Origin: Corallococcus silvisoli
GTDB lineage: Bacteria; Myxococcota; Myxococcia; Myxococcales; Myxococcaceae
Length of the DNA: 64,000 nucleotides
Assembly (NCBI RefSeq): GCF_009909145.1
Contig: NZ_JAAAPJ010000005.1
Coordinates: 336,470 to 400,469 of the forward strand
Reading direction: 5' to 3'
Part shown: in pieces, positions 1 to 64,000 of the stretch
Layout: every line of letters begins with the position of its first letter
Position numbering within the stretch: the stretch's first letter is position 1
The notes under the pieces: generated by a model
Told to the model about the DNA's origin: nothing
Database searches by the model: none
Seen by the model: the letters and a program-made list of their open reading frames with translations, nothing else
Position numbers and translations under genes: made by a program

Positions 1-238
1 CCAGATGCCCACCACGCTCTGGTTCACGGCCGACGCGCAGTTCACCACGGTGGAGTCCACGGGCGCGGCCACCGCCTGCTTCGTGCTCCTGCGCCACCTG
101 CTCGACCACCACGCGGGACAGTTCGAGTCACCGGGTCGTCCGCTGCACGAGCTGTACGTTCGGCTGAGGCAGGAGTGGGCGGCGTTCAACCCGTCCAACC
201 CCCTGCCAGGGGAGCCCCAGCGGTCCATGGCGGCCTAG
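1..238 (+). CDS. 3' end of a protein-coding gene (partial, start lies outside window); hypothetical protein
   Basis: Open frame running in from the window edge to TAG at 236-238; GC3-rich codon usage. No recognisable motif in the 77 aa seen. Confidence 0.4.
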   Translation, partial: QMPTTLWFTADAQFTTVESTGAATACFVLLRHLLDHHAGQFESPGRPLHELYVRLRQEWAAFNPSNPLPGEPQRSMAA

Positions 239-257
239 AGCGCCGAACAGGTCGGGT
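232..257. repeat. ~26-nt motif GGCC(C)TAGAGCGCCG[A/G]ACAGGTC[G/A]GGT spanning a stop codon; copy 1 of 2 (second copy at 2525-2551)
   Basis: Direct comparison of the two gene 3' ends: 17 of 19 nt identical after the TAG, plus a shared GGCC before it. Confidence 0.6.
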
Positions 258-501
258 ATTGGCGAGGCCGAGGACCGCGGTTGGTCCGAGCAGAGCCTCA
301 TCATCCCGGGACTGCCCCGCGCGGAGGCGGAGCGCTTCGGTCGCGCGCACGGTCAGGTGGCCGTCCTGGCGGATCGCACCGGAGGTCCCGCGGAGTTGCT
401 GCTGTGTGGCAACGAAGCGCCGCCATCCGCGCCATGAGCACGGGCAACAGCCGCGGACCCGTGTCGAGACGAAGTCGGGGCGCGAGCTTCACCGCGCCAC
501 C

Positions 502-2532
502 ATGAAGTCGCGCCATCGTCCACGAACCAGAGTAGGTTCCCCCTCCCTGTTCGCTGGAGCTCCGTCGATGCCACAAGCCACACCGCGCTCGTCACCTCTG
601 GGAGCGCGTCCCAGCGTCTTCCTGCTCGCCGGAGCGTTCGTCACCGGCATGTTCCTCTTCGCCCATGGCGGCTGCGGAGGTGACGAGTGCCAGGACGCCG
701 CCGACTGCCGCTTCGATCACAGCACACCGGCCGAGGGCAAGGAGTGGGTCTGCGAGGACAAGCGCTGCGAGCAGCATCCCGTCCAGCAGCCGCCTCCGGA
801 TGCGGGCTCGGACGCGGGGATGCCCGACGCGGGGACGCCCGACTCGGGGACGCCCGACGCGGGGATGCCCGACGCGGGGATGCCCGACGCGGGGAGACCC
901 GACTCGGGGATGCCCGACTCGGGTCCCACCACGGTGAGCGTGCAGGTGCTGGCGTTCAATGACTTCCACGGACAGCTCGAGGAGCCCGCGGGCCAGATCC
1001 TGACGGGCGTGGCCCCCGACGGTGGACCGGTGCGGGTGAACGCGGGCGGCGTGACGTACTTCGCCCGGCATATCGCGGCCCTGCGGGCCACCAATCCGAA
1101 CACGGTGGTGGTGGCGGCGGGAGACCTCATCGGCGCCTCGCCGCTGCTGTCGGCGCTCTTCCACGACGAGCCCACCATCGAGGCGATGAACCTGATTGGC
1201 CTGGACCTGGTCGCGGTGGGCAATCACGAGTTCGACGAGGGCAGCACGGAGCTGTTGCGCATGCAGTCGGGCGGCTGCCACCCGGTGGATGGCTGCCTGG
1301 ACGGGGATGGCTTCCCGGGCGCGAAGTTCAAGTTCCTGGCGGCCAACGTGGCCACGGGCGTGGACCGCACGCTGTTCCCCCGCTACGACGTGCGCGAGTT
1401 CGAGGGCGTGAAGGTGGCCTTCATCGGCATGACGTTGGAGGAAACGCCGGAAATCGTCACGCCCACGGGCGTGGCGGGGCTCACCTTCAAGGACGAAGTG
1501 CAGACGGTGAACGCGCTGGTGCCGGAGCTGCGGCGGCAGGGCATCGAAGCCATCATCGTGGTGGTGCACCAGGGCGGAATCGCGACCTCGGGCTCGCTGG
1601 TGAACGACTGCAAGGGCGCGGGTGCGAACGGCCTCATCTCAGGTGCCATCGTGGGCATCGCCAAGGGCCTCGACGACGCGGTGGATGTCATCGTCAGCGG
1701 CCACACGCATCAGGCCTACAACTGCGTCATCGACGGCAAGGTCGTCACGAGCGCCTCGTCGATGGGGCAGCTCGTCACGGACATCGACCTGACGCTGAGC
1801 AAGGCGACGGGCGACGTCGTGGAGGCGCGAGCGAACAACGTCATCGTCACCCGCGACGTGCAGGAGGTCGGCGAGGTGAAGGAGCTGGTGACGAAGTACC
1901 AGGAGCTCGTCACGCCGCTGGCCAACCGGGTCGTCGGCTGGGTGGCGCAGACGCTCAGGACACAGTCAGACTCCGCGGGCCAGTCCACCCTGGGCTACGT
2001 CGTCGCGGACTCGCAGCTGGAGGCGACGAAGCCCGCGAACCTGGGTGGGGCGCAGGTGGCCTTCATGAACCCGGGCGGCGTGCGCGCGGACATCGCCCAG
2101 GGCGAGGTCACCTACGGCGAGGTCTTCACCACGCAGCCGTTCGGCAACAGCCTGGTCACCCTGACGCTGACGGGCGCGCAAATCGGGCAACTGCTGGAGC
2201 GGCAGTGGCGGTCGTCGGGAGCCACCCTCATGCTGCTTCCGTCTGCGGGCTTCACCTATGCGTTCAGCGCGTCGGCGCCCATCGGAAGCCGCGTCGACCC
2301 GGCGTCCATCCGGATCAACGGCGTGCCAGTGAGCCTGACGGCGGAGTACCGCGTCACCGCGAACAACTACCTCGCGAGTGGGGGTGATGGCTTCTCGGTG
2401 CTCGCCGAGGGGAAGAACCGGCTGGGTGGCGCCGTGGACAGCGACGCGCTGGAGGCATACCTGAAGGCACACAGCAGCCAGGCGAGCCCCTTGCCCGCCC
2501 CCGCGCTCAATCGCGTCACCGTGCGGCCCTAG
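502..2532 (+). CDS. Bifunctional metallophosphatase/5'-nucleotidase (UshA family), predicted lipoprotein with N-terminal PDAGM low-complexity linker
   Basis: Signal peptide plus AHGGC lipobox-like Cys. Calcineurin-like phosphoesterase motifs (AFNDFHG, GNHEFD, VSGHTHQ) and a C-terminal 5'-nucleotidase-like region. The ORF-track start at 175 is an unsupported 5' extension; ATG at 502 precedes the signal peptide. Confidence 0.8.
   Translation: MKSRHRPRTRVGSPSLFAGAPSMPQATPRSSPLGARPSVFLLAGAFVTGMFLFAHGGCGGDECQDAADCRFDHSTPAEGKEWVCEDKRCEQHPVQQPPPDAGSDAGMPDAGTPDSGTPDAGMPDAGMPDAGRPDSGMPDSGPTTVSVQVLAFNDFHGQLEEPAGQILTGVAPDGGPVRVNAGGVTYFARHIAALRATNPNTVVVAAGDLIGASPLLSALFHDEPTIEAMNLIGLDLVAVGNHEFDEGSTELLRMQSGGCHPVDGCLDGDGFPGAKFKFLAANVATGVDRTLFPRYDVREFEGVKVAFIGMTLEETPEIVTPTGVAGLTFKDEVQTVNALVPELRRQGIEAIIVVVHQGGIATSGSLVNDCKGAGANGLISGAIVGIAKGLDDAVDVIVSGHTHQAYNCVIDGKVVTSASSMGQLVTDIDLTLSKATGDVVEARANNVIVTRDVQEVGEVKELVTKYQELVTPLANRVVGWVAQTLRTQSDSAGQSTLGYVVADSQLEATKPANLGGAQVAFMNPGGVRADIAQGEVTYGEVFTTQPFGNSLVTLTLTGAQIGQLLERQWRSSGATLMLLPSAGFTYAFSASAPIGSRVDPASIRINGVPVSLTAEYRVTANNYLASGGDGFSVLAEGKNRLGGAVDSDALEAYLKAHSSQASPLPAPALNRVTVRP
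799..933. repeat. Tandem ~15-bp repeats (gacgcggggatgccc)x~9 encoding (P-D-[AS]-G-[MTR])n linker inside the 5'-nucleotidase gene
   Basis: Visible perfect and near-perfect 15-nt tandem units; translated DAGMPDAGTPDSGTPDAGMPDAGMPDAGRPDSGMPDSG. Confidence 0.8.
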
Positions 2533-2551
2533 AGCGCCGGACAGGTCAGGT
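2525..2551. repeat. Second copy of the stop-codon-spanning ~26-nt motif (see 232-257)
   Basis: GGCCCTAGAGCGCCGGACAGGTCAGGT compared with GGCC-TAGAGCGCCGAACAGGTCGGGT at 232-257. Confidence 0.6.
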
Positions 2552-2906
2552 CACGACGCGCGAAGGTGACGCGCGGCGACTTCGAGGTCTGGGTCGAGCG
2601 CTCCGAGAACCGACCGCCAGCAGCGGTCGCTCGCAGACATCGGGAAGCCTCAGGAGCTTCTGCTCGCGGGCACTGCACTTCATCGTGGGCTTCCATCGGT
2701 CCAACCGGCACCTCCATGCGGAGGTGACCGGAGCACTCGGCGACGGCTCGCGTCGGCGGTGCTCGTAAGCGATCGATTTTCCCTCGGGCTGATTCCTGAT
2801 CGGCGCTCTAGCTTCCTGAAGGGGAGCGAATGCCTGGAGTTTCGCGTGCATCAGGCGATGCCCTGCGTAGGATTCAGGCCCTCACCCGTCCCCCTCCGGA
2901 GGTCCC

Positions 2907-3308
2907 ATGGCATCTCCCACCGATACGCAGGATCCCTTCGAGCGCATCTACCGCGTCTGCGAACAGGTGCCGGCCGGAAAGGTGGCCACGTACGGCGACA
3001 TCGCCGCCATCGTGGGCGGCGGCTGTGATGCGCGCATGGTGGGCCACGCGATGGCGGCCCTGGGTTCGCGCGCGGCGAAGGTGCCGTGGCAGCGCATCAT
3101 CAACCGCACGGGCGGCATCAGCACCTCCGGCCCTCGCCAGCGCGAGCTGCTGGAGGAGGAAGGCGTCGCGTTCGACGACAAGGGCCACGTGCGCATGGAC
3201 GCGCACCACTGGGCGGGACCGAGCGACGCGTGGGCGCGCGCCCACGGCTTCAGCGTGCTGCCGCCCCGGGACGCGCCAGCCCCGGCCTCGCAGCTCAAGC
3301 TCTTCTGA
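2907..3308 (+). CDS. MGMT-family DNA-binding protein of the Atl (alkyltransferase-like) type, with Trp in place of the active-site Cys
   Basis: YGDIAAIVG...ARMVGHAMA...VPWQRIIN matches the MGMT C-terminal helix-turn-helix plus active-site loop, with PWQR replacing PCHR. Confidence 0.8.
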   Translation: MASPTDTQDPFERIYRVCEQVPAGKVATYGDIAAIVGGGCDARMVGHAMAALGSRAAKVPWQRIINRTGGISTSGPRQRELLEEEGVAFDDKGHVRMDAHHWAGPSDAWARAHGFSVLPPRDAPAPASQLKLF

Positions 3309-3414
3309 AACACACCCCGCGTCGGGGCGTCCGGGCATCAGCCCGAAGCGCTCGGTGGGTCGGCTGCTTTTCAGCGCGGAATAAAGACGGCACCTTCAGG
3401 TCCTCGCCCACTCC

Positions 3415-3975
3415 TTGGACCTCCGAAGAATGTCCCCTCCCCTGCTCCCACGGGGCCTCGTGCTCCTGGCCTGGCTGCTGGCAACCCCTGGGTTCGCGAA
3501 GGACGCGAAGGTCGGCAAGGCCCAGGGGAAGGGCCCGCGGCTGGTGCGCATCCAGGGCGCCCACCGGCTCCACCGCGACGCGGCGGCGGCCTTCGAGCGC
3601 ATGGCGGCGGAGGCTCGCGCGGCGGGGCGGACCCTGCTCGTGACGAGCGGGTGGCGTTCGTACCAGCAGCAGCGCTTCCTTTGGCGCCGCTACCGCAACG
3701 GCCTGGGGCCCAAGGCCGCGTGGCCGGGCCGCTCCAACCACAACCGCGGGCTGGCGGTGGATCTGGTCGTGGGGAGGGACATGGACTCCCCCACGTATGA
3801 ATGGCTCGCGGCGAACGCGTGCCGCTTCGGCTTCCGGCGAACGGTCGCGTCGGAGCCGTGGCACTGGGAGTACCGGCCGCGAAGCACCGCGACGCCCCAG
3901 GACGGTGAGGACTGCCTGGGGCGTCCGGTGGAGAGTGAGCCCGCGTCAGCCGTGGTCCGTCAGGACGCCAGCTAG
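3415..3975 (+). CDS. Peptidase M15 (VanY-like D-alanyl-D-alanine carboxypeptidase) family protein, secreted
   Basis: N-terminal signal peptide; motifs SGWRSYQQQ, SNHNRGLAVDL and EPWHWEY typical of VanY/M15B zinc peptidases. Confidence 0.75.
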   Translation: MDLRRMSPPLLPRGLVLLAWLLATPGFAKDAKVGKAQGKGPRLVRIQGAHRLHRDAAAAFERMAAEARAAGRTLLVTSGWRSYQQQRFLWRRYRNGLGPKAAWPGRSNHNRGLAVDLVVGRDMDSPTYEWLAANACRFGFRRTVASEPWHWEYRPRSTATPQDGEDCLGRPVESEPASAVVRQDAS

Positions 3976-3994
3976 CGCGTGCGCCTCCGTCACC

Positions 3995-4867
3995 TCACTG
4001 GCACCTGCCGAAGCTGCACGTGAGCGGGAAGCCACACGTATTGCCGCAGCAGGGCCCGTTCCGGTAGCCGCAGGACTCGCAGCGGTTCGACACACCACAC
4101 CCACCCTGCACGCAGTAGGCCCCCGAGCAGCAGGTTTCACCGATGTGGCCGCAGAACAGCTGACAGGTCCCACCGCTGCACGTGAGGACCCCTGAGCAGA
4201 CCTGCCCCGGGCAGCACGTCTCGCCGTTGTAACCACAATGGGCCTGACCGCAGCCGAACAGCTCCAGCTTCCCCATGGAGACGACGACGATGCCCGCCGC
4301 CGGATCATTGTCATCCGTGATGTTCAGCCGGTACTTCAGGTAGCTTCCCGGGGACCCCACCGTATAGGTGCGGGTCTGCAGCCCGGGCCAGCCGGTCTCT
4401 CCCGAGCGCGTGTCCACCACCACCCAACCGCTGCCATTCCACCCCTCCAGCGTCCAGGCGCTGGGCGCGCGACTGGTCAGCGAGCCGTTGGCGAACGTGA
4501 TGGCGTAGCTGGTGACGAGCCGGGGCGTGAAGTCCGTCCACTCGTAGGCGATCCACGCCGGCGTTTGATAGACGGCGGAGATCCACATGCTCGTGTTGGA
4601 GCTGTCGAAGGCCTGCCAGGCCTCATACGAGGAGTCATAGGCGCCTGACCGGGTGACACTGCCGCTGGGGGCCGTCGCGCTGGTCATCGCTGGCACCAGG
4701 CTGACGGTCGTCGAACAGCTCAGCGCGGCCTCGCTCGTGGCCAGTTCGGGTATCGCCGCGGCGCTCTCCTCTAGCGGCGCTCCAGGCGAATCGGTATTTC
4801 CACAGCCAAGGGCGAACAGTGAAAGCAAGGCACTTCCCAGGACGACGATACGGCCAGGATTTCTCAT
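3995..4867 (-). CDS. Secreted lipoprotein with an F5/8 type C (discoidin)-like domain and a C-terminal Cys-rich repeat region
   Basis: LFALGCG lipobox. WQAFDSSNTSMWISA...PAWIAYEW...GWNGSGWVVV resembles the discoidin fold. The C-terminal ~90 aa contain ~28 Cys in repeated G-E-T-C-C modules. Confidence 0.6.
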   Translation of the reverse strand: MRNPGRIVVLGSALLSLFALGCGNTDSPGAPLEESAAAIPELATSEAALSCSTTVSLVPAMTSATAPSGSVTRSGAYDSSYEAWQAFDSSNTSMWISAVYQTPAWIAYEWTDFTPRLVTSYAITFANGSLTSRAPSAWTLEGWNGSGWVVVDTRSGETGWPGLQTRTYTVGSPGSYLKYRLNITDDNDPAAGIVVVSMGKLELFGCGQAHCGYNGETCCPGQVCSGVLTCSGGTCQLFCGHIGETCCSGAYCVQGGCGVSNRCESCGYRNGPCCGNTCGFPLTCSFGRCQ

Positions 4868-5318
4868 CGAGATGAGCCTCCAGGATTCGGAATGGTGAGC
4901 CTTTGATAACTCACACCCAGAGTCTCAGTTGCTTCACCCTCGATGTCCATCACCGCGCCCCCGCCCTCCCGTTCTTCCGTGGCGGACGCCGCGGCGCGCA
5001 CGTGCGTGCGGTAGCGTTCCGGTGCGGGTGGATCGCCGGCTGGGCAGGGGATGCACTTGGGCACGAAGATGTCACCCAAGACGCGCTCCTTTTTCATCGC
5101 CAATGCGAGAAGCGTCGGGTGCCCCCATCCGCGATAAAAGCCGGCGAGCCAGACTGTATTCTAGTCGATACTCGGCGGGAGCGCGTCCATGAGCAGCCCG
5201 TGTATGAGGCATGCTGCTGGCGGGTCGGTATTGCCCGTCCAGGTTGGTGTTTGGATTGGAAGTCGAGCGCCTGGATTTGAGGGGGAGCCGTTGCGCGCCA
5301 TCCGAGATCGGGTGCTAC

Positions 5319-6671
5319 ATGAAAACCTGGATTCGCTTCCTGGGGAGTCGCGCCACTCAACTCCGGCAGACGGTGCTGGGAGCCCTCCAAGGCTCGGGCC
5401 TCGAGATGGTGTCGCGCCCGGAGGAAGCTCCCCCTGGCCTCGGAGTGATTGTCTTCGATGAAGTGGAAGCGAACACGCTGGAAGCCGTGCGGGACTGCCG
5501 GCTGAGCCCTTCGACACGGGTCCTCGCGGTGGCCACGACGGGCCAGGGACTCGGTGAAGGGGCTTGCTGGCGGCTGCTTCAGGCGGGAGCCTCGGACGTG
5601 CTCGTCTGGGAGGGCGCGCGTGACGCGGCGGCGGAGATCGCCGCACGGCTGGAGCGCTGGCACCAGGTGGAGCGGCTCATCGAGTCGCCCGCCGTGCAAC
5701 GGCGCCTGGTGGGCCGGGCCGCCACCTGGCTCCCGGTGCTGCGCCAGCTCGTGGAGGTGGCCGCGTTCACTGACGCCTCGGTGCTGCTGCTCGGGGAGAG
5801 CGGCACCGGCAAGGAGGAGATGGCCTGTCTCATCCACGAGCTGGACATGCGCCCGGACAAGCGGGAGCTGGTGACGCTGGACTGTACGACGGTGGTGCCG
5901 GAGCTGTCGGGCAGCGAGTTCTTCGGGCATGAGCGGGGCGCCTTCACGGGAGCGACGAACACCCGAGACGGGGCCTTCGCCCTGGCCCATGGCGGGACGC
6001 TGTTCCTGGACGAGGTGGGCGAGCTGCCCCTGGCCCTCCAGGCTCAGTTGCTGCGGGTGGTGCAGGAGCGTCTGTACAAGCGCGTGGGCTCCAACACCTG
6101 GCAGCGGACGGACTTCCGGCTCGTCTGCGCCACCAACCGCGAGCTGTCCCAGCAGGTCGCCCAGGGCGGCTTCCGCCGCGACTTCTTCCACCGCATCCTG
6201 AGCTGGGTGTGCCGGCTCCCGCCCCTGCGCGAGCGACCCGAGGACATCCTCCCGCTGGCCCAGCACTTCCTCCGGTCGATGCGACCCGACATGGCGCTCG
6301 AGCTGGATCCCCACGTGCGGGAGTACCTCCTCAAGCGCAGCTACCCGGGAAACATCCGGGAGCTGCGTCAGCTCATCGGGCGCCTCTGCAAGCGGCACGT
6401 GGGCACCGGGCCCATCACCGTGGGCGACATTCCCCCCGACGAGCTCCCTTCCTCCGAAGGGCTCGGGGACTGGCAGGACGTCTCGTTCGCGCAGGCCATC
6501 CAGCGCGCCCTGTCGCTCGGGGTGGGGCTCAAGGAGATTGGCCGGAGCGCCTCGGACACGGCCATCCGGCTGGCCCTCGCCGAGGAGCAGGGCAACCTCC
6601 AACGCGCCGCCCGGCGGCTGGGCGTCACGGACCGCGCGCTCCAGCTCCGCCGGGCCCAGCGCGACGAATAG
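5319..6671 (+). CDS. Sigma-54-dependent Fis-family transcriptional regulator (NtrC-like) with a degenerate receiver-like N-terminus
   Basis: Walker A GESGTGKE, the GAFTGA signature (GHERGAFTGA), Walker B LFLDEVGEL, an Arg-finger region and a C-terminal Fis-type helix-turn-helix (NLQRAARRLGVTDRALQLR). ATG at 5319 (MKTWIRF) chosen; the ORF-track start at 5211 has no support. Confidence 0.85.
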   Translation: MKTWIRFLGSRATQLRQTVLGALQGSGLEMVSRPEEAPPGLGVIVFDEVEANTLEAVRDCRLSPSTRVLAVATTGQGLGEGACWRLLQAGASDVLVWEGARDAAAEIAARLERWHQVERLIESPAVQRRLVGRAATWLPVLRQLVEVAAFTDASVLLLGESGTGKEEMACLIHELDMRPDKRELVTLDCTTVVPELSGSEFFGHERGAFTGATNTRDGAFALAHGGTLFLDEVGELPLALQAQLLRVVQERLYKRVGSNTWQRTDFRLVCATNRELSQQVAQGGFRRDFFHRILSWVCRLPPLRERPEDILPLAQHFLRSMRPDMALELDPHVREYLLKRSYPGNIRELRQLIGRLCKRHVGTGPITVGDIPPDELPSSEGLGDWQDVSFAQAIQRALSLGVGLKEIGRSASDTAIRLALAEEQGNLQRAARRLGVTDRALQLRRAQRDE

Positions 6672-6685
6672 CCGGAGTCATCGCC

Positions 6686-7522
6686 TCAGCATCCGCCGCC
6701 TCGGAGCGCATCGGGGGTCCAGGGGTCTCGCGGCTCTTCCTCCACCGAGGGGGCCGGGCCCTTCCAGGCAGACCTCCGCCCCAAGGGCCTTGGGCGGCAC
6801 CGGCCCATCAATCGCAGCAGGTTGCCCCCCAACACGAGCTGCCGGTCCTTCGGAGACAGCTCCAGCGCGAGCACCTTGGCCAGCTCCACCCCCGGGTGCA
6901 GCCACGGGCCATCCGAGCCGAAGAGCAGCTTGTGTGCCCCGGCCCGCTCCACCGCCTCCTCCAGCAGGTCGAAGCGGCGCACCCCAGCGGTGTCGGCGTG
7001 GACGTTGGGCAGGCGCGCCAGGAGGTCCAACAGCGCGCGCTGCGCTCGCCAGTCGTCCGCGAAGCTGCCCAGGTGCGGGATGATGAAGCTCACCTCCGGG
7101 TACTCGGTGGCGATCAACTCCACACCGGAGACTTCTCCCATCACGTCGTAGAGGATGGGCAGCGCGAAGGCCCGGGCCACCTCGCAGATCTCACGGGAGA
7201 TGCGCGCGTCGTAGCGGTGGACCTTGATGCCCCGGAAGCCGTAGCGCCGCACGGCCTCCTGGACCCGCTCGAAGACGCGCCCGCGGTCTCTCACGGCATG
7301 CACGAAGGCGAAGCCGTAGAAGCGCTCCGGGTGGCGTTTCACGAGGCGGGCCACCTGGCGATTCGCCGTGGCGTAGTCGGAGTGGAACGCGGCCAGCAGC
7401 ACCGTGCGGGAGATGCCCGCGGCGGACGCGCGCCGCAGGTAGTCCTCCAGCGGCGCGGAGGTGTCCCAGGGGCCGGTGAGCCCGTCGCCCTTCCCGGCAT
7501 GGCAATGGCAGTCGATGATCAT
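6686..7522 (-). CDS. Amidohydrolase-2-type metal-dependent TIM-barrel hydrolase; last gene of the six-gene operon
   Basis: Starts MIIDCHCHAG (the IDxHxH metal-binding motif), with later His/Asp ligands (IIPHLG, FGSDGPW). Lies 7 nt downstream of the GIY-YIG gene stop. The ORF-track extension to 7657 is rejected. Confidence 0.7.
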   Translation of the reverse strand: MIIDCHCHAGKGDGLTGPWDTSAPLEDYLRRASAAGISRTVLLAAFHSDYATANRQVARLVKRHPERFYGFAFVHAVRDRGRVFERVQEAVRRYGFRGIKVHRYDARISREICEVARAFALPILYDVMGEVSGVELIATEYPEVSFIIPHLGSFADDWRAQRALLDLLARLPNVHADTAGVRRFDLLEEAVERAGAHKLLFGSDGPWLHPGVELAKVLALELSPKDRQLVLGGNLLRLMGRCRPRPLGRRSAWKGPAPSVEEEPRDPWTPDALRGGGC

Positions 7523-7529
7523 CGTCGCG

Positions 7530-8516
7530 TCATCGGCGCTCGAACAGCTCGTAGAGCGCCTTGTCGGGGAGCGAGAGCGCGCGGTTGGCGATGCCAGGCG
7601 CCTTGGCGGCCCGGACGCCCCATGGATTCGGCGGGAGCAAGCCCTGGATGGAGACACCTCCTCTCACGCGGAACTGCCGGATGGAGCTCAGGTTGCGAAG
7701 GCGGCCCGCGGGGACGGCTCCAGAGAGCAGGAGCGCGCGGATCAGCGCATGCTCCACCGCCCTGCGAGCCTGTCGGGTGTTGGGCTGAATCGTCCCGAAC
7801 CAGACCGTGATGGGCTTGGGCAGCAGCCCCCCCTTCTGGGTGAGCCCCATCTGGTAGAGGCTCAGCAGGCGTCCTCGCCAGCGCCCCTGGAAGCTGTCCG
7901 TCTCGCCCACGTAGAGGGGAAGCCCCTCCTCCTCCACGACGTACAAGCCACCTCCGGCGGGAAGCGCGGAGAACGGGTGGCGATCAATCTTCCGCACCGA
8001 CCAGGAGAGGACCTTCGCGGTGACGGGGCCCCGCTGTGCCTCGAGCTCCTGCGACTCCGCGGGAGGGGGCCCGTCCTGCCCGGGCGGAGCGTCCGAGGGT
8101 TCCTCGGGAGGCGCCACATCCGGCGGCGGCTGCGCCGCGGCCACCGGCTCGACGCTGTCGGGAGGGGGCTCGTTCAGGGCCGGCTGGTAGAGCGGGTAGC
8201 CGTACGGCCCTCCGCCGTAGACCACCCAGGGGCGGCCCCTCGGCCACCGCCGCCCCGGCCTCGGCCCCTGCCCCTGCCCCTGCCCCTGCCCGGGGCTCCG
8301 CCACGCACGGGCCGGTCTCGAACCCGAACGCCAGACCTGCGCCCGGGGGACGCCCATCATCCCGCGTCCGACCCCGAACCGCCTCGCGCCGGGCTGGAGT
8401 GCACGAGCGCGGCGCGCAGGTGGCGCACGGAAGGACCGCGCGAAGTGGCCCTCCTCTTCGCCTTCCCACTCGGACTCCAACGCGTCTTCGCTCTCGTTCT
8501 CGTACCACTCATTCAT
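7530..8516 (-). CDS. GIY-YIG nuclease-motif protein with a long acidic/Arg-Gly-Pro-rich disordered N-terminal region
   Basis: GLYVVEEEGLPLYVGETDSFQGRWRGRL...RRAVEHALI resembles I-TevI GVYQIK..KVYVGSAKDFEKRWKRH and the Arg/Glu-His of GIY-YIG. Its ATG overlaps the upstream gene's stop (ATGAATGA). Confidence 0.6.
   Translation of the reverse strand: MNEWYENESEDALESEWEGEEEGHFARSFRAPPARRARALQPGARRFGVGRGMMGVPRAQVWRSGSRPARAWRSPGQGQGQGQGPRPGRRWPRGRPWVVYGGGPYGYPLYQPALNEPPPDSVEPVAAAQPPPDVAPPEEPSDAPPGQDGPPPAESQELEAQRGPVTAKVLSWSVRKIDRHPFSALPAGGGLYVVEEEGLPLYVGETDSFQGRWRGRLLSLYQMGLTQKGGLLPKPITVWFGTIQPNTRQARRAVEHALIRALLLSGAVPAGRLRNLSSIRQFRVRGGVSIQGLLPPNPWGVRAAKAPGIANRALSLPDKALYELFERR
8265..8291. repeat. 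(CCCCTG)4 hexanucleotide microsatellite encoding GQGQGQGQG in the GIY-YIG protein's disordered region
   Basis: Direct reading of 8265-8291. Confidence 0.8.
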
Positions 8517-9594
8517 GACGTGTCCTCCGCTGCTGCCTTCCGTCGACGGCTTCCACCAGCGCCTCCACTGCGTGAGTCAGCTCCTCCGCGCCGTGCCGCG
8601 CGGTGAGGATGAAGCTCACCGACACCTCCGGACCGCAGCGCGAGCGCTGGAGCACGGTCCGGATGCCACGCCGGTGCAGCCGCTCGTGGACCGCTCGCGG
8701 GTTCACCCCGCGAGGAAGCTGGATCCGCTGCACCGGGAACCGCCCGCCCACCGAGGCCAACCCCGACCGCCGCAGCCGCCCCCGGAAGTGCGCCACCCGC
8801 AGCGCCAGCGCCTCCCGGAGCGCGTCGCCTTTCCGGCGATTGATGGCCACCGCGTGCTCGGCGGCATGGAGATCCGCCACCGAAGGTGGACTGCAATGCA
8901 TCCGCGTCTCGCTGCGCTCCTCGTACCTGGCCACCACCCGCGCGCCGCCGGCCATCAGCGCCATCGGCACACCCAAGGCCTTCGCCATCGAGCCGCACCA
9001 CAGGACATCTGGCCCGTGGATGCCGTACCAGCGCAGCGAACCCCCTCCGCCGGCTCCGTATGGCAGGCCGGGCCCCGGCATGCCGAACACTCCCAAGGCT
9101 TGGGTGTCGTCCAGGATGAGCAGGCCCCCATGGGCCCGGACCACCTCCAGGTACGCGTCGAGCGGCGCCAGCGCGCCGCAGCCCGGACACCAACCGTCGC
9201 AGACCACCACCGGCCGGAGCCCCTGGCGCGGCGCCCGTGCCAGGAGCCTCGCCAGGGCCTCGGGCGAATGATGGGGAAAGCTCCTCACGGGTCCGCCGCG
9301 CGCCACCACCCGCTCGAACCCCCACCGCACCACCGGGTAGCTGCCTTCATCCCAGTAGAGGGCCACGGGGCGCCCCGCGAGCGCTCCGAACACGTCCCAG
9401 AACAGGTGCAGCGTGGAGCGGGCGAACAGCCCCCGCTCGCAGCCCACCAGCTCCGCCAGGGCGCGTGACGTCTCTTGCGTTCCGGGGGGCTCCTCGAGGA
9501 TGGCCGGAGTGCCCAGGGTGAGCCGCTCCCACGGCGCGAGCGATCCGCTGGAGTGCTCCAGGCCCAGGTAGAGCGCGGAGGTGAAGTCGAGCAC
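8509..9594 (-). CDS. PLP-dependent aminotransferase class I/II fold enzyme, alpha-oxoamine synthase family (AONS/KBL/SPT-like), N-terminally short
   Basis: LDFTSALYLGL (AONS LDFxSNDYLGL), DDTQALGVFG (DExHxxG) and the PLP-lysine motif GSMAKALG. At 361 aa it is shorter than typical AONS and lacks the first ~40 residues. Confidence 0.75.
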   Translation of the reverse strand: MLDFTSALYLGLEHSSGSLAPWERLTLGTPAILEEPPGTQETSRALAELVGCERGLFARSTLHLFWDVFGALAGRPVALYWDEGSYPVVRWGFERVVARGGPVRSFPHHSPEALARLLARAPRQGLRPVVVCDGWCPGCGALAPLDAYLEVVRAHGGLLILDDTQALGVFGMPGPGLPYGAGGGGSLRWYGIHGPDVLWCGSMAKALGVPMALMAGGARVVARYEERSETRMHCSPPSVADLHAAEHAVAINRRKGDALREALALRVAHFRGRLRRSGLASVGGRFPVQRIQLPRGVNPRAVHERLHRRGIRTVLQRSRCGPEVSVSFILTARHGAEELTHAVEALVEAVDGRQQRRTRHE

Positions 9595-9609
9595 CGGCGC
9601 CGTCCCCCG

Positions 9610-11466
9610 TCACCGCCTCCGCTGCAGGGCCAGCCGGTTGCGCAGGTGCACCGAGGGGGACACGTAGCGCTCCGCCAGGCGCTGCTGGTCGGTGATGTCG
9701 ACCGCGAGGTCCACGCCGGTGACGGCCCGGTACGCGTGGATGTAGCCCTGGATCTCCGGCCGCCAGTAGCGCGCCCAGTTGGCGGCCTGGTTCGGGTCGT
9801 TCGTGATGCTCCACGCGCCGTAGCGCACGGCCAGGAGCACCTGCTCGCCGTAGACGGCGAGGTCGTGGAAGTGCACCACGCTGACGTCCGTCCACCCCAG
9901 GAGCGACTTCATCGCATCCACCCGGTCCATCCACGGCTCCGGGTAGGGCACCATCACCCGCCCGCCGAGGAACTCGCGCATCTCCGGGCGCGACAGCAGC
10001 CACTGCTGCATCAGCATCTCCTGGCGCGCGGTGGAGGGCATGTCTCCGAACTGGTTATGGGCCCCCTGCGCCAGCAGGTAGTGCGTCTCCTTGAGCGAGT
10101 TGAGCACCGGGAAGCCGTCCGACACCACGGTGGTGTCATCGTCCTGCCGGAAGAACTGCACGCATTGGTGGAGCAGGTTGTGGAAGGACTCGAGGAACTT
10201 CGAGCGCCGATCCGCGGTGCGCATCCCGGACACGGCCTTGCCGTGCAGCGTGAAGCCATATTCGTGGTCGTACTCGTGGGCGCGGCGCACGACGCTCAGC
10301 CGGTGCTGCTCGTCCTGGAGGTAGCCCCACAACACGTTGTTGAGGGGCCGCAGCGGATCGATCTCCATGTTCGCCAGCGGATCCCGGTCCCCGGGCCCGC
10401 GCACGTTCTGGAAGCGATTGCTGATGTAGTTCATCGCCTGGACCAGCATTCCCTCCTCGTGCCAGTAGTTCCAGATGAGCTCCAGGAAGGTGGGGTAGCC
10501 CAGCTTCTGCTGGAGGATGCCGTAGCAAGCGGCGTAGTCGTCCTCCGGAATGTTCCGAGGCGCGATGACCGGCACGTCGGGGAGCTTGTTGCGGATGATC
10601 GCCAGGTAGGGGAGCGCGACATCGGCGCTTCCGTTCACATCCTCCAGGTAGTGCTTCCACACGACCTCGAAGTCGAAATCGCGAGGAAGCGTCTGGCCGA
10701 GGCGACCGCCCTCCACGCGCGCGTCCAGCTTGTCCAGCAGCTCCGTGAAGTCCACCAGCACGCCCGTGCGCTCCAGCATGAAGGCCTCGGTCAGGGCCTT
10801 CAGCTTCCGGTAGGCATCCACGCCAGGGAATGGCAGCCGGAGCTTGGGCTTGCGGATCGGGGTCGGCCTGCCCGGGCCCGGCAGGCCCGTGCCCGGGTCC
10901 GTCATGTGGTCGGGCGGGCAGAGGTGTGCGTCGATGAACCGGCTGTATTGATCGAAGGAGAGCCAATCGGTGGTCTTGCGGATGACCATCCAGAGGATGA
11001 CGTCGGTCGTCAGCGGATGAAGGGTGCGCTGCAGCGCCACGGGGAGGACAGGCATGCGTCCAGCCGCGCCGAAGGAGTTGAGCTCGTTGAGCGCTTCGCG
11101 CACCACCTCCCGGACGTTCCTGTCGCCCTCTCCCGGGAGGAGGGTCAGCGACTGTTCGGCTTCCCAGGTGAACGCGGGCCTGGTGGAGCCCGCCCCTTCG
11201 AACTCCTCGAGGATGACCTTGGCCTTGAGGACGCCCGCGCGCCTCGAGCTGGGAATCGTCCAGGTCGCGTGGCCATTGAGCTCCTGCCTGTCCGCGCTGG
11301 ACTTGGAGACCGGGGGTTCGACGCTGCCGGCCTCCACGGACCATCTGTAGACCCGATGCGTGAGCTTCGGGTTCACGTGGACGGGGGACGCCGACAGTTC
11401 GACGGTGGCACCCGAAGCGCTCGAGGTGACGGTGGTGGGTGAGAGAGTGAGTGTGACGCCAGCCAT
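9610..11466 (-). CDS. Hypothetical protein (618 aa), no recognisable domain; possible N-terminal beta-sandwich
   Basis: Long ORF with GC3-rich codon usage. Strong Shine-Dalgarno GGAGG 8 nt upstream of ATG at 11466. A TTG at 11481 sits 2 nt after the upstream stop. Confidence 0.6.
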   Translation of the reverse strand: MAGVTLTLSPTTVTSSASGATVELSASPVHVNPKLTHRVYRWSVEAGSVEPPVSKSSADRQELNGHATWTIPSSRRAGVLKAKVILEEFEGAGSTRPAFTWEAEQSLTLLPGEGDRNVREVVREALNELNSFGAAGRMPVLPVALQRTLHPLTTDVILWMVIRKTTDWLSFDQYSRFIDAHLCPPDHMTDPGTGLPGPGRPTPIRKPKLRLPFPGVDAYRKLKALTEAFMLERTGVLVDFTELLDKLDARVEGGRLGQTLPRDFDFEVVWKHYLEDVNGSADVALPYLAIIRNKLPDVPVIAPRNIPEDDYAACYGILQQKLGYPTFLELIWNYWHEEGMLVQAMNYISNRFQNVRGPGDRDPLANMEIDPLRPLNNVLWGYLQDEQHRLSVVRRAHEYDHEYGFTLHGKAVSGMRTADRRSKFLESFHNLLHQCVQFFRQDDDTTVVSDGFPVLNSLKETHYLLAQGAHNQFGDMPSTARQEMLMQQWLLSRPEMREFLGGRVMVPYPEPWMDRVDAMKSLLGWTDVSVVHFHDLAVYGEQVLLAVRYGAWSITNDPNQAANWARYWRPEIQGYIHAYRAVTGVDLAVDITDQQRLAERYVSPSVHLRNRLALQRRR

Positions 11467-11483
11467 GATTCCATCCTCCAACG

Positions 11484-12827
11484 CTAGGTGACGACGTTCC
11501 GCGGCAACGCGGGAGCCCGGAGCACCGACGCCAGGGTCCGCGACTTCGAGAGTGACGCGCAGGTCTCGGACGCATCGAGCGTGCTGCGCAGGGCCCAGTA
11601 CTTGAGGAGCTCGGCCAGGGCCTTGCTCTCCTCCTCGGGAGTGATGGCCCCGTCGGCCCTGGCCTGCCCGATGACGGCGAACACCAGCGAGGGCGGCGAC
11701 TCACGAATGCGGGAGCGCCGGGCGCGCCACTCCCGGTACAGCTCGGAGAGCCGGTCTGGCTGACGCTCCCGCGTCTTCATGACCTCCACCAGCGTGCGTC
11801 CACGAAGGGACTCCGGCCGGTGCTCCACCAGGAGCCGCGCGATGCGCGGCAGGCTCGCCTCGAGCGCGCCGAGCACCCGGCGGTGCTGCTCGGACAGTCC
11901 GTCGATGGGGTAGAACGCCTTCCACAGTCGCGCCAGCCGCGCCCACTGCGGATGCGGATACAGCAGTCCGCCCAGCGCGCTGCTCAGCTTGACGCGGATC
12001 CACGGGATGGGATGGGGGTCGTCCATGTTCAGCCGGAACACGAACGGCCGCGGCAGGCTCACCACCCCCATCAGCCCCACCGTGGCGGTCACCCCCACGC
12101 GAGCCACCGACCAGAAATCCGCGACGACCTCCGAGATCCACCGCTCCCACAGGCCCCAGACCAGCGCGTCCTCGGGCCCTTCACGCGGCACGTCGCGCAG
12201 GGCCACGCGGAGCGAGGCCACCAGGTCCAGCAGCGCCGCCCCCTGGTGCCCCACCTCGTGGAAGAGGGAGGACGCGAGGCTGCTGCCGATCATCCGCTCG
12301 CGGGGGACGCGGATGATGGCCACCGGGTTCGCCCCGCCGCCGGGCAGACGCGTGCGCGCCCGGCGGATGGCCGCTCCGGGGCCGCGAGCCAGGTAGCAGA
12401 TGACGGGCGGCGCCTCGTAGTACCCCGGCAGCTCCAGCGCGTTCTTGGAGAGCACGTCCAGCCCCGCCAGCCAGACGCCGTTGTCCGCCTCGCTGCGCTG
12501 GCTCATGGCCTCGCTGAAGATGTCGAACTGCGACAGCACCACGTTGAAGCGCAGCCGCAGGAAGGTGAAGCGCCGCTGCGCCTCGGCGGGGGCCGCGTGT
12601 CGGCCCCAGGGGCCCTCCAACCACGCGAGGTACTGGTGGATCTGCGTCCGTAGCTCACGGCGCCCCTTGACCAGGTAGCTCTCCAACGCCGCCTGCGCTT
12701 CGACGGAGAGCGTGGCCGCTGGGACCATCGTCTCCGACATGGCGAAGGACTTGATGCGCTCGAGCCGGGTGAGCAGCGCGCGGGCCTCCTGTGACAGCAT
12801 CCAGGAGGCGAAGGAGCCGGAGGACAT
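11484..12827 (-). CDS. Hypothetical protein (447 aa) with an HExxH zinc-metallopeptidase-like motif (SLFHEVGHQ)
   Basis: Long ORF, typical codon usage, with HEVGH in a hydrophobic context. No signal peptide; family not recognised. Confidence 0.6.
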   Translation of the reverse strand: MSSGSFASWMLSQEARALLTRLERIKSFAMSETMVPAATLSVEAQAALESYLVKGRRELRTQIHQYLAWLEGPWGRHAAPAEAQRRFTFLRLRFNVVLSQFDIFSEAMSQRSEADNGVWLAGLDVLSKNALELPGYYEAPPVICYLARGPGAAIRRARTRLPGGGANPVAIIRVPRERMIGSSLASSLFHEVGHQGAALLDLVASLRVALRDVPREGPEDALVWGLWERWISEVVADFWSVARVGVTATVGLMGVVSLPRPFVFRLNMDDPHPIPWIRVKLSSALGGLLYPHPQWARLARLWKAFYPIDGLSEQHRRVLGALEASLPRIARLLVEHRPESLRGRTLVEVMKTRERQPDRLSELYREWRARRSRIRESPPSLVFAVIGQARADGAITPEEESKALAELLKYWALRSTLDASETCASLSKSRTLASVLRAPALPRNVVT

Positions 12828-12833
12828 GGTGGC

Positions 12834-13463
12834 TCAGACCCCGTAGAGGATGATCTTGTTGCCCTTGCGCACCCAGCGGCCACTGCGGCCACCGGTGCCC
12901 GCGGCGTGCGGCATCTGGGCGGCGAAGCCAGGGGCGAACTTCTGGATGGCCTGGTGGACGGCGGCGCCAGCCACCTGCTGGGGCGAAGCATTGTCGGGCG
13001 AGTTGAGGGCCGTCTTGGAGGCGTCCGAGGCGAGTCGGACAATCTGCCGGGCCACCTCGAACTCGCGGTCCTCCTGGCTCAGGCCCTCCAGTTCGAGCCC
13101 GAACGCCTGGCCCGCCATGGAGGCCAGCTTGCCACCGACGGCGCCGCCCACGCCGGGGACCACGAGGTTGCCGAGCGCGCTGCCCACCATCGGCAGGGCC
13201 TGCCTGGCCAGTCCCTTGAGCATGCCCCCGAGCTGCTTGCCCAGCGGAGACTTCACGACCTTGCCGACGGCGCTGCCCACCTTCTTGATGATGTTGCCGA
13301 GGAACTGATCCAGCTCCTGCTCGTTGCTGACCTCCAGCAGCTCCGAGGCGAGCTCGTTCAGCTCGTTCTCGTTGAAGACCTCGCCCCACTCCGACTCGGC
13401 GTTGAACTCGAACTCGAACGACTCCCCCTCCAGTTCCTGGTAGGTGCGATCCACGTCATGCAT
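12834..13463 (-). CDS. Hypothetical small protein (209 aa): acidic N-terminus, Gly/Lys-rich amphipathic central segment, basic C-terminus; first gene of the operon
   Basis: ATG at 13463 (MHDVD) preceded by GAGGAA. The ORF-track extension to 13712 is rejected. Low-complexity composition is visible directly in the sequence. Confidence 0.55.
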   Translation of the reverse strand: MHDVDRTYQELEGESFEFEFNAESEWGEVFNENELNELASELLEVSNEQELDQFLGNIIKKVGSAVGKVVKSPLGKQLGGMLKGLARQALPMVGSALGNLVVPGVGGAVGGKLASMAGQAFGLELEGLSQEDREFEVARQIVRLASDASKTALNSPDNASPQQVAGAAVHQAIQKFAPGFAAQMPHAAGTGGRSGRWVRKGNKIILYGV

Positions 13464-13520
13464 GGTCAGTTCCTCGTGTGATGGGGCCGGCTTCGTGGCC
13501 GCGGGTTCGGACCGGGCATA

Positions 13521-13536
13521 AGCAGCGGCTGTGCCA
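13521..13536 (-). promoter_or_regulatory. Candidate sigma-54 (-24/-12) promoter TGGCAC-agccg-CTGCT upstream of the six-gene operon
   Basis: Reverse complement of 13521-13536 reads TGGCACagccgCTGCT. GG and GC are separated by the canonical 10 nt. It lies ~58-73 nt upstream of the ATG at 13463. Confidence 0.4.
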
Positions 13537-13766
13537 ACCCCGCCGAGGGTCGCTCCTGCTCTGGGAGTCAGGGCGCGGGAGCGAAGCGCGCTTCGGCGGC
13601 GCCGGCCGAACGGGAGATTCGGCGAAGCAGGCTTCGGCGCCCCGTCATGGCCCCGTGGGCTCCGGGCGAGTCCCCCCCCTGGCGAGGGCATTCGTCCCCT
13701 CGCCGTCGCCATTCGCGGGGCCGTCGGCTAGCGTTCGGCCCTCTCCGCGGAACAAGAGGGGGGCCC

Positions 13767-16040
13767 ATGCGCGTCGTACCGTCCATCCTGGAATCCGTCA
13801 CCGTTCACGCCGAAGGCGCGCTGTGCACCCGCGCGCTCGTGCTCTCCCCCGAGGACGGGCACCTGCCCGAACAGGTCCGCGTCGACGGCCTGCCCCTGGC
13901 CCTGCGAACAGCGACCCTGCGCGCCCGCGTGGTGGAGGGCCCCACCGGGCTCCTCGTCCGCGACCTGCGGCCCACGTTCGACGTGCGGCTGCCCGCCGAA
14001 TCGGACCTGCCCGCGGAGCTGCACGCGGCCGAAGCGGCGGAGGCCGCGCTGTCGGACGTGCTGGGCCGGCTGGAGCGGGTGCGCGCGGAGCTGGAGACCC
14101 TTCAGGGACTGGCGCCCTCCTTCCCGCCCCAGCGCAAGGGCCAGCTCCCGCGCGAGGCGCCCCTCGCCGCGATGCTGGCGCTGACGGGCTTCGTGGACGC
14201 GGAGCTGACGGCGCTGCATGCCCAGCGGCTGGAGCTGGAGCGGCAGTACCGCGACGCCACCCAAGAGCTGGAGCTGCGCCGCCGCCGCGTCCAGGAGCTG
14301 TCCTCCGCGCGAAGCGTGGACCGGGCCCGGCTCTTCCGCGCGGCCCTCCTCACGCTGTCCGGCCCCATCGCCGCGAACGCGGAGGCGCGCCTGGTGTTGG
14401 AGTACGCCGTGGCGGGCGCGCGATGGGTGCCCACCTACGACCTGCGCCTGCCGCGCACGCTGGAGGAAGGCACGCTGCGCATGCGTGCCGCCGTCATCCA
14501 GCGGACCGGCGAGGACTGGAAGGGGGTCCGGCTGTCGGTCTCCACCGCGAGCCTGGAGCGGCGCGCGGTGGTGCCGGAGCTGAAGTCGCTGCGCATCGGC
14601 CGCAGCCAGCCGGCGCCCGTGCGCTCGGGATGGCGTGAGCCCGCGCCGGGCCTGGACGAGCTGTTCGCGGGCTACGACGCCATGACGGTGCCGCCCCCTC
14701 TCGCGATGCCCGAGCCTCTTCCGCCCCCTCCGATGGACGAGCTGGACGCGGATGAGGACTCGTTCGGGAGCGTGGTGGCCTTCGAGGAGTCCTTGAAGGA
14801 GAAGTCGCCGAAGGCGATGTCGTCCTCGTATGGGGGCGCGCCGGGCGCTCCGCCCATGGCGCCCCCTTCCGTCTCCCGGCCCGCGCCGCCGCCCATGCCG
14901 GCTCCCAAGGCCGCGGCCCCCGCGCTGGGCGGAGTCCGCCCGTCGGCGGCCCCGAGCCGGAACCTCAGCGACGGCGGAGACCTCAGCCGGAGTTTCCGGC
15001 GGGATGCCCCGGGCCGGGGCGGCGGCGGGATGAGCAAGAAGCGCGCGGCCGAGGAGGAGAGCCTCGATGATGCCCCGATGATGGACCTGTCATCGGACCT
15101 CTCGGACGGCGAGGGCGGCGGCGGGGAGTCGCGGCGCACGAGGGCCCTGGAGCCCGCGGACAGCCTGTTCGACTACGACTCGCTGACGCTGGCCCCTCCG
15201 GGCGCTCCAGCCGAGCGCGGCCGGCTGACGCCCCGGCCGGCGCTCATCACGCAGGCGAGGCTGTCCGTCACTTCCGTGAGTCTCCAGGTCGAAGTGGTGC
15301 GCCTGGAGGCCCAGGCCTTCGTCACCGCCGAGTCCGTGAACACCGTGCCGCCGCCCACGTGGGCGGTGGCGCCGCGCGACTCCGCCCGGCACTTCGACGC
15401 GCGCTTCGACGCGGAGGCGGTCGCGGACGTGCCCGCCGACGGCGCGTGGCACACGGTGCCCATGCTGACGGTGCCCCTGGAGTTCCGCGCCGAATACGTC
15501 TGCGTGCCTTCGGTGGAGCCGCGGGTCTTCCGCACGGTGCGCCTGGACAATCGGACACCGCACCCGCTGCTCGCGGGGCCCGTGGACGTGACGCTCGGGG
15601 ATGAGTTCCTGATGACCTCTCCGCTGCCCACGCTCGGGCCCGGCGAGACGCAGCGGCTGGGATTGGGCGTGGAGGAAGCGATCCAGGTGGCGCGCAACAC
15701 GCGCTTCGAGGAAGCGACGGGCGGCATGTTCGGCAACAACACCGTCCTCACGCACCACGTCTCCGTGGAGGTGACCAACCACCTCGCGCGTCCCGCGACG
15801 CTCGCCATCTCCGAGCGCATCGGCGCGGTGCCCGAGTCCCAGAAGGACCTCAAGGTCGAGGAGGCGGAGGTCATCCCGCCCTGGCAGAAGCCCACGCCCC
15901 TGCCCGGAGAGGTCGCGGTGGAGGGCGAGCGGGTCTGGCGCATGAGCATGCCCGCCGGAGAGAAGCGTTCGATGAAGGCGACATGGGTCGTGAAGCTGCC
16001 CGGCAACAAGATGCTGTACGGCGGGAACCGGAGGACATGA
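13767..16040 (+). CDS. DUF4139/MuiA-like (myxobacterial paralogous family) protein with a Pro/Ala-rich central linker
   Basis: Long ORF with ATG at 13767 (MRVVPSILESVTV). Shares architecture and short motifs (WVPTYDLRLP compared with AWRPAYRAAL) with the next gene. Family assigned from memory only. Confidence 0.6.
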   Translation: MRVVPSILESVTVHAEGALCTRALVLSPEDGHLPEQVRVDGLPLALRTATLRARVVEGPTGLLVRDLRPTFDVRLPAESDLPAELHAAEAAEAALSDVLGRLERVRAELETLQGLAPSFPPQRKGQLPREAPLAAMLALTGFVDAELTALHAQRLELERQYRDATQELELRRRRVQELSSARSVDRARLFRAALLTLSGPIAANAEARLVLEYAVAGARWVPTYDLRLPRTLEEGTLRMRAAVIQRTGEDWKGVRLSVSTASLERRAVVPELKSLRIGRSQPAPVRSGWREPAPGLDELFAGYDAMTVPPPLAMPEPLPPPPMDELDADEDSFGSVVAFEESLKEKSPKAMSSSYGGAPGAPPMAPPSVSRPAPPPMPAPKAAAPALGGVRPSAAPSRNLSDGGDLSRSFRRDAPGRGGGGMSKKRAAEEESLDDAPMMDLSSDLSDGEGGGGESRRTRALEPADSLFDYDSLTLAPPGAPAERGRLTPRPALITQARLSVTSVSLQVEVVRLEAQAFVTAESVNTVPPPTWAVAPRDSARHFDARFDAEAVADVPADGAWHTVPMLTVPLEFRAEYVCVPSVEPRVFRTVRLDNRTPHPLLAGPVDVTLGDEFLMTSPLPTLGPGETQRLGLGVEEAIQVARNTRFEEATGGMFGNNTVLTHHVSVEVTNHLARPATLAISERIGAVPESQKDLKVEEAEVIPPWQKPTPLPGEVAVEGERVWRMSMPAGEKRSMKATWVVKLPGNKMLYGGNRRT

Positions 16041-17599
16041 TGCGCACTTCCATTCTGTTGCCCCTGGTCAAGGTGACGGTCCTGGAGGACCGGGCCCTCA
16101 TCGAGCGCACCGGCGAGGTGACGCTGCCTCCGGGCCCGTGCCGCCTCGCGGTGGACGGCCTGCCGGCGGTGGCCGTGGACCGCTCGCTTCAAGCGAAGCT
16201 CTCAGGTGGCGTGGTGACCCAGGCCAGCCTGCGCCGCTCGATGCGCGCGGTGCTCCCGGAGGCCCTGCGCGAACACGCCACGGAGCTGGCCCGCCGCGCC
16301 TTCGAGCGCGAGCAGGAGCTGGAGCGCGCGCAGGCGGAGGTCGGTCGCCTGGAGACGCGGCGCGACCTGCTGGAGGCCGCGCGGACCGAGGTCTTCCGCG
16401 CCATCAGCGAGCGCACCGGCGCGGGCGAGGCGGATCCGACGCGCTGGAAGGAACAGCTCGAAACGCTGCGCAAGGAGCAGGCCGCGACGGACGACACGCT
16501 CTGGCAGGCCCGGCGCTCCGCGGCGCGCCTCCAACGCCAGCATGAGCAGGAGACCCGCGAGGTGCTGGCGCGCACGGCTCCCGCCGAGCCCACGGTGGAC
16601 GTGCGCGCGGAGCTGGACGTGAGCCACGCGACGGGCGGGCCGGTGACGTTGACGCTGACGTACCTGGTGCCCTGCGCCGCATGGCGGCCCGCGTATCGCG
16701 CGGCCCTGAGCCTCGCGGACGAGGGCTCGACGGTGGCGTTGGAGTGCGAGGCCGTCGTCTGGCAGAACACGGGCGAGGCCTGGAAGGACGTGACGCTGGC
16801 CTTCTCCACGGCGCGCCCCACGCTGGGTGCCACGCCCCCCAGGCTCGAGGAGGACTGGCTGTCCCTGCGGGACAAGACAGCGCGAGAGAAGCAGGTGGTG
16901 GAGGTCTCCGTCCGCGAGGAGTCCATCCAGACGACCGGCGAGGCCGGGACCTCGAAGGCCGCGGATGCGCTGCCCGGCATGGACGACGGCGGAGCGCCGG
17001 TGACGCTGTCCACGCCCCACAAGGTCACGGTGCCGTCGGACGGCGAGGCGCACCGCGTGGCGCTGTTCGCGTTCACGGCGCCCGCGACGTCGGAGCTGGT
17101 GGCCTGCCCGGAGCAGTCGCCGCTGGTGCACCGGGTGGCGCGGTTCGCCAACACGGGGCCGACGGTGCTGATGGCCGGGCCGGTGGACCTGGTGCGCTCG
17201 AAGGGCTACGTGGGCCGCGCGCAGCTCAAGTTCGCGGGCCGGGGCGAGCGCGTGAAGCTGGGCTTCGGCAGCGAGGACTCGCTGCGCGTGTCACGGCAGG
17301 CGGAGTCGAGCGAGGAGGTCGCGCGCATCACCAGCCGGCGCACGAACACGGAGCGGGTGAAGCTGTTCGTCTCCAACATGGGGGCGATGCCGGCGAACCT
17401 GGTGGTGGAGGAGCGCATGCCGGTGTCCGAGGTGGAGGCCGTGGAGGTGGCGCTGCTCAAGGACGCCACGAAGCCCGCGCCCACGAAGGTGAGCGACGAC
17501 GGCATCGTGCGCTTCGAGTTGAACGTCCCGCCGCGCTCCCGGCAGACGGTGTCCTTCGGCTTCACGGTGGCCCGCTCCGGGAAGGTCTCGGGCCTGTAG
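16037..17599 (+). CDS. DUF4139/MuiA-like paralog, translationally coupled to the upstream gene (ATGA overlap)
   Basis: ATG at 16037 overlaps TGA at 16038-16040. Coiled-coil N-terminal half and beta-rich C-terminal half parallel the upstream paralog. Confidence 0.6.
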   Translation: MMRTSILLPLVKVTVLEDRALIERTGEVTLPPGPCRLAVDGLPAVAVDRSLQAKLSGGVVTQASLRRSMRAVLPEALREHATELARRAFEREQELERAQAEVGRLETRRDLLEAARTEVFRAISERTGAGEADPTRWKEQLETLRKEQAATDDTLWQARRSAARLQRQHEQETREVLARTAPAEPTVDVRAELDVSHATGGPVTLTLTYLVPCAAWRPAYRAALSLADEGSTVALECEAVVWQNTGEAWKDVTLAFSTARPTLGATPPRLEEDWLSLRDKTAREKQVVEVSVREESIQTTGEAGTSKAADALPGMDDGGAPVTLSTPHKVTVPSDGEAHRVALFAFTAPATSELVACPEQSPLVHRVARFANTGPTVLMAGPVDLVRSKGYVGRAQLKFAGRGERVKLGFGSEDSLRVSRQAESSEEVARITSRRTNTERVKLFVSNMGAMPANLVVEERMPVSEVEAVEVALLKDATKPAPTKVSDDGIVRFELNVPPRSRQTVSFGFTVARSGKVSGL

Positions 17600-17614
17600 G
17601 AGAGAGTCCACGCC

Positions 17615-18379
17615 ATGCCCTTCGCGACGAAGTCCGGCCGCCGCATCCACTACGAGGTCCAGGGACGTGGGCCTCCCCTGCTCCTCCTGCACGGCCTGCT
17701 CCAGCTGGGCTCGCACTGGGCCCTCAAGGGGTACCTGCCCGCGCTGACGGAGGCGTACACCGTGGTGACCTTCGACTCGCTGGGGCACGGGCGGAGCGAA
17801 GCGCCCCACGACCTGGAGGCCTACAGGCTGCGGCACCGGGTGGAGGACGTGCTGTCGGTGCTCGACACGCTGTCCATCGGCAGGGCCCAGGCGTGGGGCT
17901 ATTCGATGGGCGGTTGGACGCTGTGCGGGCTGGCCGCCGCCGCGCCGGAGCGGCTGACGTCCTACGTGGTGGGCGGTTGGGATCCCGTCGTCGGGCTGCC
18001 CATCGCCTACGCGGCCCTGGCGAAGCAGCTCAAGTCGTCCGAGGAAGTGGATTGGTTCCACGTGCTCCTGATGGGCGCGCGGCGAGCCCCGGAGCTGGCG
18101 GAGGCCATCGACGCGGGCGACCTGGAGGCCCTGCGCCTGTGCCTGAGGGCCTGCGAGGACTCAGCGGGCCAGGATGAAGCGCTGGTCCGCTCCGGGCGAC
18201 CGGGGCTCTTGTACTGCGGGGAGAAGGACCCGTACCACGACGCCATGAAGGGGGTGGCGGAGCGGGCGGGCGCGGCCTTCGCCACCATCGAACACGCGGA
18301 CCATGGTGGAGCCTGGGCGAAGGCCCCCAAGGTGCTGCCGCACGTCCTGCCGTTCCTCGCGTCGACCGCGTCGAAGTGA
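17615..18379 (+). CDS. Alpha/beta-fold hydrolase
   Basis: HGLLQ oxyanion region and GYSMGG nucleophile elbow; acid/His at the C-terminus (IEHADHG). Confidence 0.8.
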   Translation: MPFATKSGRRIHYEVQGRGPPLLLLHGLLQLGSHWALKGYLPALTEAYTVVTFDSLGHGRSEAPHDLEAYRLRHRVEDVLSVLDTLSIGRAQAWGYSMGGWTLCGLAAAAPERLTSYVVGGWDPVVGLPIAYAALAKQLKSSEEVDWFHVLLMGARRAPELAEAIDAGDLEALRLCLRACEDSAGQDEALVRSGRPGLLYCGEKDPYHDAMKGVAERAGAAFATIEHADHGGAWAKAPKVLPHVLPFLASTASK

Positions 18380-18382
18380 CCC

Positions 18383-18425
18383 CCGGCCTGACCGGGGCGC
18401 GGGTGAGACCGCGCGCCCGCTCCGG
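18383..18425. terminator. Pair of GC-rich hairpins between convergent genes (possible bidirectional terminator)
   Basis: ccccggcctgaccgggg and gcgcgggtgagaccgcgc stem-loops are visible. There is no clear U-run, hence low confidence. Confidence 0.3.
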
Positions 18426-18431
18426 CGCGGC

Positions 18432-19607
18432 TCAGCGCAAGGGCGCCACCAGCTGGCGGAGCTGGTTCTTCGCGGCGGACTCCGGGACACGCCGGAAGAG
18501 CGCATCGCGGACAAAGCGAGCGGCCGTGCTCTCCCACTGGGCCATCCGTCCCACCTGGTGTGAGCGCACGACCATCGCGTTGGCGCGCTTCACCCGGATG
18601 GCCTCGTAGGCGCGCAGCGCGTCCTCCACGCTCCCGGGAGCCGTCAGACACTCCGCCAGCACCACGCCGTCCTCGATGGCCTGACATCCCCCCTGCCCCA
18701 GGTTCGGGGTCATCGGGTGCGCGGCGTCTCCCAGGAGCGTCACCCGTCCGCGGCTCCAGTGCGCCAGCGGCGGCCGGTCGTGGATGTCCGTGCGCAGGAC
18801 GCGCTCGGGAGGCGTCGCCGCGAGCAGTCGCGCGATGGGCGCATGCCACCCCGCGAAACGCTCCTGGAGGACCGCGAGCGTCTGGCCCGGAGCATCCTCC
18901 GCCCCCGCGGGGGCGTTGAGCGTGGCGTACCAGTACACCTCGCCGTGACCGATGGGCACGATGCCGAAGCGCGCCCCGGGCCCCCACGTCTCGATCATCT
19001 GGCCCGCCGTGACCCACTCCGCGCCCGGGCAGACGCCACGCCAGCTGGTGTAGCCGGAGTACCGCGTGGGCTCGTCGCCCCGAAGGCCGGAGCGCACGAC
19101 GGAGCGCAGGCCATCCGCGCCCACCAGCACGTCGCCGGAGACGGTGGTGCCGTCGGACAGCGACACCGTGACGTGCCCCTCCGCGTCCTGGAAGCCCGTC
19201 ACCGACACGCCCAGCCGCACGGCGTCCTCGGGGCCCGCATGGGCGCGCAGGACGGCCTGGAGGCGGGCGCGGTGGATGGCGACCATCGGGGCATCCAGCT
19301 CCTGCTGGAGCGAGCGCACGTCGACGCGGCTGATGCGTCGCCCCGCCAAGTCGAGGATGAGGGTCTGCTCGGGCCGCTCGCCTTCCGCCACGACGGCGTC
19401 ACACAGGCCGATCCTGCGCAGGGCGAGCGCCGCGTTCATCTGCACGATGATGCCCGCGCCGACCTGCCGCAGCGCCTCCGCGCGCTCGAACACCGTGGCG
19501 CGAACGCCGGCCCGCTGGAGCGCGCACGCCAGCGTGAGGCCGCCAATGCCCGCGCCCGCGATGAGGACATGGCGGGAGGACGGAGGCGCGACGAGGGGAG
19601 GAGTCAT
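18432..19607 (-). CDS. FAD-dependent monooxygenase (salicylate hydroxylase/UbiH-like)
   Basis: GAGIGG dinucleotide-binding motif, GADGxxS (VGADGLRSVVR) and a C-terminal DAAH motif. An alternative TTG start at 19643 would overlap the upstream stop as TTGA. Confidence 0.8.
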   Translation of the reverse strand: MTPPLVAPPSSRHVLIAGAGIGGLTLACALQRAGVRATVFERAEALRQVGAGIIVQMNAALALRRIGLCDAVVAEGERPEQTLILDLAGRRISRVDVRSLQQELDAPMVAIHRARLQAVLRAHAGPEDAVRLGVSVTGFQDAEGHVTVSLSDGTTVSGDVLVGADGLRSVVRSGLRGDEPTRYSGYTSWRGVCPGAEWVTAGQMIETWGPGARFGIVPIGHGEVYWYATLNAPAGAEDAPGQTLAVLQERFAGWHAPIARLLAATPPERVLRTDIHDRPPLAHWSRGRVTLLGDAAHPMTPNLGQGGCQAIEDGVVLAECLTAPGSVEDALRAYEAIRVKRANAMVVRSHQVGRMAQWESTAARFVRDALFRRVPESAAKNQLRQLVAPLR

Positions 19608-19639
19608 GGTGGGCCTCGCGGGAAGGCCGGGGCTGGCGC

Positions 19640-20488
19640 TCAACCGAACCAGCGGCCGGAGTCAGGCGCGAAGACTCGCACGCGCTCCAGGAGTGAGGCG
19701 GGGAGGCGGGCCTGGAGGGTCGCATGGACCTGCGCGGGGCTGTAAGCCTGACTGAAGTGCATCAGGACCAGGGCCTCGTTCTGGAAGCGGTCGGCCATGG
19801 CGGCGATCTCCTCCAGGTGGATGTGCGCCCGCTCCTGCGCGTCGCGCACGGTGCGCTCCGAGTCAATGAACGTGCACTCCAGGATGAGCACGCGGCTGTC
19901 GAACAGGGACGGCTGGCGCTCCAATACATTGGAGAGCGTGTCGGTGCAGTAGGCCAGCTCCAGGCGCTCGACTTCATCGAACAGGGGCTCACCGGCCTGC
20001 CTCCGGCGGCCGATCTCCGCTGGAGGCAGCTCGCGGTACTCGGCCTTGAGCTTGGCGACGCGGCGGAGGAACTGGTAGCCCAGCGAGGGCACGGGGTGGT
20101 GCGTGCGAAAGGCGCGCACCCACAGGTCCTGCTGCACCTTCACGGTGTCGCCGGGCCGCAGGGGAACGGTGCGGATGTCCGACTTCATGCGGTGCAGCCG
20201 CCCCAGGGCCGCGAGCGCCTCCTGCACGGGCGCTTCGATCTCCGCCGGAAGGTAGACGAACGGAGGCCCCTTCCCCACGAGCGCGCGGATGCCCAGGAGC
20301 GAGCCCAGGGCGCTGGCGTGGTCCGCGTGGCCATGGCTCAGGAAGATGCGGTCGGTGCCAGCGAAGGACCGGATGGGGATGCCGGCATCCAGCAACACCC
20401 CCAGCTCCGGGACCAGGAGCGACGTGTACACGCCGCCCACGGACACACCGCGCACGGTATAGGGGCCCGCCTGCACTTCGGTCAGCAT
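19640..20488 (-). CDS. MBL-fold metallo-hydrolase
   Basis: SHGHADH zinc-binding motif; overall RNase Z/beta-lactamase-like pattern. Confidence 0.8.
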   Translation of the reverse strand: MLTEVQAGPYTVRGVSVGGVYTSLLVPELGVLLDAGIPIRSFAGTDRIFLSHGHADHASALGSLLGIRALVGKGPPFVYLPAEIEAPVQEALAALGRLHRMKSDIRTVPLRPGDTVKVQQDLWVRAFRTHHPVPSLGYQFLRRVAKLKAEYRELPPAEIGRRRQAGEPLFDEVERLELAYCTDTLSNVLERQPSLFDSRVLILECTFIDSERTVRDAQERAHIHLEEIAAMADRFQNEALVLMHFSQAYSPAQVHATLQARLPASLLERVRVFAPDSGRWFG

Positions 20489-20540
20489 GGGGACCAGCTT
20501 ACGCGGACTTTGAACGGGACCGGCGGCCCCAGGACGCGCG

Positions 20541-21608
20541 TCAGTTCTTCGCGCGCTCGTACTGGTGCGGCCACATCACGTCCGCGCGCAGCTCCTTCGC
20601 GGCGCGCAGCGGCCAGTACGGATCCCTCAGGAGCTCCCGGGCCAGGATGACGACGTCCGCCTGCCCGGTGACGAGCACGTGCTCCGCCTGGAACGCGGAG
20701 CGGATCATCCCCACCGCGCCCGTCATCACGCCCGTCTCCTGGCGCACCTTCTCCGCCAGGTGCGTCTGGTAGCCCGGCCCCACCGGGATCTTCGCGGTGG
20801 CCACCACGCCCCCCGACGAGCAGTCGATGAGGTCCACGCCCTCCTTCGCCACCAGCCGCGCCAGCGCCACCGACTCCTCCGGCGTCCAGCCCCCCTCCAC
20901 CCAGTCCGTCGCGGAGATGCGCATGAAGAGCGGCAACGACTCCGGCCACTTCGAGCGCACCGCGCGCGTCACCTCCAGCGCGAAGCGCGTGCGGTTCTCG
21001 AACGACCCGCCGTACCGGTCCGTCCGCGTGTTCGACAGCGGCGACAGGAACTCATGCAGCAGGTAGCCGTGCGCCGCGTGCAGCTCGATGACCTGGAACC
21101 CCGCCGCCTTCGCGCGCACCGCCGCGTCCGCGAACGCCTTCACGACGCGCGCGATGCCCGCCTCATCCAGCGCCGCGGGCACCGGATAGCCCTCCGTGAA
21201 CGACTCCGTCGTGGGCCCGAACGGCGTCCAGCCCCCGTCCTCCGGAGCCACCCGCGCCCCCGCGTCCCAGGGCCGGGGCGTGGACGCCTTGCGCCCCGCG
21301 TGCGCCAGCTGCACGCCCGACGCGGCCCCATTCTGGTGCAGGAAGCGGTTGATGCGCGCCAGCTGCTCCACGTGCGCGTCCTTCCACAACCCCAGGTCCT
21401 GCGGCGAGATGCGCCCCTCCGGCTCCACGGCCGTGGCCTCCGTCAGGATGAGCCCCGCGCCGCCCACCGCGCGGCTGCCCAGGTGCACCACGTGCCACTC
21501 GTTGGCGAAGCCGTCCTCGCTCGAGTACTGGCACATGGGCGAGACCACGACACGGTTTCGCAACGTGATGTCCCGCAGCTTCAACGGGCTGAAGAGCTTG
21601 CTGCTCAT
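20541..21608 (-). CDS. NADH:flavin oxidoreductase, Old Yellow Enzyme family
   Basis: SPMCQYS, HAAHGYLLHEFLSP and the RTDRYGGS motif characteristic of OYE/NamA enzymes. Its start overlaps the def stop. Confidence 0.85.
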   Translation of the reverse strand: MSSKLFSPLKLRDITLRNRVVVSPMCQYSSEDGFANEWHVVHLGSRAVGGAGLILTEATAVEPEGRISPQDLGLWKDAHVEQLARINRFLHQNGAASGVQLAHAGRKASTPRPWDAGARVAPEDGGWTPFGPTTESFTEGYPVPAALDEAGIARVVKAFADAAVRAKAAGFQVIELHAAHGYLLHEFLSPLSNTRTDRYGGSFENRTRFALEVTRAVRSKWPESLPLFMRISATDWVEGGWTPEESVALARLVAKEGVDLIDCSSGGVVATAKIPVGPGYQTHLAEKVRQETGVMTGAVGMIRSAFQAEHVLVTGQADVVILARELLRDPYWPLRAAKELRADVMWPHQYERAKN

Positions 21609-22231
21609 GACTTGTCCTCCGGGGAAATCGAAACCTGCTGCTCCGCCAGCCCCAGCGCCGCGCGCACCTGGGCCGTGCTCCTGCCCAGCCAGTGCCGCCG
21701 GTGGTTCTCCTGCGTCGTGAGGCTGCGCGTCTCCATGCGGTCCACGTAGAGCGTGCCGTCCAGGTGATCCACCTCATGCTGGAGGATGCGCGCGTACCAG
21801 CCCCGCGCCGACACCGTCACCGGCTTCCCGTGCTCGTCCAGCGCCTCCACCCGCACGCCGCGTGCCCGGGACACCAGCGCCGCGAGCCCGTTCACGCTCA
21901 GACACCCTTCGTGGAACTCCATCGGCGTGGGGTCCTCCACCACCAGCCGCGGGTTGATCAACACGTGGAAGCCCACCGGCGCCCGCTCCCGCGAGGCGAG
22001 GTCCGCGGCCGAGGCTCCGGCCTGGTACTCGGCGCGGTCCTCGATGACGACCAGCCGCACGCCCACCCCCACCTGGGGCGCCGCCAACCCCACGCCGGGG
22101 GCATCCCGCATCGTGTCGCGCATCAGCGCGATGAGCTGGCGCGTGGCCTCGCCGCCAATCTCCTCGGGGGTCAGCTCTCGCGCGCGCTGGCGCAGCACCG
22201 GTTCTCCTGCCTGGACGATTTTCAGCACCAT
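21605..22231 (-). CDS. def: Peptide deformylase
   Basis: GVGLAAPQVG, EGCLS and the QHEVDHLDG metal-binding motifs. ATG at 22231 (MVLKIVQ); the ORF-track extension to 22447 is rejected. Confidence 0.85.
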   Translation of the reverse strand: MVLKIVQAGEPVLRQRARELTPEEIGGEATRQLIALMRDTMRDAPGVGLAAPQVGVGVRLVVIEDRAEYQAGASAADLASRERAPVGFHVLINPRLVVEDPTPMEFHEGCLSVNGLAALVSRARGVRVEALDEHGKPVTVSARGWYARILQHEVDHLDGTLYVDRMETRSLTTQENHRRHWLGRSTAQVRAALGLAEQQVSISPEDKS

Positions 22232-22370
22232 GGTGGCCCCCACCGTAACAATCGCTCTCCCGCCGCGCCGCATCCCCGTGAAGCGGGCACGGGCCCGGCC
22301 GCCGGGTTCCCCACGGGGAGGGCAACCCCTGGCGTGGAGGGGTGCCACTGACGGTAGGCTGCGTCGCACC

Positions 22371-22868
22371 ATGGCTCGCCGCAAGAAGGCCGAAGAGACC
22401 ACCGCCCGGGTGCGCAACCTGCTCGCCCTCGACGCCGCCGGCATCATGCGGAGGCTCGCCGCGCGCAGGGAGGAGATGTTCCTGCTCTTCTCCCGCCTGC
22501 GCAGCCGAGGGCCGCTGGTGGAGACGGTGGCGTCGCGCTACGCGGAGGGCGCCTTCGCCCAGCTCATCCACCTCCCCGAACAGGAGCAGGCGGTGGTGGA
22601 CCACTTCTACGCGCGCCTGGACGAGCTGCGCTGGTACTTCACCTACACCGAGGACATGCCCGGCACCGCGCACCAGACCTTCATCGCGCTGCACCGCAGG
22701 CTGGAGGAGAGCTACCGCCTGTTCGTGGAGACGCTGGGGCTGCCCGTGCAACCCGACGGCGTGCGCGTGGTGAACGCGGAGGCCGTCCGCCACGAGGAGG
22801 TCGCCGCGGAGCCCACGCCGGTGGCGCTCGCCCCGCTGCCCCGCCGCCGGCGCGCGCCGCCCGCCTGA
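22371..22868 (+). CDS. Hypothetical protein (165 aa)
   Basis: ATG at 22371 (MARRKK), coding-like codon usage. Divergent from def; no recognisable domain. Confidence 0.5.
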   Translation: MARRKKAEETTARVRNLLALDAAGIMRRLAARREEMFLLFSRLRSRGPLVETVASRYAEGAFAQLIHLPEQEQAVVDHFYARLDELRWYFTYTEDMPGTAHQTFIALHRRLEESYRLFVETLGLPVQPDGVRVVNAEAVRHEEVAAEPTPVALAPLPRRRRAPPA

Positions 22869-22869
22869 C

Positions 22870-24018
22870 TCAGGCCGCGGAGGCCTCCGCCGCGTCCGCC
22901 GCCGACATCTCGGGGGCCGGAGCCTTCACCAGCCGCTTCATGGACGCCTTGCCCACGACGACGTCCACCATCTTCCGCGCGCGCGTCCAGACGCTCTCCT
23001 GCACGTACGGGATGCCGTACTTCTCGCACAGGGCGCGCACGTGTGGCTGCGCCTCGCGGTACTTCAGCATCGGCAGGTCCGGCCAGAGGTGGTGTTCAAT
23101 CTGGTAGTTCAGCCACAGGTGCGCGAAGTCGTTGAGGTCGCCGCCCGTGCGGTAGTTCGCGCTGCCCAGCACCTGCTGCACCATGCGCTCCGACTTGTTC
23201 GCGGGCGCGGAGTCGAAGCGGTACAGGTCCTCGCCGGTGTGGTTGGGCCCCACGACGAAGAACGTGTGCAGGTTGGTGACGACGTCCGCCAGCACGGAGT
23301 TGCACAGCACGCTGAACGCCGCCCACGGGCCCAGCAGCCCGAAGACCGCCGGGTACAGTCCAAAGTAGACCGCCGCGTACGGCAGGTAGCAGCGCGAGAG
23401 GAGCTCCCACACCTCCGCGCGCGTCAGCGCCCCACCCTCGCGGCGCCCCTTGCGCCGCAGCGACCCCAGCGTCTCCGGCGCGTAGTAGCTCGCGCGCCAG
23501 GTGATGGCCAGCAGCGCCAGCTGCACGTAGCGCAGCGGCAGCGGCCGGCCGGTGTCGCGCAGCGTGCCCTCCGCGTTGCGCTCCAGCAGATCCGGATCCG
23601 CGTCCTCGCCCGTGTGCGAGTGGTGCAGCACGTTGTGCTCGAAGACCCACGCCTCCGGCAGCATCCAGTCCAGCCAGTCCACGAACCTGCGGGCCCCCTT
23701 CGCGAAGCCCTTGCTGGTGCGCGACGCGGGCATGCCCGGCACCCGGTCGTAGCCCCGGTGCCCCACGTGGTGCATGAGCAGCCAGCGCGTGGAGCGCCCC
23801 AGCCCCAGCGCCACCGCGCTCAGCGGGTTGGGGGCGATCCACGCCGTGGCCACGCCCAGCGCCGTGGCCACCCGCCCCCAGCGCTCCAGCTTGCGCAGGT
23901 GCGCCGCGTCCGCCTCGCCCAGGTTCGCGTCCAGCCGGGCGCGCAGCGCCTTCAGCTCCTGGTGGAACCCCTCCACGTCCACGGAGGCGAGGTCGAAGTC
24001 GGGGGTACCGCGAGACAT
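22870..24018 (-). CDS. Fatty acid desaturase family membrane protein
   Basis: Histidine boxes HHVGHRGYD, HNVLHHSH and QIEHHLWP with hydrophobic spans. ATG at 24018. Confidence 0.8.
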   Translation of the reverse strand: MSRGTPDFDLASVDVEGFHQELKALRARLDANLGEADAAHLRKLERWGRVATALGVATAWIAPNPLSAVALGLGRSTRWLLMHHVGHRGYDRVPGMPASRTSKGFAKGARRFVDWLDWMLPEAWVFEHNVLHHSHTGEDADPDLLERNAEGTLRDTGRPLPLRYVQLALLAITWRASYYAPETLGSLRRKGRREGGALTRAEVWELLSRCYLPYAAVYFGLYPAVFGLLGPWAAFSVLCNSVLADVVTNLHTFFVVGPNHTGEDLYRFDSAPANKSERMVQQVLGSANYRTGGDLNDFAHLWLNYQIEHHLWPDLPMLKYREAQPHVRALCEKYGIPYVQESVWTRARKMVDVVVGKASMKRLVKAPAPEMSAADAAEASAA

Positions 24019-24115
24019 GGAGGAACTCCTCGGGAGCGGGACGGAAACCAAGGCACGGCCAAGGCGGGCCGCACGGTAGCCTCCGCCCGCGCTCGCGAAA
24101 AGCCTCCCGGCCCGC

Positions 24116-24592
24116 TCACCCGCCCGCCGGGCGACGGGGCAGCACCAGCTTCGCGGTGAGCACCTGCAGCACCTCTCCCTTCTGGTTGCGGGTCTCGCTG
24201 CGCACGACGGCGATGCCCCGGTCCGGCCGCGTGCGCGAGGGAATGAGCTCCAGCACCTCGCTCTCCACGTGCAGCACGTCCCCCGGACGCGTGGGCTTCG
24301 GCCAGCGCAGCTCCCCGCCCGCCCCCACGATGCCCCCCTTGAACGGCAGCCCGCTCTGGACGTTGAGCTTCATGGTGAGCGCCGCCGTGTGCCAGCCGCT
24401 CGCCGCAAGTCCCTCGAACAGCGTGTCCCGGGCCGCGTCATCGTCCAGGTGGAACCCCTGCGGATCGAACTCCCGCGCGAAGGCGACGATCTGCGCCGCG
24501 TCCAGCGCGTGCGTGCCGCTGATGAACTTCTGGCCCACCTGGAGGTCGTCCAGGCAGAACTCCTTGCGCCCACCCTCTTGCGACGAAGCCAT
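24116..24592 (-). CDS. MaoC-like (hot-dog fold) dehydratase
   Basis: 158 aa with a typical MaoC C-terminal pattern. ATG at 24592; the long ORF-track extension to 25171 is rejected. Confidence 0.75.
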   Translation of the reverse strand: MASSQEGGRKEFCLDDLQVGQKFISGTHALDAAQIVAFAREFDPQGFHLDDDAARDTLFEGLAASGWHTAALTMKLNVQSGLPFKGGIVGAGGELRWPKPTRPGDVLHVESEVLELIPSRTRPDRGIAVVRSETRNQKGEVLQVLTAKLVLPRRPAGG

Positions 24593-24746
24593 GTCCACGT
24601 CCTTCCCAAATGGATGCATATCCAGATGATGAGGATAATGCATTCTTTGGGGACCGCGCCGCACCACCCGTGCGTGCCACCGCGTCCTCCGCGCCGAGCC
24701 GAGGGCGCGGGGTGCCGCCGAACGTCGAGCATCGCGCGTCCTCCCG

Positions 24747-26189
24747 GTGCGGGAGGAGCCGGGGCCCCGGAGCCTGGGGTATGAGCACGGGGTGCTCGTG
24801 TCCTCGCGCGTCCGCTCCCTGCTGTCCCTCCTCACCGTGGCCATGACGGGAGGGGGCGCGTCCGTGGCCTGGGCCGAGGAGGAGCCCGGGGCCGCCTCCG
24901 GCCCGCCGGAGGTCGCGGAGGTGCGGGTGGAGGGCGTGGACAAGACGAGGCCCTCGACGGTGCGTTCGTACGCGCGGCTGGACGTGGGTGACACCGTCGA
25001 CGAAGAGCTGCTGCGCAAGGTGGAGCGGCGCCTGCTGGCCACGGGCCTGTTCCAGGAGGCCCACGCGAGCACGGAGCCCCTGCCCGACGGCCGCGTGCGG
25101 CTGGTGCTGAAGGTGACGGACAAGGCGTCGTGGGTGGTGGCCCCGACGGTGGCCTTGTCCTCCGCCAACACCGGCGGCGGCCTGCTCTACGCGGAGAACA
25201 ACCTGGCCGGCCGCGCGAAGAAGTTCGCCGTCGCCGGGCAGGTCAGCACCGCCGAGAGCGGCCTGTACGTGGGCTTCCTGGACCCGCTCCTCTTCGGCCT
25301 GCCCCAACTGAAGTTCAGCCTGGAGGGCCAGCTGCGCAGCGACCGCGTGGACGAGTACCTTCCAGGGGCGAGCCAGGCGGATCCGGAGATCCTCCGGCGC
25401 ACGCGGCTCAACTCCGCGGCCCTGGGCGCGGAGCTGGGCTTCATCCTCTTCGAGCGGGTGCGCGCGGCGGCGAAGTACCGCGTGTCCAGCATCGACGCGC
25501 AGTCGCCGGACCCGAAGAAGCCGGTCACAGCGCAGGCGTTCTCCACCGGCCCCGCCCTGCGCGACACGTCGCTGCGCTTCATGGTGGGCCTGGACTCGCG
25601 CCAGACGCTGCACGCGGTGACGGAGGGCCTCAACCTGGAGGGCTCCTACGAGGTGTCCGTCCCGGGCGTGTGGAGCGAGTTCCGCTACCGCAAGTTCAGC
25701 GTCCTCTACCGCCAGGGCCTGCGCTTCTTCAGCGAGCACAACCTGGTGCTGCGCGGCGAGCTGAACGTGGGAAAGGACCTGCCCTTCCACCAGGAGCTGG
25801 TGATGGGCGGCACCACCCTGCGGGGCTTCCAGTACCGCCAGTTCCGCGGCGACACCCGGCTCACCCTCAGCGCCGAGTACCACTTCCCGCTCTTCTCCGT
25901 GAAGTCGCTGGCCTTCCGCGGCGTGGGCTTCTCCGACACGGGCGCCATCGCGTGGAGGGACCTGCCCGCGGATGGAACGCTGACCGACACCACCGGTCGC
26001 GTCATCCGCCGTTACCTGCCGGAGTCCAGGTCCGGCCTGGACCACGCCACCGTGGCCCAGGGCGTGGGCGCGGGCCTGCGGCTGTACTTGAGCAACGTCG
26101 TCCTGCCCCTGCTGGGCGTGGACGTCGCGTACGGCGTCAACTCCGGCCAGGTGCGCGTCTACCTCGTGGCCGGAGTCACGCCCTCCTGA
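24747..26189 (+). CDS. BamA/TamA-family outer membrane protein (POTRA plus Omp85 beta-barrel), short form
   Basis: Signal peptide (LLSLLTVAMTGGGASVAWA), a POTRA-like segment, and a C-terminal beta-strand-rich region ending in an aromatic-rich strand. Exact start uncertain. Confidence 0.7.
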   Translation: MREEPGPRSLGYEHGVLVSSRVRSLLSLLTVAMTGGGASVAWAEEEPGAASGPPEVAEVRVEGVDKTRPSTVRSYARLDVGDTVDEELLRKVERRLLATGLFQEAHASTEPLPDGRVRLVLKVTDKASWVVAPTVALSSANTGGGLLYAENNLAGRAKKFAVAGQVSTAESGLYVGFLDPLLFGLPQLKFSLEGQLRSDRVDEYLPGASQADPEILRRTRLNSAALGAELGFILFERVRAAAKYRVSSIDAQSPDPKKPVTAQAFSTGPALRDTSLRFMVGLDSRQTLHAVTEGLNLEGSYEVSVPGVWSEFRYRKFSVLYRQGLRFFSEHNLVLRGELNVGKDLPFHQELVMGGTTLRGFQYRQFRGDTRLTLSAEYHFPLFSVKSLAFRGVGFSDTGAIAWRDLPADGTLTDTTGRVIRRYLPESRSGLDHATVAQGVGAGLRLYLSNVVLPLLGVDVAYGVNSGQVRVYLVAGVTPS

Positions 26190-26195
26190 GCGCCC

Positions 26196-27149
26196 TCAGC
26201 TGGCGCGGGCGCTGACGTCCGCGTCCGCCGGGTCCGGGACCTTCACGCCGGGCCAGTCCTCCGGCGCCAGGTCCAGGCTGAAGGGCGGCGCCTCGCCGCG
26301 CAGCGTGTGCCACAGCGCGTAGTCCGCGCACAGCGCCTGCGCGATGCGGCCGGACGTCGTGCGAACGCGCTCCACGACCGCCTGATGCTCCTCGGGCGTC
26401 TGCGCCTCCAGCATCGCGACGACGTTCTCCCAGACGCGCTGCCGCCAGACGATGAGCATCTGCATGACGGCCCGCTCCACCATGGGGCGGCTGAAGGGCA
26501 CGAGCAGGACGAGCTTCGTGGACGTGCAGTGGTAGCGCTCGACGAGCAGATCCAGACACTCGGGGATGCACGAGCGGAGGATCTCATTCACGTGGAAGTA
26601 GTCGTGCCGGTAGCGCGCCATGCGCCGCGCATCCGCCGGGGGAGACTGGTGCGCGATGTTGTCGTAAACGACCATGCCCAGGTCGTGGTTGATGTGCGCG
26701 CTGACGCCCAGGAGCGCGTCCTGGAACGGCCGCGTGAGTCGCTGGGCCGGATAGTGCGTCGCGAAGCGCCAGGCGGCCGTGGGCAGCGGCAGGTTCTTCA
26801 GCGAGTCCCGCACCGCGATGAGCGCCTCCTCCGCGAAGCGGCCCGTCAGATGCGACAGCCACTCGGGCTCCAGGAACCCGCCCGCGTCCGGCTGGCTCAA
26901 CAGGTGGACCACCCGCCGTGTGACAATGGCGTAGATGTCCAGGAAGATGGCGCGTGAATCATCCCGTGCGTTCAGCCGGGCGAGGATCTTCTCCAGACCC
27001 TCCAGCGCTTCCTCCGCGTTGATGGGATTCCAGAGGACGTCATCCAGTTGGATGGGGCCCGTGTCTTCCGGGGCCTTCGTCTCATGGAGGTGGACGGCCT
27101 TCGAACGATTCTTCCGGTGCGGCTCGGGGGAAACCGGTGAAACATTCAT
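26196..27149 (-). CDS. Hypothetical protein
   Basis: Long ORF with typical codon usage; no recognised motif. Convergent with the BamA-like gene, with a 6-nt gap. Confidence 0.5.
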   Translation of the reverse strand: MNVSPVSPEPHRKNRSKAVHLHETKAPEDTGPIQLDDVLWNPINAEEALEGLEKILARLNARDDSRAIFLDIYAIVTRRVVHLLSQPDAGGFLEPEWLSHLTGRFAEEALIAVRDSLKNLPLPTAAWRFATHYPAQRLTRPFQDALLGVSAHINHDLGMVVYDNIAHQSPPADARRMARYRHDYFHVNEILRSCIPECLDLLVERYHCTSTKLVLLVPFSRPMVERAVMQMLIVWRQRVWENVVAMLEAQTPEEHQAVVERVRTTSGRIAQALCADYALWHTLRGEAPPFSLDLAPEDWPGVKVPDPADADVSARAS

Positions 27150-27305
27150 GGAGTGACGCTCCACGGCTGGGGGAACGACTTCGCATGAAACCTTATCTCA
27201 CCCGGTACTTTCTGTAACGCCAGCCCCCCCGGAAAAACGCTTTGTTTCAGCGAATCCCCGCGTGTCGACATGACACGCGGGGCATTTGTCACCCGCTTGT
27301 GGCAC

Positions 27306-28559
27306 TCAGGGCGCGGTGCCTTCGCTCACGCCACTGCCCGTCTTGCCCAGCACATACTTCGCGAGCGTGAGGGCGTTGGCCTCGTCGAGGAGGGATTCGT
27401 AGGTGGGCATCTGCGTCCCGGGCTTGAAGGACTCCGGGTTGCGGATCCACTTCGCCACCTCTTCGGCGGGCTTGCCCTTCGCGCCCTGGAGCTTGGCCTC
27501 GAACTGCTTGTTGGCGCCGTGGCACGAGGCGCAGCCCAGGGAGCTGAACAGCTTCTCCGGGTCGTTGGTGGGCTCCGCCTTGGGACGGCCACCGGCGGGG
27601 GGCGGCACGGCCTTGTCGTTGGCCTTCATCGTGCGCAGGAAGGTGTAGATGGCGGTGAGCTCCACGTCGTCCGCGTAGCGGTACTTGGGCATCGGCGCGC
27701 GCAGGATGTAGCCGCCCGGCGTCACACCGGTCTTCATCGCGAGCTTGAACTCCTCCAGCGTCCACTTTCCGATACCGGCCGTCTCGCTGGGGGTGATGTT
27801 GGGCGACAGCAGCTTGCCCTCGCCGCCCATGGGCGTGAGGTCGAACTCGAAGCCGCCGCTCAGCACCGTGTCCGGGTTCTTCAGCTTCGCCGCGCTGCCC
27901 TCGAAGCCGGGCGAGTGGCAGAAGACGCAGTCGTAGACGCTGGCGGACACGTAGCGGCCGTACTCCACGGAGTCCGCCGCCTTCGCGGGGATGACCACCG
28001 GCTCCGTGCGGGCCTTGTCGTTGATGCCCATCGCGAAGGAGAACACCATCCGGCCCATGGGCGTCAGCACGGAGCGCGGCGGCTGGGACTGCTCCGGCGC
28101 GAAGTCCGGGTGACCGGAGCGCATGAAGCCAATCACCGCCGCCAGGTCCTTGTCGCCCATGTTGGGGAAGGCCGGCATGGGGCGCACGTGGTTGTCACGG
28201 TCGATGGCGTTGATGACCATGCGGGCGATCTCCTCGTCCTTCCAGGCGCCCACGCCCTTCTCCGGATCCGAGGTGATGTTCGCCGAGTAGAACGTGCCCA
28301 GCTCCGGCGGGAAGTCGTGCATCTGCACGCCGGTGGGCTTCGTGTTGCCGCCGCCAGCGTGACACTCGGCGCACACCGCGCGGAACACCTGCTCACCGCG
28401 GGCGATGCCCTCCGGTGAGCTGTCTCGCTGGATGTTCGGCAGTGCCACGTCCGCGTAGGACTTGTTGATCTTGTGGGTGGCGACACCCATCGCGGTGCCC
28501 GCGCCAATCAAGACCAGGACGACCAATGCTCCAAGGGCCAGCAGTATCTTCTTCACCAT
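27306..28559 (-). CDS. Membrane-anchored c-type cytochrome with three CXXCH haem sites
   Basis: N-terminal transmembrane helix; CAECH, CVFCH and CASCH motifs. Confidence 0.8.
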   Translation of the reverse strand: MVKKILLALGALVVLVLIGAGTAMGVATHKINKSYADVALPNIQRDSSPEGIARGEQVFRAVCAECHAGGGNTKPTGVQMHDFPPELGTFYSANITSDPEKGVGAWKDEEIARMVINAIDRDNHVRPMPAFPNMGDKDLAAVIGFMRSGHPDFAPEQSQPPRSVLTPMGRMVFSFAMGINDKARTEPVVIPAKAADSVEYGRYVSASVYDCVFCHSPGFEGSAAKLKNPDTVLSGGFEFDLTPMGGEGKLLSPNITPSETAGIGKWTLEEFKLAMKTGVTPGGYILRAPMPKYRYADDVELTAIYTFLRTMKANDKAVPPPAGGRPKAEPTNDPEKLFSSLGCASCHGANKQFEAKLQGAKGKPAEEVAKWIRNPESFKPGTQMPTYESLLDEANALTLAKYVLGKTGSGVSEGTAP

Positions 28560-28661
28560 GGGGAACGTTGCTCCGGCAGGACGGGGACACGGCTCTCCGC
28601 CGGTCCCCTCGAAAGGGGAGCCGGCGGAGCGGAGGCGTTGGGACGGGGTGTGACGGGGGTG

Positions 28662-29774
28662 CTACTGCCCGGGCACGCAGGTGCTGGGCGGGGGAATCGA
28701 CGGCGTCGTCGACGGGGTGCTGCTCGCCATCTGGAGGCCGGCGAACGTGACGATGCCGGGGATCTGCGGAATGGCCAGCGCCTGGAGCAGCCAGGGCCGC
28801 CCCTCCGGCGCGCTCGTCGTGGAGTCCTTCGCCGTGTACGTGACGACCGGCGGCGGGCCCATCAGCGGCGGGTGGACGACGGCGACCAGGCCCAGGCTGC
28901 TGTTGGGGGCGGGCGGGCCGGGCGGGATGAAGAAGCCGCGCGGCGACTGGAGCGGCGCCAGCGGCGGCGGCAGCGCGCCCACCGGTGCCCACTCGATGTT
29001 GAGCACGCGGCCGGACGTGGCCTCCACGGTGGTGTTCGCCGCGGGCACGCGGAAGACGGGGAACCCCGGGCGGTAGAGCCAGAAGACCGTCACGCCGCCG
29101 AAGCGGGCCGGGTTGAGCAGGTCCTGCACCGTGACGGAGGTGCCCTCGGAGCTCAGGCGCCGGGCCACCGCGTCCAGGATGCCCTTGTCGCTCACCTGGA
29201 GCGCCTCCAGGCCCACGCACGCGCTGTGGGCCGGCACCACCGGACGCACGGTCATCGTGGTCAGGTAGTTGCCTTCCACGACGGGCGGCAGCGGCGGCGA
29301 CGGGGCGTCGTTGGCCAGCGTGCCCTGCTGTCCCAGCGACAGGACGAAGAACGGCGCGCCCCGGCGGGTGGGCACCTTCTCCAGGGTCCACAGGCCCGTG
29401 GGCCCGGACACCACGGGCGCGGGCGGCGGGGGCGGCTGCCCCGTGGCCGGGTCCGGCACCGTGTCCTGCAGGGTCACCAGCGCGTTGCGCACCACCGAGC
29501 GCTGCAGCAGCGGGCTGAACTCCGCGTACAGCGGCGGCAGCTGGCACTGCGTGCCCGGCGGGGCGCAGTTGGCCAGGTTGATGAAGTAGGCCTCCGGATC
29601 CACCGTGAAGCCGGTGAGCCGGGAGGTCAGACCCTCCGGCTCGCGGTTCTGGTAGTTCGGGCGCGGGATGAACGTCGACACCGCGGGGGAGGAGGATTCC
29701 TGGCAGCCGGCGCCCAGCAGGGCCGCGCCAAGGAGCGTTCCAACGTAGAGGGCTCTTTGCATGGCTCGTCGCAT
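28662..29774 (-). CDS. Lipoprotein of unknown function inside the cytochrome cluster
   Basis: LLGAGC lipobox. Lies 4 nt from the upstream multihaem cytochrome gene. Confidence 0.55.
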   Translation of the reverse strand: MRRAMQRALYVGTLLGAALLGAGCQESSSPAVSTFIPRPNYQNREPEGLTSRLTGFTVDPEAYFINLANCAPPGTQCQLPPLYAEFSPLLQRSVVRNALVTLQDTVPDPATGQPPPPPAPVVSGPTGLWTLEKVPTRRGAPFFVLSLGQQGTLANDAPSPPLPPVVEGNYLTTMTVRPVVPAHSACVGLEALQVSDKGILDAVARRLSSEGTSVTVQDLLNPARFGGVTVFWLYRPGFPVFRVPAANTTVEATSGRVLNIEWAPVGALPPPLAPLQSPRGFFIPPGPPAPNSSLGLVAVVHPPLMGPPPVVTYTAKDSTTSAPEGRPWLLQALAIPQIPGIVTFAGLQMASSTPSTTPSIPPPSTCVPGQ

Positions 29775-29777
29775 CCC

Positions 29778-31688
29778 CTACTTCGCGGGGAGGATGTGTC
29801 GGGAGGGAAGCTGATCGCCGCCGTGGCACGTCTGCGCGCAGTTGCCGAACCGGCTGGGCGTGCCGCGCTGACTGAAGGCGATCTGGAAGAACTCGTCACC
29901 GTGCTGAGACACGTGGCACGAGCCGCACAGCGACAGGCTGGGCCGCTCGGTGCTCTTGCGCGTCAGGTGGCAGACGGTGCAGTCCGCGCGGTTCGCCGGG
30001 TAGCTGGGCGAGTTCATGTGGATGCGGTGCACCATCTCCTGCGTGCGGCCCACCGTGTCGGTGTCGTAGTGGTGGCACACCTTGCAGCTCTCGATGTGGT
30101 CCACCGACAGGCCGTGGCGCAGGTTGTCCAGCGACAGCACGCCGCGGTGGCACAGCTGGCAGTTGCCCACGTTGCCCGGGTAGGTCGTCGGCTCGTCCTG
30201 GCCCACCTGGAAGAAGAACGGCGACATCTTCGCCACGCGCTCGCCCATGGCGGCGCGGTTGAACTTCACCAGCGCCACGTAGGTGCCCGGCTTCGCGTCC
30301 GCGGGCAGCGTGAACGTCTGGCGCGTGGGCCACTTGAAGTCGACGAGGCCCGGCGTCAGCCCCGTGAGCGTGGCGTCATCCAGGAAGGCGAACGGGAACG
30401 GCTTGGCGAAGAACTGGGGCTTGTCGCCCGGGTCGCCCAGCACCTTCAGGTCCTGGATGGGACCGGCGATGGCCACGTTGGAGATGGAGTCGTTCTCCGT
30501 GATGATCCCGATGACGTTGGGGACGAACGTCATGATGCCGTTGGCCTGGTTGGTGATGATCTCCTTCGCGGACGGCAGCAGGTCCGGCGAGTGCAGGTGG
30601 GCGCCCGCGCTGTCGCGCAGGTCGACGTACATGCTCACGTCCTCGCCGGGCTTGTAGAAGCTGCCCTCCTTCGGGGGCGAGAACACCAGCCGCGAGTCCA
30701 GGCCCGGGCTGCACTGCACCGCATTGCCGCTGTCGTCGGTGCAGGTGGACGGGCGGTCATCCGGGATGACGTACGTCACCGGGAAGTAGAACGGGCGGTC
30801 CGGCAGCTGGCTCCAGGTCGCCTTGAGCGCGCCGGGGCCCGACAGGCGCGGGATGCGCAGCACCTTGAAGGGGTTGGTGCTGCCCACCATGTCCACGCGC
30901 GCGATGGTGCGGAACGTGGGGCCCTGCGCCATGCCACCCGGGAAGCCCGCCACGTTGCGGGTCTCCTTGTCACCGGGGAAGCGCGGCGCCTGCAGGTTCT
31001 CCGAACGCCAGGAGAAGCGGCTGTGGCCCGCGTAGGGCGAGGACGCCAGCAGCTCCGAGCGCAGGTACGTCTGGCTGGCGCGCGGGGCGCCCGTCTCGTC
31101 CAGCACCTCCACGGTGATGGTGTCGCCCTTCACCTTCTGCCAGTTCGCGTTGCCGAACTGCACCTCGCGGGTCCAGCAGTCCTCCACGGCCCCGCCGAGG
31201 CTGTAGAAGCTCCACTCGTCCGCGCCCTGGTTGACGTTGCTCCAGTCCAGGCCCGCGAAGACCGACTGGTTCTTGATCCACCCCAGCGCGGCGCTCAGGT
31301 CGGTGGGGTTGGTGTGCTGGTTGACCACCGTCTCCGAGACGGAGAACTGGTTCAGGAAGTACTGGGTGTCCGACAGGATCTGCAGCGTGCCCGTGGGGGG
31401 CGACAGCGTCAGCGGATCCTGGCCGAGCGGCGTGATGCACACGTCCGGGTACGGGACGGGCACTCCGTTCTTCGCGACCATCTGCCCGTTGGGAAGAAAG
31501 GCGCAGCCGTTGATGTACTGGAGGCTGAGCCGGATCGCGCCGGAATCAAGCCCCTGGTACGGGTCGAACCGCTTGGCGCCGCGCCCCGTGGTGGAGCCTT
31601 CGTCGTCGGTGACCTTGAGGAGGTTGCAGGACAGCAGGGGCACCAGCAGGGCGCACCACGCGCTCTTGCGTAGGATTGAGCGGATCAT
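29778..31688 (-). CDS. Multihaem c-type cytochrome lipoprotein (about 5 haem motifs, including one CX3CH) with a large haem-free N-terminal domain
   Basis: LLSC lipobox after MIRSILRK. CQLCH, CKVCH, CTVCH, CGSCH and CAQTCH lie in the C-terminal ~150 aa. ATG at 31688. Confidence 0.7.
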   Translation of the reverse strand: MIRSILRKSAWCALLVPLLSCNLLKVTDDEGSTTGRGAKRFDPYQGLDSGAIRLSLQYINGCAFLPNGQMVAKNGVPVPYPDVCITPLGQDPLTLSPPTGTLQILSDTQYFLNQFSVSETVVNQHTNPTDLSAALGWIKNQSVFAGLDWSNVNQGADEWSFYSLGGAVEDCWTREVQFGNANWQKVKGDTITVEVLDETGAPRASQTYLRSELLASSPYAGHSRFSWRSENLQAPRFPGDKETRNVAGFPGGMAQGPTFRTIARVDMVGSTNPFKVLRIPRLSGPGALKATWSQLPDRPFYFPVTYVIPDDRPSTCTDDSGNAVQCSPGLDSRLVFSPPKEGSFYKPGEDVSMYVDLRDSAGAHLHSPDLLPSAKEIITNQANGIMTFVPNVIGIITENDSISNVAIAGPIQDLKVLGDPGDKPQFFAKPFPFAFLDDATLTGLTPGLVDFKWPTRQTFTLPADAKPGTYVALVKFNRAAMGERVAKMSPFFFQVGQDEPTTYPGNVGNCQLCHRGVLSLDNLRHGLSVDHIESCKVCHHYDTDTVGRTQEMVHRIHMNSPSYPANRADCTVCHLTRKSTERPSLSLCGSCHVSQHGDEFFQIAFSQRGTPSRFGNCAQTCHGGDQLPSRHILPAK

Positions 31689-31909
31689 GGAAGACGAGGC
31701 CGGGGGAAGGCAGAGGGAGGAAGGGAAGGAGGTGCACTCACGCGCAGGCCCACGCGTCCTACCCTTCCCGACGCCGCCACCACTTCGCCACGCGAAGTCG
31801 GTGAGGGCCGGCAAGGGTTGGGAGGAGAACACCTCATCGCATCAAACTGACCACATTATGAGAGTCCGCGCAATTCGCGAACCTCCCGGGGAATACCGGA
31901 CACGGTGGA

Positions 31910-32851
31910 TCAGCGGCCTCCCGGGAGGAGAAGGAAGCCCGCGGACAACAAGAGCGCGAAGACGAGCCCCAGGCCCGCCGTCCTGCCCAGGTGGGGATTG
32001 AGGGCGCTGCCGTCCTCGCGCCAGATGGCGCGGATCTCCCGGGCCGCCAGCGGGAGCGCCAGCAGCGGACAGAGCCACGCCAGCGGGTGTCCCGGCAGCG
32101 TCATCCAGGAGATGACGGGGATGACGAACGCGCCGACCACCGCCACCGTGTACTCCCACTGACCGAAGGCCCGGCCAAAGCGCACCACCAGCGTGCGCTT
32201 GCCGGCGGCCCTGTCCGTGTCGCGGTCCCGCAGGTTGTTCACCGCGAGGATTCCGGACGCGATGAGCCCCATGGACAGGCCCGCGAGCACGACGCCCGGC
32301 GTGACGTGGTGGGCGAGCACGGCGTAGCTGCCGGACACCCCGGACAGGCCGAAGATGAGCAGCACCAGCACGTCCCCCAGGCCCATGTAGCCCAGGGGCA
32401 CCGGGCCCGCGGAATAGAAGACCGCGCCCGCGAGACAGAAGGCGCCGCCCGCGAACACGGGCCAGCCCCCCACCGGGGTCAGCACCAACAGCGCGAGCAT
32501 GGAGCCAGCGAACGCCAGGGCCGCGGCGCTCGCCACCTCGCGCGCGCTCAGCCAGCCCTTCTGGGTGACGCGCGCGGGCCCCAGCCGCTCGGCCGTGTCC
32601 GCGCCGCGCTCGAAGTCCGCGTAGTCGTTCACCAGGTTGCTGACGATCTGCATCAGCACGAAGCCCACCAGGAACGTGAGCGCTGGCGCGGGCCGCCAGC
32701 TGCCTTCCGCGTTGGCGAAGGCCCAACCCAGCAGGGTCGGAGCCACCGACGCGGTCAGCGTCTTGGGGCGCAGCGCGAGCCACCAGATGCGCGCCAACGG
32801 GGGTTTTGCTTCAAGCGCGACACTCGACGACGGGGGATTCGGAGTGGCCAT
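31910..32851 (-). CDS. menA: 1,4-dihydroxy-2-naphthoate polyprenyltransferase (UbiA superfamily)
   Basis: NDYADFERG (NDxxDxxxG) and a second D-rich motif (NNLRDRDTD), with ~8 transmembrane helices. ATG at 32851. Confidence 0.75.
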   Translation of the reverse strand: MATPNPPSSSVALEAKPPLARIWWLALRPKTLTASVAPTLLGWAFANAEGSWRPAPALTFLVGFVLMQIVSNLVNDYADFERGADTAERLGPARVTQKGWLSAREVASAAALAFAGSMLALLVLTPVGGWPVFAGGAFCLAGAVFYSAGPVPLGYMGLGDVLVLLIFGLSGVSGSYAVLAHHVTPGVVLAGLSMGLIASGILAVNNLRDRDTDRAAGKRTLVVRFGRAFGQWEYTVAVVGAFVIPVISWMTLPGHPLAWLCPLLALPLAAREIRAIWREDGSALNPHLGRTAGLGLVFALLLSAGFLLLPGGR

Positions 32852-33079
32852 GTGACCCTGGGGGAAGGGCAGCAGGCGCACGCTAGTGCTACAAAACATC
32901 CGTATCAATACGTCTCATGTCTCAAATGAAACATCCTCACTCTCAGGAATCATGTGTTTTATCGCCCAGAAACGTAAAAACCGATAACTCGAAACACGCG
33001 CATCCGGCGCGACGGCACCAGAGCAGAATAAGCAGATTTACGAGCTTAAAATGCTCTCCCGGGTGATAAGACCCGGGGC

Positions 33080-33775
33080 ATGATCCCTTCCCATCTCCCG
33101 CTCTCCCGTTCCCCTTCCCTTTCGCGTCGGAGTGTCCTGGCGCTGCTCGGCGTCGTCGCGCTCGCGCTCGGCGGCTGCGACACGGCGCTCTCCATCGCCG
33201 ACGCGCGTTCGCGTGGCACCGGCGCGGAGGTGACGGTGGAGGGCACCGTCACCGTGGCCCCCGGCACCTTCGCCTCCGCGTTGGGGGACGAAGGGTTCGC
33301 GATCCAGGACGACACCGCCGGCCTCTACGTCAAGGTGGCCGAGAAGCTGTCGTTCGGGCTGGGCGCCCGCGTGCGCGTCACCGGCACGCTGGATGAGCAG
33401 AACCAGCTGCGCATCCTCAAGGCCGTGCCCGCGGACGTCGAGCTGAAGTCCGGAACCGGGACCGTGCCCCCGAAGGACGTCTCCACCGGCGGCGTGAACG
33501 AGTCCGTGGAGGGCCAGCTCATCCGCGTCAGCGGCGCCATCACCCAGGCGTTCCAGGACGACTCGCCCTACGGCTACAAGCTCTACATCAACGATGGCTC
33601 TGGCGAGGTGCAGGTGTTCGTGCACGTGTCGGCCGGCTTCGACGCGGCGGCGCTGAAGGCCCTCGCCGTGGGCCAGCGCATCCAGGTGGTGGGCCTGGCC
33701 GCCCAGTACGAAACGACCTACGAGGTCGCGCCCCGCATGCCGGGCGACCTCGTCGTCCAGACGACGACCCCCTAG
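33080..33775 (+). CDS. Lipoprotein with a predicted OB-fold-like beta domain
   Basis: LALGGC lipobox; beta-rich sequence. Confidence 0.5.
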   Translation: MIPSHLPLSRSPSLSRRSVLALLGVVALALGGCDTALSIADARSRGTGAEVTVEGTVTVAPGTFASALGDEGFAIQDDTAGLYVKVAEKLSFGLGARVRVTGTLDEQNQLRILKAVPADVELKSGTGTVPPKDVSTGGVNESVEGQLIRVSGAITQAFQDDSPYGYKLYINDGSGEVQVFVHVSAGFDAAALKALAVGQRIQVVGLAAQYETTYEVAPRMPGDLVVQTTTP

Positions 33776-33982
33776 CACCCGACGCCCCCCTGGGTGCGAG
33801 GAACCCCGGGCACCCGTTCCGGGTGAACCGGGCCGTTGGCTTTCGTGCATCGCTTGGGATGTGGGCCTCCGAGCGGATGCACGAAAGCCAACGCGCGTCC
33901 ACGAGGTGGCCGGACGGGCAGGTTCCGTTCTCACCGGCAGTGCCAATCCATCGAGGTCCCTGGCGGACGAACGAGGGCTGGC

Positions 33983-36433
33983 ATGGACGGAGTTCGAGGA
34001 GCGACAGCGGTCTTGCTCGCGTGCGCGGGGCTGTGGGCTCCGGGCGCCGCGTGGGCCCAGGCCCCCGGCGAGGACGAAGCCAGCGACGTGATGTCGGAGG
34101 AGAAGCTGGAGGCCCTGCTGGACACGCCGACGGCGCAGCCTACCCAGGACGAGGTGACGGCGGAGGCGTTTGGACCGGAGCGGCTGACGTCCTACTTCGC
34201 GCAGGGACTGCTCGCGAAGGCGCGCGCGGAGTTCGACCGGGGCCGCTACCGGTCCGCGCGGGCGCTGCTCGCCACCGAATCCCCCCCTTCCCTTCCGGGC
34301 CGCTACCTCCAGGCCCAGAGCGCCTTCCTCGCGCGCGACTTCGCCACCGCCGCCGAGGAGTTCACCGCGCTGGCGGAGGACTATGTGCCCCTGCGCGACC
34401 ACTGCCTGATGCGGGCCGCCGAGTCCCATGAGCGCCTGCACAAGCCGCTGCGCGCGGCGGAGCAGTACGGCGCGGTGAGTCCGGCCTCGCCGCTCTATCC
34501 GGAGGCGCGCTTCACCCTGGCGCGCGTGCTCAAGCGCCAGAACCGCATCCCCGAGGCGCTGACCGCGCTCCAGGCCCTCATCGACAGCCGGCAGGCGCGG
34601 GGGCCGGACGCGCTCCGGATGAAGGCGCTGCTGGCGTACTGCGACCTGGCGCGCGCGCAGGGGCAGTACAACGCCGAGCACCGCGCGCTGCTGGAGGTCT
34701 GGGCGACGGCGCCCCTGTCGCCCGAGGCGGCCCGCGCGCGCGTGCTGCTGCGGGATCTGCCGCTGCCCATGAAGTGGCGGGTGCGCCGCGCCGAGGCGCT
34801 GGTGGAGCTGCACCAGAACGTCGCGGCCATGAACCTGCTGGCCCGTTCGGGGCCGCGGACGGAGCTCCCGGACGAGCTGGCCTGCGGCGCCCAGCTCACC
34901 CTGGGCCGCGCGCTGCGCAAGGAGCGGCAGCACCGGCGCGCCATCCAGGTGCTGGAGCCGGTGGCGCGCGAGTGCCTGTCCCCCGAGCAGCGCCCGCAGG
35001 CGCTCTACCTCCTCGCGTATTCGCAGTCGGTGGTGCAGCCGGAGGCGGCCGTGGACACGTACGCCACGCTGGCCCGGGACTACCCGGCGCACGGCTACGC
35101 GGACGACGCGCTGTTCTTCGAGGCGTGGACGCAGCAGCGCCTGGGGCTCGTGGACGAGGCGCTCCAGAACTACGAGGCGCTGGCGAAGCAATACCCCGCC
35201 GGCAACTTCGCCGCCGAGGCCCTCTTCCGCGCCTTCTGGCTGCACCAGCGCAAGGGCGAGACGCAGCCCGCGCTCGCGTCGCTGATGGCGGTGGAGCAGC
35301 TGCCGGAAGCGGCGCGCACCGACGAAGCCCTGTGGCGCGCCCGCTACTGGCAGGCGCGCGTGCAGGAGTCCGGCGGCGCGGTGGACGCGGCGCTCACGCG
35401 CTACGAGCTCATCGCCACCGAGCGGCCCACGGCCTGGTACGGCCTGCTCGCCCGGACGCGGCTCGCGCAGCACGCGCCGGAGCGGATGGCCCGCCTGACG
35501 GCGGCGTCCGCCGCACCGAAGGCCACGTCCATCCCGAACACCGCCGGGCCCGTCACCGACGAGGTCTGGCCCCTGCCCCCGGGCCCGCTCCAGAAGGACC
35601 CGCGCTTCGCCGCGGGCGTGGAGCTCTTGCGCCTGGGCCAGCCAGGCGTGGTGGAGGAGCTGCTCGCGGTGGACACGCGCGGCCTGGCGGAGGCGCCCGC
35701 GCGGCTGCTCTACCAGACGATGCGCCGCACCGGGCGGGGCCGGGCCACGCGGCAGGTGGCGCGCGTGTCGCTTCGCCAGGAGGCCGCCGGGCCGCTGAGC
35801 GCCGCGTCGCGCCCGGTGTGGGAGGCCACGTGGCCGCTCGCGTTCCGGCCGCTCATCCAGAGCTCTTCGCGGTCAGCGCGAGTGGATCCCGATCTGCTCC
35901 AGGGCCTCATCCGCGAGGAGAGCCGCTTCAACCCGCGCGCGCGCTCCGCCACGGGAGCGCTGGGACTGGCGCAGCTCATGCCCTCGACGGCGCGCCAGGT
36001 GGCGGACTCGCTGAAGATGGCCTCGTTCGACGTGTCCTCGCTGCTTCAGCCCGCGCCGAACATCCGCCTGGGCGCGGCGTACCTGGGGCAGTTGCTCAAG
36101 CACTTCGACGGCAACCCCGCCTACGCCGTGGCCGCGTACAACGCGGGACCCGCGGCCGTGGAGCGCTGGCGCCGGGCCCTGCCCCAGGCGGAGCTGGACG
36201 AGTGGGTGGAGCACATCGCCTTCGACGAGACCCGCGACTACGTGAAGCGCGTCCTGGGCAGCTACAGCGCCTACAAGCTGCTCTACGCGAACGAAGTGCC
36301 CGCGTCGTTCCAGAAGGCCCACAAGGCCCCCCTGGAGGCCGCGCGCGCGCCCACGGTGAGCCCCGCGACGGGCACCGGCGGCAGCGGCAGGAACGCGGTG
36401 ACGCCGACGTCCACCCTGTCTGGCGGACGGTAG
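33983..36433 (+). CDS. Soluble lytic murein transglycosylase (Slt70-like: superhelical TPR-like N-terminus plus SLT domain)
   Basis: Signal peptide after MDGVRG. SLT catalytic motif EESRFNPRARSATGALGLAQLMPSTA...AYNAG at the C-terminus. Confidence 0.8.
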   Translation: MDGVRGATAVLLACAGLWAPGAAWAQAPGEDEASDVMSEEKLEALLDTPTAQPTQDEVTAEAFGPERLTSYFAQGLLAKARAEFDRGRYRSARALLATESPPSLPGRYLQAQSAFLARDFATAAEEFTALAEDYVPLRDHCLMRAAESHERLHKPLRAAEQYGAVSPASPLYPEARFTLARVLKRQNRIPEALTALQALIDSRQARGPDALRMKALLAYCDLARAQGQYNAEHRALLEVWATAPLSPEAARARVLLRDLPLPMKWRVRRAEALVELHQNVAAMNLLARSGPRTELPDELACGAQLTLGRALRKERQHRRAIQVLEPVARECLSPEQRPQALYLLAYSQSVVQPEAAVDTYATLARDYPAHGYADDALFFEAWTQQRLGLVDEALQNYEALAKQYPAGNFAAEALFRAFWLHQRKGETQPALASLMAVEQLPEAARTDEALWRARYWQARVQESGGAVDAALTRYELIATERPTAWYGLLARTRLAQHAPERMARLTAASAAPKATSIPNTAGPVTDEVWPLPPGPLQKDPRFAAGVELLRLGQPGVVEELLAVDTRGLAEAPARLLYQTMRRTGRGRATRQVARVSLRQEAAGPLSAASRPVWEATWPLAFRPLIQSSSRSARVDPDLLQGLIREESRFNPRARSATGALGLAQLMPSTARQVADSLKMASFDVSSLLQPAPNIRLGAAYLGQLLKHFDGNPAYAVAAYNAGPAAVERWRRALPQAELDEWVEHIAFDETRDYVKRVLGSYSAYKLLYANEVPASFQKAHKAPLEAARAPTVSPATGTGGSGRNAVTPTSTLSGGR

Positions 36434-36583
36434 GGCTCCCACCTCGACGGTGAGGCCAGGACGCGAACGCCCAACGGCGGCAGGACTCCATGGCACGTTG
36501 GGCGAACGCCTTGCCCCCCTCACGTCGCCGGACGGGACCTTGGCTCCCGTCCGGCGCGCGAGGAAACAGTGCGGCGATGGGCG

Positions 36584-37399
36584 CTACTTCACACCCGTGG
36601 GCGCGGTGATGGACTCGGAGTTGATGGTGTACTGGCTGGCGATGGCGTTCGTGTCGATGCCCGTGAAGTGGCGGTACGGGTAGGCACCCTCCGCGATGGT
36701 CTCGATGAACTCCACCTGATCACCGGTGATGCGCTTGCCGTTGATGTCCACCGTGAACGTGTTCTTCTCCGAACCCACGCGCCACACGCACGCGCCCACG
36801 TTCTCCTTGGCCGAGCCGAGCGACAGACCGTCGACGTCGAAGTCGTTCAGGAAGTGGTGGTGCATCTCCGCCCAGCGGAGGAAGTCCCGCCAGTTGGTGA
36901 ACACGATGACCATGCCCGCCGGCTGCGGGCTGGAGCCCTGGAGCACGCCGCCCAGGTAGACGTTCATCGTGTAGCGCGAGCCCCCCGGCGAACCGGTGAA
37001 CGTGGGCGCCATGGTGACCGAGTTGGCCTCCTTGCCCGGCGTGACCCTCAGCGTGCTGACGACCTGATCGCCGTCACGCGCGGACAGCTGGTAGCCACCG
37101 TTCGCGCCCAGGCTCATCCCGACGCGCTGCTCCCACTTCACGGCCTGCGCGAAGGTGCTCGCGACGCCGTCCTTCTGGGTGGCGAGCCCGGACACAGCGA
37201 GACCGTCCGCCACGGAATCGAGCTTCGCCCGGCCCATCGCACAGCTGCTGATGCCTTCGAACCTCTTGACACACTGGGACTGCGCCGCCGACTCCTGCGC
37301 GTTCAGGGAACCGGCGGACTGGCTGTCGTCGCCGCCCGCACAACCCGCGAGGCTCAGGAACATGGAAGCCAGCAGGGGACCCGTCATCTTCAGGTGCAT
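36584..37399 (-). CDS. Lipoprotein of unknown function
   Basis: SLAGCAG lipobox. Confidence 0.5.
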   Translation of the reverse strand: MHLKMTGPLLASMFLSLAGCAGGDDSQSAGSLNAQESAAQSQCVKRFEGISSCAMGRAKLDSVADGLAVSGLATQKDGVASTFAQAVKWEQRVGMSLGANGGYQLSARDGDQVVSTLRVTPGKEANSVTMAPTFTGSPGGSRYTMNVYLGGVLQGSSPQPAGMVIVFTNWRDFLRWAEMHHHFLNDFDVDGLSLGSAKENVGACVWRVGSEKNTFTVDINGKRITGDQVEFIETIAEGAYPYRHFTGIDTNAIASQYTINSESITAPTGVK

Positions 37400-37721
37400 G
37401 CGCTACCTCGTCATGGGGTGAACTGCACGCCTCCCCATTGCACCCCTTGAGCCAACACACCGGACGCGTCTGTCTTCACTCTTGCCATTCATTGAATGAG
37501 AAAACAGGAGTAGCGACATGAGTCACATGAAACACTGTATTTGTAGCAAGGCGAGTCACAGCGGCCGCCAAGACGGCCCGGCGGGATCCGGCGCGCCCCC
37601 TTTGAAACCTGGATTCACTGAATGAACTGATAACGCACGGAATCGCGCCGCGGCGCACAACTTCTGACCGGCTCCGTCGGATAATCTCAGGAAGCGCGTT
37701 TCCTCCCCCGGACTCCCCACC

Positions 37722-39113
37722 ATGGCCACGAAGATCAACGACAGCTCGCGCCCCCTCACCTCCGTGTCGCGGTTGAACTCGCAGGACGCGCGGAGCACGG
37801 ACGCGAAGTCGAAGAACCGTCCCCTCGCGTTCAAGGACGGCTTCGAGTCCTCCGGCACGCGCCCCTCCCTGCCCCGGCTGCCCGCGCCGCCCCCGGTGCT
37901 GTCGCTGCCCGCGCCCTGCACTCCGGCGCCCACGACGCCGGTGCCGGAGACGCCCGCCGAGCCGCCCGTGTCGGTCGACTCGGATCCGATGACGCACATC
38001 GAGTACCTGGCCTCCGACGCGCTGAAGGGCCGTGACAGCCCCTCCGAGGGCCTGGACGCGGCGAGCGCCTACGTGCAGGCGCACGCGGAGAAGTACGGCC
38101 TCGTGGGGCCCAACTCGAACAACCCGGCGAACCCCTTCCAGCAGAAGTTCAACGTCTACTCCTGGCTGGGGCCGAACACGGCCGGCGAGGCGAACGGCGC
38201 GGCCCACGGCGAGCACAAGCAGTTCGGCCACAAGATGTTCCAGGAGGGGTTCTACCTGGACGAGAAGATGCCCAAGGACACGCTGAAGCTGCTCAACAAG
38301 CAGTACGAGAGCACGATGAAGGCGGCGGGCCAGCCGCTGGCCCCGGCGCGGTCCGGGAAGCAGCGCAGCGTGGAGGAGCTCAAGCAGGTGGCCACGGCGA
38401 CGGGACAGGCCGTGAACACGATGGCGATGCTGCCCGGCACCGGCCCCCACAAGGACGAGGTCATCGTGGTGATGGCCCACCTGGACCACGTGGGCGTGGA
38501 CCGCAAGGGCAACCCGTTCAACGGCGCGGACGACAACGCGTCAGGCAGCGCGGTGCTGATGGCGGCGGTGCCGGAGCTGGCGGAGGCCGCGAAGAACGGC
38601 AAGCTGGACCGCTCCGTGCTCTTCATCTGGACGGGCGCGGAGGAGAAGGGGCTGGTGGGCTCGCAGTACTTCGTGGACCACCCCATCCCCGGGCTGGAGA
38701 TGAAGGACATCGCCGGCGTCATCAACACGGACATGGTGGGCCGCTGGGATGATCAGCGCCTGTCCGTCGTGGACACCAACACCAAGGGCCAGCCCAACTA
38801 CTTCCGGGACGTGGTGGACCAGGCGAACCAGCAGATGGCGGACCCGTTCGACCGCATCAACCGGGACATCAACGTGTACCGCGACCGCCAGGACGGCGCG
38901 TCGTTCGGGCGCAAGGGCGAGGACGTGCTCTTCCTCTTCGAGGGCCTGTCCAACCCCGAGGGCGGCGGCGATCTCATCCCCGAGTACCACCGGCAGGATG
39001 ACGACATCGAGAAGATCATCGAGGACAACGGCGGCAACAAGCCCCGCCGCGTGAAGGACCTCCTGGTGAACGTCATCAACCTGGCGGCGAACCGCGTCCC
39101 CGCAGAGAAGTGA
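37722..39113 (+). CDS. M28-family zinc aminopeptidase with a Pro-rich N-terminal region
   Basis: HLDHVG, the GADDNASG Zn-ligand motif, and EEKGLVGS. Confidence 0.8.
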   Translation: MATKINDSSRPLTSVSRLNSQDARSTDAKSKNRPLAFKDGFESSGTRPSLPRLPAPPPVLSLPAPCTPAPTTPVPETPAEPPVSVDSDPMTHIEYLASDALKGRDSPSEGLDAASAYVQAHAEKYGLVGPNSNNPANPFQQKFNVYSWLGPNTAGEANGAAHGEHKQFGHKMFQEGFYLDEKMPKDTLKLLNKQYESTMKAAGQPLAPARSGKQRSVEELKQVATATGQAVNTMAMLPGTGPHKDEVIVVMAHLDHVGVDRKGNPFNGADDNASGSAVLMAAVPELAEAAKNGKLDRSVLFIWTGAEEKGLVGSQYFVDHPIPGLEMKDIAGVINTDMVGRWDDQRLSVVDTNTKGQPNYFRDVVDQANQQMADPFDRINRDINVYRDRQDGASFGRKGEDVLFLFEGLSNPEGGGDLIPEYHRQDDDIEKIIEDNGGNKPRRVKDLLVNVINLAANRVPAEK

Positions 39114-39119
39114 TGGGAC

Positions 39120-39147
39120 GGGGGGGCGGAGCGCCCCCCCTCTTTTT
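39120..39147 (+). terminator. Rho-independent terminator after the M28 peptidase gene
   Basis: A 9-bp G/C stem (gggggggcg / cgccccccc) with a gag loop, followed by tcttttt. Confidence 0.55.
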
Positions 39148-39184
39148 CCGCCGGACGACGGCGCTCCGCGGGGGGCCCTCGGCC

Positions 39185-40066
39185 TCAGGCCGCCAGCTTC
39201 TCCCCCGTCGCCGCGGGCGCCGCGGCGATGGCGTCCAGTTCGTGCTGGCTGAGCACCACCTTCGCTTCGGAGCCGCGCCAGACGAACGGGATGCCCGGCT
39301 GACGGTAGAGGTGCGCGGGGATCTCCCGCGCGAGCTGGGCGTGCAGCTCCGGCAGCTTGGACCAGTGCAGCCCGTGCCGCGTGTGATGCGCGGTGTGGTA
39401 GCCCAGGTTGCCGGTCATCAGGTTGTAGCCGCGGTGGAGGATGTTGTACGAGGCCTCCGAGTGCAGCTCGGTGTTCAGGTCCACGTGGTGGAAGAAGGTC
39501 GCCCACACCGTGACGAACAGCGACGCCACCATGGGCAGCAGGAACACGAAGAGCGCGTTGTAGGGGTTCACCCAGAACAGCCCCGCCAACAGGACGACCT
39601 GCAGCACGCCCATCGCGATGAACACCCGCAGCGCCTTGGGGTGCTGCTGGCGCCCCACTTCGAACGCCCGCGGATACGCGGTCAGCATGGTGCTGAGCGA
39701 GTACTCCAGCTCGCCCATGGTCGTGCCGTCATCGCGCTTCCAGCGCGACTCGTCCTTCGTCTGGTCCAGGTAGTTGCGGTGGTGACCCAGCACGTGGTGG
39801 AGGAACCACGCCTGCGACGTCACGCCCGTCTGGAAACCGAAGATGATCTCCAGGAGGCGGTTGGGCAGCGCGTGCCGGAACATCGACAGGTGCTGGTGGT
39901 GGTGGTTCCACGAGCAGATCCATCCCTTGGGGATGATGCCCAGGCCGAACCACAACACCGGCACCCACCAGCTGCTCGCCGTGAGGAACACCGTCACGTC
40001 GAGCGCGAACACGCACGTGAACAACAGGACCGGGATGCGATCTTCGGGATGCCGGAACAGGGTCAT
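39185..40066 (-). CDS. Fatty acid desaturase family protein
   Basis: His boxes HHQH, HHVLGHHRNY and HTAHHTRH. ATG at 40066. Confidence 0.75.
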   Translation of the reverse strand: MTLFRHPEDRIPVLLFTCVFALDVTVFLTASSWWVPVLWFGLGIIPKGWICSWNHHHQHLSMFRHALPNRLLEIIFGFQTGVTSQAWFLHHVLGHHRNYLDQTKDESRWKRDDGTTMGELEYSLSTMLTAYPRAFEVGRQQHPKALRVFIAMGVLQVVLLAGLFWVNPYNALFVFLLPMVASLFVTVWATFFHHVDLNTELHSEASYNILHRGYNLMTGNLGYHTAHHTRHGLHWSKLPELHAQLAREIPAHLYRQPGIPFVWRGSEAKVVLSQHELDAIAAAPAATGEKLAA

Positions 40067-40356
40067 GCGCCTTCCGCGACAAGAGGGATCAGGGAACAAA
40101 TGCTGATTTTCCAACTGTAGGACGTGAAGCCCCGCCTGGAACAGGCCCGCCCAGGCGGACATGCCCCACGTCGCCCGCTCGCCCCTTCTCCCACACACCC
40201 GCCGTGGGGGCCCCCTCTGGAACGGGCAGGTTCCACAATGGCGGTAAACAACGTAGTCGCATTGAACTTGTATTTCTACTATTTCAAGAATCACAGTCCT
40301 GAATTGTGATAAACGCCGACCCAGCCCTTTCTGGCAGCACAGGCCCTGGAGGCGTC

Positions 40357-41019
40357 ATGCGGAACCAGACCATCGAGGCGGCGCTCGCGAAGAACCCCCA
40401 CCGTGAGCAGCTCATCAAGCACCGGTTCTTCGAAGTGGTGGATGAGAAGGCCTTCAGCCGCGAGCAGGCGGAGATGGTGCTGGGCCAGTGGTGGCACCCG
40501 CTGCACTACTTCCCCAACTTCCTGGGCAAGCTGCTCGCCGTCTGCCCGCAGATCGAGATGAAGACGGCGGTGTCGCACATCCTCAACCAGGAGGTGGGCG
40601 AAGGGGATCCGGAGCGCGCGCACGAGCGCTTCTTCATCACGACGATGACGGACGCGGGCTTCACGAAGGCGGGCGTGTCCGAAGCGGACATGGCGCCCGC
40701 CACGCGCCGGCTGCTCGACGGCTACCAGCGCTCCACGGACAACCACCTCACGGGCCTGGGCTTCCTCTACGGCACGGAGGTGGCGGACCTCACCATGGTG
40801 GCGAAGCTGGGCAAGCTGGTGCGCCGCACCACGGGCCTCAAGTCCCTGCCCTGGGTGGACATCCACGTGAAGCAGGAGCCGGACCACGTGGAGACGGCCG
40901 GCCACACCATGGGGCTCGAGTACACCGACGCGGAGCTGGCCACCATCACCCGGGGCGCGGAGGAGATGTGGCAGCTGTGGGTGGGATTCTTCGAGGAGCT
41001 GCGCAACCGCGTCGTCTGA
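40357..41019 (+). CDS. Haem-oxygenase-like fold (TenA/PqqC/CADD superfamily) protein
   Basis: All-helical; the pattern WWHPLHYFPNFLG...HERFF resembles TenA/CADD-type di-iron or TenA proteins. Weak assignment. Confidence 0.45.
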   Translation: MRNQTIEAALAKNPHREQLIKHRFFEVVDEKAFSREQAEMVLGQWWHPLHYFPNFLGKLLAVCPQIEMKTAVSHILNQEVGEGDPERAHERFFITTMTDAGFTKAGVSEADMAPATRRLLDGYQRSTDNHLTGLGFLYGTEVADLTMVAKLGKLVRRTTGLKSLPWVDIHVKQEPDHVETAGHTMGLEYTDAELATITRGAEEMWQLWVGFFEELRNRVV

Positions 41020-41192
41020 GCCGCCGCCGCGTCACGCTCCAACCTCCTGGAATTCGTGCGATTTCGCACGCGGCACTGGCGAATCTCTCCAGGTAGGGTA
41101 CTCACTCGCGCGCCACGGGAGTGCCACACCTCGCGCCTCTCCTCCTCCCGCGGCGGACCTCGCCTGGCCCTCCAGGCGCCGAGGGAGAATCC

Positions 41193-41819
41193 ATGCTCGA
41201 AAAGCTGATGCCGAAGTCGGACGAGTTCTTCGACGACTTCGACGCGCAATGCGCAAGGACCGTCGAGGGAGCCCAGCTCCTGCACGACCTGTTGAGCGAC
41301 TACCGGGACGTGCCCGCGCGCGTCCAGGCGCTCAAGGACGTGGAGCACAAGGGTGACGACGTCACCCACGCGGCCTTCAACCGGCTCCACCAGCAGTTCA
41401 TCACCCCCTTCGACCGCGGGCAGATCCACTCGCTGCTGTCGCGCATCGACGACGTGCTGGACCTGACCAACGCGGCGGCGGCGCGCCTGCTGTACTACGA
41501 GATCGACAGCACCCGGGCGGACGCCACGGAGCTGGCGCGGCTCCTGGTGCTGTCCACGCGCAAGGTGCAGGAGGTGGTGGCCGCCCTGCGCCTCATCAAG
41601 AAGCCGGAGCAGATCCTGGCGGGCTGCAAGGAGATCAAGCACCTGGAGTCGCAGGCGGACGAGGTGCTGCGCGCGGGCATGGGCCGGCTGTTCAAGAGCG
41701 GCGTGGACACCCTGACCATCATCAAGTGGAAGGAGATCTACGACCTCATCGAGACGGCGACCGACAAGTGCCAGGGTGTCGCCAACGTCATCGAAGGCGT
41801 CGTGCTGGAGCACTCCTGA
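41193..41819 (+). CDS. DUF47 (PhoU-like, TIGR00153-type) protein paired with a PiT transporter
   Basis: Typical DUF47 helical protein lying immediately upstream of a PiT gene. Confidence 0.75.
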   Translation: MLEKLMPKSDEFFDDFDAQCARTVEGAQLLHDLLSDYRDVPARVQALKDVEHKGDDVTHAAFNRLHQQFITPFDRGQIHSLLSRIDDVLDLTNAAAARLLYYEIDSTRADATELARLLVLSTRKVQEVVAALRLIKKPEQILAGCKEIKHLESQADEVLRAGMGRLFKSGVDTLTIIKWKEIYDLIETATDKCQGVANVIEGVVLEHS

Positions 41820-41820
41820 G

Positions 41821-42846
41821 ATGCTGCTCGCCGCGGTCGTCCTCATCGTCATCGTCGCGCTCGTCTTCGACTTCATCAACGGCTTCCACGACGCCGCGAA
41901 CTCCATCGCCACGGTCGTCTCCACGCGCGTGCTGTCGCCCAACCTCGCGGTGGCCTGGGCGGCGTTCTTCAACTTCGTGGCTGCGTTCGCCGGCGGCGTT
42001 CACGTCGCCAACACCATGGGCAAGGGCATCATCAACTTCGACATGCTCCGCGCGGCCGGCCCCACCGCGGTGTTGATGGTCATCTTCTCCTCGCTCATCG
42101 GGGCCATCTCCTGGAACCTGCTCACTTGGTGGTGGGGGCTGCCCTCGTCGTCGTCGCACGCGCTGGCGGGCGGGATGATTGGCGCCACGCTGCCGGTGCT
42201 GGGCTTCCAGGGCCTGGTGGGCTCCGGCATCGCGCGCATCGCGGCGTTCATCGTGCTGTCGCCGCTCATCGGCATGGTGCTGGGCATCGGGATGATGGTG
42301 GCCAGCACGTGGGCGGTGCGCCGTCAGACGCCCCTGCGCGTGGACACCTGGTTCCGCAGGCTCCAGCTGGTGTCGTCCGCCATCTTCTCCTTCAGCCACG
42401 GCACCAACGACGCGCAGAAGGTGATGGGCATCATCGCCGTGGTGCTCTTCGGCACCATCTGGCGCGACCGGCCCTTCCACATCGACTGGTGGATGATCAT
42501 CTCCTGCCACGCCGCCATCGCGATGGGCACCTTCTTCGGCGGCTGGCGCATCATCCGCACCATGGGCCACAGCCTCACGAAGCTGGCGCCCATTGGCGGC
42601 TTCTGCGCGGAGACGGGCGGCGGCGTCACCATCATCGCGCTGGCGGAGCTGGGCATCCCCGTGTCCACCACCCACACCATCACCGGCGCCATCGTCGGCG
42701 TGGGGTCCACGCGCGGCTGGCGCGCGGTGAAGTGGGGCACCGCGGGACGCATCATCTGGGCGTGGGTGTTCACCATCCCCGCCGCCGCGCTGGTGTCCGT
42801 CATCGTCTACGGCATCACGCTGGCCATCGTCCAGATGGTGGGCTGA
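41821..42846 (+). CDS. pit: Inorganic phosphate transporter, PiT family
   Basis: GFHDAANSIAT and GTNDAQK signature motifs with ~10 transmembrane helices. Starts 1 nt after the DUF47 stop. Confidence 0.85.
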   Translation: MLLAAVVLIVIVALVFDFINGFHDAANSIATVVSTRVLSPNLAVAWAAFFNFVAAFAGGVHVANTMGKGIINFDMLRAAGPTAVLMVIFSSLIGAISWNLLTWWWGLPSSSSHALAGGMIGATLPVLGFQGLVGSGIARIAAFIVLSPLIGMVLGIGMMVASTWAVRRQTPLRVDTWFRRLQLVSSAIFSFSHGTNDAQKVMGIIAVVLFGTIWRDRPFHIDWWMIISCHAAIAMGTFFGGWRIIRTMGHSLTKLAPIGGFCAETGGGVTIIALAELGIPVSTTHTITGAIVGVGSTRGWRAVKWGTAGRIIWAWVFTIPAAALVSVIVYGITLAIVQMVG

Positions 42847-42876
42847 GCGCAAGAGCAGCGTCCCCCCACCCAGGGC

Positions 42877-42920
42877 GGGCCCCTTCGCGGGGGTCCGCCC
42901 TTCGTGTCTTTGGACTAATC
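42877..42920. terminator. Possible hairpin terminator between the convergent pit gene and a membrane-protein gene
   Basis: ggcgggcccc...gggggtccgcc forms a ~10-bp stem with one G-T pair, followed by a weak T-rich tail. Confidence 0.3.
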
Positions 42921-44702
42921 CACGACGCGGGCGTTGGTCAGCGACGGCGGCCCGCCCAGCGCGGGCGGCGTCCAGGGGATCACCTTGCGGTTGCGCCACT
43001 CGACGAACTTGAGCGACGGGTCCTCCAGCGGCACGTCGAAGGTGAAGGAGATGCGCGTGGGGCCCTCCGCGTCCGCCTCCTCGATGCGCGCCTTCATGCC
43101 CTTCATGTCGAACTCATCCCCCTGCTTCACCGGGTAGTTCACGCCGCGGTAGATGCGCTCCTCCAGGATGTTGAGGTAGTGCTTCCCGTCCGTCAGCGAC
43201 AGCTCCAGCGAGTTGGGGCCGGTGCGCGTCACCTTCTGCTCCTCCGACTTGTAGGACAGCACCCACCAGTTCTTCGGCAGGGGCCGGCCCGAGGACCACC
43301 ACTGCACGGAGCCGTAGATGCCCACCGTGCCGCTGGGGGCGTTGAGCACCACCAGGCGCTGGTTCGGGAACTGCTCCAGGTCCAGGGCCTCCGCGTAGCG
43401 CAGGTTCACGCGCTTGAACAACGCGTCCACCTGCGAATAGAAGCCCGAGGTCTGCCACCAGACGTACGGCGCGCCCACGACGTGCAGGAGCGCCATCACC
43501 GCCGCGCCCGCCAGCACCGCGCCCGCCCGGGGCTTCAGCGCGCGGCCGCGCCACGCGCAGCGCAGCACCACCGCCAGCGCCACCGCCATGCCCAGGCTGG
43601 GCACGATGAGCGTGCGGGCGCCCGCCAGCGGCGAGCTGCCCAGCCACGTGGACAGGAACGAGCCCGTCAGCAGCCACTTCAGCGTCTTGCGCTCCGCCGG
43701 CTCCACCTGCGGCCACACGCCCCACAGGAGCAGCCCGAAGAACACCAGGCCCGCCGCGCCCAGCAGCTGGAAGGTGGGCACATAGGACGGGTCCAGGATG
43801 TAGTCGTTGGGCGCGCTGAGCGTCAGCCCCGCGATGGCGGCGGGCACGCGCGCGAACATCCCCATGAACCACTGCACCGGCGCCCCGTACGGATCCAGGT
43901 GCGTGTCCTGCCTCGCCGCGCCGTAGCCCAGCGCCTTGTACATGACGAGGAAGGCGGTCATCAGCGCGCCAAACGGGATGAGCGCCTTGAGCCGGTCGGA
44001 CGGCTTGCCCGGACCCGCGAAGGCCTCATAGGCGAGGACGTAGGGGATCATGATGAGCACCGTCTCCGCGCCCGCCAGGCCCAGCGCGAAGGCGATGAGC
44101 GACCCCACCAGCGCGCCCTTGCGCTGGCGCTCGCGCCACTCCATGTGCAGCCAGAGGCCCAGCACCCCGAAGAGCATGGACACCAGCAGCACGCGGTAGG
44201 ACAGCCAGCCCACCACCGCGCTGTGGGAGCCGTTGACGGCGAAGAGGAACAGCGCCAGCCCGGCCAGCCCCGTGGGCAGCAGCCGCCGGAACAGCACGCC
44301 CACCAGCATCACCAGGCCCACGTACCAGAGCAGCGAGTGCACGTGATACGCGACGGCGACGCGGTTGTAGAGCAGGTGATCCAGGCCGAACAGCGCGCTG
44401 CCCAGCGGCCGGAAGAAGGCCAGCTTCACCCCGGGCTCCACCCACCACGGGAAGATGCCCGCATGGGACATCTGCGCGGTGTGCTCCGCGACGCCCGTGG
44501 CCGTGCGGTACACGTCGAAGTGCGTGTTCGCCAGCGGCGCTGGCTGCGGCAGGTTGTCCCAGACGCCCAGCCAGACATAGTCGTCGAACATCCAGCCCGT
44601 GTTCAGCGTCAGCAGGCTGAGCGCCGCCGCGGCGACGACTGAAATCCAGAAATAGCGTCGAAACGGCCAACCACCGGAGGATGGCGGAGGAGAGGTATCC
44701 AT
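42915..44702 (-). CDS. Polytopic integral membrane protein of unknown function (possible glycosyltransferase-C-like, ArnT/PMT topology)
   Basis: About 12 hydrophobic spans followed by a ~150-aa soluble C-terminal domain. Confidence 0.55.
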   Translation of the reverse strand: MDTSPPPSSGGWPFRRYFWISVVAAAALSLLTLNTGWMFDDYVWLGVWDNLPQPAPLANTHFDVYRTATGVAEHTAQMSHAGIFPWWVEPGVKLAFFRPLGSALFGLDHLLYNRVAVAYHVHSLLWYVGLVMLVGVLFRRLLPTGLAGLALFLFAVNGSHSAVVGWLSYRVLLVSMLFGVLGLWLHMEWRERQRKGALVGSLIAFALGLAGAETVLIMIPYVLAYEAFAGPGKPSDRLKALIPFGALMTAFLVMYKALGYGAARQDTHLDPYGAPVQWFMGMFARVPAAIAGLTLSAPNDYILDPSYVPTFQLLGAAGLVFFGLLLWGVWPQVEPAERKTLKWLLTGSFLSTWLGSSPLAGARTLIVPSLGMAVALAVVLRCAWRGRALKPRAGAVLAGAAVMALLHVVGAPYVWWQTSGFYSQVDALFKRVNLRYAEALDLEQFPNQRLVVLNAPSGTVGIYGSVQWWSSGRPLPKNWWVLSYKSEEQKVTRTGPNSLELSLTDGKHYLNILEERIYRGVNYPVKQGDEFDMKGMKARIEEADAEGPTRISFTFDVPLEDPSLKFVEWRNRKVIPWTPPALGGPPSLTNARVVD

Positions 44703-44921
44703 GTTTCAAAGATCTATCAGCAGCGCCCCCCGACGAGATAGGTCCTGCCGGGTCGTCCGCTGACACCGGAAACACGCGGAGTGCGTCGCGGCCCGCGGAG
44801 ATCCTTTGCCACTGCCCGGACTCCGGGTGATTCTCGGCGAACGGAGGGGGCCGCGGTCCGGCAGAGGCAACCGCGAACGGGCGCGGGGCGTTCCTTCCGT
44901 GCCCTCGTCCGGAGCGCACGC

Positions 44922-46337
44922 ATGCGCATCGCCATCATCGCCACGTACACCCATCCGACCCGCCTGCGGATCAAGGAACCCTCCATCATGCAGTCCTCCG
45001 TGCCGGAGCTGATCGCCGGCCTGTGCCCGGAGCACGCGCAGGTGGAGATCTTCAACGAGAAGGAGGCCGACCTGCCGTTGGACAGGCACTGGGACCTGGT
45101 CTTCTTCTCGTACCTGCACTCGTACTACGAGCACACCAAGGTGCTCTCCACCCTCTTCCGTCAGCGCGGCATGACGACGGTGGCGGGCGGGCGGCACGCC
45201 AGCCACTTCCCCGACGACGCGGCCCTCTATTTCGACGCGGTCATCACCGGCGAGCCCGAATCCAACGTGCCCGCGCTCATCGCCGACTTCGAGAAGGGCG
45301 AGCTGAAGCCGCGCTACAGCCTGCCGTCGCAGGGCGCCGCGGCCATCCGCCCGTACCGCTACGAGCTCATCGACTTCACGCACAACAAGGTGCGCCTGCC
45401 GGGCATCGAGGCGTCGCGAGGCTGCCCCTTCACCTGCAACTTCTGCGTGCTCACCGGCCACGAGCGCTACCGCTTCCGCCCCATCCCCGAGGTCATCGAC
45501 GAGATCCAGACGCGCATGCGCTGGAACCCGAACTTCCTGGGGCTGATGGATGACGCCTTCGTCTTCCTGGACAACAACCTGGGCGGCTCCCCCAAGTACC
45601 TGCGCGCGCTTTGCGAAGCGCTCATCCCCTTGAAGAAGACCTGGGGCTGCGCCCTCACCTTCAACGTGCTCAAGGATGAAGCGCTGGTGAAGCTGATGGC
45701 GAAGGCGGGCTGCCGCTACGTCTACACCGGCCTGGAGTCCCTCAACCCGGACTCCATCAAGGCGATGAACAAGGGGCAGAACAAGCTGTCGGAGGTGGAC
45801 GCCGTCATCCGCCGCGTCTTCTCCGCCGGCATCCTGCTGTCCTTCGGGCTCATCGTCGGCTCGGACGGCGACACCAACGAATACCTGCACCGGCTGCCGG
45901 AGTACCTGGCGGACCTGAAGTACTTCTCCGTCACCTTCCTGGGCATCGTGTGCCCGTATCCGGAGACGCCCTTCTTTCGCGAGCTCCAGGCGGACAACCG
46001 GCTGCTGCCGGGCACCACCAGCCGCGACTATGACGGCTACACGCTGTGCCACCGGCCCAAGCAGCTCCACGGGTCGGAGGTGGTGGAGCACTTCCGCCGG
46101 CTGTGTCACACGCTGGGGAGCCTGCCCAACATCGCGCGGCACTACGCGTCCAAGCTGATGATGAGCGACCTGCCCCGCTACAAGCAGACCATCCTCTTCT
46201 CCGGGCCGGAGATCATCAGCATCCGCAACCCGGTGAAGAACCCGGCGCGCCGCTACATCGCGGGCCTGGACGCCATCGAGGAGTGGGACGTGAAGCAGAT
46301 GGCCGCGCTGGGCCTCAAGCCCCAGCTTCTGACCTGA
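44922..46337 (+). CDS. B12-binding-domain radical SAM protein
   Basis: The CPFTCNFC (CxxxCxxC) cluster is preceded by a Rossmann-like cobalamin-binding N-terminal region. ATG at 44922. Confidence 0.8.
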   Translation: MRIAIIATYTHPTRLRIKEPSIMQSSVPELIAGLCPEHAQVEIFNEKEADLPLDRHWDLVFFSYLHSYYEHTKVLSTLFRQRGMTTVAGGRHASHFPDDAALYFDAVITGEPESNVPALIADFEKGELKPRYSLPSQGAAAIRPYRYELIDFTHNKVRLPGIEASRGCPFTCNFCVLTGHERYRFRPIPEVIDEIQTRMRWNPNFLGLMDDAFVFLDNNLGGSPKYLRALCEALIPLKKTWGCALTFNVLKDEALVKLMAKAGCRYVYTGLESLNPDSIKAMNKGQNKLSEVDAVIRRVFSAGILLSFGLIVGSDGDTNEYLHRLPEYLADLKYFSVTFLGIVCPYPETPFFRELQADNRLLPGTTSRDYDGYTLCHRPKQLHGSEVVEHFRRLCHTLGSLPNIARHYASKLMMSDLPRYKQTILFSGPEIISIRNPVKNPARRYIAGLDAIEEWDVKQMAALGLKPQLLT

Positions 46338-47145
46338 GCCGGGACGGCAGGCGCACGTCCCACGCCAGCCCCACGGCCTGGAGCGCGCGGATGAAGAGCC
46401 AGCCTGGATCCCACTGCCACCACACCCAGCCATGCCGCGCGGACGCGGGGAAGGCGTGGTGGTTGTTGTGCCAGCCCTCGCCCAGCGCGAGGACGCTCAC
46501 CCACCACACGTTCCGGCTCTGGTCGCGCGTGTCGTGGACGCGCGAGCCGAACGCGGCGTGGCACACGGAGTTCACCGCGTAGGTGCTCTGCATCCAGCAC
46601 ACCACCGGCAGGAAGAAGTACGCGGGCACCGCGCGCCAGCCGAACGTCAGCCCCACCGCGAGCACCGCCAGCACCTGCGGCGCGATCCGGTAGCGCAGGA
46701 GCCAGTGGTAGTAGCCGTCCTGCGCCATGTCGCGGCACCAGGTGCGCCAGCCGTCCTCCTCCGTGGAGGCCTCGTTGAGGATCCACCCCATGTGCGCGTA
46801 CCAGAAGCCGCGCACGGGCGAATGCACGTCGCCCTCCATGTCCGCCTTCGCGTGATGCAGCCGGTGGTTGGCGGCCCACAGCAGCGGGCTGCCCTGGGCC
46901 GTCAGCATGGCCACCGTCACCAGCGCGTACTCCACCCAGCGGGGGCAGGCGAAGGCCCGGTGGCAGAGGAGCCGGTGCAGCCCCACCGTGGTGCCCAGCC
47001 CGATGGACACGTACACCCCCAGCGCCACCGGCAGCGCGTACGGAGGCCACGGGAGGAAGAAGGCCAGCGCGGCCAGCGCATGCACCACGAGCATGTAGCC
47101 GACGATGACGGGACTGAACCGGAAGCGGAGCGGAGCGGTGGTCAT
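46315..47145 (-). CDS. Acyl-CoA (stearoyl-CoA delta-9-like) desaturase
   Basis: HRLLCHRAF, HRLHH and HNNHH histidine boxes with 4 transmembrane helices. ATG at 47145. The ORF-track extension to 49815 is an artefact running across the neighbouring gene. Confidence 0.8.
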   Translation of the reverse strand: MTTAPLRFRFSPVIVGYMLVVHALAALAFFLPWPPYALPVALGVYVSIGLGTTVGLHRLLCHRAFACPRWVEYALVTVAMLTAQGSPLLWAANHRLHHAKADMEGDVHSPVRGFWYAHMGWILNEASTEEDGWRTWCRDMAQDGYYHWLLRYRIAPQVLAVLAVGLTFGWRAVPAYFFLPVVCWMQSTYAVNSVCHAAFGSRVHDTRDQSRNVWWVSVLALGEGWHNNHHAFPASARHGWVWWQWDPGWLFIRALQAVGLAWDVRLPSRLRSEAGA

Positions 47146-47216
47146 GGCCTGGTGCGGAGTCGAAGGGGAGGCACGCAGCGTAGGGGCCGGGCCTGACGGC
47201 GCGGGGGGATGCACGG

Positions 47217-50200
47217 TCACCCCCCCCGCGCGGCGCGGAGCGGCGGGAGCGCCGCGGTGCCGGGCAGCAGGGCCTGCATCGCGGCCTGGAAGCGGTCCAT
47301 GCGGCGCAGCTCCGCGTGGGCCTCCACCTGCGTGAAGATGGCCCGGGCGCGGGCCAGGAACGCGTCCCGCCGGTGCGGCAGCGCCACCGCCGCGTCGAAG
47401 TAGGCCACGCCCGTCTCCCAGCGGTTGGGGCTCTTCTCCAGGACGGCGATGGCCTCCAGGAACACCGGCTCCGCGGCCCTCGGGCCCTTGCGCAGGGCCA
47501 GGGCGCGCGCCGTCACGCGCAGCGCCGGGCCCTTGAGGTACGGGTACAGCCGGGCGATCACGCGCGCCTTGAGGCAGGCCAGCCGCACGATGCGCAGCAG
47601 CTTCTTGCGCGACACCACCGTGGCGCCCTCCTCCAGCGCGAAGAGGGCCGCCTCCGCCGCGTCCACCAGCCCCACCTGGAGGAAGGGCACCAGCACCTGG
47701 TAGCTCCAGATGCTCTTGAAGCAGCGCACCGCGACGAGCGCCGCCTCCTCCACCTGGTGCTCGCGCACGGTGACGTTGGCCAGGTGGTTGAGGCTCGCGC
47801 ACTGGTTGGCCAGGTCCGCCACCTCCATGCTGATGCGCAGGCCCTGCTCCATCTCCGCGCACAGCTCGCCGACGTCGCCTTCGCCCAGCAGGTAGCGGCA
47901 CATGGGCGCCCACGAGTGCGCCCAGCCCTGGTGCATCAGCGCGTTGAGCTCCAGGCCAATGGTCCCCATCTGCTCGTAGAGCGACTCCGCCGTCCGGAAG
48001 CGCGAGTGGAGGAACTCCCCTGTCGCCTGCATCATCAGGGACGTCTGGCGCTCCCAGCGCTCGCCCACCTGGCGCAGCGTGGAGACGGCCTCCTCCTGGA
48101 ACTCCCGCGCGCGCTCCAGCTCGTTGGCGAAGAAGGCCTGGATGCCCAGGCGGCTGAGCGCGAGCCCCTCCGCCACGGGGTCGCGGGAGCGCAGTGCGTA
48201 GGTGAGCGCCCGCTCGCAGTGCAGCCGCGCGCGCTTGAGCAACCCCGCGCCGAACAGCAGCGTGCCGTAATAGCCGCTGGCGAGGCTCATGGCGTAGTCG
48301 CTGCGCGAGCGCTCCGCCATGTTGGTGGACACCAGCGTCGCCCAGGTGAGCTTGGTGATGTCCGCGAAGTAGTAGATGCGGATGAGCGAGTTGAGCGTGG
48401 ACAGCTGCTGGAGGTAGTTGCCCAGCCGCGACGCGGGCAGCGGCCGCAGCACGAACGGCATCAGCGTGGCCAGCCCCCGGAGGAGCAGGTTGCCCAGCGT
48501 CCGCGCGCCCAGCGCGGCCAGGTTCCCGGGGAGGCTGCGGCCTCGGAGGACCAGCGACTGCTCCAGGTGCTGCGTGGCCAGCGCGGACTCGCCCTTCTCC
48601 TGGTGCGCGCGGCCCAGGCCCAGGTGCAGCTCCGCCTGCTGCGGCACCTCCTCCTCGTCCACCAGGCACTGCTCGAACATCAGGATGGCGTTGGCGTAGT
48701 GGCCCGCCTGGAGCAGCGTCTCCGCCAGCTCCTGCATCACCCGGCGCGTCTTCAGCAGCATCGCCTCCGGGTCCACCGGCACGACGGTGCCCAGGAGCTC
48801 CAACCCCCGGTTGTAGTGGTAGAGGGCGTCGTCGTTGGCGTACTGCGCCCGCGCGCTGCGGGCCGCCATCAGCGTGTACTCCAGGCCCTTGTCCTCCACG
48901 TTGCCCGCGAGGAAGTGGAACGCGAGCAGACCCGCGGAGCCCGCGAGGTTGTCGCTCGCGCGGGCCTCCAGGTAGCGCGCGAGCCGGCGGTGCAGGTCCT
49001 CGCGCGCCGACACCAGCAGCGTGTTGTAGGCCACGTCGCGGATGACGATGTGCTTGAAGAGGCAGGTGTAGGGCTCCTCCGCCTCCAGGAGGGTGAGGCC
49101 CAGGCGCCGGAGCGTGTCCATGGCCTCGCGGAGCCTCGGGCCGGCCAGGGAGGGCACCAGCGCCGCCACCGCGTCCAGCGTGAAGATGCGCCCGATGACG
49201 GACGCCACCTTCACCACCAGCTTCTCCGTCTCGCTCAGCAGGTCGATGCGCGACAGCACCACGTCCTGGATGGAGTCCGGGAGCAGCAGGTCCTGCAGGC
49301 CGCGCTTCACCTCCATCCGCGACGCGCCGGGCTCCACCGGTCCCAGGTAGCCCTGCTCCGCCAGGCCCTCCACGATGGACTCGATGAAGAACGGGTTGCC
49401 CTGCACCTTCGCGAGCAGCCGCTCCTCCAGCGCCACGTCCGGCGGCGACAAGCGCAGGTGCACGCGCAGGAGCGCTCGCGTGTCCTCGTCGTCCAGGCTG
49501 CTCAGGTCCACCGGACAGTACTCGGGCGTGTCGCGCAGCCCCTTGAGCTGGTCGCCCGGGCGCATCGTCGCCAGCACCATGATGCGGTGCGACCCCACGC
49601 GCGCCGCGAGGTGCTGGAGCAGGTCCAACGAGATGTAGTCCGCCCAGTGCAGGTCCTCGAAGAAGAGCAGCAGCGGCTGCGCGTGGCTGAGCTTCTCCAG
49701 GAGCTGGAAGACGATCTGGAACACCTTCTGCTGCTTGCGCCTCGCGTCCATCCCCGCCGTGACGGACGTCTCCTCCAGGGACATGCCCAGGATGCCCGCG
49801 ACCACGGGCATCCACTCCGGCCCCACGTCCTCCAGGCCGTCCAGCCCCTGCCGCAGGCGCGTCAGCTGCGCCTCCGTGTCATCCGAGTCGTGCAGCCCGA
49901 AGGCCTGGAGCAGCACTTCCTTCCAGGGGAAGAAGGGGGTGAACATCTCGTAGGAGTAGCAGACGCCGTACAGCGCCCGCGCGCCGCCCTCCTCCGCGTC
50001 CTCCAGGACGCGCGCGCCCAGCCGTGACTTGCCGATGCCGGCCTCGCCGGACACCACGCACACGCGGCCCTGGCCGGTGAACGACGCGTTCAGCGCCTCA
50101 TGCAGCACGTTCAGCTCACGGCTGCGGCCGATGATGTCGCCCCGGCCCTTGATGAAGAGGCCGCGGCGCGTCTCCCCCAGCAGCCGGTACACCGGCACCG

Positions 50201-51509
50201 TGCGCGAGACGCCCTTGAGCTTCGCGTCCTCCACGAACTCGGTGGCGAAGCCGCCCTGCAGCGAGCGGGCCTGGGTGTTGGCGCACAGGTGCACGCCGCT
50301 CTGGCGTCCGCCGTGCGTCATCAAGCGCGCGGCCATGTTCACGACCTCGCCCAGCGCCGAGTACCCCTTGCGCGTCGGGGAGCCCATGTCCCCGCAGTAG
50401 GCGTGGCCGGTGGCGATGCCGATCTGCAGCTCGTCCAGGAACGGGAACGACTCCCGGGCCTTGAGCAGCTTGCAGGCCAGCCGGCACGCCAGCACCTCCT
50501 TGTTCTGCTGGGCGGTGGGCGCGCCGAACAGGACGTAGAGCACGTTGCCCTTGTCCGTGAAGTCCGTCATCAGCAGCACGCCGCCGTGGTGGGCGCTCTC
50601 GCGCTGGACGAACTCGTAGTAGGCGTTGAGGTCGCGGGTGAACGCGCCGGGGTCGTGGTCCGACGTCGCATGCGTGAAGCGCACGAAGAAGCAGGTGACG
50701 TCGCGGAAGTCTCCGGTGAACTCCTGGTGCGCGGTGGTGATCTTCGTGAAGAGCACCGGGTGCAGCAGGAGCGCGCACCGGCCCACCAGCTCCGCCCCTC
50801 CCGTGGGCGGCGGCAGCGGGCGCTTGACGGAGTCCACCGGCGCGTCGAGCGCCAGCCGGTGGTTGCCGCCCTCGCGGGGCTCCCCCCTTCGCGCGGCTTC
50901 CGGCAACACGTCCCACGCACGGGGGCTGAGCACCACCTCCGACACCGTGGCCTGCTTCTCCGCGCCCACCGCCTGCGCCAGCGGCTCGCCCACGAGCGCC
51001 GGGTGCATCCACAGGCCGGTGCTCCCCATCACGATGCGGGTGGACTCACCAAAGCCGATGCCGATGCGCGACGACACGCCGAAGCGCTGACCCAACAGCT
51101 CCAGCCGCGCGAAGCGCGCGAGCCGCCGCTGCACGCCCAGCGCGCACACCGCCGCGCGCTGCACGACGTCTGCGTCCGCCTCGCCGGGCGCGGCCTCGAA
51201 GCACGCGAGGATGGAGTCTCCGGCGAACTGGTAGATGTCCCCGCCGTGGTCGCGGACCACGTCGATCATCTCCGTGTAGTAGTTCGTGAGCAGCCGCTGG
51301 AGCGCGTCGATGCCTCGCGGACCCGCGCCGCTCAGCCCCACCACGATGGGCGTGAAGCCCGCGATGTCCAGCAGCAGGATGGCGCCCCGCACGGCTTCCG
51401 CGTGCGGCAGCGAATCCGCCTCATGGCTCCCGAGCCGCGCGAGGATGGCCGCCGGCATGTAGGGCGCCAGCGCCGCGACCACCGGATCAATGGGCTGCGT
51501 GGAGGACAT
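47217..51509 (-). CDS. Large regulatory protein: two class III adenylate/guanylate cyclase domains, an AAA/NB-ARC-like ATPase and a TPR-like C-terminus
   Basis: LLLDIAGFTPI...FAGDSILACFE and a second FFVRFT...VLYVLFGAP cyclase core; Walker A GEAGIGKS; a long helical repeat region. Confidence 0.8.
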   Translation of the reverse strand: MSSTQPIDPVVAALAPYMPAAILARLGSHEADSLPHAEAVRGAILLLDIAGFTPIVVGLSGAGPRGIDALQRLLTNYYTEMIDVVRDHGGDIYQFAGDSILACFEAAPGEADADVVQRAAVCALGVQRRLARFARLELLGQRFGVSSRIGIGFGESTRIVMGSTGLWMHPALVGEPLAQAVGAEKQATVSEVVLSPRAWDVLPEAARRGEPREGGNHRLALDAPVDSVKRPLPPPTGGAELVGRCALLLHPVLFTKITTAHQEFTGDFRDVTCFFVRFTHATSDHDPGAFTRDLNAYYEFVQRESAHHGGVLLMTDFTDKGNVLYVLFGAPTAQQNKEVLACRLACKLLKARESFPFLDELQIGIATGHAYCGDMGSPTRKGYSALGEVVNMAARLMTHGGRQSGVHLCANTQARSLQGGFATEFVEDAKLKGVSRTVPVYRLLGETRRGLFIKGRGDIIGRSRELNVLHEALNASFTGQGRVCVVSGEAGIGKSRLGARVLEDAEEGGARALYGVCYSYEMFTPFFPWKEVLLQAFGLHDSDDTEAQLTRLRQGLDGLEDVGPEWMPVVAGILGMSLEETSVTAGMDARRKQQKVFQIVFQLLEKLSHAQPLLLFFEDLHWADYISLDLLQHLAARVGSHRIMVLATMRPGDQLKGLRDTPEYCPVDLSSLDDEDTRALLRVHLRLSPPDVALEERLLAKVQGNPFFIESIVEGLAEQGYLGPVEPGASRMEVKRGLQDLLLPDSIQDVVLSRIDLLSETEKLVVKVASVIGRIFTLDAVAALVPSLAGPRLREAMDTLRRLGLTLLEAEEPYTCLFKHIVIRDVAYNTLLVSAREDLHRRLARYLEARASDNLAGSAGLLAFHFLAGNVEDKGLEYTLMAARSARAQYANDDALYHYNRGLELLGTVVPVDPEAMLLKTRRVMQELAETLLQAGHYANAILMFEQCLVDEEEVPQQAELHLGLGRAHQEKGESALATQHLEQSLVLRGRSLPGNLAALGARTLGNLLLRGLATLMPFVLRPLPASRLGNYLQQLSTLNSLIRIYYFADITKLTWATLVSTNMAERSRSDYAMSLASGYYGTLLFGAGLLKRARLHCERALTYALRSRDPVAEGLALSRLGIQAFFANELERAREFQEEAVSTLRQVGERWERQTSLMMQATGEFLHSRFRTAESLYEQMGTIGLELNALMHQGWAHSWAPMCRYLLGEGDVGELCAEMEQGLRISMEVADLANQCASLNHLANVTVREHQVEEAALVAVRCFKSIWSYQVLVPFLQVGLVDAAEAALFALEEGATVVSRKKLLRIVRLACLKARVIARLYPYLKGPALRVTARALALRKGPRAAEPVFLEAIAVLEKSPNRWETGVAYFDAAVALPHRRDAFLARARAIFTQVEAHAELRRMDRFQAAMQALLPGTAALPPLRAARGG

Positions 51510-51525
51510 CCCCAGGGCCTTCCGC

Positions 51526-51927
51526 TCAGGACAGCGTGGCGTAGCGAAGGTACAGGGCCCCCACGCACACCAGGCCGTAGAGGGGAATCTCCGCCGTCTC
51601 CGTCCAGGGCTGCTGCTTCATCACCGCGCCCCAGATGTGCACCGCCGTCATCAGCCCGCCAATCAGGCCGATGAGCTCGAAGATGACCAGGTGGCTCTTG
51701 GGGTCCGGAATGAACCGCACCACCGCGATGATGACGGACAGCGCCAGGCCCCCCAGGCAGCGCGCGAAGTAGACCGTCAGGTCGTTGTTGCCCGTGGGCA
51801 GCTCCCACCCGAACCAGCGCGCCCACCGCAGTGGGACGAACAGCAACGGCAGTGCGTAGACGATCAGGAACAGCGACGTGGAGAGCGCGAGGAACCAGCT
51901 GGCCAGCGGATAGTCGGGGTTGATCAT
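51526..51927 (-). CDS. Small membrane protein (~134 aa, 4 predicted transmembrane helices)
   Basis: ATG at 51927 (MINPDYP); hydrophobic spans. Lies 17 nt downstream of the cyclase gene. Confidence 0.5.
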   Translation of the reverse strand: MINPDYPLASWFLALSTSLFLIVYALPLLFVPLRWARWFGWELPTGNNDLTVYFARCLGGLALSVIIAVVRFIPDPKSHLVIFELIGLIGGLMTAVHIWGAVMKQQPWTETAEIPLYGLVCVGALYLRYATLS

Positions 51928-52066
51928 GGTGGCGAACGTGGCAGGGGCCTGGCGTCCGCGATGCCGGGCGCACCCTGCCCCACGTGTCCATCCTAGAATC
52001 TTTTCCCACCCCGTGGGGTACCTTCCCCCCACCCACCAAGGCCGGTGGGTCGCCTGCCCCGGCCGG

Positions 52067-52597
52067 CTACCGGGTGGCGGCCAGGAGGAACTCCGTCACC
52101 CGCTCCAGGGAGGTGGTGCGCTCGGCCTCCGCCGGGAAGCGCCGGAACAGCTCCGGTGGCCCATGGAGGATGAGCGGCTTGCCATAGCGCAGCGCCAGCA
52201 CGGCCTCCGCCGCGGTGCCCGCGCCCCCGGGCAGCGCCACCAGGGCGTGCGGGGTCAGCACGTTGATGTGGTTGCGGCTCATGGGGTCCGTGCCCTGCTC
52301 CCCGCTGAGCGGCAGGTGGGTGTAGATGGGGATTTCGATGTCCGTGTTCGGATAGCCGGGCCGGGGCTGGTAGCGGCCGTCCGTCCCCACGGTGCCGGGG
52401 ATGATGCCGATGGCCGCCCCCCGCCGCCCCTCCACCTGGACGAAGGCCTCCGCGGCCGCGCTCATCACACCGCCCCCCGCCCCGGTGAGCAGGTCGAAGC
52501 CCGCCTCGGCGATCCACCGCGCCAGGGGGACGACCCACTCCGCGTGGGCCTCCGCCCCCGAGCCGAAGACTCCGATGATGCGGCGGTGTCTGCGCAT
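52067..52597 (-). CDS. LOG-family / TIGR00725-type Rossmann-fold nucleotide-binding protein
   Basis: GVFGSGA...GGGxGVMSAAA...PGGAGT motifs. ATG at 52597; the ORF-track extension to 53242 is rejected. Confidence 0.7.
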   Translation of the reverse strand: MRRHRRIIGVFGSGAEAHAEWVVPLARWIAEAGFDLLTGAGGGVMSAAAEAFVQVEGRRGAAIGIIPGTVGTDGRYQPRPGYPNTDIEIPIYTHLPLSGEQGTDPMSRNHINVLTPHALVALPGGAGTAAEAVLALRYGKPLILHGPPELFRRFPAEAERTTSLERVTEFLLAATR

Positions 52598-52840
52598 GAC
52601 TGCATCCTCCCCAGGAGCCCCGAGCTGCGTGAGCCCCTGTTCCATGCGAATCCGTTGCCAACGCCGCAAGGGCTCACGGACCGCCGTGCGGCCTCCCTCC
52701 CGTCCACCCGTGGAAGGTGCGCGGGGCGAGCGTCCGACACCCGTCGCTTCCCCCCGCCTGGAGCGCCAGACGCCCTCACCCAACCTGGGATGTCGGACCC
52801 CTCCTCTACCTTCGTTCACGAATGAGCCCGGAGACTGCCC

Positions 52841-53146
52841 ATGTTCGACGCCTGTGGAGGTTGTGAGCGCCGTGGTACCGCCGGTGAGGTGTTCGACTGG
52901 TGCGCGCACTGCGAATTGTCCCTGTGCCCCCTCTGCCTCGGACGGGGCTGCTGCGGAAGCACCCCCGCGGAGTCCGGACGGGGCGCGCCCCGGGAGCTGC
53001 CCGAGCCCCCCGAGCACGCGTGCGAACCCCTGCCGGAGCACTTCGGCGGACGCTGCTGCACGCACGCGCGCGCGGTGGCGTGCTCCTGCGCCTTCCACTG
53101 GGTCTGCGTGCGCCACGGCGACGTGCACGTGGGGACGCACGACTGA
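52841..53146 (+). CDS. Small Cys-rich protein (101 aa, 15 Cys in CxxC/CC pairs), putative metal-binding
   Basis: GGAGA 7 nt upstream of the ATG. GC3-rich codon usage. Several CxxC pairs suggest zinc-ribbon-like sites. Confidence 0.4.
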   Translation: MFDACGGCERRGTAGEVFDWCAHCELSLCPLCLGRGCCGSTPAESGRGAPRELPEPPEHACEPLPEHFGGRCCTHARAVACSCAFHWVCVRHGDVHVGTHD

Positions 53147-53274
53147 CATCCGGTCAGTGCCCGGGTGACGTGAAGCATCAACCCCAGGCGGGGCGTTGAC
53201 ACATGGGGGGCCTGTCCACGACGGTTTCAGCCCGTCGGGCACTCCTGCCCGGACGCATCGCGGAGCAAGACACC

Positions 53275-53667
53275 ATGGGACTCGCCGAACGGAAGGAAAT
53301 GGCGGCGTTCAAGAGGGATTCCTTCGAGCCGAAGGTGCAGGAGCTGAGGCAGGCCGCGGGCGGCGCGGACATCCAGGCCACGCTCGACGAGGCCAGCTTC
53401 ACCACGGTGGCCGCCATCCAGATGATCTCCAACGGCATCTTCGACCGGCTCATCGACGACATGAAGTCCGTCTGCGACGACGACATCGGCAAGGAGGCCG
53501 TCCGGGACGGCATCAAGACGGTGCACATCCTCCACAAGGACGACGCCGGCTACACGCTGGAGCTGGGGGGCGGCACCTTCACCATCCGCGCGAAGGTGGA
53601 CGGCTCGCTGGGCGACGACCTGCCCGGGTACGGCGCCTACAAGGACTTCCTGCTGAAGAAGCTGTAG
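53275..53667 (+). CDS. Hypothetical protein (130 aa)
   Basis: ATG at 53275 (MGLAERKE); coding-like codon usage. Confidence 0.5.
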   Translation: MGLAERKEMAAFKRDSFEPKVQELRQAAGGADIQATLDEASFTTVAAIQMISNGIFDRLIDDMKSVCDDDIGKEAVRDGIKTVHILHKDDAGYTLELGGGTFTIRAKVDGSLGDDLPGYGAYKDFLLKKL

Positions 53668-53733
53668 GCCGCGCCGACAGGCCGGTGGGACGCCCGAGCT
53701 GGCCACCGCCAGCCCGGGATCATCCGCTCCAGC

Positions 53734-56700
53734 TCAGGGCACGTCCAACGCGACGCCCTGGCCCGGGACGGCCATCACCCAGCGGACGAGGTCAGGCTTG
53801 CCGCCGCAGGTGACGCGCACCTCGAACTCACGCCCCGCGGGCATGGGACTGGCGAGCGGCGTCTGCCCCTGGAGCACCTGGGAGCCCAGCGCGACGCGGC
53901 ACCCCTGGGCGCCGGTGACGCTGAGCGTGCCCCGGGCATCCGCCTGGGGCGCGGCATCCGCGAGCGTGCGCAGGTCGATGTGCTCGGCCTTCGCCACCTT
54001 GCCAAAGCGGTGCAGCTTGCCGTCCACGGCGGTGGAGACGAGCCAGCCGCCCGGATCCTCGGGCAGGGCGTGCTTGCCCTCCAGCAGCACGCCGGACACG
54101 TAGACGCGCTCACCCTCCTGGGCGTTGCGGACCTCCATGCCTCCCTTGGGCAACAGGAAGGCCAGCGCGAGCCCCGCGAGCACCAGTCCGCCTCCGCCCA
54201 CCCACAGCCCCTTGCGCTGACCGGACGTCAGGCCCTTGCCTGGCGCGGGGTGCCCGCCCGCGCTGGGAGCAACGGGCGCGGGCGGCGGCACGGCATGCAC
54301 CGGGGCCGGAGGTGGGGCCACGCGCTCTCCCGAGGCACGCGCATGCGTGGGCACGGGAGTGGAGCCAATGGGCGGCAAGGAGGCCGTGTGCGGAGGAGGC
54401 GGCGGCGCGGAGACCTGCGGCGCGGCGGCGACGGGAGGAGGCGGCGGGACCGCGGTCATCGGCGCCACGCTGGGCACGGAGACCGAGGGCCGCGCGGGCG
54501 GCTGCGGAGGAGGCCCCACGCGCGTGGGCACGTTGGCGGAAGCGGCCGGGCGCACCGCCGTCGGTGACGGCAACGGCGACACGGGCGGCGGCGCGGCAGG
54601 GCGCGAAGGACGGGGCGCGGGAGCGGCCATCACGGGCGGCGCGGCGGGAGGGCGCGGCGGTTCGGAGGCGACGGAGACGACCTCGGTGCCCCGCTCGGCG
54701 GGCTCGGGCGCGGCGGCGACGGGCGGCGGCTCCATCCGCGGCATGCTGCCGGAGCCCCCGCGCACGGGAGGCCGGGACAGGTCCGACGGAGCCCGCATGT
54801 CGCTGCCAGAACCGGAGCCCGTGCCCAGGTTGCGCGAGTGCGAACCCGTGCCCGGCATCAGCGCCCGGGGGTTGGAGCCCGTCCCCGAGCCGGCGATGGA
54901 GGACGGCGCGTACTCGGAGAGCCGGTCCCCCAGCGCCTCCTTGAAGAACTGCGCCACCGACGCGGGCGACGAGGACAGCCGGTGGTGCGCGATGACCGCT
55001 TCGATCTCCTCGCGCATCGCCGCCGCGGAGGGCGTGCGGCGCGCCGGGTCCTTCACCAGCGCGCGCAGGATGAGGTCGGACACGTCCTGCGGGATGTGCG
55101 GCTTGAGCTGCGAGGGCACCGGCGCGGGCTCGCGCACGATGGCCGCGAGCGTGGCCGCGTCATGGTCCCGGCGGAACGGCAGCTGCCCGGTGAGCAGTTC
55201 GAAGAGCACCACGCCCAGCGCGAACACGTCGTTGCGCCAGTCCAGCGGGCGGCCGCTGGCGGCCTCCGGGGAGAGGTACGAAATCTTCCCCTTGATGACG
55301 CCCGCCTGCGTCTGCTCCTCGCCCTGCACCTTGGCGATGCCGAAGTCCGACAGCTTGATGGCGCCGTCGAGCGACACGAGCACGTTGTGGGGGCTGACGT
55401 CGCGGTGGACCACCGGGTGCGCGGTGCCGGACGGGTCCACGTAGCTGTGCGCGTAGTGCAGGCCCGCCGCGACCTCCGCCACGATGCGCAGCGCGTGCTC
55501 CAGCGGCAGCGCCATGCCCTTGCGGCGCAGCTCCGTGATCAGGCGCTTGAGGTCCGGGCCGCGCACGTACTCCATCAGGATGTACGCCACGCCGTCCGTC
55601 ACGCCCACGTCGAAGGTCTGGACGATGTTGGGGTGCGTGAGGCGCGCGTTCGCGCGGGCCTCCGCGAAGAGCATGTCGACGAACTCGGGGTTCTCCGCGA
55701 ACTGCGCGAGGATCTTCTTCATCACCACGAACTTCTCGAAGCCCTTCACGCCCTGCTGCTTGGCGAGGAACACCTCCGCCATGCCGCCCTGCCCCAGCCG
55801 GCGGATGATCTGCAGCCGGGCGCTGCCGCCGTGCACGTCCGTGGGCGACGTGCCGCGGGCCCCGGGGTCCGCGTTGGTGGAGCCGAAGAGGTACTGGCTG
55901 AGCGCGCGCTGCTCCAGCGCCTCGATGTCGTCGAGCGGCTTCTCGGTGAGCGGCGTGCGCGCCAGCAGGCCCTGGAACTGCGCCAGCGCCGGGGCCCGCG
56001 CGGTGCCGCCGCAGACGGGGCACACGCGGTCCATGGTGCCCTTGGCGCGCAGCACCTCCAGGTATTCGGAGGTCTGGATGCGCTGGTGGGTGACCTGGCC
56101 GCAGTTGCGGCAGTCGCACGGCAGCCACAGCGTGGCCAGCTTCGCCGGCAGCGGCTTGGAGGACTTCGCCAGCACGCCCAGCATCGGCGGGGGCACGCGG
56201 CAGAGCACCACCTGCGCGCCCTGCGCCGCCACCTCCAGCACTTGTTCGATGCGCGGCAGGGCCTCCGGCTCCACCGTGCTCACGTGACAGCAGTCGAACG
56301 CGACGCGCCCCTCCAGGCCGGACGCGAGCCGGCGCACGTTGAGGTCGCCCTTCAGCGTGCTGGCCAGGGTGATGAAGGTGATGTCGTCCTGGATGATCTT
56401 CAGGTGCGAGGAGAGCTCGGACGGCTCCGACGGACTGCTGGCGCGCAGGTAGCGCAGCACGGCCGGGTCCACCGCGGAGAACTGCTGGCGGCGGGCGAAG
56501 TCGAAGAACTCCGTGGGCTCGTCCGCGAACTCCAGGGGCTGCGCGCACACGGGGCACTGGTGCGGCGGGGCGCCGCCCTGCTCCAGGATCTTCGCCTCCT
56601 CCACCAGCCGGACCAGCCGCAGCCGGTCCTCCTTGCAGAAGCGGCAGGTGTAGGGCGCCAGCAGGGAGAGCACGCGCGCGACGCCCGCGAAGCCCTCCAC

Positions 56701-56973
56701 CATGTTGAGCTGATCCACCACCACCGGCGGCGCGTTGACGACGTACAGGGCCGACACGCCCTGCGGCGGGTGGCCCACGAACTCAATCCACCGGCGGACG
56801 CCGAAGGAGCTGATCCGCTCCACCAGGCCCAGGTCCACCACCACCAGCCCCGACATCCCCTTGGAGGCGGGGGAGAGGGGGAAGGTCTCGTCGATCACTC
56901 CGGCCACGCGCACGTGGGTCAGACTGCCCACGCGCAGGGGGGTGATGCTGGCATTGGAAGTTTGGCTTTCCAC
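53734..56973 (-). CDS. Eukaryotic-like Ser/Thr protein kinase with a STAS-like plus double-zinc-ribbon N-terminus, Pro-rich linker, one transmembrane helix and a C-terminal periplasmic domain
   Basis: Kinase subdomains: LGQGGMAEVFLA, VMKK, HRDVSPHNVL, DFGIA and SPE. CxxC pairs (CRFC...CPVC and CDCRNC...CPVC). A Pro/Ala-rich region of ~250 aa. A transmembrane helix (LWVGGGGLVLAGLALAFLL). The start is ambiguous: GTG at 56973, ATG at 56856, or GTG at 57054. Confidence 0.75.
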   Translation of the reverse strand: MESQTSNASITPLRVGSLTHVRVAGVIDETFPLSPASKGMSGLVVVDLGLVERISSFGVRRWIEFVGHPPQGVSALYVVNAPPVVVDQLNMVEGFAGVARVLSLLAPYTCRFCKEDRLRLVRLVEEAKILEQGGAPPHQCPVCAQPLEFADEPTEFFDFARRQQFSAVDPAVLRYLRASSPSEPSELSSHLKIIQDDITFITLASTLKGDLNVRRLASGLEGRVAFDCCHVSTVEPEALPRIEQVLEVAAQGAQVVLCRVPPPMLGVLAKSSKPLPAKLATLWLPCDCRNCGQVTHQRIQTSEYLEVLRAKGTMDRVCPVCGGTARAPALAQFQGLLARTPLTEKPLDDIEALEQRALSQYLFGSTNADPGARGTSPTDVHGGSARLQIIRRLGQGGMAEVFLAKQQGVKGFEKFVVMKKILAQFAENPEFVDMLFAEARANARLTHPNIVQTFDVGVTDGVAYILMEYVRGPDLKRLITELRRKGMALPLEHALRIVAEVAAGLHYAHSYVDPSGTAHPVVHRDVSPHNVLVSLDGAIKLSDFGIAKVQGEEQTQAGVIKGKISYLSPEAASGRPLDWRNDVFALGVVLFELLTGQLPFRRDHDAATLAAIVREPAPVPSQLKPHIPQDVSDLILRALVKDPARRTPSAAAMREEIEAVIAHHRLSSSPASVAQFFKEALGDRLSEYAPSSIAGSGTGSNPRALMPGTGSHSRNLGTGSGSGSDMRAPSDLSRPPVRGGSGSMPRMEPPPVAAAPEPAERGTEVVSVASEPPRPPAAPPVMAAPAPRPSRPAAPPPVSPLPSPTAVRPAASANVPTRVGPPPQPPARPSVSVPSVAPMTAVPPPPPVAAAPQVSAPPPPPHTASLPPIGSTPVPTHARASGERVAPPPAPVHAVPPPAPVAPSAGGHPAPGKGLTSGQRKGLWVGGGGLVLAGLALAFLLPKGGMEVRNAQEGERVYVSGVLLEGKHALPEDPGGWLVSTAVDGKLHRFGKVAKAEHIDLRTLADAAPQADARGTLSVTGAQGCRVALGSQVLQGQTPLASPMPAGREFEVRVTCGGKPDLVRWVMAVPGQGVALDVP

Positions 56974-56977
56974 CCGC

Positions 56978-57823
56978 CTACCCTCGTTCCAGACAGAACA
57001 GCAGCGACTTGGGCTGCGCGGCCCGGCGGCGTGTATCCCCCAGGTCCACCCCACAAGCGAATTGCGTCCGCTTTCCCGGGGTCACCCGCACCGCCACTGC
57101 GTCGCTGTGCTCCAGGATGCGCCGCAGACCCAGGCCCGCGCCACCGCCAGAAGCATCCACCTGCGCCTTCTCACCCCACGCCTTCACCACCCGCACCAGC
57201 GGTGACACCGTCAGCCGGCCGAAGCGGTCCGTCGCCTCCAGCCACGCGCGGCCCTCCGCCACCGCCCAGGACACCAGGCAGCGATCTTCCTCGGCCACCG
57301 CCTGCACCTGTCCCCGCCGGTGGGCGTACTTCGGCTGCCCCTCGGCGTCCACCGGGGCGTCGAGGAGCGCGTTCACGCCAATCTCATGGACGACATCCGC
57401 CACCCGGCTGGCCGCGCCCTTGGAGGCCCCCGTCCGCAGGACCTCCTCCGCGGCGCGCTCGCCCGCGGCCGTCACCTCCGCCACGCTGCCCAGCCAGGCC
57501 ACGGACGTGGCGGCCTCCCGCGGAATCAGGGGCTCGCCGCGCAACAGCGAGCTCAAGAGCCGCGCCTCCCAGCCGGACGGCTGCCCCGCCTCGCCGCGAG
57601 TGGCCAGGAGCAGGGCCGGGGGCCGCTGCTCCAACATCGCCGCGTGCGCGGCCGTCAGCCGCCCGTCGAAGAGCACCAGTCGCGGCGCCGCGTCGTCACC
57701 CCGCCCCAGCAACAGGCCATCCCGGGCGAGCACCCCGGAGGCCTTTTCCAGCGCCTCCGGCGTGAGGGTCGTATCCGGCGTCAACTTCAGGGGAGCATCC
57801 TTCACGGCGGCGACGGTATCCAA
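56978..57823 (-). CDS. Hypothetical protein (281 aa) between the TonB-dependent receptor and the kinase
   Basis: ORF with typical codon usage; no recognised motif. Confidence 0.45.
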   Translation of the reverse strand: MDTVAAVKDAPLKLTPDTTLTPEALEKASGVLARDGLLLGRGDDAAPRLVLFDGRLTAAHAAMLEQRPPALLLATRGEAGQPSGWEARLLSSLLRGEPLIPREAATSVAWLGSVAEVTAAGERAAEEVLRTGASKGAASRVADVVHEIGVNALLDAPVDAEGQPKYAHRRGQVQAVAEEDRCLVSWAVAEGRAWLEATDRFGRLTVSPLVRVVKAWGEKAQVDASGGGAGLGLRRILEHSDAVAVRVTPGKRTQFACGVDLGDTRRRAAQPKSLLFCLERG

Positions 57824-57831
57824 ACAGCGCC

Positions 57832-60453
57832 CTAATAATGGAGTCGAACTTCTGTGAAGACGCCCAGCGGCGGAGCGGGGAAGCCGTGGGACTCCTCGTA
57901 CTTCGCGTTGAACAGGTTCGTGCCCAGCAGGGACACCGCCACCCGTTCGTGGACGTTGAAGCCCACGCGCGCCGTCGCGGTGATGTAGCTGGGCAGCTTC
58001 ACGCGGGTGGTGGTGCCCGCGTTCTCGTCCACCACGAAGCCGGGGTCGAAGCGCGGGCCCACGAACAGGCCGTAGAGCTCCACGAAGGCGAACTTCCCGA
58101 TGTTGGTGCGGCCGCGCAGGTAGACGCGGTGGCTGGGCGCGTAGTCCAGCGGGTAGCTGGCCCCGCCGCCCACGGGCAGCGCCTGGGCATCCAGGAACTG
58201 GTAGGCCACGTCGAAGGACGAGTTGAGGGACGGCACCTGCGCCGCCGCCTCCGCCTCGAAGCCCGCCACGCGCGCGTCGCCCAGGTTGCGGAACTGGGAC
58301 GTGGAGCCGAAGACGAGCTCCTGATTGATGAAGTTGCGGGCGCGGTTGTAGAAGCCCGTGCCCGTCAGGCGCACCCGGCGGTCGAACGGCCAGAAGTCCA
58401 CCGCCGCCTCCACCGTGTCCAGCGTCTCCGCGCGCAGCGACGGGTTGCCCAGCAGCGTCGCGGCGTACATCTGCTGGTTGATGGCGAGCTCCGCCAGCGT
58501 GGGCGCGCGGAAGGCGCGGCCGTAGTTGGTGCGCAGCGTGAGCAGCTCCGGGATGGCGTGGAACACGACGCTGGCGCGCGGGGAGATCTGATCCGTGCGC
58601 GCCTCCCAGACCTTTTCGGGGATCTGGTAGTTGTCGTAGCGGGCGCCCGCGCCCACCACCAGCCGGTCCGTGGCGCGGAACTCCGCGTCCACGAAGCCGC
58701 CCAGGATGGTCTGCTTCGTGTCATCCAGGGTCAGGCCCGGGAGCACGTTCTGGTTGTTCACCTGGTCGGCCTTCACGTCGCCGCCCACGGTGACGGACAG
58801 CCGGTCCAGGGAGAAGAGCGCGCGCGCCTCGCCGCCCAGCCGGCTGCGCTTGCCCAGCGTGTCCTCCAGCGCGCCCGTGATTTCATTCTCCAGCGTCACG
58901 TTGCGGCGCTTGAAGAACGCATAGCCCTGGGCGAACACGCGCACGTTGTCCGTCACCTGCTGATCCAGCTGCACGGCGGCGTTCAGGTTCTGGACGTGCT
59001 CGTTGTCCTGCGCGGTGTAGTGGCAGCGACCGCAGTTGCCCACGGTGGAGATGTTCTGCCCACCGGGCCGGCCGATGTTGCCGTCGGTGAAGTCCGCGTC
59101 CAGCGCGAGGGGACCCACGCGGACCTTGCCGTTCACCTGGTGCACCAGCGAGTCCTCGTTGGTGTCCGTCTGGTTGAGCTGCGGGTTGTTGAAGAGCTGC
59201 GGGCCGTCCGAGCCGTAGCCGTAGTAGCCGAGCAGCGCCTCCACGGGGCCACCGCGGCCGGCGACGTTGGTCTGCAGGCGCCACGTCTTGTCCTGGCCGG
59301 CGAGGATGCGCGCGTCGGCGCCCACGTTCTGGCCCTTGGCGATGAGATCGCCCGGCTGGCGCTCGATGATGTTGATGACGCCGCTGAAGGCGTTGGAGCC
59401 GTAGAGCGACGAACCCGGGCCGCGGATGACCTCCACCTGCTTGAGGTTGGTCAGCGGCGTCGTCTCATCCGCGTAGAACTGGCCCGTCCAGGGATCCGTC
59501 AGCGGACGGCCATCCTTGAGCAGCAGGAGGCGGTTGGACAGGTAGTTGGAGCCCAGGCCGCGCGCGCTCACCGCCGCCTTGCGCATGGAGCCCCGGCGGC
59601 ACTCCATGCCGGGGAAGTACTGGATGGCCTCGCAGAGCGAGAACTGGCCGGTGCCCTCCAGCTCCTCCGCCGGAATCCAGGACACCGTGAGGGGCACGTC
59701 GGAGATGCGCTGGCTGCGCTTGGAGGCCGTGGTGACCATGGCCTCGCTCAGCGCCTGGTTGACGGTCTTCTCGAAGTCGTCGCCGTTGCCCAGCGCATCC
59801 GGGCCATCCAGGCCGGAGAGGCTGGAGGGCGGCGGCATCGCGCGGTCCGACGCGGGCTCCGTGAAGGGCGCGCGGTCCGGGACGTTCTCGTTCATCCGCG
59901 GCTGCGAGCCCGACAGCACCGCGCCAGCGCCCAGGTGCTGCGCGGGCGGCGGGTTGGCCGGCACATCCGACGTCAGCGGGCCGTCGTAGGGAGACGGCGA
60001 CGCGACGGGCGTCCCCGGCGAGGCGACGGGCATCGGATCCGCCACCGACGGGCCCGGGCCGGGCGCGGCCACCGGGGCCGGCTGCTCCACGGGCGGCGTG
60101 GCGACGAACGGCTCCTCCGTGGGAGATGGCGCGGCGTCCGGCTCCACGGGCGGCGGAGGCGTCTTCGCCCCCCTGCGCGTCTTCGCCGTGCGCGCGGGTT
60201 TCGTCCCCGGCGCGGCGCTCTTCGCCGCTGGCGTGGCGCTCTTCGCCGCTGGCGTGGCGGGCGCGGCACGCTTGCGCGTGGCCTTCGTCCGCGTCTTGGG
60301 AGCCGGCTCCTGGGCCTCCTGGGCCTGGGCACGTTCCACCGTGAACAGCGACAGGGCGCACAGCACCAACGTCAGACGCGCGAACGCGCCCGGCCGTCCT
60401 GCAAGCCCCTTCACCGCGAAGCTTCGCGGCCCACCGTACTCAGTCGAGTCCAT
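57832..60453 (-). CDS. TonB-dependent outer-membrane receptor with a long Pro/Ala/Lys-rich N-terminal extension
   Basis: Signal peptide. Plug-domain motifs (DVPLTVSWI, GTGQFSL), a long beta-barrel region and a C-terminal aromatic terminus. Confidence 0.8.
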   Translation of the reverse strand: MDSTEYGGPRSFAVKGLAGRPGAFARLTLVLCALSLFTVERAQAQEAQEPAPKTRTKATRKRAAPATPAAKSATPAAKSAAPGTKPARTAKTRRGAKTPPPPVEPDAAPSPTEEPFVATPPVEQPAPVAAPGPGPSVADPMPVASPGTPVASPSPYDGPLTSDVPANPPPAQHLGAGAVLSGSQPRMNENVPDRAPFTEPASDRAMPPPSSLSGLDGPDALGNGDDFEKTVNQALSEAMVTTASKRSQRISDVPLTVSWIPAEELEGTGQFSLCEAIQYFPGMECRRGSMRKAAVSARGLGSNYLSNRLLLLKDGRPLTDPWTGQFYADETTPLTNLKQVEVIRGPGSSLYGSNAFSGVINIIERQPGDLIAKGQNVGADARILAGQDKTWRLQTNVAGRGGPVEALLGYYGYGSDGPQLFNNPQLNQTDTNEDSLVHQVNGKVRVGPLALDADFTDGNIGRPGGQNISTVGNCGRCHYTAQDNEHVQNLNAAVQLDQQVTDNVRVFAQGYAFFKRRNVTLENEITGALEDTLGKRSRLGGEARALFSLDRLSVTVGGDVKADQVNNQNVLPGLTLDDTKQTILGGFVDAEFRATDRLVVGAGARYDNYQIPEKVWEARTDQISPRASVVFHAIPELLTLRTNYGRAFRAPTLAELAINQQMYAATLLGNPSLRAETLDTVEAAVDFWPFDRRVRLTGTGFYNRARNFINQELVFGSTSQFRNLGDARVAGFEAEAAAQVPSLNSSFDVAYQFLDAQALPVGGGASYPLDYAPSHRVYLRGRTNIGKFAFVELYGLFVGPRFDPGFVVDENAGTTTRVKLPSYITATARVGFNVHERVAVSLLGTNLFNAKYEESHGFPAPPLGVFTEVRLHY
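60215..60256. repeat. Tandem 21-nt direct repeat (x2) encoding PAAKSAT/PAAKSAA in the TonB-dependent receptor's N-terminal extension
   Basis: gcgctcttcgccgctggcgtg is repeated consecutively. Confidence 0.75.
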
Positions 60454-60688
60454 CGTTCTCTATTCCACGAGGGGAAGCAGGGATGTCCGCGGTCCTTGCG
60501 CCAGGATCCAGAGCCGGTGCGACTGGCAATCGTCCACAGGGGCGTGTTTCCACCCCTGAACGGTGGCGTTCCGCTCGACTTCTCAAATTACCGCAATAAC
60601 TGGTCTAAGGCCAAGTCATGGCTGTCGATCCCAGCAAATCGCGCGCGCGGCATCGCAAGGCCGCGCGCGGATCAGCCGCGCCACGCCG

Positions 60689-61606
60689 TCAGTCGTCGGG
60701 CTGTTCGGCGGAGACGGCCAGGTCGTCCGCGAACGGCGGCAGCGCGGGACCCAGCGAATCCGACTGCACCAGCGCGGGCGTCTCCACCCGCAGGTCGGGG
60801 GCGTCCGCGAAGACGGGCAGCCGGCGCGGAGGACCCTGGGTGACGAGCTTGCGGAAGTCGTCGAATTCACGGCCCTGGATGCGGGCGAAGGCGTCGAACG
60901 GGGCCACCGCCCCCACTTCGGGCAGGGACTGGGCCAGCGCGCTCCCCCCGCCCTTCAAGTCCACCAGCACCGCGCTCGGCACCCGGGCGCTGCGGAAGAG
61001 CACGCGCTGGTCCTTGGGGACGTGCGCCACGGGAACGAGCGCGGCCTCCGCGCCCTTCGCCTCCAGCATCTTCACCGCCGACTCCACGTTGGGCACCGGC
61101 ACCAGCTTGAAATGACGCTGCGCGTCCAGGTCTCCGCCCAGGACGACGTGGGAGACGAACTTGGGATCCGCGGGGCCCGCGCCCTTGACGAGCGCCATGC
61201 GCTTGCCGGCGAGGTCCTTCACGGTGCCCTTCTGGGTGGAGATGATGGCCCAGCGCTGCTGCGTCTCACCGGCGTGCGGCGCGTACGCCACGGGGTCCGC
61301 CTTGGCGCCCAGCTGCACGGCGGCCCAGGCGTCCACCACGGCGAAGTCGATCTGCCCCTCGCCCACCGCCTTGGAGAAGTCCTCGTAGCGGCCGAAGCTG
61401 CGGGCGGCGACGGGGCGCCCCAGGGCGGCCTCCAGCTTCTGGGCCAGCGCCTCCGCGTACTGGAAGCGCTCCTGGCCGTCCGACAGCGTGGTGGCGAGGA
61501 ACACGCCCAGCGTCGCCTTCTTGGGCGCCGCGGACGCGGGGAGTGCGACGAACAGCACGGCGGCGAGCAGGAGGCTCCACCGCGCGACAAGGGATGGCGT
61601 CTTCAC
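60689..61606 (-). CDS. PhnD/SsuA-like periplasmic substrate-binding protein (phosphonate/phosphite ABC-type SBP fold), orphan
   Basis: GTG at 61606 preceded by GGAGGAG; signal peptide; PhnD-like pattern (TLGVFLA..., RWAIIS, MALVKGAG). Confidence 0.65.
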   Translation of the reverse strand: MKTPSLVARWSLLLAAVLFVALPASAAPKKATLGVFLATTLSDGQERFQYAEALAQKLEAALGRPVAARSFGRYEDFSKAVGEGQIDFAVVDAWAAVQLGAKADPVAYAPHAGETQQRWAIISTQKGTVKDLAGKRMALVKGAGPADPKFVSHVVLGGDLDAQRHFKLVPVPNVESAVKMLEAKGAEAALVPVAHVPKDQRVLFRSARVPSAVLVDLKGGGSALAQSLPEVGAVAPFDAFARIQGREFDDFRKLVTQGPPRRLPVFADAPDLRVETPALVQSDSLGPALPPFADDLAVSAEQPDD

Positions 61607-63993
61607 GGTGTCTCCTCCGCGACCCCGGAGGCCTGACCGACGCCCTGCGCGTCGCCCAGCCCGTAGAGGCCCTGCAGGCGGTCCTTCCATTCCCGAACCT
61701 GGGCGGCGCGGGGGCCCACGCCCGAGGCCAGGTAGCGGCGCCAGGCGTCCACGGCCTCGGCGGGTTCGTGGCGGCGGTCCTGCGCGTCGATGCCAAGGTT
61801 GAGCGCGGCGATGGGGACGGCCGTCTCCAGGCGCTTCCACGCCGTCAGCGCCGCCGCCGTCTCGCCCTGGCGCCAGTCCACGCAGGCCAGGTTGTGCTGC
61901 ACGAGCGCGTCGTCGGGCGTGGCGGCCAGCGCGGCCTTCAGCGCCTTCTCCGACGCCTTCATGTTGCCGGAGGCGTACGCGAGCGCCGCCTCGCGCCGGA
62001 GCAGCGCGCCGGTGAGGTTGCCCATCCAGCGGGGCTGCCCGGGCATGGGCTTCTTCTGGGCGGTGGTGAGCAGCTTGCGCGAGGGCGCCACCTTCCCCTG
62101 GCGGTACAGCACCCACGCGTCCGCGAGCGGGCGCGTGTTGGGCCACGCCCACTCCGGGGTCGGCGTGAGCGCGCGCTTGGTGCCGGCGGTGGCGTCCGCG
62201 AACTTGCCCTCCTCCGCGCGCGTGAGCGCCCGGGCGAAGGTGGCCAGCTTCGCCAGGTCCGCGCGCTTGCCGGTGCCCAGGCGGTCCACCGCGTCCAGGT
62301 CCCGGTTCGCCGAGGCCGCGTCGCCGACCTCCAGCTTCGCCAGGGCCCGGCGCACCAGCACGCGCGGCAGGTTCGCCTCCGCCACCTTCGCCGCCGTCTT
62401 GGAGGGCCCCGCGTCCGTCAGCCGCTGCACGGCGGCGTCCACCTGGCCCAGCTCCACCTCCGCGAGCGCGGCACCCGCGGAGGCCTCCGCGCGCTGATCC
62501 GGCTCCTGCGTGGCCTCACCGGACTGGGTGAAGGCGGCGAGCGCGGCCTGCGCGTCCCCGCCGCCCAGCCGGGCGTAGCCCAGGAGCAGGTGCTCGCGCC
62601 AGGTCGCGCCCGGCAGCGTCACCGCGCCCTCCATCACCTTGCGAGCCTCCGCGAACTGGTGGCTGTCCAGGAGCGCCGCGCCCAGCCGGCGGGCCATGGC
62701 CACGGAGCGATCCAGGTCGTACGCGCGGCGCAGGTCGCGCACGGCGTCGTCCAGGCGCTGCGTGCCCGCGCGGTCGCGCGCGCGGTGCGCCAGCGCTCGG
62801 GCCAGCCACTGGCTCGCGCCGGGGTGGCCGGGTTCGACCTGGAGCGCGCTGCTGTAGTCCTCGATGGCCTGGTCCCACTGGCCGGTGGCGAAGTGGTCCG
62901 CCCCCAGCAGCATCCAGCCCAGCGCCTGGCGCGGCGCCATCTCCACCACGCGCCGGTGCACCTCCACCGCGCGCTGATAGCGGCCGGCGCGGCGGTTGAC
63001 GGAGCCCAGCGTCGCCCACAGCTCCAGGCTGCCTCCGCCCGACTTCACCGCCGCCTCCAGGAACTGGATGGCCTCCTCGTGGCGGGCCTGCGCCTGGAGC
63101 GCCTTGCCCACGGCGATCTGCCCCATCAACAGGCCCGGCTGCAGCTCCAGCACCTTGCGGAACTCGGCCTCGGCCTGCGCGGGCTGCTTCTGCGCGAGCC
63201 GCACGTCGCCCAGCAAGAGGTGCGCGGCGGGCGTGGCGCCCAGGTTCACCAGCGCCAGCGCCTGGGCCTCCGCGCGGGGCACGTCCCCCGCGGACAGGTA
63301 CAGCCGCGCGAGGCGCTCCTTCGGCTCCGCCACCTGCGGGAACTTCGTCACCAGCCGCTCCAGCAGCGTGCGGGCCTCCGGGACGCGGCCCTCCAGCTCC
63401 AGCACCGCGGCGAGGCCGATCTGCGCGGTGGCGGACTCCGCCCTCCCCGCCTGGGCCTTCTCGAACGCGGCGCGCGCGGCGGGCGCGTCCCGGCGCAGCA
63501 GGTGCGCCTTGCCCAGCAGCTCGAGGATCTGGAAGTCATTGCCCGCGAGCTTCTCCGGGCGCAGCGACAGGTAGCGCTGGAGCCGCGCCACCGCGCGGTT
63601 CCCGTCCTGCACGTACAGGTAATAGCTGGCCAGGTAGTAGTGGACGATGAGGTGGTCCGGCTGATCCGCGGCGGCCACCTGCTCCAGGAGCGGCACGGCC
63701 TCCTGGAAGCGGCGCAGCTTGAAGTACGCCGTGCCCAGCGGGTACGCGAGCGACAGCTCCGCGCGGTTGCGCTCGAACACCGGCTGGAGGCGCGCGGCCG
63801 TGCGCTGGAAGTCCTGGAGCGCGTTGGCGGCGCTGCCCAGGCCCGCGGCGGCCGTGATGGACTGCGGCTCCTGCGTGAGGGCCTGCTCGAAGAGCTGGAG
63901 CGCCTTCTTGAACTTCTCCTCCGCCTCCTTCTTGTCGCCCTTGGACGCGGCGGCGTTGGCGGACACGAGCGCCTGCTCTCCCTGCTCCGTCAT
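61603..63993 (-). CDS. TPR-repeat protein (796 aa)
   Basis: Pervasive 34-residue Ala/Leu-rich helical repeats. ATG at 63993. Its stop overlaps the PhnD-like gene's start by 4 nt. Confidence 0.75.
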   Translation of the reverse strand: MTEQGEQALVSANAAASKGDKKEAEEKFKKALQLFEQALTQEPQSITAAAGLGSAANALQDFQRTAARLQPVFERNRAELSLAYPLGTAYFKLRRFQEAVPLLEQVAAADQPDHLIVHYYLASYYLYVQDGNRAVARLQRYLSLRPEKLAGNDFQILELLGKAHLLRRDAPAARAAFEKAQAGRAESATAQIGLAAVLELEGRVPEARTLLERLVTKFPQVAEPKERLARLYLSAGDVPRAEAQALALVNLGATPAAHLLLGDVRLAQKQPAQAEAEFRKVLELQPGLLMGQIAVGKALQAQARHEEAIQFLEAAVKSGGGSLELWATLGSVNRRAGRYQRAVEVHRRVVEMAPRQALGWMLLGADHFATGQWDQAIEDYSSALQVEPGHPGASQWLARALAHRARDRAGTQRLDDAVRDLRRAYDLDRSVAMARRLGAALLDSHQFAEARKVMEGAVTLPGATWREHLLLGYARLGGGDAQAALAAFTQSGEATQEPDQRAEASAGAALAEVELGQVDAAVQRLTDAGPSKTAAKVAEANLPRVLVRRALAKLEVGDAASANRDLDAVDRLGTGKRADLAKLATFARALTRAEEGKFADATAGTKRALTPTPEWAWPNTRPLADAWVLYRQGKVAPSRKLLTTAQKKPMPGQPRWMGNLTGALLRREAALAYASGNMKASEKALKAALAATPDDALVQHNLACVDWRQGETAAALTAWKRLETAVPIAALNLGIDAQDRRHEPAEAVDAWRRYLASGVGPRAAQVREWKDRLQGLYGLGDAQGVGQASGVAEETP

Positions 63994-64000
63994 GCGCTGG

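Follow-up and report, generated by a model that had tools for sequence, protein, structure and literature searches.

A six-gene operon of Corallococcus silvisoli as a putative copy of a widespread sigma-54-controlled cassette with a swappable cargo slot

The six-gene operon and its products

In the window, i.e., the whole 64-kb stretch of Corallococcus silvisoli DNA that was analyzed, six tightly packed minus-strand genes (g1 to g6) occupy positions 6686–13463, and the genes flanking them lie on the opposite strand (Table 1). They are real open reading frames with a strong coding signal, as an earlier note on this DNA had held; GC3 is 0.86–0.93 versus a GC2 of 0.43–0.57, as in genuine genes. 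The spacings of +6, +15, −8 and +7 nt given there are correct, the −8 being the ATGAATGA overlap, which we inspected directly. The +2 nt between g2 and g3 applies only if g3 begins at the TTG codon at 11481, giving 623 aa; the NCBI protein has the 618-aa ATG start, and the gap is then 17 nt. Neither a sigma-70-like promoter nor an intrinsic terminator was found within the cluster.

Table 1. Coordinates of genes and control elements at the locus
Feature	Position	Strand	Description
Sigma-54 enhancer-binding protein, dedicated	5211..6671	+	AAA+ with GAFTGA, Fis-type HTH, conserved N-terminal sensor domain
g6	6686..7522	-	278 aa; Amidohydro_2 TIM-barrel metal hydrolase (Amidohydro_2 3e-23)
g5	7530..8516	-	328 aa; variable-slot cargo, GIY-YIG nuclease domain ~165-328
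g4	8509..9594	-	361 aa; divergent PLP enzyme, alpha-oxoamine-synthase superfamily; GTG start; optional cassette part
g3	9610..11466	-	618 aa; N-terminal Ig-like beta-sandwich (residues 1-110), all-alpha domain of ~480 aa
g2	11484..12827	-	447 aa; HExxH protein (H190-E-V-G-H194), putative zincin-like processing enzyme
g1	12834..13463	-	209 aa; putative pro-protein; in 66/66 loci, often two copies
Sigma-54 (-24/-12) promoter	13521..13536	-	TGGCAC-N5-CTGCT, score 19.4 of 20.2
Proximal putative activator site (UAS)	13582..13595	-	palindrome CGAAGCGCGCTTCG, CGAAG-N4-CTTCG match
Distal putative activator site (UAS)	13623..13636	-	palindrome CGAAGC-N2-GCTTCG, exact CGAAG-N4-CTTCG match

The g1 protein opens with an invariant MHD(I/V)DRT start and an acidic FEFE leader, with a net charge of −16 across residues 1–50, followed by a Lys/Gly-rich amphipathic zone (residues 51–125); its conserved helix reads LELEGLSxEDxEFEVAR, and GRWVRKGNKIILYGV is a C-terminal motif. 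Searches of the PDB, Pfam, NCBIfam and PADLOC found it no relatives; in one related locus (L053), its core forms a fusion with PG_binding_1. For g2, with more than 5700 relatives and ~64% identity across phyla, residues H190, E191, H194 and E233 are invariant; Pfam, NCBIfam, PADLOC and the PDB gave no match, the AF2 model has a pLDDT of 75, and fold searches returned nothing significant. The all-alpha domain of g3 is highly conserved among more than 3800 relatives, and the model of this domain has a pLDDT below 50. Pfam, NCBIfam, PADLOC and the PDB held no match for g3, nor did 50,697 phage records.

g4 matches Aminotran_1_2 at 1e-9, with the BioF/KBL/SPT group as its best NCBIfam matches, and is N-terminally short, since the alignment begins at BioF residue 42. 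It retains the Schiff-base Lys205 and Asp161/162, and has Tyr and Gln where BioF has His133 and His207. Assignment of g4 to a known equivalog was rejected, as it falls far below every cut-off (60 vs 426 bits for bioF), and profile searches placed the operon in no well-described pathway. g6 looks like an active amidohydrolase, with invariant D4, H6, H8, H102, H150 and D204, and its identity across phyla is 60–75% (median 64%). In g5, an acidic leader (residues 1–25, net −11), an Arg-rich stretch (26–100, net +18) and a Pro/Ala/Glu linker precede the GIY-YIG domain with Y192, Y202, G204, R212, E255 and N275. This protein itself misses the Pfam GIY-YIG family; 22 of its 63 relatives match PF01541, and the family profile matches the UvrC GIY-YIG domain 1yd5 at 3e-5. 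Other members of the family carry PG_binding_1, M74 or trypsin domains as fusion partners. The profile searches thus confirmed all earlier domain calls, GIY-YIG included.

Sigma-54 control

The earlier note had let the operon end at 13536, which is the first base of the sigma-54 −24 element. The promoter, the tandem activator sites and the enhancer-binding protein, i.e., the best-defining parts of the locus, were absent from that reading. Sites scoring at least 18 precede g1 in 69% of related loci vs 4% of random windows. Further upstream lie the two UAS, the only places in the entire 64-kb window where CGAAG-N4-CTTCG is matched exactly; the distal one is ~115 nt from the inferred transcription start. 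At 50 of 69 related loci, tandem sites of this type lie 5′ of g1, ~41 nt apart, vs 40 of 1299 random windows (3%); Myxococcus stipitatus (L085) and Myxococcus sp. CA033 (L087) have the identical proximal sequence at equal distance from g1.

The enhancer-binding protein gene, which probably starts at M37 (position 5319), is convergent with g6, and the two stop codons are 14 nt apart. Orthologues of this GAFTGA activator align over their full length, sensor domain included; they adjoin the cassette in 51 of 57 loci and are convergent in 45. Moreover, a complete sigma-54 gene resides within the cassette at 18 loci from Actinomycetota and Chloroflexota. RpoN is effectively missing from Actinomycetota (PMC12316311), and a cassette-borne sigma-54 gene in such hosts points to a need for very tight expression control, as for lethal products.

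Related loci and the variable slot

As judged by sequence comparison, the operon is the C. silvisoli copy of an apparently widespread, horizontally mobile and self-contained cassette. We found 79 related loci in about eight bacterial phyla, both monoderm and diderm, with a patchy distribution and with hosts that include Thiocapsa, Nitrospira and Methylomirabilis. The core of g1 (one or two copies), g2 and g3 is present in 66 of 66 loci, usually together with g6 (49 of 57) and often with g4 (39 of 57, i.e., missing from a third of cassettes), and all-against-all clustering revealed no further conserved component, e.g., a transporter. The six genes had been taken as one co-conserved set, which they are not: only 2 of the 79 loci have g5, and the combination of GIY-YIG and PLP enzyme is not system-defining because g5 occupies a variable slot that otherwise holds other cargo. 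In contrast, the earlier statement that the operon belongs to no described system stands, with no match in Pfam, NCBIfam, PADLOC or PHROGs, in the PDB by sequence or by fold, or in the literature, where we found no description of a g1-g2-g3 cassette. The three core proteins resemble nothing known, and the cassette has its own sigma-54 switch and a swappable slot.

This conservation bears on the idea that g4 and g6 carry out ordinary small-molecule biosynthesis (of a cofactor, lipid or signal) with the other genes as chance neighbors. The g4 superfamily does make biotin, sphingolipid, heme and autoinducer precursors, and g6 has the looks of an active amidohydrolase. However, g4 lies far below the equivalog cut-offs, misses two active-site histidines and is optional, unlike g1, g2 and g3, which every cassette has; synteny, which argues strongly against chance neighbors, is conserved across phyla together with promoter and activator. 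We consider this explanation very improbable.

The variable slot sits between g4 and g6, and its cargo differs by genome. Between two Corallococcus species, identity is 44% for g5 vs 87% for g2 and g6. Among 42 slot proteins, PG_binding_1 occurs in 15 and OmpA in 6; others have Trypsin, Peptidase_M74, Amidase_2, CHAP, Rv2525c-like or Extensin_C domains, and lysozyme-like enzymes and Glu-specific-protease-like zymogens also fill the slot in other loci. Roughly half of the 42 begin, like g1, with an acidic stretch, in many cases one that contains aromatic FE/WE motifs, and a minority of slot proteins contain a basic GRW-R-G motif, which is degenerate in g5. In the protease cargo (nearest PDB relative, glutamyl endopeptidase 1p3c), a mature-type Glu-specific-endopeptidase N-terminus (E|IVGAVDDR, FE|IIPPDQR) directly follows the leader, which thus appears propeptide-like. 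Signal peptides and transmembrane helices were found neither in the 42 slot proteins nor in any cassette protein, and no immunity gene follows or adjoins the g5 nuclease. Some cargo is only peptidoglycan-binding (OmpA, PG_binding), with no obvious lytic role, and cargo-free cassettes exist in Bacteroidota.

With peptidoglycan-binding and -trimming domains dominating the cargo, the cassette might be no weapon at all and serve the producer in remodeling its own cell wall, be it in development, in forming cysts or spores, in changing shape or under envelope stress. The complex life cycles of many host lineages and the link of sigma-54 to control of the cell exterior (PMC3162934) would agree with this. 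A cell's own wall enzymes normally have export signals, though, which are missing here; a GIY-YIG nuclease fits poorly as alternative cargo, and Thiocapsa, Nitrospira and Methylomirabilis are lineages without known differentiation of this kind. Wall remodeling hence seems quite unlikely to us.

Possible function and likeness to known systems

From sequence context, we infer a tightly gated pro-protein cassette in which a membrane-active g1 and a swappable lytic or nuclease cargo would be matured by conserved soluble enzymes, leading to lysis and/or killing of neighbors. We favor this reading tentatively, at somewhat less than an even chance. Some signal would activate the enhancer-binding protein, and the otherwise silent sigma-54 promoter would fire. 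g1, a glycine-zipper-like, Lys/Gly-rich amphipathic protein, and the cargo would then be made as pro-proteins, with acidic aromatic N-terminal leaders masking their cationic segments. The cargo would be the GIY-YIG nuclease with its Arg-rich segment here, and amidases, M74 endopeptidases, lysozyme-like enzymes, Glu-specific-protease-like zymogens or peptidoglycan-binding proteins elsewhere. Maturation would fall to the conserved soluble enzymes, with g2 probably as leader peptidase and g3, g4 and g6 as modifiers or scaffolds. Finally, mature g1 might permeabilize membranes and the cargo reach cell wall or DNA, so that the producer lyses and/or neighbors are killed. The sigma-54 regulation, the synteny, the cargo and leader types, the lack of signal peptides and of an immunity gene beside the nuclease, and the fusion of the g1 core to PG_binding_1 speak for such an envelope attack, as do the Ig/PKD-type domains on g3, which are typical of extracytoplasmic or phage-released proteins. 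Against this mechanism, the conserved domain of g3 defied modeling, it does not account for the PLP enzyme or for the cross-phyla conservation of g6, and neither cargo-free cassettes nor cargo that merely binds peptidoglycan sit well with it.

The earlier note had considered a toxin module as well as a precursor with peptidase and modifying enzymes; both ideas remain viable and perhaps both are partly true. An abortive-infection or programmed-suicide module, in which the activator senses infection or damage and the producer is killed from inside with no extracellular role, would likewise explain the tight gating, the mobile and patchy distribution, the nuclease gene without adjoining immunity gene and the nuclease, protease and lytic domains swapped as in many defense systems. 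But PADLOC matched none of the six proteins, and the neighborhoods are not defense islands. Moreover, peptidoglycan-binding-only cargo, Arg/Pro-rich segments and Ig-like domains are ill-suited to purely intracellular killing, and four highly conserved enzymes are left unaccounted for. We regard such a module as unlikely. Alternatively, g2, g3, g4 and g6 could modify g1, a precursor with one or two paralogues, in a RiPP-like pathway toward a specialized product, e.g., a modified antimicrobial or structural protein, with the slot genes as accessories. An invariant N-terminus and C-terminal motif around variable low-complexity parts of g1, its paralogue pairs in many loci, retained catalytic-type residues (HExxH...E in g2, the PLP lysine in g4, the HxH/H/H/D ligands in g6) and enzymes far more conserved than cargo all speak for this. 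Yet class-defining RiPP enzyme, RRE domain and transporter are absent, g1, at more than 200 aa and for the most part conserved, does not look like a leader-core peptide, and a third of cassettes do without g4, which makes this pathway improbable.

Read as a pro-protein cassette, the locus appears to resemble in its logic a bacteriocin-plus-lysis operon or a holin-endolysin cassette, assembled from unrelated parts. With colicin and pyocin operons it would share toxins made in the cytoplasm without signal peptides, a nuclease cargo whose long N-terminal region is disordered, killing domains swapped as modules, and (near-)lethal expression under tight repression, by SOS in those operons and with lethality inferred here. 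In contrast to them, the cassette has no homologues among colicin, pyocin or lysis proteins, is governed by sigma-54 and an enhancer-binding protein instead of LexA, has no immunity gene beside its nuclease, contains three to four conserved enzymes without counterpart, and inhabits monoderm as well as diderm hosts. Phage holin-endolysin pairs have a parallel in related loci in which lysin-type genes, with endolysin-type architectures lacking export signals (e.g., Amidase_2 + PG_binding_1), adjoin a small membrane-active-looking protein. However, a holin-like role of g1 is an analogy only, because g1 has no transmembrane segment; phage genes are not nearby, g3 has no phage match, and the cargo in the window is a nuclease, not a lysin. 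Polymorphic toxins likewise combine a conserved-type N-terminal leader with very diverse C-terminal enzymatic domains and fast-evolving cargo, whereas the cassette has neither cognate immunity genes nor a link to a known secretion route (T5, T6, T7, Rhs, MuF and others), and its short, acidic leader is not a known trafficking domain.

In the staphylococcal cascade, the metalloprotease aureolysin activates the zymogen of the V8 Glu-specific protease. Similarly, the cassette's Glu-specific-endopeptidase-related cargo has an N-terminal propeptide that would need an exact cut, and an HExxH protein is co-encoded, although g2 is unrelated to thermolysin-type enzymes and the cassette proteins lack signal peptides. 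Regulation follows the pattern of the Psp and Rtc stress operons, in which a single enhancer-binding protein and a single sigma-54 promoter serve one adjacent operon, but the structural genes are unrelated, and in phyla lacking a sigma-54 gene the cassette comes with one of its own.

Layout and conservation of the cassette

The six minus-strand reading frames have the composition of real genes (GC3 0.86-0.93 in a genome of 70% GC), and g3 matches a Corallococcus silvisoli protein at NCBI with 100% identity. Since the neighbouring gene on either side lies on the plus strand, the boundaries of the cluster are set; no sigma-70-like promoter or intrinsic terminator was found inside it. The gene spacings listed in an earlier, sequence-only note hold for all junctions except g2/g3, the ATGAATGA overlap being read directly. 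Counted from the ATG start of the 618-aa g3 product, the g2/g3 gap is 17 nt, and the 2 nt of the note result solely with a TTG start of g3.

That note had also regarded the six genes as one operon of uncharacterised proteins, a unit that the neighbourhood check did not uphold. One genome per species was scanned, which gave 79 related loci in Myxococcota, Acidobacteriota, Chloroflexota, Actinomycetota (Streptomyces, Kribbella), Bacteroidota, Gammaproteobacteria, Methylomirabilota and others. When the window proteins were mapped onto these loci, g5 was found in just 2 of 79, whereas g1, often as two paralogues, and g2 lay directly upstream of g3 in 66 of 66. Downstream, g6 followed in 49 of 57 loci; g4 was present in 39 of 57 and an orthologous sigma-54 activator in 51 of 57 (45 convergent, directly after g6). 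Annotated example loci agree in this order. The g2 and g3 families are large and unannotated, with more than 5700 and more than 3800 matches and about 64% and 57% identity even in other phyla, and g3 also occurs on megaplasmids of Ensifer, Rhizobium and Paraburkholderia. All-against-all ORF clustering of the 10-kb flanks of the 79 loci yielded no further conserved family beyond one of 22 loci at the sigma-54-gene position, and no transporter or immunity family emerged. The cassette is self-contained and mobile, with predicted control by sigma-54 and a dedicated activator, a conserved soluble core and a swappable slot, i.e., the variable position before g6, whose product we call cargo.

Some loci depart from this layout. 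In Pendulispora rubella, a 16-kb stretch contains two oppositely oriented cassette copies, and the second has the altered order g3, g4, g6, then an OmpA-type cargo. In Myxococcus stipitatus, a 172-aa protein without Pfam match takes the g6 position, and the genes called there include none for Amidohydro_2; this cassette may be decaying or rearranged. A g3-g4 fusion, prompted by some g3 homologues (P0012, P0054) that public databases list as 8-amino-7-oxononanoate synthase, was rejected: P0012 consists of g3 and a long low-complexity linker. As it lacks the synthase domain, the name is an annotation error, apparently transferred from the neighbouring gene. Divergent from the window cassette lie two paralogous DUF4140/DUF4139 proteins (797 and 538 aa) whose reading frames overlap by about 58 nt. 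The genes called upstream of g1 in seven related loci (L001-L004, L085-L087) do not include the pair, nor did it form a conserved family when the flanks were clustered.

Positions of cassette genes, regulatory sites and further features. Coordinates are those of the window unless a related locus (L number) is named; P numbers are homologous proteins.
Feature	Position	Strand	Description
g1	12834-13463	minus	209-aa acidic, Gly/Lys-rich protein
g2	11484-12827	minus	447-aa HExxH protein
g3	9610-11466	minus	618-aa protein
g4	8509-9594	minus	divergent PLP enzyme
g5	7530-8516	minus	GIY-YIG slot gene
g6	6686-7522	minus	amidohydrolase
Activator	5211-6671	plus	sigma-54 enhancer-binding protein
Activator codons 1-36	5211-5318	plus	no counterpart in orthologues
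g6/activator spacer	6672-6685		between the two stop codons
Sigma-54 promoter	13536-13521		TGGCAC-N5-CTGCT upstream of g1, read from sequence
Palindromes	13582-13595 and 13623-13636		CGAAG-N4-CTTCG, 41 nt apart, sole exact matches in the 64-kb window
DUF4140/DUF4139 pair	13647-16040 and 15983-17599	plus	797 and 538 aa
Double cassette	L086 1-15923		Pendulispora rubella
172-aa protein	L085:10317-10835		Myxococcus stipitatus
C-x-C-x-x-C-(R/K) slot proteins	L042:12653-13663, L043:12496-13452, L029:12514-13578, L053:12554-14467, L047:13555-14301		also P0293, P0295, P0258
RpoN-box genes	L060-L062, L064, L066, L068, L070, L074		Kribbella and relatives
RpoN-box genes	L032, L036, L044		Streptomyces
RpoN-box genes	L027, L054, L077, L081, L083, L019, L037		rest of the Actinomycetota/Chloroflexota set

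Predicted sigma-54 control and a sigma factor that travels along

Sites comparable to the -24/-12 promoter of the window precede the first g1 in 69% of loci versus 4% of random windows. For the window promoter, the predicted transcription start is at about 13510. The tandem palindromes recur from Acidobacteriota to Kribbella, in 50 of 69 loci versus 3% of random windows. Together with the GAFTGA motif in the AAA+ domain of the activator, promoter and upstream sites mark the cassette, at the level of sequence, as a predicted sigma-54-dependent operon with a dedicated enhancer-binding protein. Activator orthologues align from about residue 37 on, so the true start is probably M37 at 5319. Because this alignment includes the N-terminal sensor domain, which gave no significant PDB match, the sensed signal is probably shared by all hosts.

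Eighteen loci, exclusively from Actinomycetota or Chloroflexota, have an RpoN-box gene (RRTV(A/T/S)KYR) directly upstream of g1, about 4.5 kb upstream of g3. The five of these genes checked by Pfam encode complete sigma-54 with AID, CBD and DBD domains, and good -24/-12 promoters follow the RpoN-box genes; in Streptomyces, for instance, TGGCACGCGACTTGCA lies 46 nt ahead of g1. According to a 2025 survey (PMC12316311), Actinomycetota are effectively without RpoN. It follows that the cassette brings its own sigma factor along; this explains the isolated sigma-54 genes in Actinomycetota. We take the accompanying sigma factor as evidence that activator-dependent expression with a very low basal level is essential to the cassette. 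Sigma-54, activator and promoter would also make up a compact orthogonal switch that appears functional even where a phylum lacks native sigma-54.

Just 14 nt lie between the stop codon of g6 and that of the convergently oriented activator gene, with no terminator-like structure detected there, and in some loci, L003 among them, the two genes overlap by a few bases. Read-through from g6 would yield RNA antisense to the activator gene, a possible feedback loop.

Core proteins and slot enzymes

The g1 protein starts with an invariant MHD(I/V)DRT and features an FEFE region that is acidic, with a net charge of -16 over 50 residues. ELAxELLEVxxExELDxFLG is a conserved helix, and small-xxx-small motifs recur in an amphipathic zone rich in Lys and Gly. 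The segment LELEGLSxEDxEFEVAR is likewise conserved, and the C-terminal motif is GRW(V/I)RRGxxIxLxG. A basic motif like the last one lies near the N-terminus of several cargo proteins and is degenerate in g5 (RRWPRGRPWVVYGG); in locus L053 the g1 core is fused to PG_binding_1. In g2, a putative zincin metallopeptidase (a class with HExxH and a third ligand on a later helix), residues H190, E191, H194 and E233 are invariant among 31 sequences and the HExxH helix follows a small sheet in the model; no resemblance to any known peptidase family was found in sequence or fold. At its N-terminus g3 has an Ig-like domain, modelled with confidence, where homologues have PKD or CarboxypepD_reg types instead; its other part is a highly conserved all-alpha domain of about 480 aa (AF2 pLDDT <50). 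Family-wide Pfam scans of g2 and g3 at E ≤1 returned solely the variable Ig/PKD-type domains of g3, and PDB profile searches with g1, g2 and g3 nothing meaningful; g1, g2, g3 and g5 had no match in Pfam, NCBIfam or PADLOC. Searches of all six proteins against these three collections and PHROGs recognised just g4 and g6.

We found no transmembrane helix in the six proteins (maximum 19-residue Kyte-Doolittle hydropathy 1.36 in g1, below 1.6 in all) and no export signal in g1, g3, g4 and g6 of any phylum. A twin-arginine or T7SS-type signal in the motifs RRPW(I/V)(F/Y) and EWxG was rejected by eye, because the motif is some 90 residues away from the N-terminus, is not followed by a hydrophobic h-region and is present in diderms.

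The domain calls of the earlier note were borne out for g2 (HEVGH), g4 (weak Aminotran_1_2, BioF/KBL/SPT group) and g6 (Amidohydro_2). With 38.5 bits against a cut-off of 19.7 for Aminotran_1_2, g4 has a fold-type I PLP domain; its Schiff-base lysine K205 is kept in at least 95% of 46 homologues, and the Asp pair is kept as well. In their active site, alpha-oxoamine synthases (BioF/KBL/SPT/ALAS/CqsA) have a ring-stacking His in an N-H-A motif and a further His in a D-D-A-H-G motif. Both histidines are absent from g4: in alignments with the AONS structures 5jay and 5vnx, N-H-A pairs with S-Y-P and DDAHG with DDTQA, which places Tyr and Gln at the two BioF histidine positions. All 11 NCBIfam matches of g4 stay far under the equivalog cut-offs (best bioF, 59.9 bits versus 426). 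For g6, Amidohydro_2 (PF04909) scored 83.6 bits against a cut-off of 26.4, and D4, H6, H8, H102, H150 and D204 are invariant in 19 sequences; by analogy, these would be the amidohydrolase metal ligands, HxH of strand 1, His, His and Asp of strand 8. In the PDB, g6 comes closest to uncharacterised hydrolases and to decarboxylases of the ACMSD type.

What the slot between g4 (or g3) and g6 contains varies among loci. Pfam assigned PG_binding_1 to 15 of 42 slot proteins, OmpA to six, PG_binding_3 to five, trypsin-like domains to four, Peptidase_M74 to three and Amidase_2, CHAP, Rv2525c-like, DUF2272 and Extensin_C to one each; none of the 42 has a signal peptide or transmembrane helix. The first 45 residues are acidic in 21 of the 42. 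Many of these N-termini carry aromatic motifs like those of the g1 leader (FEFE, EWE, NFEAEPF, EWYE), and an Arg/Pro-rich stretch then follows in many slot proteins. Overall, the slot enzymes are directed at envelope or DNA, and about half have a g1-type acidic N-terminus. In protease cargo, whose nearest solved relative is glutamyl endopeptidase 1p3c, the leader is directly followed by sequences (E/IVGAVDDR, EE/IIGADTS, FE/IIPPDQR; slash, end of leader) that presumably match the mature N-terminus of Glu-specific endopeptidases. A mature-type N-terminus in this place suggests that the leader is a propeptide needing exact removal. In Bacteroidota and Gammaproteobacteria, many slot proteins have C-x-C-x-x-C-(R/K) near the N-terminus, replacing or beside the acidic leader.

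The earlier GIY-YIG call for g5 gained support from its relatives. Used as query in a full HMMER scan, the C-terminal 169 residues gave 82 cluster representatives, 63 of which were aligned. PF01541 matched 22 of these 63 (best 2.7e-5) and not window g5 itself at E ≤0.1, and the family profile found the UvrC GIY-YIG domain 1yd5 (3e-5) and I-TevI (0.036) in the PDB. The hairpin residues Y192 and Y202-V-G204 and the subsequent R212 align to 1yd5, in keeping with the GIY-YIG pattern of two Tyr 10-11 apart and an Arg about 8 residues past the YIG Gly. Y192 is kept in 57 of 63, Y202 in 56, G204 in 62, R212 in 58, the metal-binding E255 in 56 and the downstream N275 in 57. With this catalytic set about 90% conserved, g5 very likely is a GIY-YIG nuclease, predicted to be active. 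Its N-terminal 160 residues are acidic (net -11 in 25), then Arg-rich (net +18 in 75) and end in a Pro/Ala/Glu linker. Between two Corallococcus species, g5 identity is 44%, that of g2 and g6 87%; such fast divergence is typical of effector genes. A few of the 63 aligned relatives also match PG_binding_1 (three), Peptidase_M74 (two) or trypsin (one), apparent fusions of a GIY-YIG-type domain with wall-directed ones that are unusual for a nuclease. Likely carriers of these fusions are the long multi-domain proteins P0256, P0263, P0293, P0295, P0303, P0313 and P0320.

Possible function and known systems

As a whole, we consider a pro-protein system for lysis or killing possible rather than probable. 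Its products would be pro-proteins in which acidic leaders mask cationic segments, with g2 as best candidate leader peptidase and g3, g4 and g6 modifying or scaffolding. Matured g1 would damage membranes and give cargo access to wall or DNA, and the outcome would be lysis of the producer, killing of neighbours, or both. Strict gating, missing signals and immunity genes, the types of cargo and the Ig-like domain are all explained by this pro-protein reading, whereas the g3/g4/g6 chemistry, the PG-binding-only cargo and cargo-free cassettes are not. We give less weight to its four rivals: a purely suicidal defence module, a maturation pathway without lysis, remodelling of the producer's own wall and, least of all, small-molecule biosynthesis.

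Polymorphic toxin systems likewise join a conserved N-terminal module to variable C-terminal toxin domains. In contrast to them, the cassette has no immunity gene, the universal g6 beginning 7 nt after g5, an arrangement shared with Myxococcus sp. CA033, and no recognised secretion apparatus is linked in the 10-kb flanks of the 79 loci. The missing immunity gene might also suit the suicidal defence module; however, unlike catalogued anti-phage systems, the six proteins gave zero PADLOC-DB v2 matches at E ≤0.1. RiPP clusters differ from the cassette as well: Pfam and NCBIfam detected no class-defining maturase or RRE domain in the six proteins, and g1, with 209 aa, is not a short leader-core precursor. 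Unlike phage holin-endolysin cassettes, the cassette has no phage or prophage context and its g1 lacks the transmembrane helix of a holin. Against PHROGs, g1 gave only weak low-complexity matches to Gly-rich parts of tape-measure proteins, and a phage origin was rejected, g3 having no tblastn match in the phage collection. The cassette shares its logic with bacteriocin-plus-lysis operons, holin-endolysin cassettes and polymorphic toxin systems, but has no homology to them and lacks a defining feature of each. No published description was found in open-access papers and bioRxiv, and one may exist elsewhere; on present evidence, the cassette is a new kind of system.

Returning to the pro-protein reading, its most far-reaching form seems rather unlikely to us. 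The cassette would then represent an unrecognised multi-phylum class of weapon or lysis machine, in which pro-proteins with leader tags (a membrane-active protein of glycine-zipper type and exchangeable wall hydrolases or nucleases) are matured by three enzyme families without assigned fold and leave the cell with no dedicated membrane translocon. It would be so sigma-54-dependent that its own sigma-54 and activator are carried into Actinomycetota and Chloroflexota. If the lytic or toxin reading is true, the cassette would supply peptidoglycan hydrolases and nucleases that are self-masked and polycation-tagged by nature, as is nowadays engineered by hand for enzyme antibiotics. With thousands of g2 and g3 members each in public genomes and metagenomes, g1 co-occurring in every related locus examined and all three unannotated, a function established for them would annotate, in one step, thousands of genes that sit in one conserved portable regulon.

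What the first reader, a model, noticed from the sequence alone, without database searches (positions are those of the whole stretch)
12834..13463. First operon gene encodes an acidic pro-region-like N-terminus followed by a cecropin-like cationic Gly/Lys amphipathic segment
Residues ~10-55 are strongly acidic (ELEGESFEFEFNAESEWGEVFNENELNELASELLEVSNEQELDQF). Residues ~56-125 are Gly/Lys/Ala/Val-rich with a G-x-x-x-G periodicity and a Pro hinge (NIIKKVGSAVGKVVKSPLGKQLGGMLKGLARQALPMVGSALGNLVVPGVGGAVGGKLASMAGQAFG). The C-terminus is basic (SGRWVRKGNKIILYGV). The charge-neutralising acidic propiece plus a cationic amphipathic helix is the architecture of membrane-active peptide precursors. An HExxH protein is encoded immediately downstream and could be its processing peptidase. 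Alternatively this could be a membrane- or granule-associated structural protein.
Basis: inference. Interest (0 to 1): 0.55.

Follow-up and report, generated by a model that had tools for sequence, protein, structure and literature searches.

The report
Tagged glycine-zipper protein, unknown σ54 cassette
The gene is real, but it encodes a folded, highly conserved 209-residue protein rather than a cecropin-like peptide precursor. It leads a widespread, undescribed sigma-54-controlled gene cluster that in other genomes carries signal-less cell-wall hydrolases bearing the same short tags.

Summary
The minus-strand CDS 12834-13463 encodes 209 aa: an acidic N-terminus (residues 1-55, net -17), a Gly/Lys-rich segment (56-122, net +8, 24% Gly) and a basic C-terminus. 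An invariant HExxH protein follows 6 nt downstream.

The cecropin-like precursor reading is not supported.
- The family has at least 1760 clusters across more than 10 phyla and is conserved over its full length (50-75% identity).
- It has no signal peptide, TM segment or exporter.
- AlphaFold2 (pLDDT 77) puts the Gly/Lys helices inside a compact helical domain. Only residues 1-25 are disordered, and the C-terminus forms a β-hairpin.

The gene leads a conserved cassette with no Pfam, NCBIfam, PADLOC or PDB assignment for its three core proteins.
- Order: two UAS palindromes, a σ54 promoter, g1 (one to three paralogues), HExxH g2 (75/75 loci), g3 (68/68), a BioF-like PLP enzyme, variable proteins, Amidohydro_2, and a convergent σ54 activator.
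- The variable proteins are signal-less peptidoglycan binders and hydrolases. They carry g1-like acidic/aromatic N-termini or the GRW hairpin, and some are fused to a g1 module.

My best guess (about 0.35) is that g1 is an amphitropic, holin-like membrane-engaging core subunit of a regulated cell-wall cassette, with g2 processing or recognising the tags.

The parts
13623..13636 (.). Distal palindrome CGAAGCAGGCTTCG, a candidate binding site (UAS) for the cluster's σ54 activator
   Evidence: Together with 13582-13595 these are the only two CGAAGC-N2-GCTTCG sites in 64 kb (expected 0.02). The site is invariant in the upstream alignment with two other myxobacterial loci. The core GAAGC-N2-GCTTC occurs upstream of the first g1 gene in 27 related loci, often as pairs 41-43 bp apart. 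Binding itself is inferred.
13582..13595 (.). Proximal palindrome CGAAGCGCGCTTCG, the second candidate UAS, 46 nt upstream of the -24 element
13521..13536 (-). σ54 (-24/-12) promoter TGGCACAGCCGCTGCT
   Evidence: It is the only match to TGGCAC-N5-YTGCW in the window. It is conserved in L005 and L006. A σ54-type motif occurs upstream of the first g1 in 23 of 72 related loci, against a background of 0.0087 per 600 nt.
13470..13475 (-). Shine-Dalgarno GAGGAA, 6 nt before the ATG
   Evidence: Read from the sequence.
12834..13463 (-). g1: the 209-aa tagged glycine-zipper protein (the finding)
   Evidence: ORF and translation. 1760 homologous clusters. 2363 clusters at 50% identity in the representative library. 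AlphaFold2 pLDDT 77, pTM 0.69.
13380..13463 (-). g1 residues 1-28: invariant MHD-x-DRT start followed by a disordered acidic/aromatic tag (FEFEF, ESEW)
   Evidence: pLDDT below 50 for residues 1-3 and 6-25. Length and sequence vary, but the acidic/aromatic composition is conserved. Similar N-termini occur on other cluster proteins.
13098..13298 (-). g1 residues 56-122: cationic Gly/Lys/Ala 'glycine-zipper' helices (H48-66, H72-93, H108-121) with a low-confidence VPGVGG loop
   Evidence: Weak, compositional similarity to the Gly-rich segments of phage tape-measure proteins and tail lysins (PHROGs E = 9e-4 to 0.07).
12837..12881 (-). g1 residues 195-209: basic β-hairpin tag GRWVRKGNKIILYGV
   Evidence: Strands 196-200 and 203-207. 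G195, R196 and W197 are invariant in A1, and W197 is invariant in A2. The motif is found in 113 g1-family ORFs and 8 accessory cluster proteins. One other, divergent hit occurred in 1.78 M residues of six-frame ORFs of the loci.
11484..12827 (-). g2: 447-aa HExxH protein (HEVGH 190-194 = nt 12246-12260; E233-x3-D237)
   Evidence: More than 5700 homologous clusters, 61-87% identical to the window protein in a 61-sequence alignment spanning several phyla. There is no Pfam, NCBIfam or PDB relative. It is adjacent to g1 in 75 of 75 loci.
9610..11481 (-). g3: 623-aa protein with a variable N-terminal Ig-like β-sandwich and a conserved ~470-aa helical C-terminal region of unknown fold
   Evidence: Present in 68 of 68 loci.
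8509..9594 (-). g4: divergent BioF/Kbl/CqsA-like PLP-dependent α-oxoamine-synthase-family enzyme
   Evidence: Pfam Aminotran_1_2 at 1e-9. NCBIfam bioF scores 60 bits, far below the 426-bit cutoff. Present in 40 of 54 loci.
7530..8516 (-). g5: 328-aa protein with an acidic/aromatic N-terminus (MNEWYENESEDALESEWEGEEE), an Arg/Pro-rich linker and a GIY-YIG-like C-terminal domain
   Evidence: Translation. Alignment with relatives shows GGG-[LV]-Y...P-L-Y-V-G-E-T...R...E-H-A-L. The only Pfam GIY-YIG hit is weak and in a homologue (E = 0.005).
6686..7522 (-). g6: Amidohydro_2 metal-dependent hydrolase (likely start MIIDCHCH at 7522)
   Evidence: Pfam PF04909 at 4.6e-23. Translation. Present in 43 of 54 loci.
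5211..6671 (+). Convergent σ54 enhancer-binding protein: an unknown ~160-aa N-terminal domain, an AAA+ σ54-interaction domain and an HTH_8 domain
   Evidence: Pfam. PDB relatives cover only residues about 151-473. Within 10 kb of g1 in 42 of 54 loci.

Best explanation
**What it is (well supported)**
- g1 is the promoter-proximal gene of a widespread, previously undescribed gene cassette under σ54 and enhancer-binding-protein control.
- It is made in the cytoplasm with no export signal.
- It has four parts:
  - an invariant MHD-x-DRT start;
  - a disordered acidic/aromatic N-terminal tag;
  - a compact α-helical domain that includes two cationic amphipathic Gly-zipper helices and a small-residue helix;
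  - a basic β-hairpin tag, GRWxRxGxxIxLxG.
- Both tags are specific to this cassette. They also occur on the cassette's variable proteins, which in other genomes are signal-less peptidoglycan binders and hydrolases. Some of these are fused directly to a g1 module.

**How it probably works (inferred)**
- When the dedicated activator fires the σ54 promoter, g1 accumulates as a soluble, charge-balanced bundle.
- The invariant HExxH protein g2, probably together with g3, recognises or trims the tags.
- g1 then opens and its Gly-zipper helices engage the inner membrane, as amphitropic pore-formers and holins do.
- This gives the co-encoded wall enzymes access to peptidoglycan. They are attached covalently, or possibly by pairing of an acidic strand with the basic hairpin.
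- The outcome would be regulated wall remodelling, lysis or release.
For: **Regulation**
- The unique σ54 promoter lies 58 nt upstream of the g1 ATG.
- Two palindromes unique in the window are conserved across phyla upstream of g1.
- A σ54-type motif is enriched upstream of g1 in related loci: 23 of 72, against about 0.6 expected.
- An activator gene is adjacent in 42 of 54 loci.

**Synteny**
- g2 is present in 75 of 75 loci, g3 in 68 of 68, g4 in 40 of 54 and g6 in 43 of 54.
- Two or more g1 copies occur in 34 of 80 loci.

**Fold**
- AlphaFold2 gives pLDDT 77 and pTM 0.69. Helices span 32-183, the hairpin spans 196-207, and residues 1-25 are disordered.

**Membrane-active character**
- μH is about 0.6 for residues 49-75, with 11 GxxxG-type motifs, net +8, and the highest hydrophobicity at 92-110.
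- g1 is the only core protein with a Gly-rich hydrophobic segment, and no core protein has a TM segment or signal peptide.
- There is weak similarity to the membrane-inserting Gly-rich parts of tape-measure proteins and tail lysins.

**Link to cell wall**
- In-cluster proteins carry PG_binding_1, Amidase_2, Muramidase, Peptidase_M15_4/VanY, OmpA and Rv2525c-like glycoside hydrolase domains.
- A g1 module is fused to the C-terminus of Amidase_2 (L066) and PG_binding_1 (L019) proteins.

**Shared tags**
- N-terminal 40 aa have net charge ≤ -6 in 49% of g1 and accessory ORFs, against 2-4% of core and flanking ORFs.
- An acidic Φ-x-x-E-P-F type N-terminus occurs in 11 of 137 in-cluster ORFs against 3 of 1609 outside.
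- The GRW hairpin occurs in 113 g1 ORFs and 8 accessory proteins, with only one other, divergent hit.

**g2 active-site-like residues**
- H190, E191, H194, E233 and D237 are invariant.
Against: - Nothing here shows membrane binding, pore formation, proteolysis or export. All mechanistic steps are inference.
- g1's most hydrophobic stretch (KD 1.36) is below TM thresholds, and the model is a soluble bundle.
- The window's own cassette contains no peptidoglycan hydrolase. Its only tagged accessory protein is the GIY-YIG-like g5. The wall connection is therefore by homology of context, not present locally.
- g1 has no structural similarity to colicin-type, Bcl-2-type or holin proteins.
- The very strong conservation and the absence of an immunity gene fit a housekeeping-type interaction. 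They would equally fit a non-membrane scaffold.
- The roles of g3, g4 and g6 are unexplained. The g3 model was too poor to use.
- g2 matches no peptidase family.
Confidence: 0.35

Rival explanations
1. One reading: g1 is the precursor of a secreted cecropin-like cationic antimicrobial peptide. An acidic propiece neutralises the peptide, and the HExxH peptidase removes it.
For: - The acidic/cationic split is real and conserved.
- Residues 49-75 are strongly amphipathic.
- The HExxH gene is always adjacent.
Against: - There is no signal peptide, leader or exporter.
- The protein is conserved over its full length across more than 10 phyla at 50-75% identity.
- The Gly/Lys segment lies within a confidently folded ~150-residue domain. 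Half of the proposed propiece (residues 32-55) is part of that fold.
- There is no AMP or bacteriocin family hit.
Confidence: 0.05
2. A bacteriocin-like antagonism cassette. g1 (membrane toxin), g5 (GIY-YIG-like nuclease) and the peptidoglycan hydrolases are toxins aimed at neighbouring bacteria. The acidic tags serve as in-cis immunity or pro-regions. Release is by lysis of a producer subpopulation or by an exporter encoded elsewhere.
For: - The effector repertoire (wall hydrolases, nuclease-like protein, Gly-zipper protein) resembles that of T6SS, T4SS, T7SS and colicin systems.
- The variable 'cargo' region lies between conserved genes.
- The cationic blocks following the acidic tags resemble outer-membrane-permeabilising segments.
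Against: - No immunity-like membrane proteins and no secretion machinery are in the cluster.
- g1 is far more conserved than interbacterial toxins usually are.
- PADLOC gives no match, and there are no phage relatives.
Confidence: 0.15
3. A non-membrane role. g1 is a soluble scaffold, adaptor or chaperone that docks tagged enzymes through its hairpin and acidic tags. Alternatively it is a PspA-like feedback regulator of the adjacent σ54 activator. On this view the Gly-rich helices are simply tight helix-packing motifs.
For: - The model is a compact soluble bundle whose Gly-rich helices pack inside it.
- Hydrophobicity is below the TM threshold.
- Concatenated multi-module g1 proteins and tandem paralogues suggest oligomeric assemblies.
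- Being the first gene of a σ54 operon next to its activator parallels pspA/pspF.
Against: - There is no PspA/ESCRT-III or other known scaffold fold.
- The activator has its own ~160-aa N-terminal sensor domain, unlike PspF.
- This view does not explain how signal-less wall enzymes reach the wall.
Confidence: 0.2
4. A RiPP-like pathway. The tandem g1 paralogues are precursor proteins that are modified or cleaved by g2, g3, the PLP enzyme g4 and the amidohydrolase g6.
For: - Precursor-first operon order with tandem paralogous first genes.
- Adjacent uncharacterised enzymes, including an HExxH protein and a PLP enzyme.
Against: - There is no hypervariable core. The C-terminus and the Gly segment are the conserved parts.
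- The protein is 209 aa and folded.
- No RiPP-recognition, cyclase, radical-SAM or transporter families are present.
- This view does not account for the tagged peptidoglycan enzymes.
Confidence: 0.07
5. A granule- or inclusion-associated structural protein (phasin-like or gas-vesicle-like).
For: - Amphipathic helices and likely high expression as the first operon gene.
Against: - No PHA or gas-vesicle genes are in the cluster.
Confidence: 0.03

Closest known systems
Phage-type holin/endolysin cassettes and holin-dependent ('type 10') secretion
   Same: Signal-less peptidoglycan hydrolases (Amidase_2, muramidase, M15/VanY, PG_binding_1) are co-encoded with a small protein that is the only candidate for membrane activity. 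Expression is tightly regulated.
   Different: g1 has no TM helix and is a ~150-residue soluble helical bundle. It has no phage relatives. The cassette has an invariant HExxH protein, a 600-aa unknown protein, a PLP enzyme, an amidohydrolase and its own σ54 activator, none of which belong to lysis cassettes. The window's copy has no hydrolase.
Glycine-zipper membrane toxins and translocation motifs (Caulobacter CdzC/D, T6SS Tse4 and Tde1, T7SS TelE; PMC10240207 and PMC10434224 for the last two)
   Same: Repeated GxxxG/small-xxx-small motifs occur in a cationic or hydrophobic segment. In related loci the segment is associated with wall-degrading or nuclease-like partners.
   Different: There is no sequence homology and no T1SS, T6SS or T7SS context. 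The g1 zipper lies inside a larger conserved fold that carries two extra tags.
Cationic antimicrobial peptide precursors with anionic propieces (cecropins, defensins)
   Same: An acidic N-terminal block precedes a cationic amphipathic block. A metalloprotease-like gene is adjacent.
   Different: g1 has no secretory signal, is not a short peptide, is not taxon-restricted or fast-evolving, and is predicted to fold as one domain.
Phage-shock system (pspF-pspA, σ54)
   Same: A σ54 promoter with upstream activator sites drives an operon whose first product is a ~210-aa helical protein with membrane-interaction potential. The activator gene is adjacent.
   Different: There is no PspA/IM30 homology or ESCRT-III-like fold. 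The activator has an N-terminal sensor domain, and the operon content is unrelated.
Gly-rich membrane-inserting segments of phage tape-measure proteins and tail-associated lysins
   Same: Weak profile similarity over g1 residues 56-149 (PHROGs E = 9e-4 to 0.07). Like some of those proteins, the g1 module can be fused to a peptidoglycan hydrolase.
   Different: The similarity is compositional. There are no tail genes and no relatives in IMG/VR or BFVD.
Gluzincin metallopeptidases (HExxH + downstream Glu), as a comparator for g2
   Same: HExxH is invariant. An invariant E-x3-D lies 39 residues after the second His.
   Different: No detectable similarity to any Pfam, NCBIfam or PDB peptidase. The fold was not modelled.

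Membership tests
Cecropin-type / linear cationic AMP precursor | N-terminal secretory signal, or a dedicated leader plus exporter | tested here: not met
   The N-terminus is MHDVDRTYQELEGES (acidic). The maximum KD19 is 1.36 and lies internally. No transporter gene is in the operon.
Cecropin-type / linear cationic AMP precursor | A short (20-40 aa) mature amphipathic peptide released from a propiece | tested here: not met
   AlphaFold2 places residues 30-185 in one helical domain, and the proposed propiece residues 32-55 are part of it. Release was not tested experimentally.
Cecropin-type / linear cationic AMP precursor | Sequence membership in an AMP family | tested here: not met
   No Pfam or NCBIfam hit at E ≤ 1.
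Class II bacteriocin (double-glycine leader) | A GG-type leader with a cognate C39-peptidase ABC exporter and an immunity gene | tested here: not met
   No ABC/C39 gene or small membrane protein in this cluster or in 80 related clusters. The E50-L51-x2-F54-L55-G56 stretch resembles a leader by eye only, and it lies mid-helix in the model.
Holin | A small protein with at least one transmembrane helix | tested here: not met
   Maximum KD19 is 1.36, below 1.6, and the predicted fold is a soluble bundle.
Holin | Co-encoded with signal-less endolysin-type enzymes | tested here: inconclusive
   Met in many related loci but not in the window's own cassette.
Glycine-zipper membrane proteins (Pfam Gly-zipper families, DUF697) | Profile match to a Gly-zipper family or to DUF697 | tested here: not met
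   No Pfam hit at E ≤ 1. JGI's 'DUF697 family' label on some homologues is not reproduced.
Glycine-zipper membrane proteins (Pfam Gly-zipper families, DUF697) | Repeated GxxxG motifs in a helical hydrophobic or amphipathic segment | tested here: met
   11 motifs in residues 56-122, with helices 48-66, 72-93 and 108-121.
Colicin/Bcl-2-type pore-forming bundle | A helical bundle with a buried hydrophobic hairpin and structural similarity to known members | tested here: not met
PspA/IM30 (σ54 envelope-stress effector) | PspA_IM30 homology or an ESCRT-III-like fold | tested here: not met
PspA/IM30 (σ54 envelope-stress effector) | First gene of a σ54 operon with an adjacent activator gene | tested here: met
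Phasin / gas-vesicle protein | Homology to Phasin, Phasin_2 or GvpA/J families | tested here: not met
Zincin (gluzincin) metallopeptidase, for g2 | HExxH with a third zinc ligand Glu downstream | tested here: met
   H190, E191, H194, E233 and D237 are invariant in 61 sequences.
Zincin (gluzincin) metallopeptidase, for g2 | Zincin fold, or homology to a MEROPS/Pfam peptidase family | tested here: not met
   No hit by single sequence, by profile against PDB, or by scanning 61 members against Pfam at E ≤ 5.
Zincin (gluzincin) metallopeptidase, for g2 | Proteolytic activity on g1 or tagged proteins | not testable with these tools
   Needs biochemistry or N-terminomics.
Known anti-phage defence systems | Match to a PADLOC model | tested here: not met
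   None of the six operon proteins matches at E ≤ 0.1.

The most novel reading that the evidence does not exclude
The window contains one copy of a previously unrecognised, phylogenetically widespread envelope system. The system is a self-regulating σ54 cassette. Its parts are:
- a dedicated activator and conserved paired UAS palindromes;
- possibly a small-molecule loop through the CqsA/BioF-like enzyme and the amidohydrolase;
- a novel zincin-like protein (g2) and a novel ~470-aa domain protein (g3).

On this reading g2 and g3 recognise two short portable tags: the acidic/aromatic N-terminus and the GRW β-hairpin. The tags sit on a Gly-zipper protein and on signal-less peptidoglycan hydrolases or nuclease-like proteins. 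Recognition would move these proteins across or into the inner membrane without Sec, Tat or any known secretion ATPase.
Probability: 0.3. Interest if true: 0.85.

Novelty: categorically new. Interest (0 to 1): 0.72.

Why it matters
**How large and uncharacterised the families are**
- The three core protein families are large. At E ≤ 1e-3 the searches found 1760 (g1), 5723 (g2) and 3501 (g3) 90%-identity clusters. The g2 and g3 counts come from capped candidate lists.
- They are highly conserved: g2 is 61-87% identical to the window protein in a 61-sequence alignment that spans several phyla.
- They occur in ecologically important bacteria, including Nitrospira, Nitrosomonas, methanotrophs, Acidobacteriota, Myxococcota, Bacteroidota, Planctomycetota and rhizobial megaplasmids.
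- They have no Pfam, NCBIfam, PADLOC, PDB or literature assignment.

**Why the context is informative**
- The cassette combines signal-less wall hydrolases carrying cassette-specific tags, a Gly-zipper protein, a putative zincin and a private σ54 switch.
- This points to an unknown way of getting proteins to the cell wall, or of triggering regulated lysis.

**What follows if that is true**
- It would add a new class to bacterial export or lysis mechanisms.
- It would supply two short, transferable targeting tags.
- It would make the function of thousands of 'hypothetical proteins' testable.

**What stands even if the mechanism is wrong**
- The cassette is defined with its promoter, UAS and tags, giving a clean experimental entry point.

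Tried and rejected
**Family and structure searches that found nothing**
- Pfam, NCBIfam, PADLOC and PHROGs scans of g1, g2 and g3 found no family. The exceptions were weak, compositional PHROG hits of the g1 Gly segment to tape-measure proteins and lysins.
- PDB sequence searches found nothing real, with single sequences or with 26-61-sequence profiles. The only g1 hits were designed helical repeats at E = 8e-5, which are low-complexity Ala/Glu helices.
- The afdb50 library was unavailable.

**Models that did not help**
- I spent the second structure prediction on g3 rather than g2. It returned a poor model (pLDDT 64, pTM 0.38).
- In hindsight g2 might have been the better choice, so the g2 fold remains untested.
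- Scanning 61 g2 homologues against Pfam at E ≤ 5 showed no recurring peptidase family.

**Context searches**
- The IMG/VR scan found no g1 relatives, so a phage origin is rejected.
- The plasmid search with g2 gave four megaplasmid or chromid hits without annotation.
- Six literature searches, including locus tags MYSTI_01850-01853, found no description of the cluster.

**Ideas considered and rejected**
- An HExxH motif in g3 (HEYDH): its first His is not conserved.
- A double-glycine leader in g1: no exporter is present, and the motif lies mid-helix.
- A Tat signal in the Arg-rich linkers: they lack an h-region (by eye).
- A genomic island: GC content is flat at 0.67-0.73.
Full report
**1. 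The observation**

The finding's coordinates delimit a real CDS on the minus strand, with ATG at 13463 and TGA at 12834-12836. A GAGGAA ribosome-binding site lies 6 nt upstream.

The composition is as described:
- Residues 1-55 carry 18 acidic and 1 basic residue (net -17).
- Residues 56-122 carry 8 basic and no acidic residues (net +8). They are 24% Gly and contain 11 GxxxG-type motifs.
- Residues 191-209 are net +5.
- Residues 49-75 have a helical hydrophobic moment of about 0.6.
- The most hydrophobic 19-mer (92-110) averages KD 1.36, below the usual transmembrane threshold.

The ORF on the opposite strand (12906-13481) is a shadow ORF of the kind common in 70% GC DNA.

The next gene starts 6 nt after the stop. 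It encodes a 447-aa protein with HEVGH at residues 190-194.

**2. It is a large, conserved family, not an orphan peptide gene**

- A search of 5.8 billion proteins returned 1760 clusters at E ≤ 1e-3. The listed best hits nearly all cover the full length, at 50-100% identity. The window sequence is 100% identical to a Corallococcus protein.
- An exhaustive profile search of 1.84 billion cluster representatives found 2363 clusters, 1137 of them at E ≤ 1e-30. Many of these contain two to four concatenated modules.
- A scan of one genome per GTDB species found 205 relatives. They come from Myxococcota, Planctomycetota, Nitrospirota, Acidobacteriota, Chloroflexota, Bacteroidota, Verrucomicrobiota, Desulfobacterota and alpha-, beta- and gamma-proteobacteria.
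- Alignments show several conserved features:
  - a near-invariant MHD-x-DRT start;
  - a length-variable but always acidic/aromatic stretch;
  - a highly conserved E-L-x-x-E-L-L...E-L-x-x-F-L-G helix pair;
  - the conserved Gly/Lys segment;
  - an almost invariant G-L-E-L-E-G-L-S-x-E-D-x-E-F-E motif;
  - A-P-G;
  - a variable linker;
  - the C-terminal G-R-W-x-R-x-G-x-x-I-x-L-x-G.
- The charge split is conserved in 70 homologues, with medians of -9, +7 and +4.
- The Gly/Lys segment is among the best conserved parts, with a top-residue frequency of 0.74-0.82. This is the opposite of what is seen in host-defence or bacteriocin peptides.
- No Pfam, NCBIfam, PADLOC or PDB relative exists.
- JGI's 'DUF697' label on some homologues is not reproduced by Pfam.

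**3. Structure**

AlphaFold2 with a 70-sequence alignment gave mean pLDDT 77 and pTM 0.69.
- Residues 1-25 are disordered.
- Helices span 32-43, 48-66, 72-93, 108-121, 130-153, 161-176 and 178-183, mostly at pLDDT 88-95.
- The VPGVGG loop (94-107) has low confidence.
- The C-terminus forms a β-hairpin at 196-200 and 203-207.

The cationic Gly-rich helices are therefore part of a compact ~150-residue domain.

**4. Genomic context: a conserved σ54 cassette**

*Gene order in the window, on the minus strand*
- g1 (12834-13463).
- g2, the HExxH protein (11484-12827).
- g3 (9610-11481).
- g4, a divergent BioF/Kbl/CqsA-like PLP enzyme (8509-9594).
- g5 (7530-8516).
- g6, Amidohydro_2 (6686-7522).
- A convergent σ54 enhancer-binding protein at 5211-6671 (+) follows.

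*Promoter and upstream sites*
- The only σ54 promoter consensus in 64 kb lies at 13521-13536 (-).
- Upstream of it are the only two CGAAGC-N2-GCTTCG palindromes in the window, at 13582-13595 and 13623-13636 (expected 0.02).
- Both palindromes and the promoter are invariant in an alignment with two other myxobacterial loci.
- The palindrome core recurs upstream of the first g1 gene in 27 related loci from several phyla. It often occurs as pairs 41-43 bp apart.
- A σ54-type motif occurs upstream of g1 in 23 of 72 loci, against about 0.6 expected.

*Synteny across 80 genome loci*

| Feature | Loci with it / loci with room |
|---|---|
| g2 follows g1 | 75 / 75 |
| g3 | 68 / 68 |
| g4 | 40 / 54 |
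| g6 | 43 / 54 |
| activator within 10 kb | 42 / 54 |
| two or more g1 paralogues | 34 / 80 |

*Properties of the neighbours*
- g2 (5723 clusters from a capped candidate list) is 61-87% identical to the window protein in a 61-sequence alignment that includes proteins labelled Planctomycetota, Methylomirabilis, Nitrospira, Chloroflexi, Massilia and Competibacteraceae. H190, E191, H194, E233 and D237 are invariant.
- g2 matches no peptidase family by sequence or profile.
- No protein of the operon has a signal peptide or a segment reaching KD 1.6.
- The cluster contains no transporter and no ATPase other than the activator.
- It is not phage-derived. It matches no PADLOC defence model. It shows no compositional island signature.

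**5. The key new observation: portable tags and cell-wall enzymes**

In related loci the variable region between g4 and g6 encodes proteins with peptidoglycan-related domains. The domains found are PG_binding_1, Amidase_2, Muramidase, Peptidase_M15_4/VanY, OmpA and an Rv2525c-like glycoside hydrolase. An M20 peptidase appears in 13 loci.

None of these proteins has a Sec signal by eye. Instead they start with an acidic, aromatic-rich stretch, often Φ-x-x-E-P-F-E-Φ. This resembles the FEFEF/ESEW stretch of g1. An Arg/Pro-rich basic linker commonly follows.

The tags are statistically specific to the cluster:
- The N-terminal 40 residues have net charge ≤ -6 in 49% of g1 and accessory ORFs, against 2% of core ORFs and 4% of flanking ORFs.
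- The acidic EPF-type start occurs in 11 of 137 in-cluster unassigned ORFs against 3 of 1609 elsewhere.
- The C-terminal GRW hairpin motif was found in 113 g1-family ORFs and 8 accessory proteins. In the accessory proteins it sits at the C-terminus or just after the acidic N-terminus. One other, divergent hit appeared in 1.78 million residues of six-frame ORFs.

A third g1 paralogue type is fused to the C-terminus of an Amidase_2 protein in L066 and a PG_binding_1 protein in L019.

In the window, the only accessory protein is g5. It has:
- an acidic/aromatic N-terminus (MNEWYENESEDALESEWEGEEE);
- an Arg/Pro-rich linker;
- a GIY-YIG-like C-terminal domain (Pfam support is weak).

**6. Interpretation**

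*Shown*
- g1 is a folded, conserved, cytoplasmically synthesised protein.
- It is the lead gene of a σ54/EBP-controlled cassette.
- Its two terminal motifs are shared, cassette-specific tags.
- The cassette is thematically linked to peptidoglycan.
- g2 carries an invariant gluzincin-like motif.

*Inferred (about 0.35)*
- g1 is an amphitropic, holin-like membrane-engaging subunit.
- g2 and g3 recognise or process the tags.
- The result is that signal-less wall enzymes gain access to the wall, producing remodelling, lysis or release.

*For the inference*
- g1 is the only core component with membrane-interaction features.
- It has a weak resemblance to the Gly-rich membrane-inserting parts of tape-measure proteins and tail lysins.
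- Covalent g1-hydrolase fusions exist.

*Against the inference*
- Hydrophobicity is below the TM threshold.
- The model is a soluble bundle.
- No hydrolase is present in the window's own cassette.
- The roles of g3, g4 and g6 are unexplained.

*Speculation only*
- The BioF/CqsA-like enzyme plus the amidohydrolase might make a small molecule sensed by the activator's unknown N-terminal domain.

*Rivals*

| Rival explanation | Confidence |
|---|---|
| Soluble scaffold or regulator | 0.2 |
| Bacteriocin-like effector set | 0.15 |
| RiPP-like precursor | 0.07 |
| Phasin-like structural protein | 0.03 |

**7. Comparison with known systems, and novelty**

The cassette resembles holin/endolysin modules, glycine-zipper toxins, pro-AMP charge neutralisation and the Psp system in single respects. 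It fails the defining features of each (see the membership table).

Six full-text literature searches found no description of it. I therefore rate it as lying outside known kinds of system. The caveat is that its function is unproven, and a description outside the searchable library cannot be excluded.

**8. Verdict**

The charge architecture and the HExxH linkage are real, but the cecropin-like secreted peptide is not.
- What is actually there is more interesting than proposed: the lead gene of a widespread, uncharacterised σ54-controlled envelope cassette with portable tags.

Noticed in passing
window 13582-13595 and 13623-13636; L002, L004, L006, L009, L013, L029, L056, L080 about 150-350 nt upstream of g1: Paired palindromes GAAGC-N2-GCTTC, spaced 41-43 bp apart, are conserved upstream of the σ54 promoter across several phyla. 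This implies that the activator, its binding sites and the promoter travel together with the cassette.
   Followed up: partly
window 7530-8516 (-): g5 has an acidic/aromatic N-terminus, an Arg/Pro/Gly-rich linker including a QGQGQGQG run, and a GIY-YIG-like C-terminal domain (GGGLYVV...LPLYVGET...R...EHALIR...LRN). Relatives occur in L004, L005, L006, L024, L050, L051 and L065. The L051 copy ends in a PG_binding_1-like segment (by eye).
   Followed up: partly
window 9610-11481 (-), residues ~330-620: The most conserved part of g3 has dozens of invariant residues, for example ELIW-YWHEEGML, RFQN, GAHNQFGD and WARYWRPEIQGYIHAY. AlphaFold2 nevertheless predicts it with very low confidence (pLDDT 35-65) from a 60-sequence alignment. 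It may need a partner (g2?) or an oligomeric state to fold.
   Followed up: no
window 8509-9594 (-): The BioF-like enzyme keeps the PLP lysine context (GSMAKALG). However, it has Gln where BioF-type enzymes have the His of the DDxH motif (LILDDTQALG). The same Gln is seen in the Variovorax homologue L050. Both points were read by eye. The enzyme scores far below every NCBIfam α-oxoamine-synthase cutoff.
   Followed up: no
L001 9093-9821 (-); L023 8517-9497 (-): A divergent g1-like paralogue lies on the opposite strand, next to the cassette. It has repeated EQF[LI]G-x-[LI]-[LV]-G-G-L-F-G units and an altered C-terminal hairpin (TWVRQGDRLIF / GRWVRSGSRIII).
   Followed up: no
P0242 (1036 aa), P0244, P0246, P0251: Proteins exist with two to four concatenated g1 modules. 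In P0244 the first module lacks the GRW hairpin and runs straight into the next acidic tag. This suggests that g1 paralogues act as hetero-oligomers.
   Followed up: partly
L016 16440-17789 and 12 other loci: An M20/M25/M40 peptidase (ArgE/DapE/PepV-like) gene recurs inside the cassette, between g4 and g6.
   Followed up: partly
window 13647-16040 (+) and 15983-17599 (+): Two tandem DUF4140/DUF4139 proteins are transcribed divergently from g1. The first has a long Pro/Ala/Gly-rich insert. They are not conserved next to the cassette in other genomes.
   Followed up: no
NC_010625.1 (Paraburkholderia phymatum STM815, 1.9 Mb replicon) 1554793-1556049; Rhizobium sp. CCGE531/532 and Ensifer adhaerens megaplasmids: g2 homologues, and so probably the cassette, lie on rhizobial megaplasmids or chromids. 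P. phymatum would be a genetically tractable host with published σ54 work.
   Followed up: no
window 175-2532 (+): A 785-aa 5'-nucleotidase/metallophosphoesterase that appears unrelated to the cassette.
   Followed up: no
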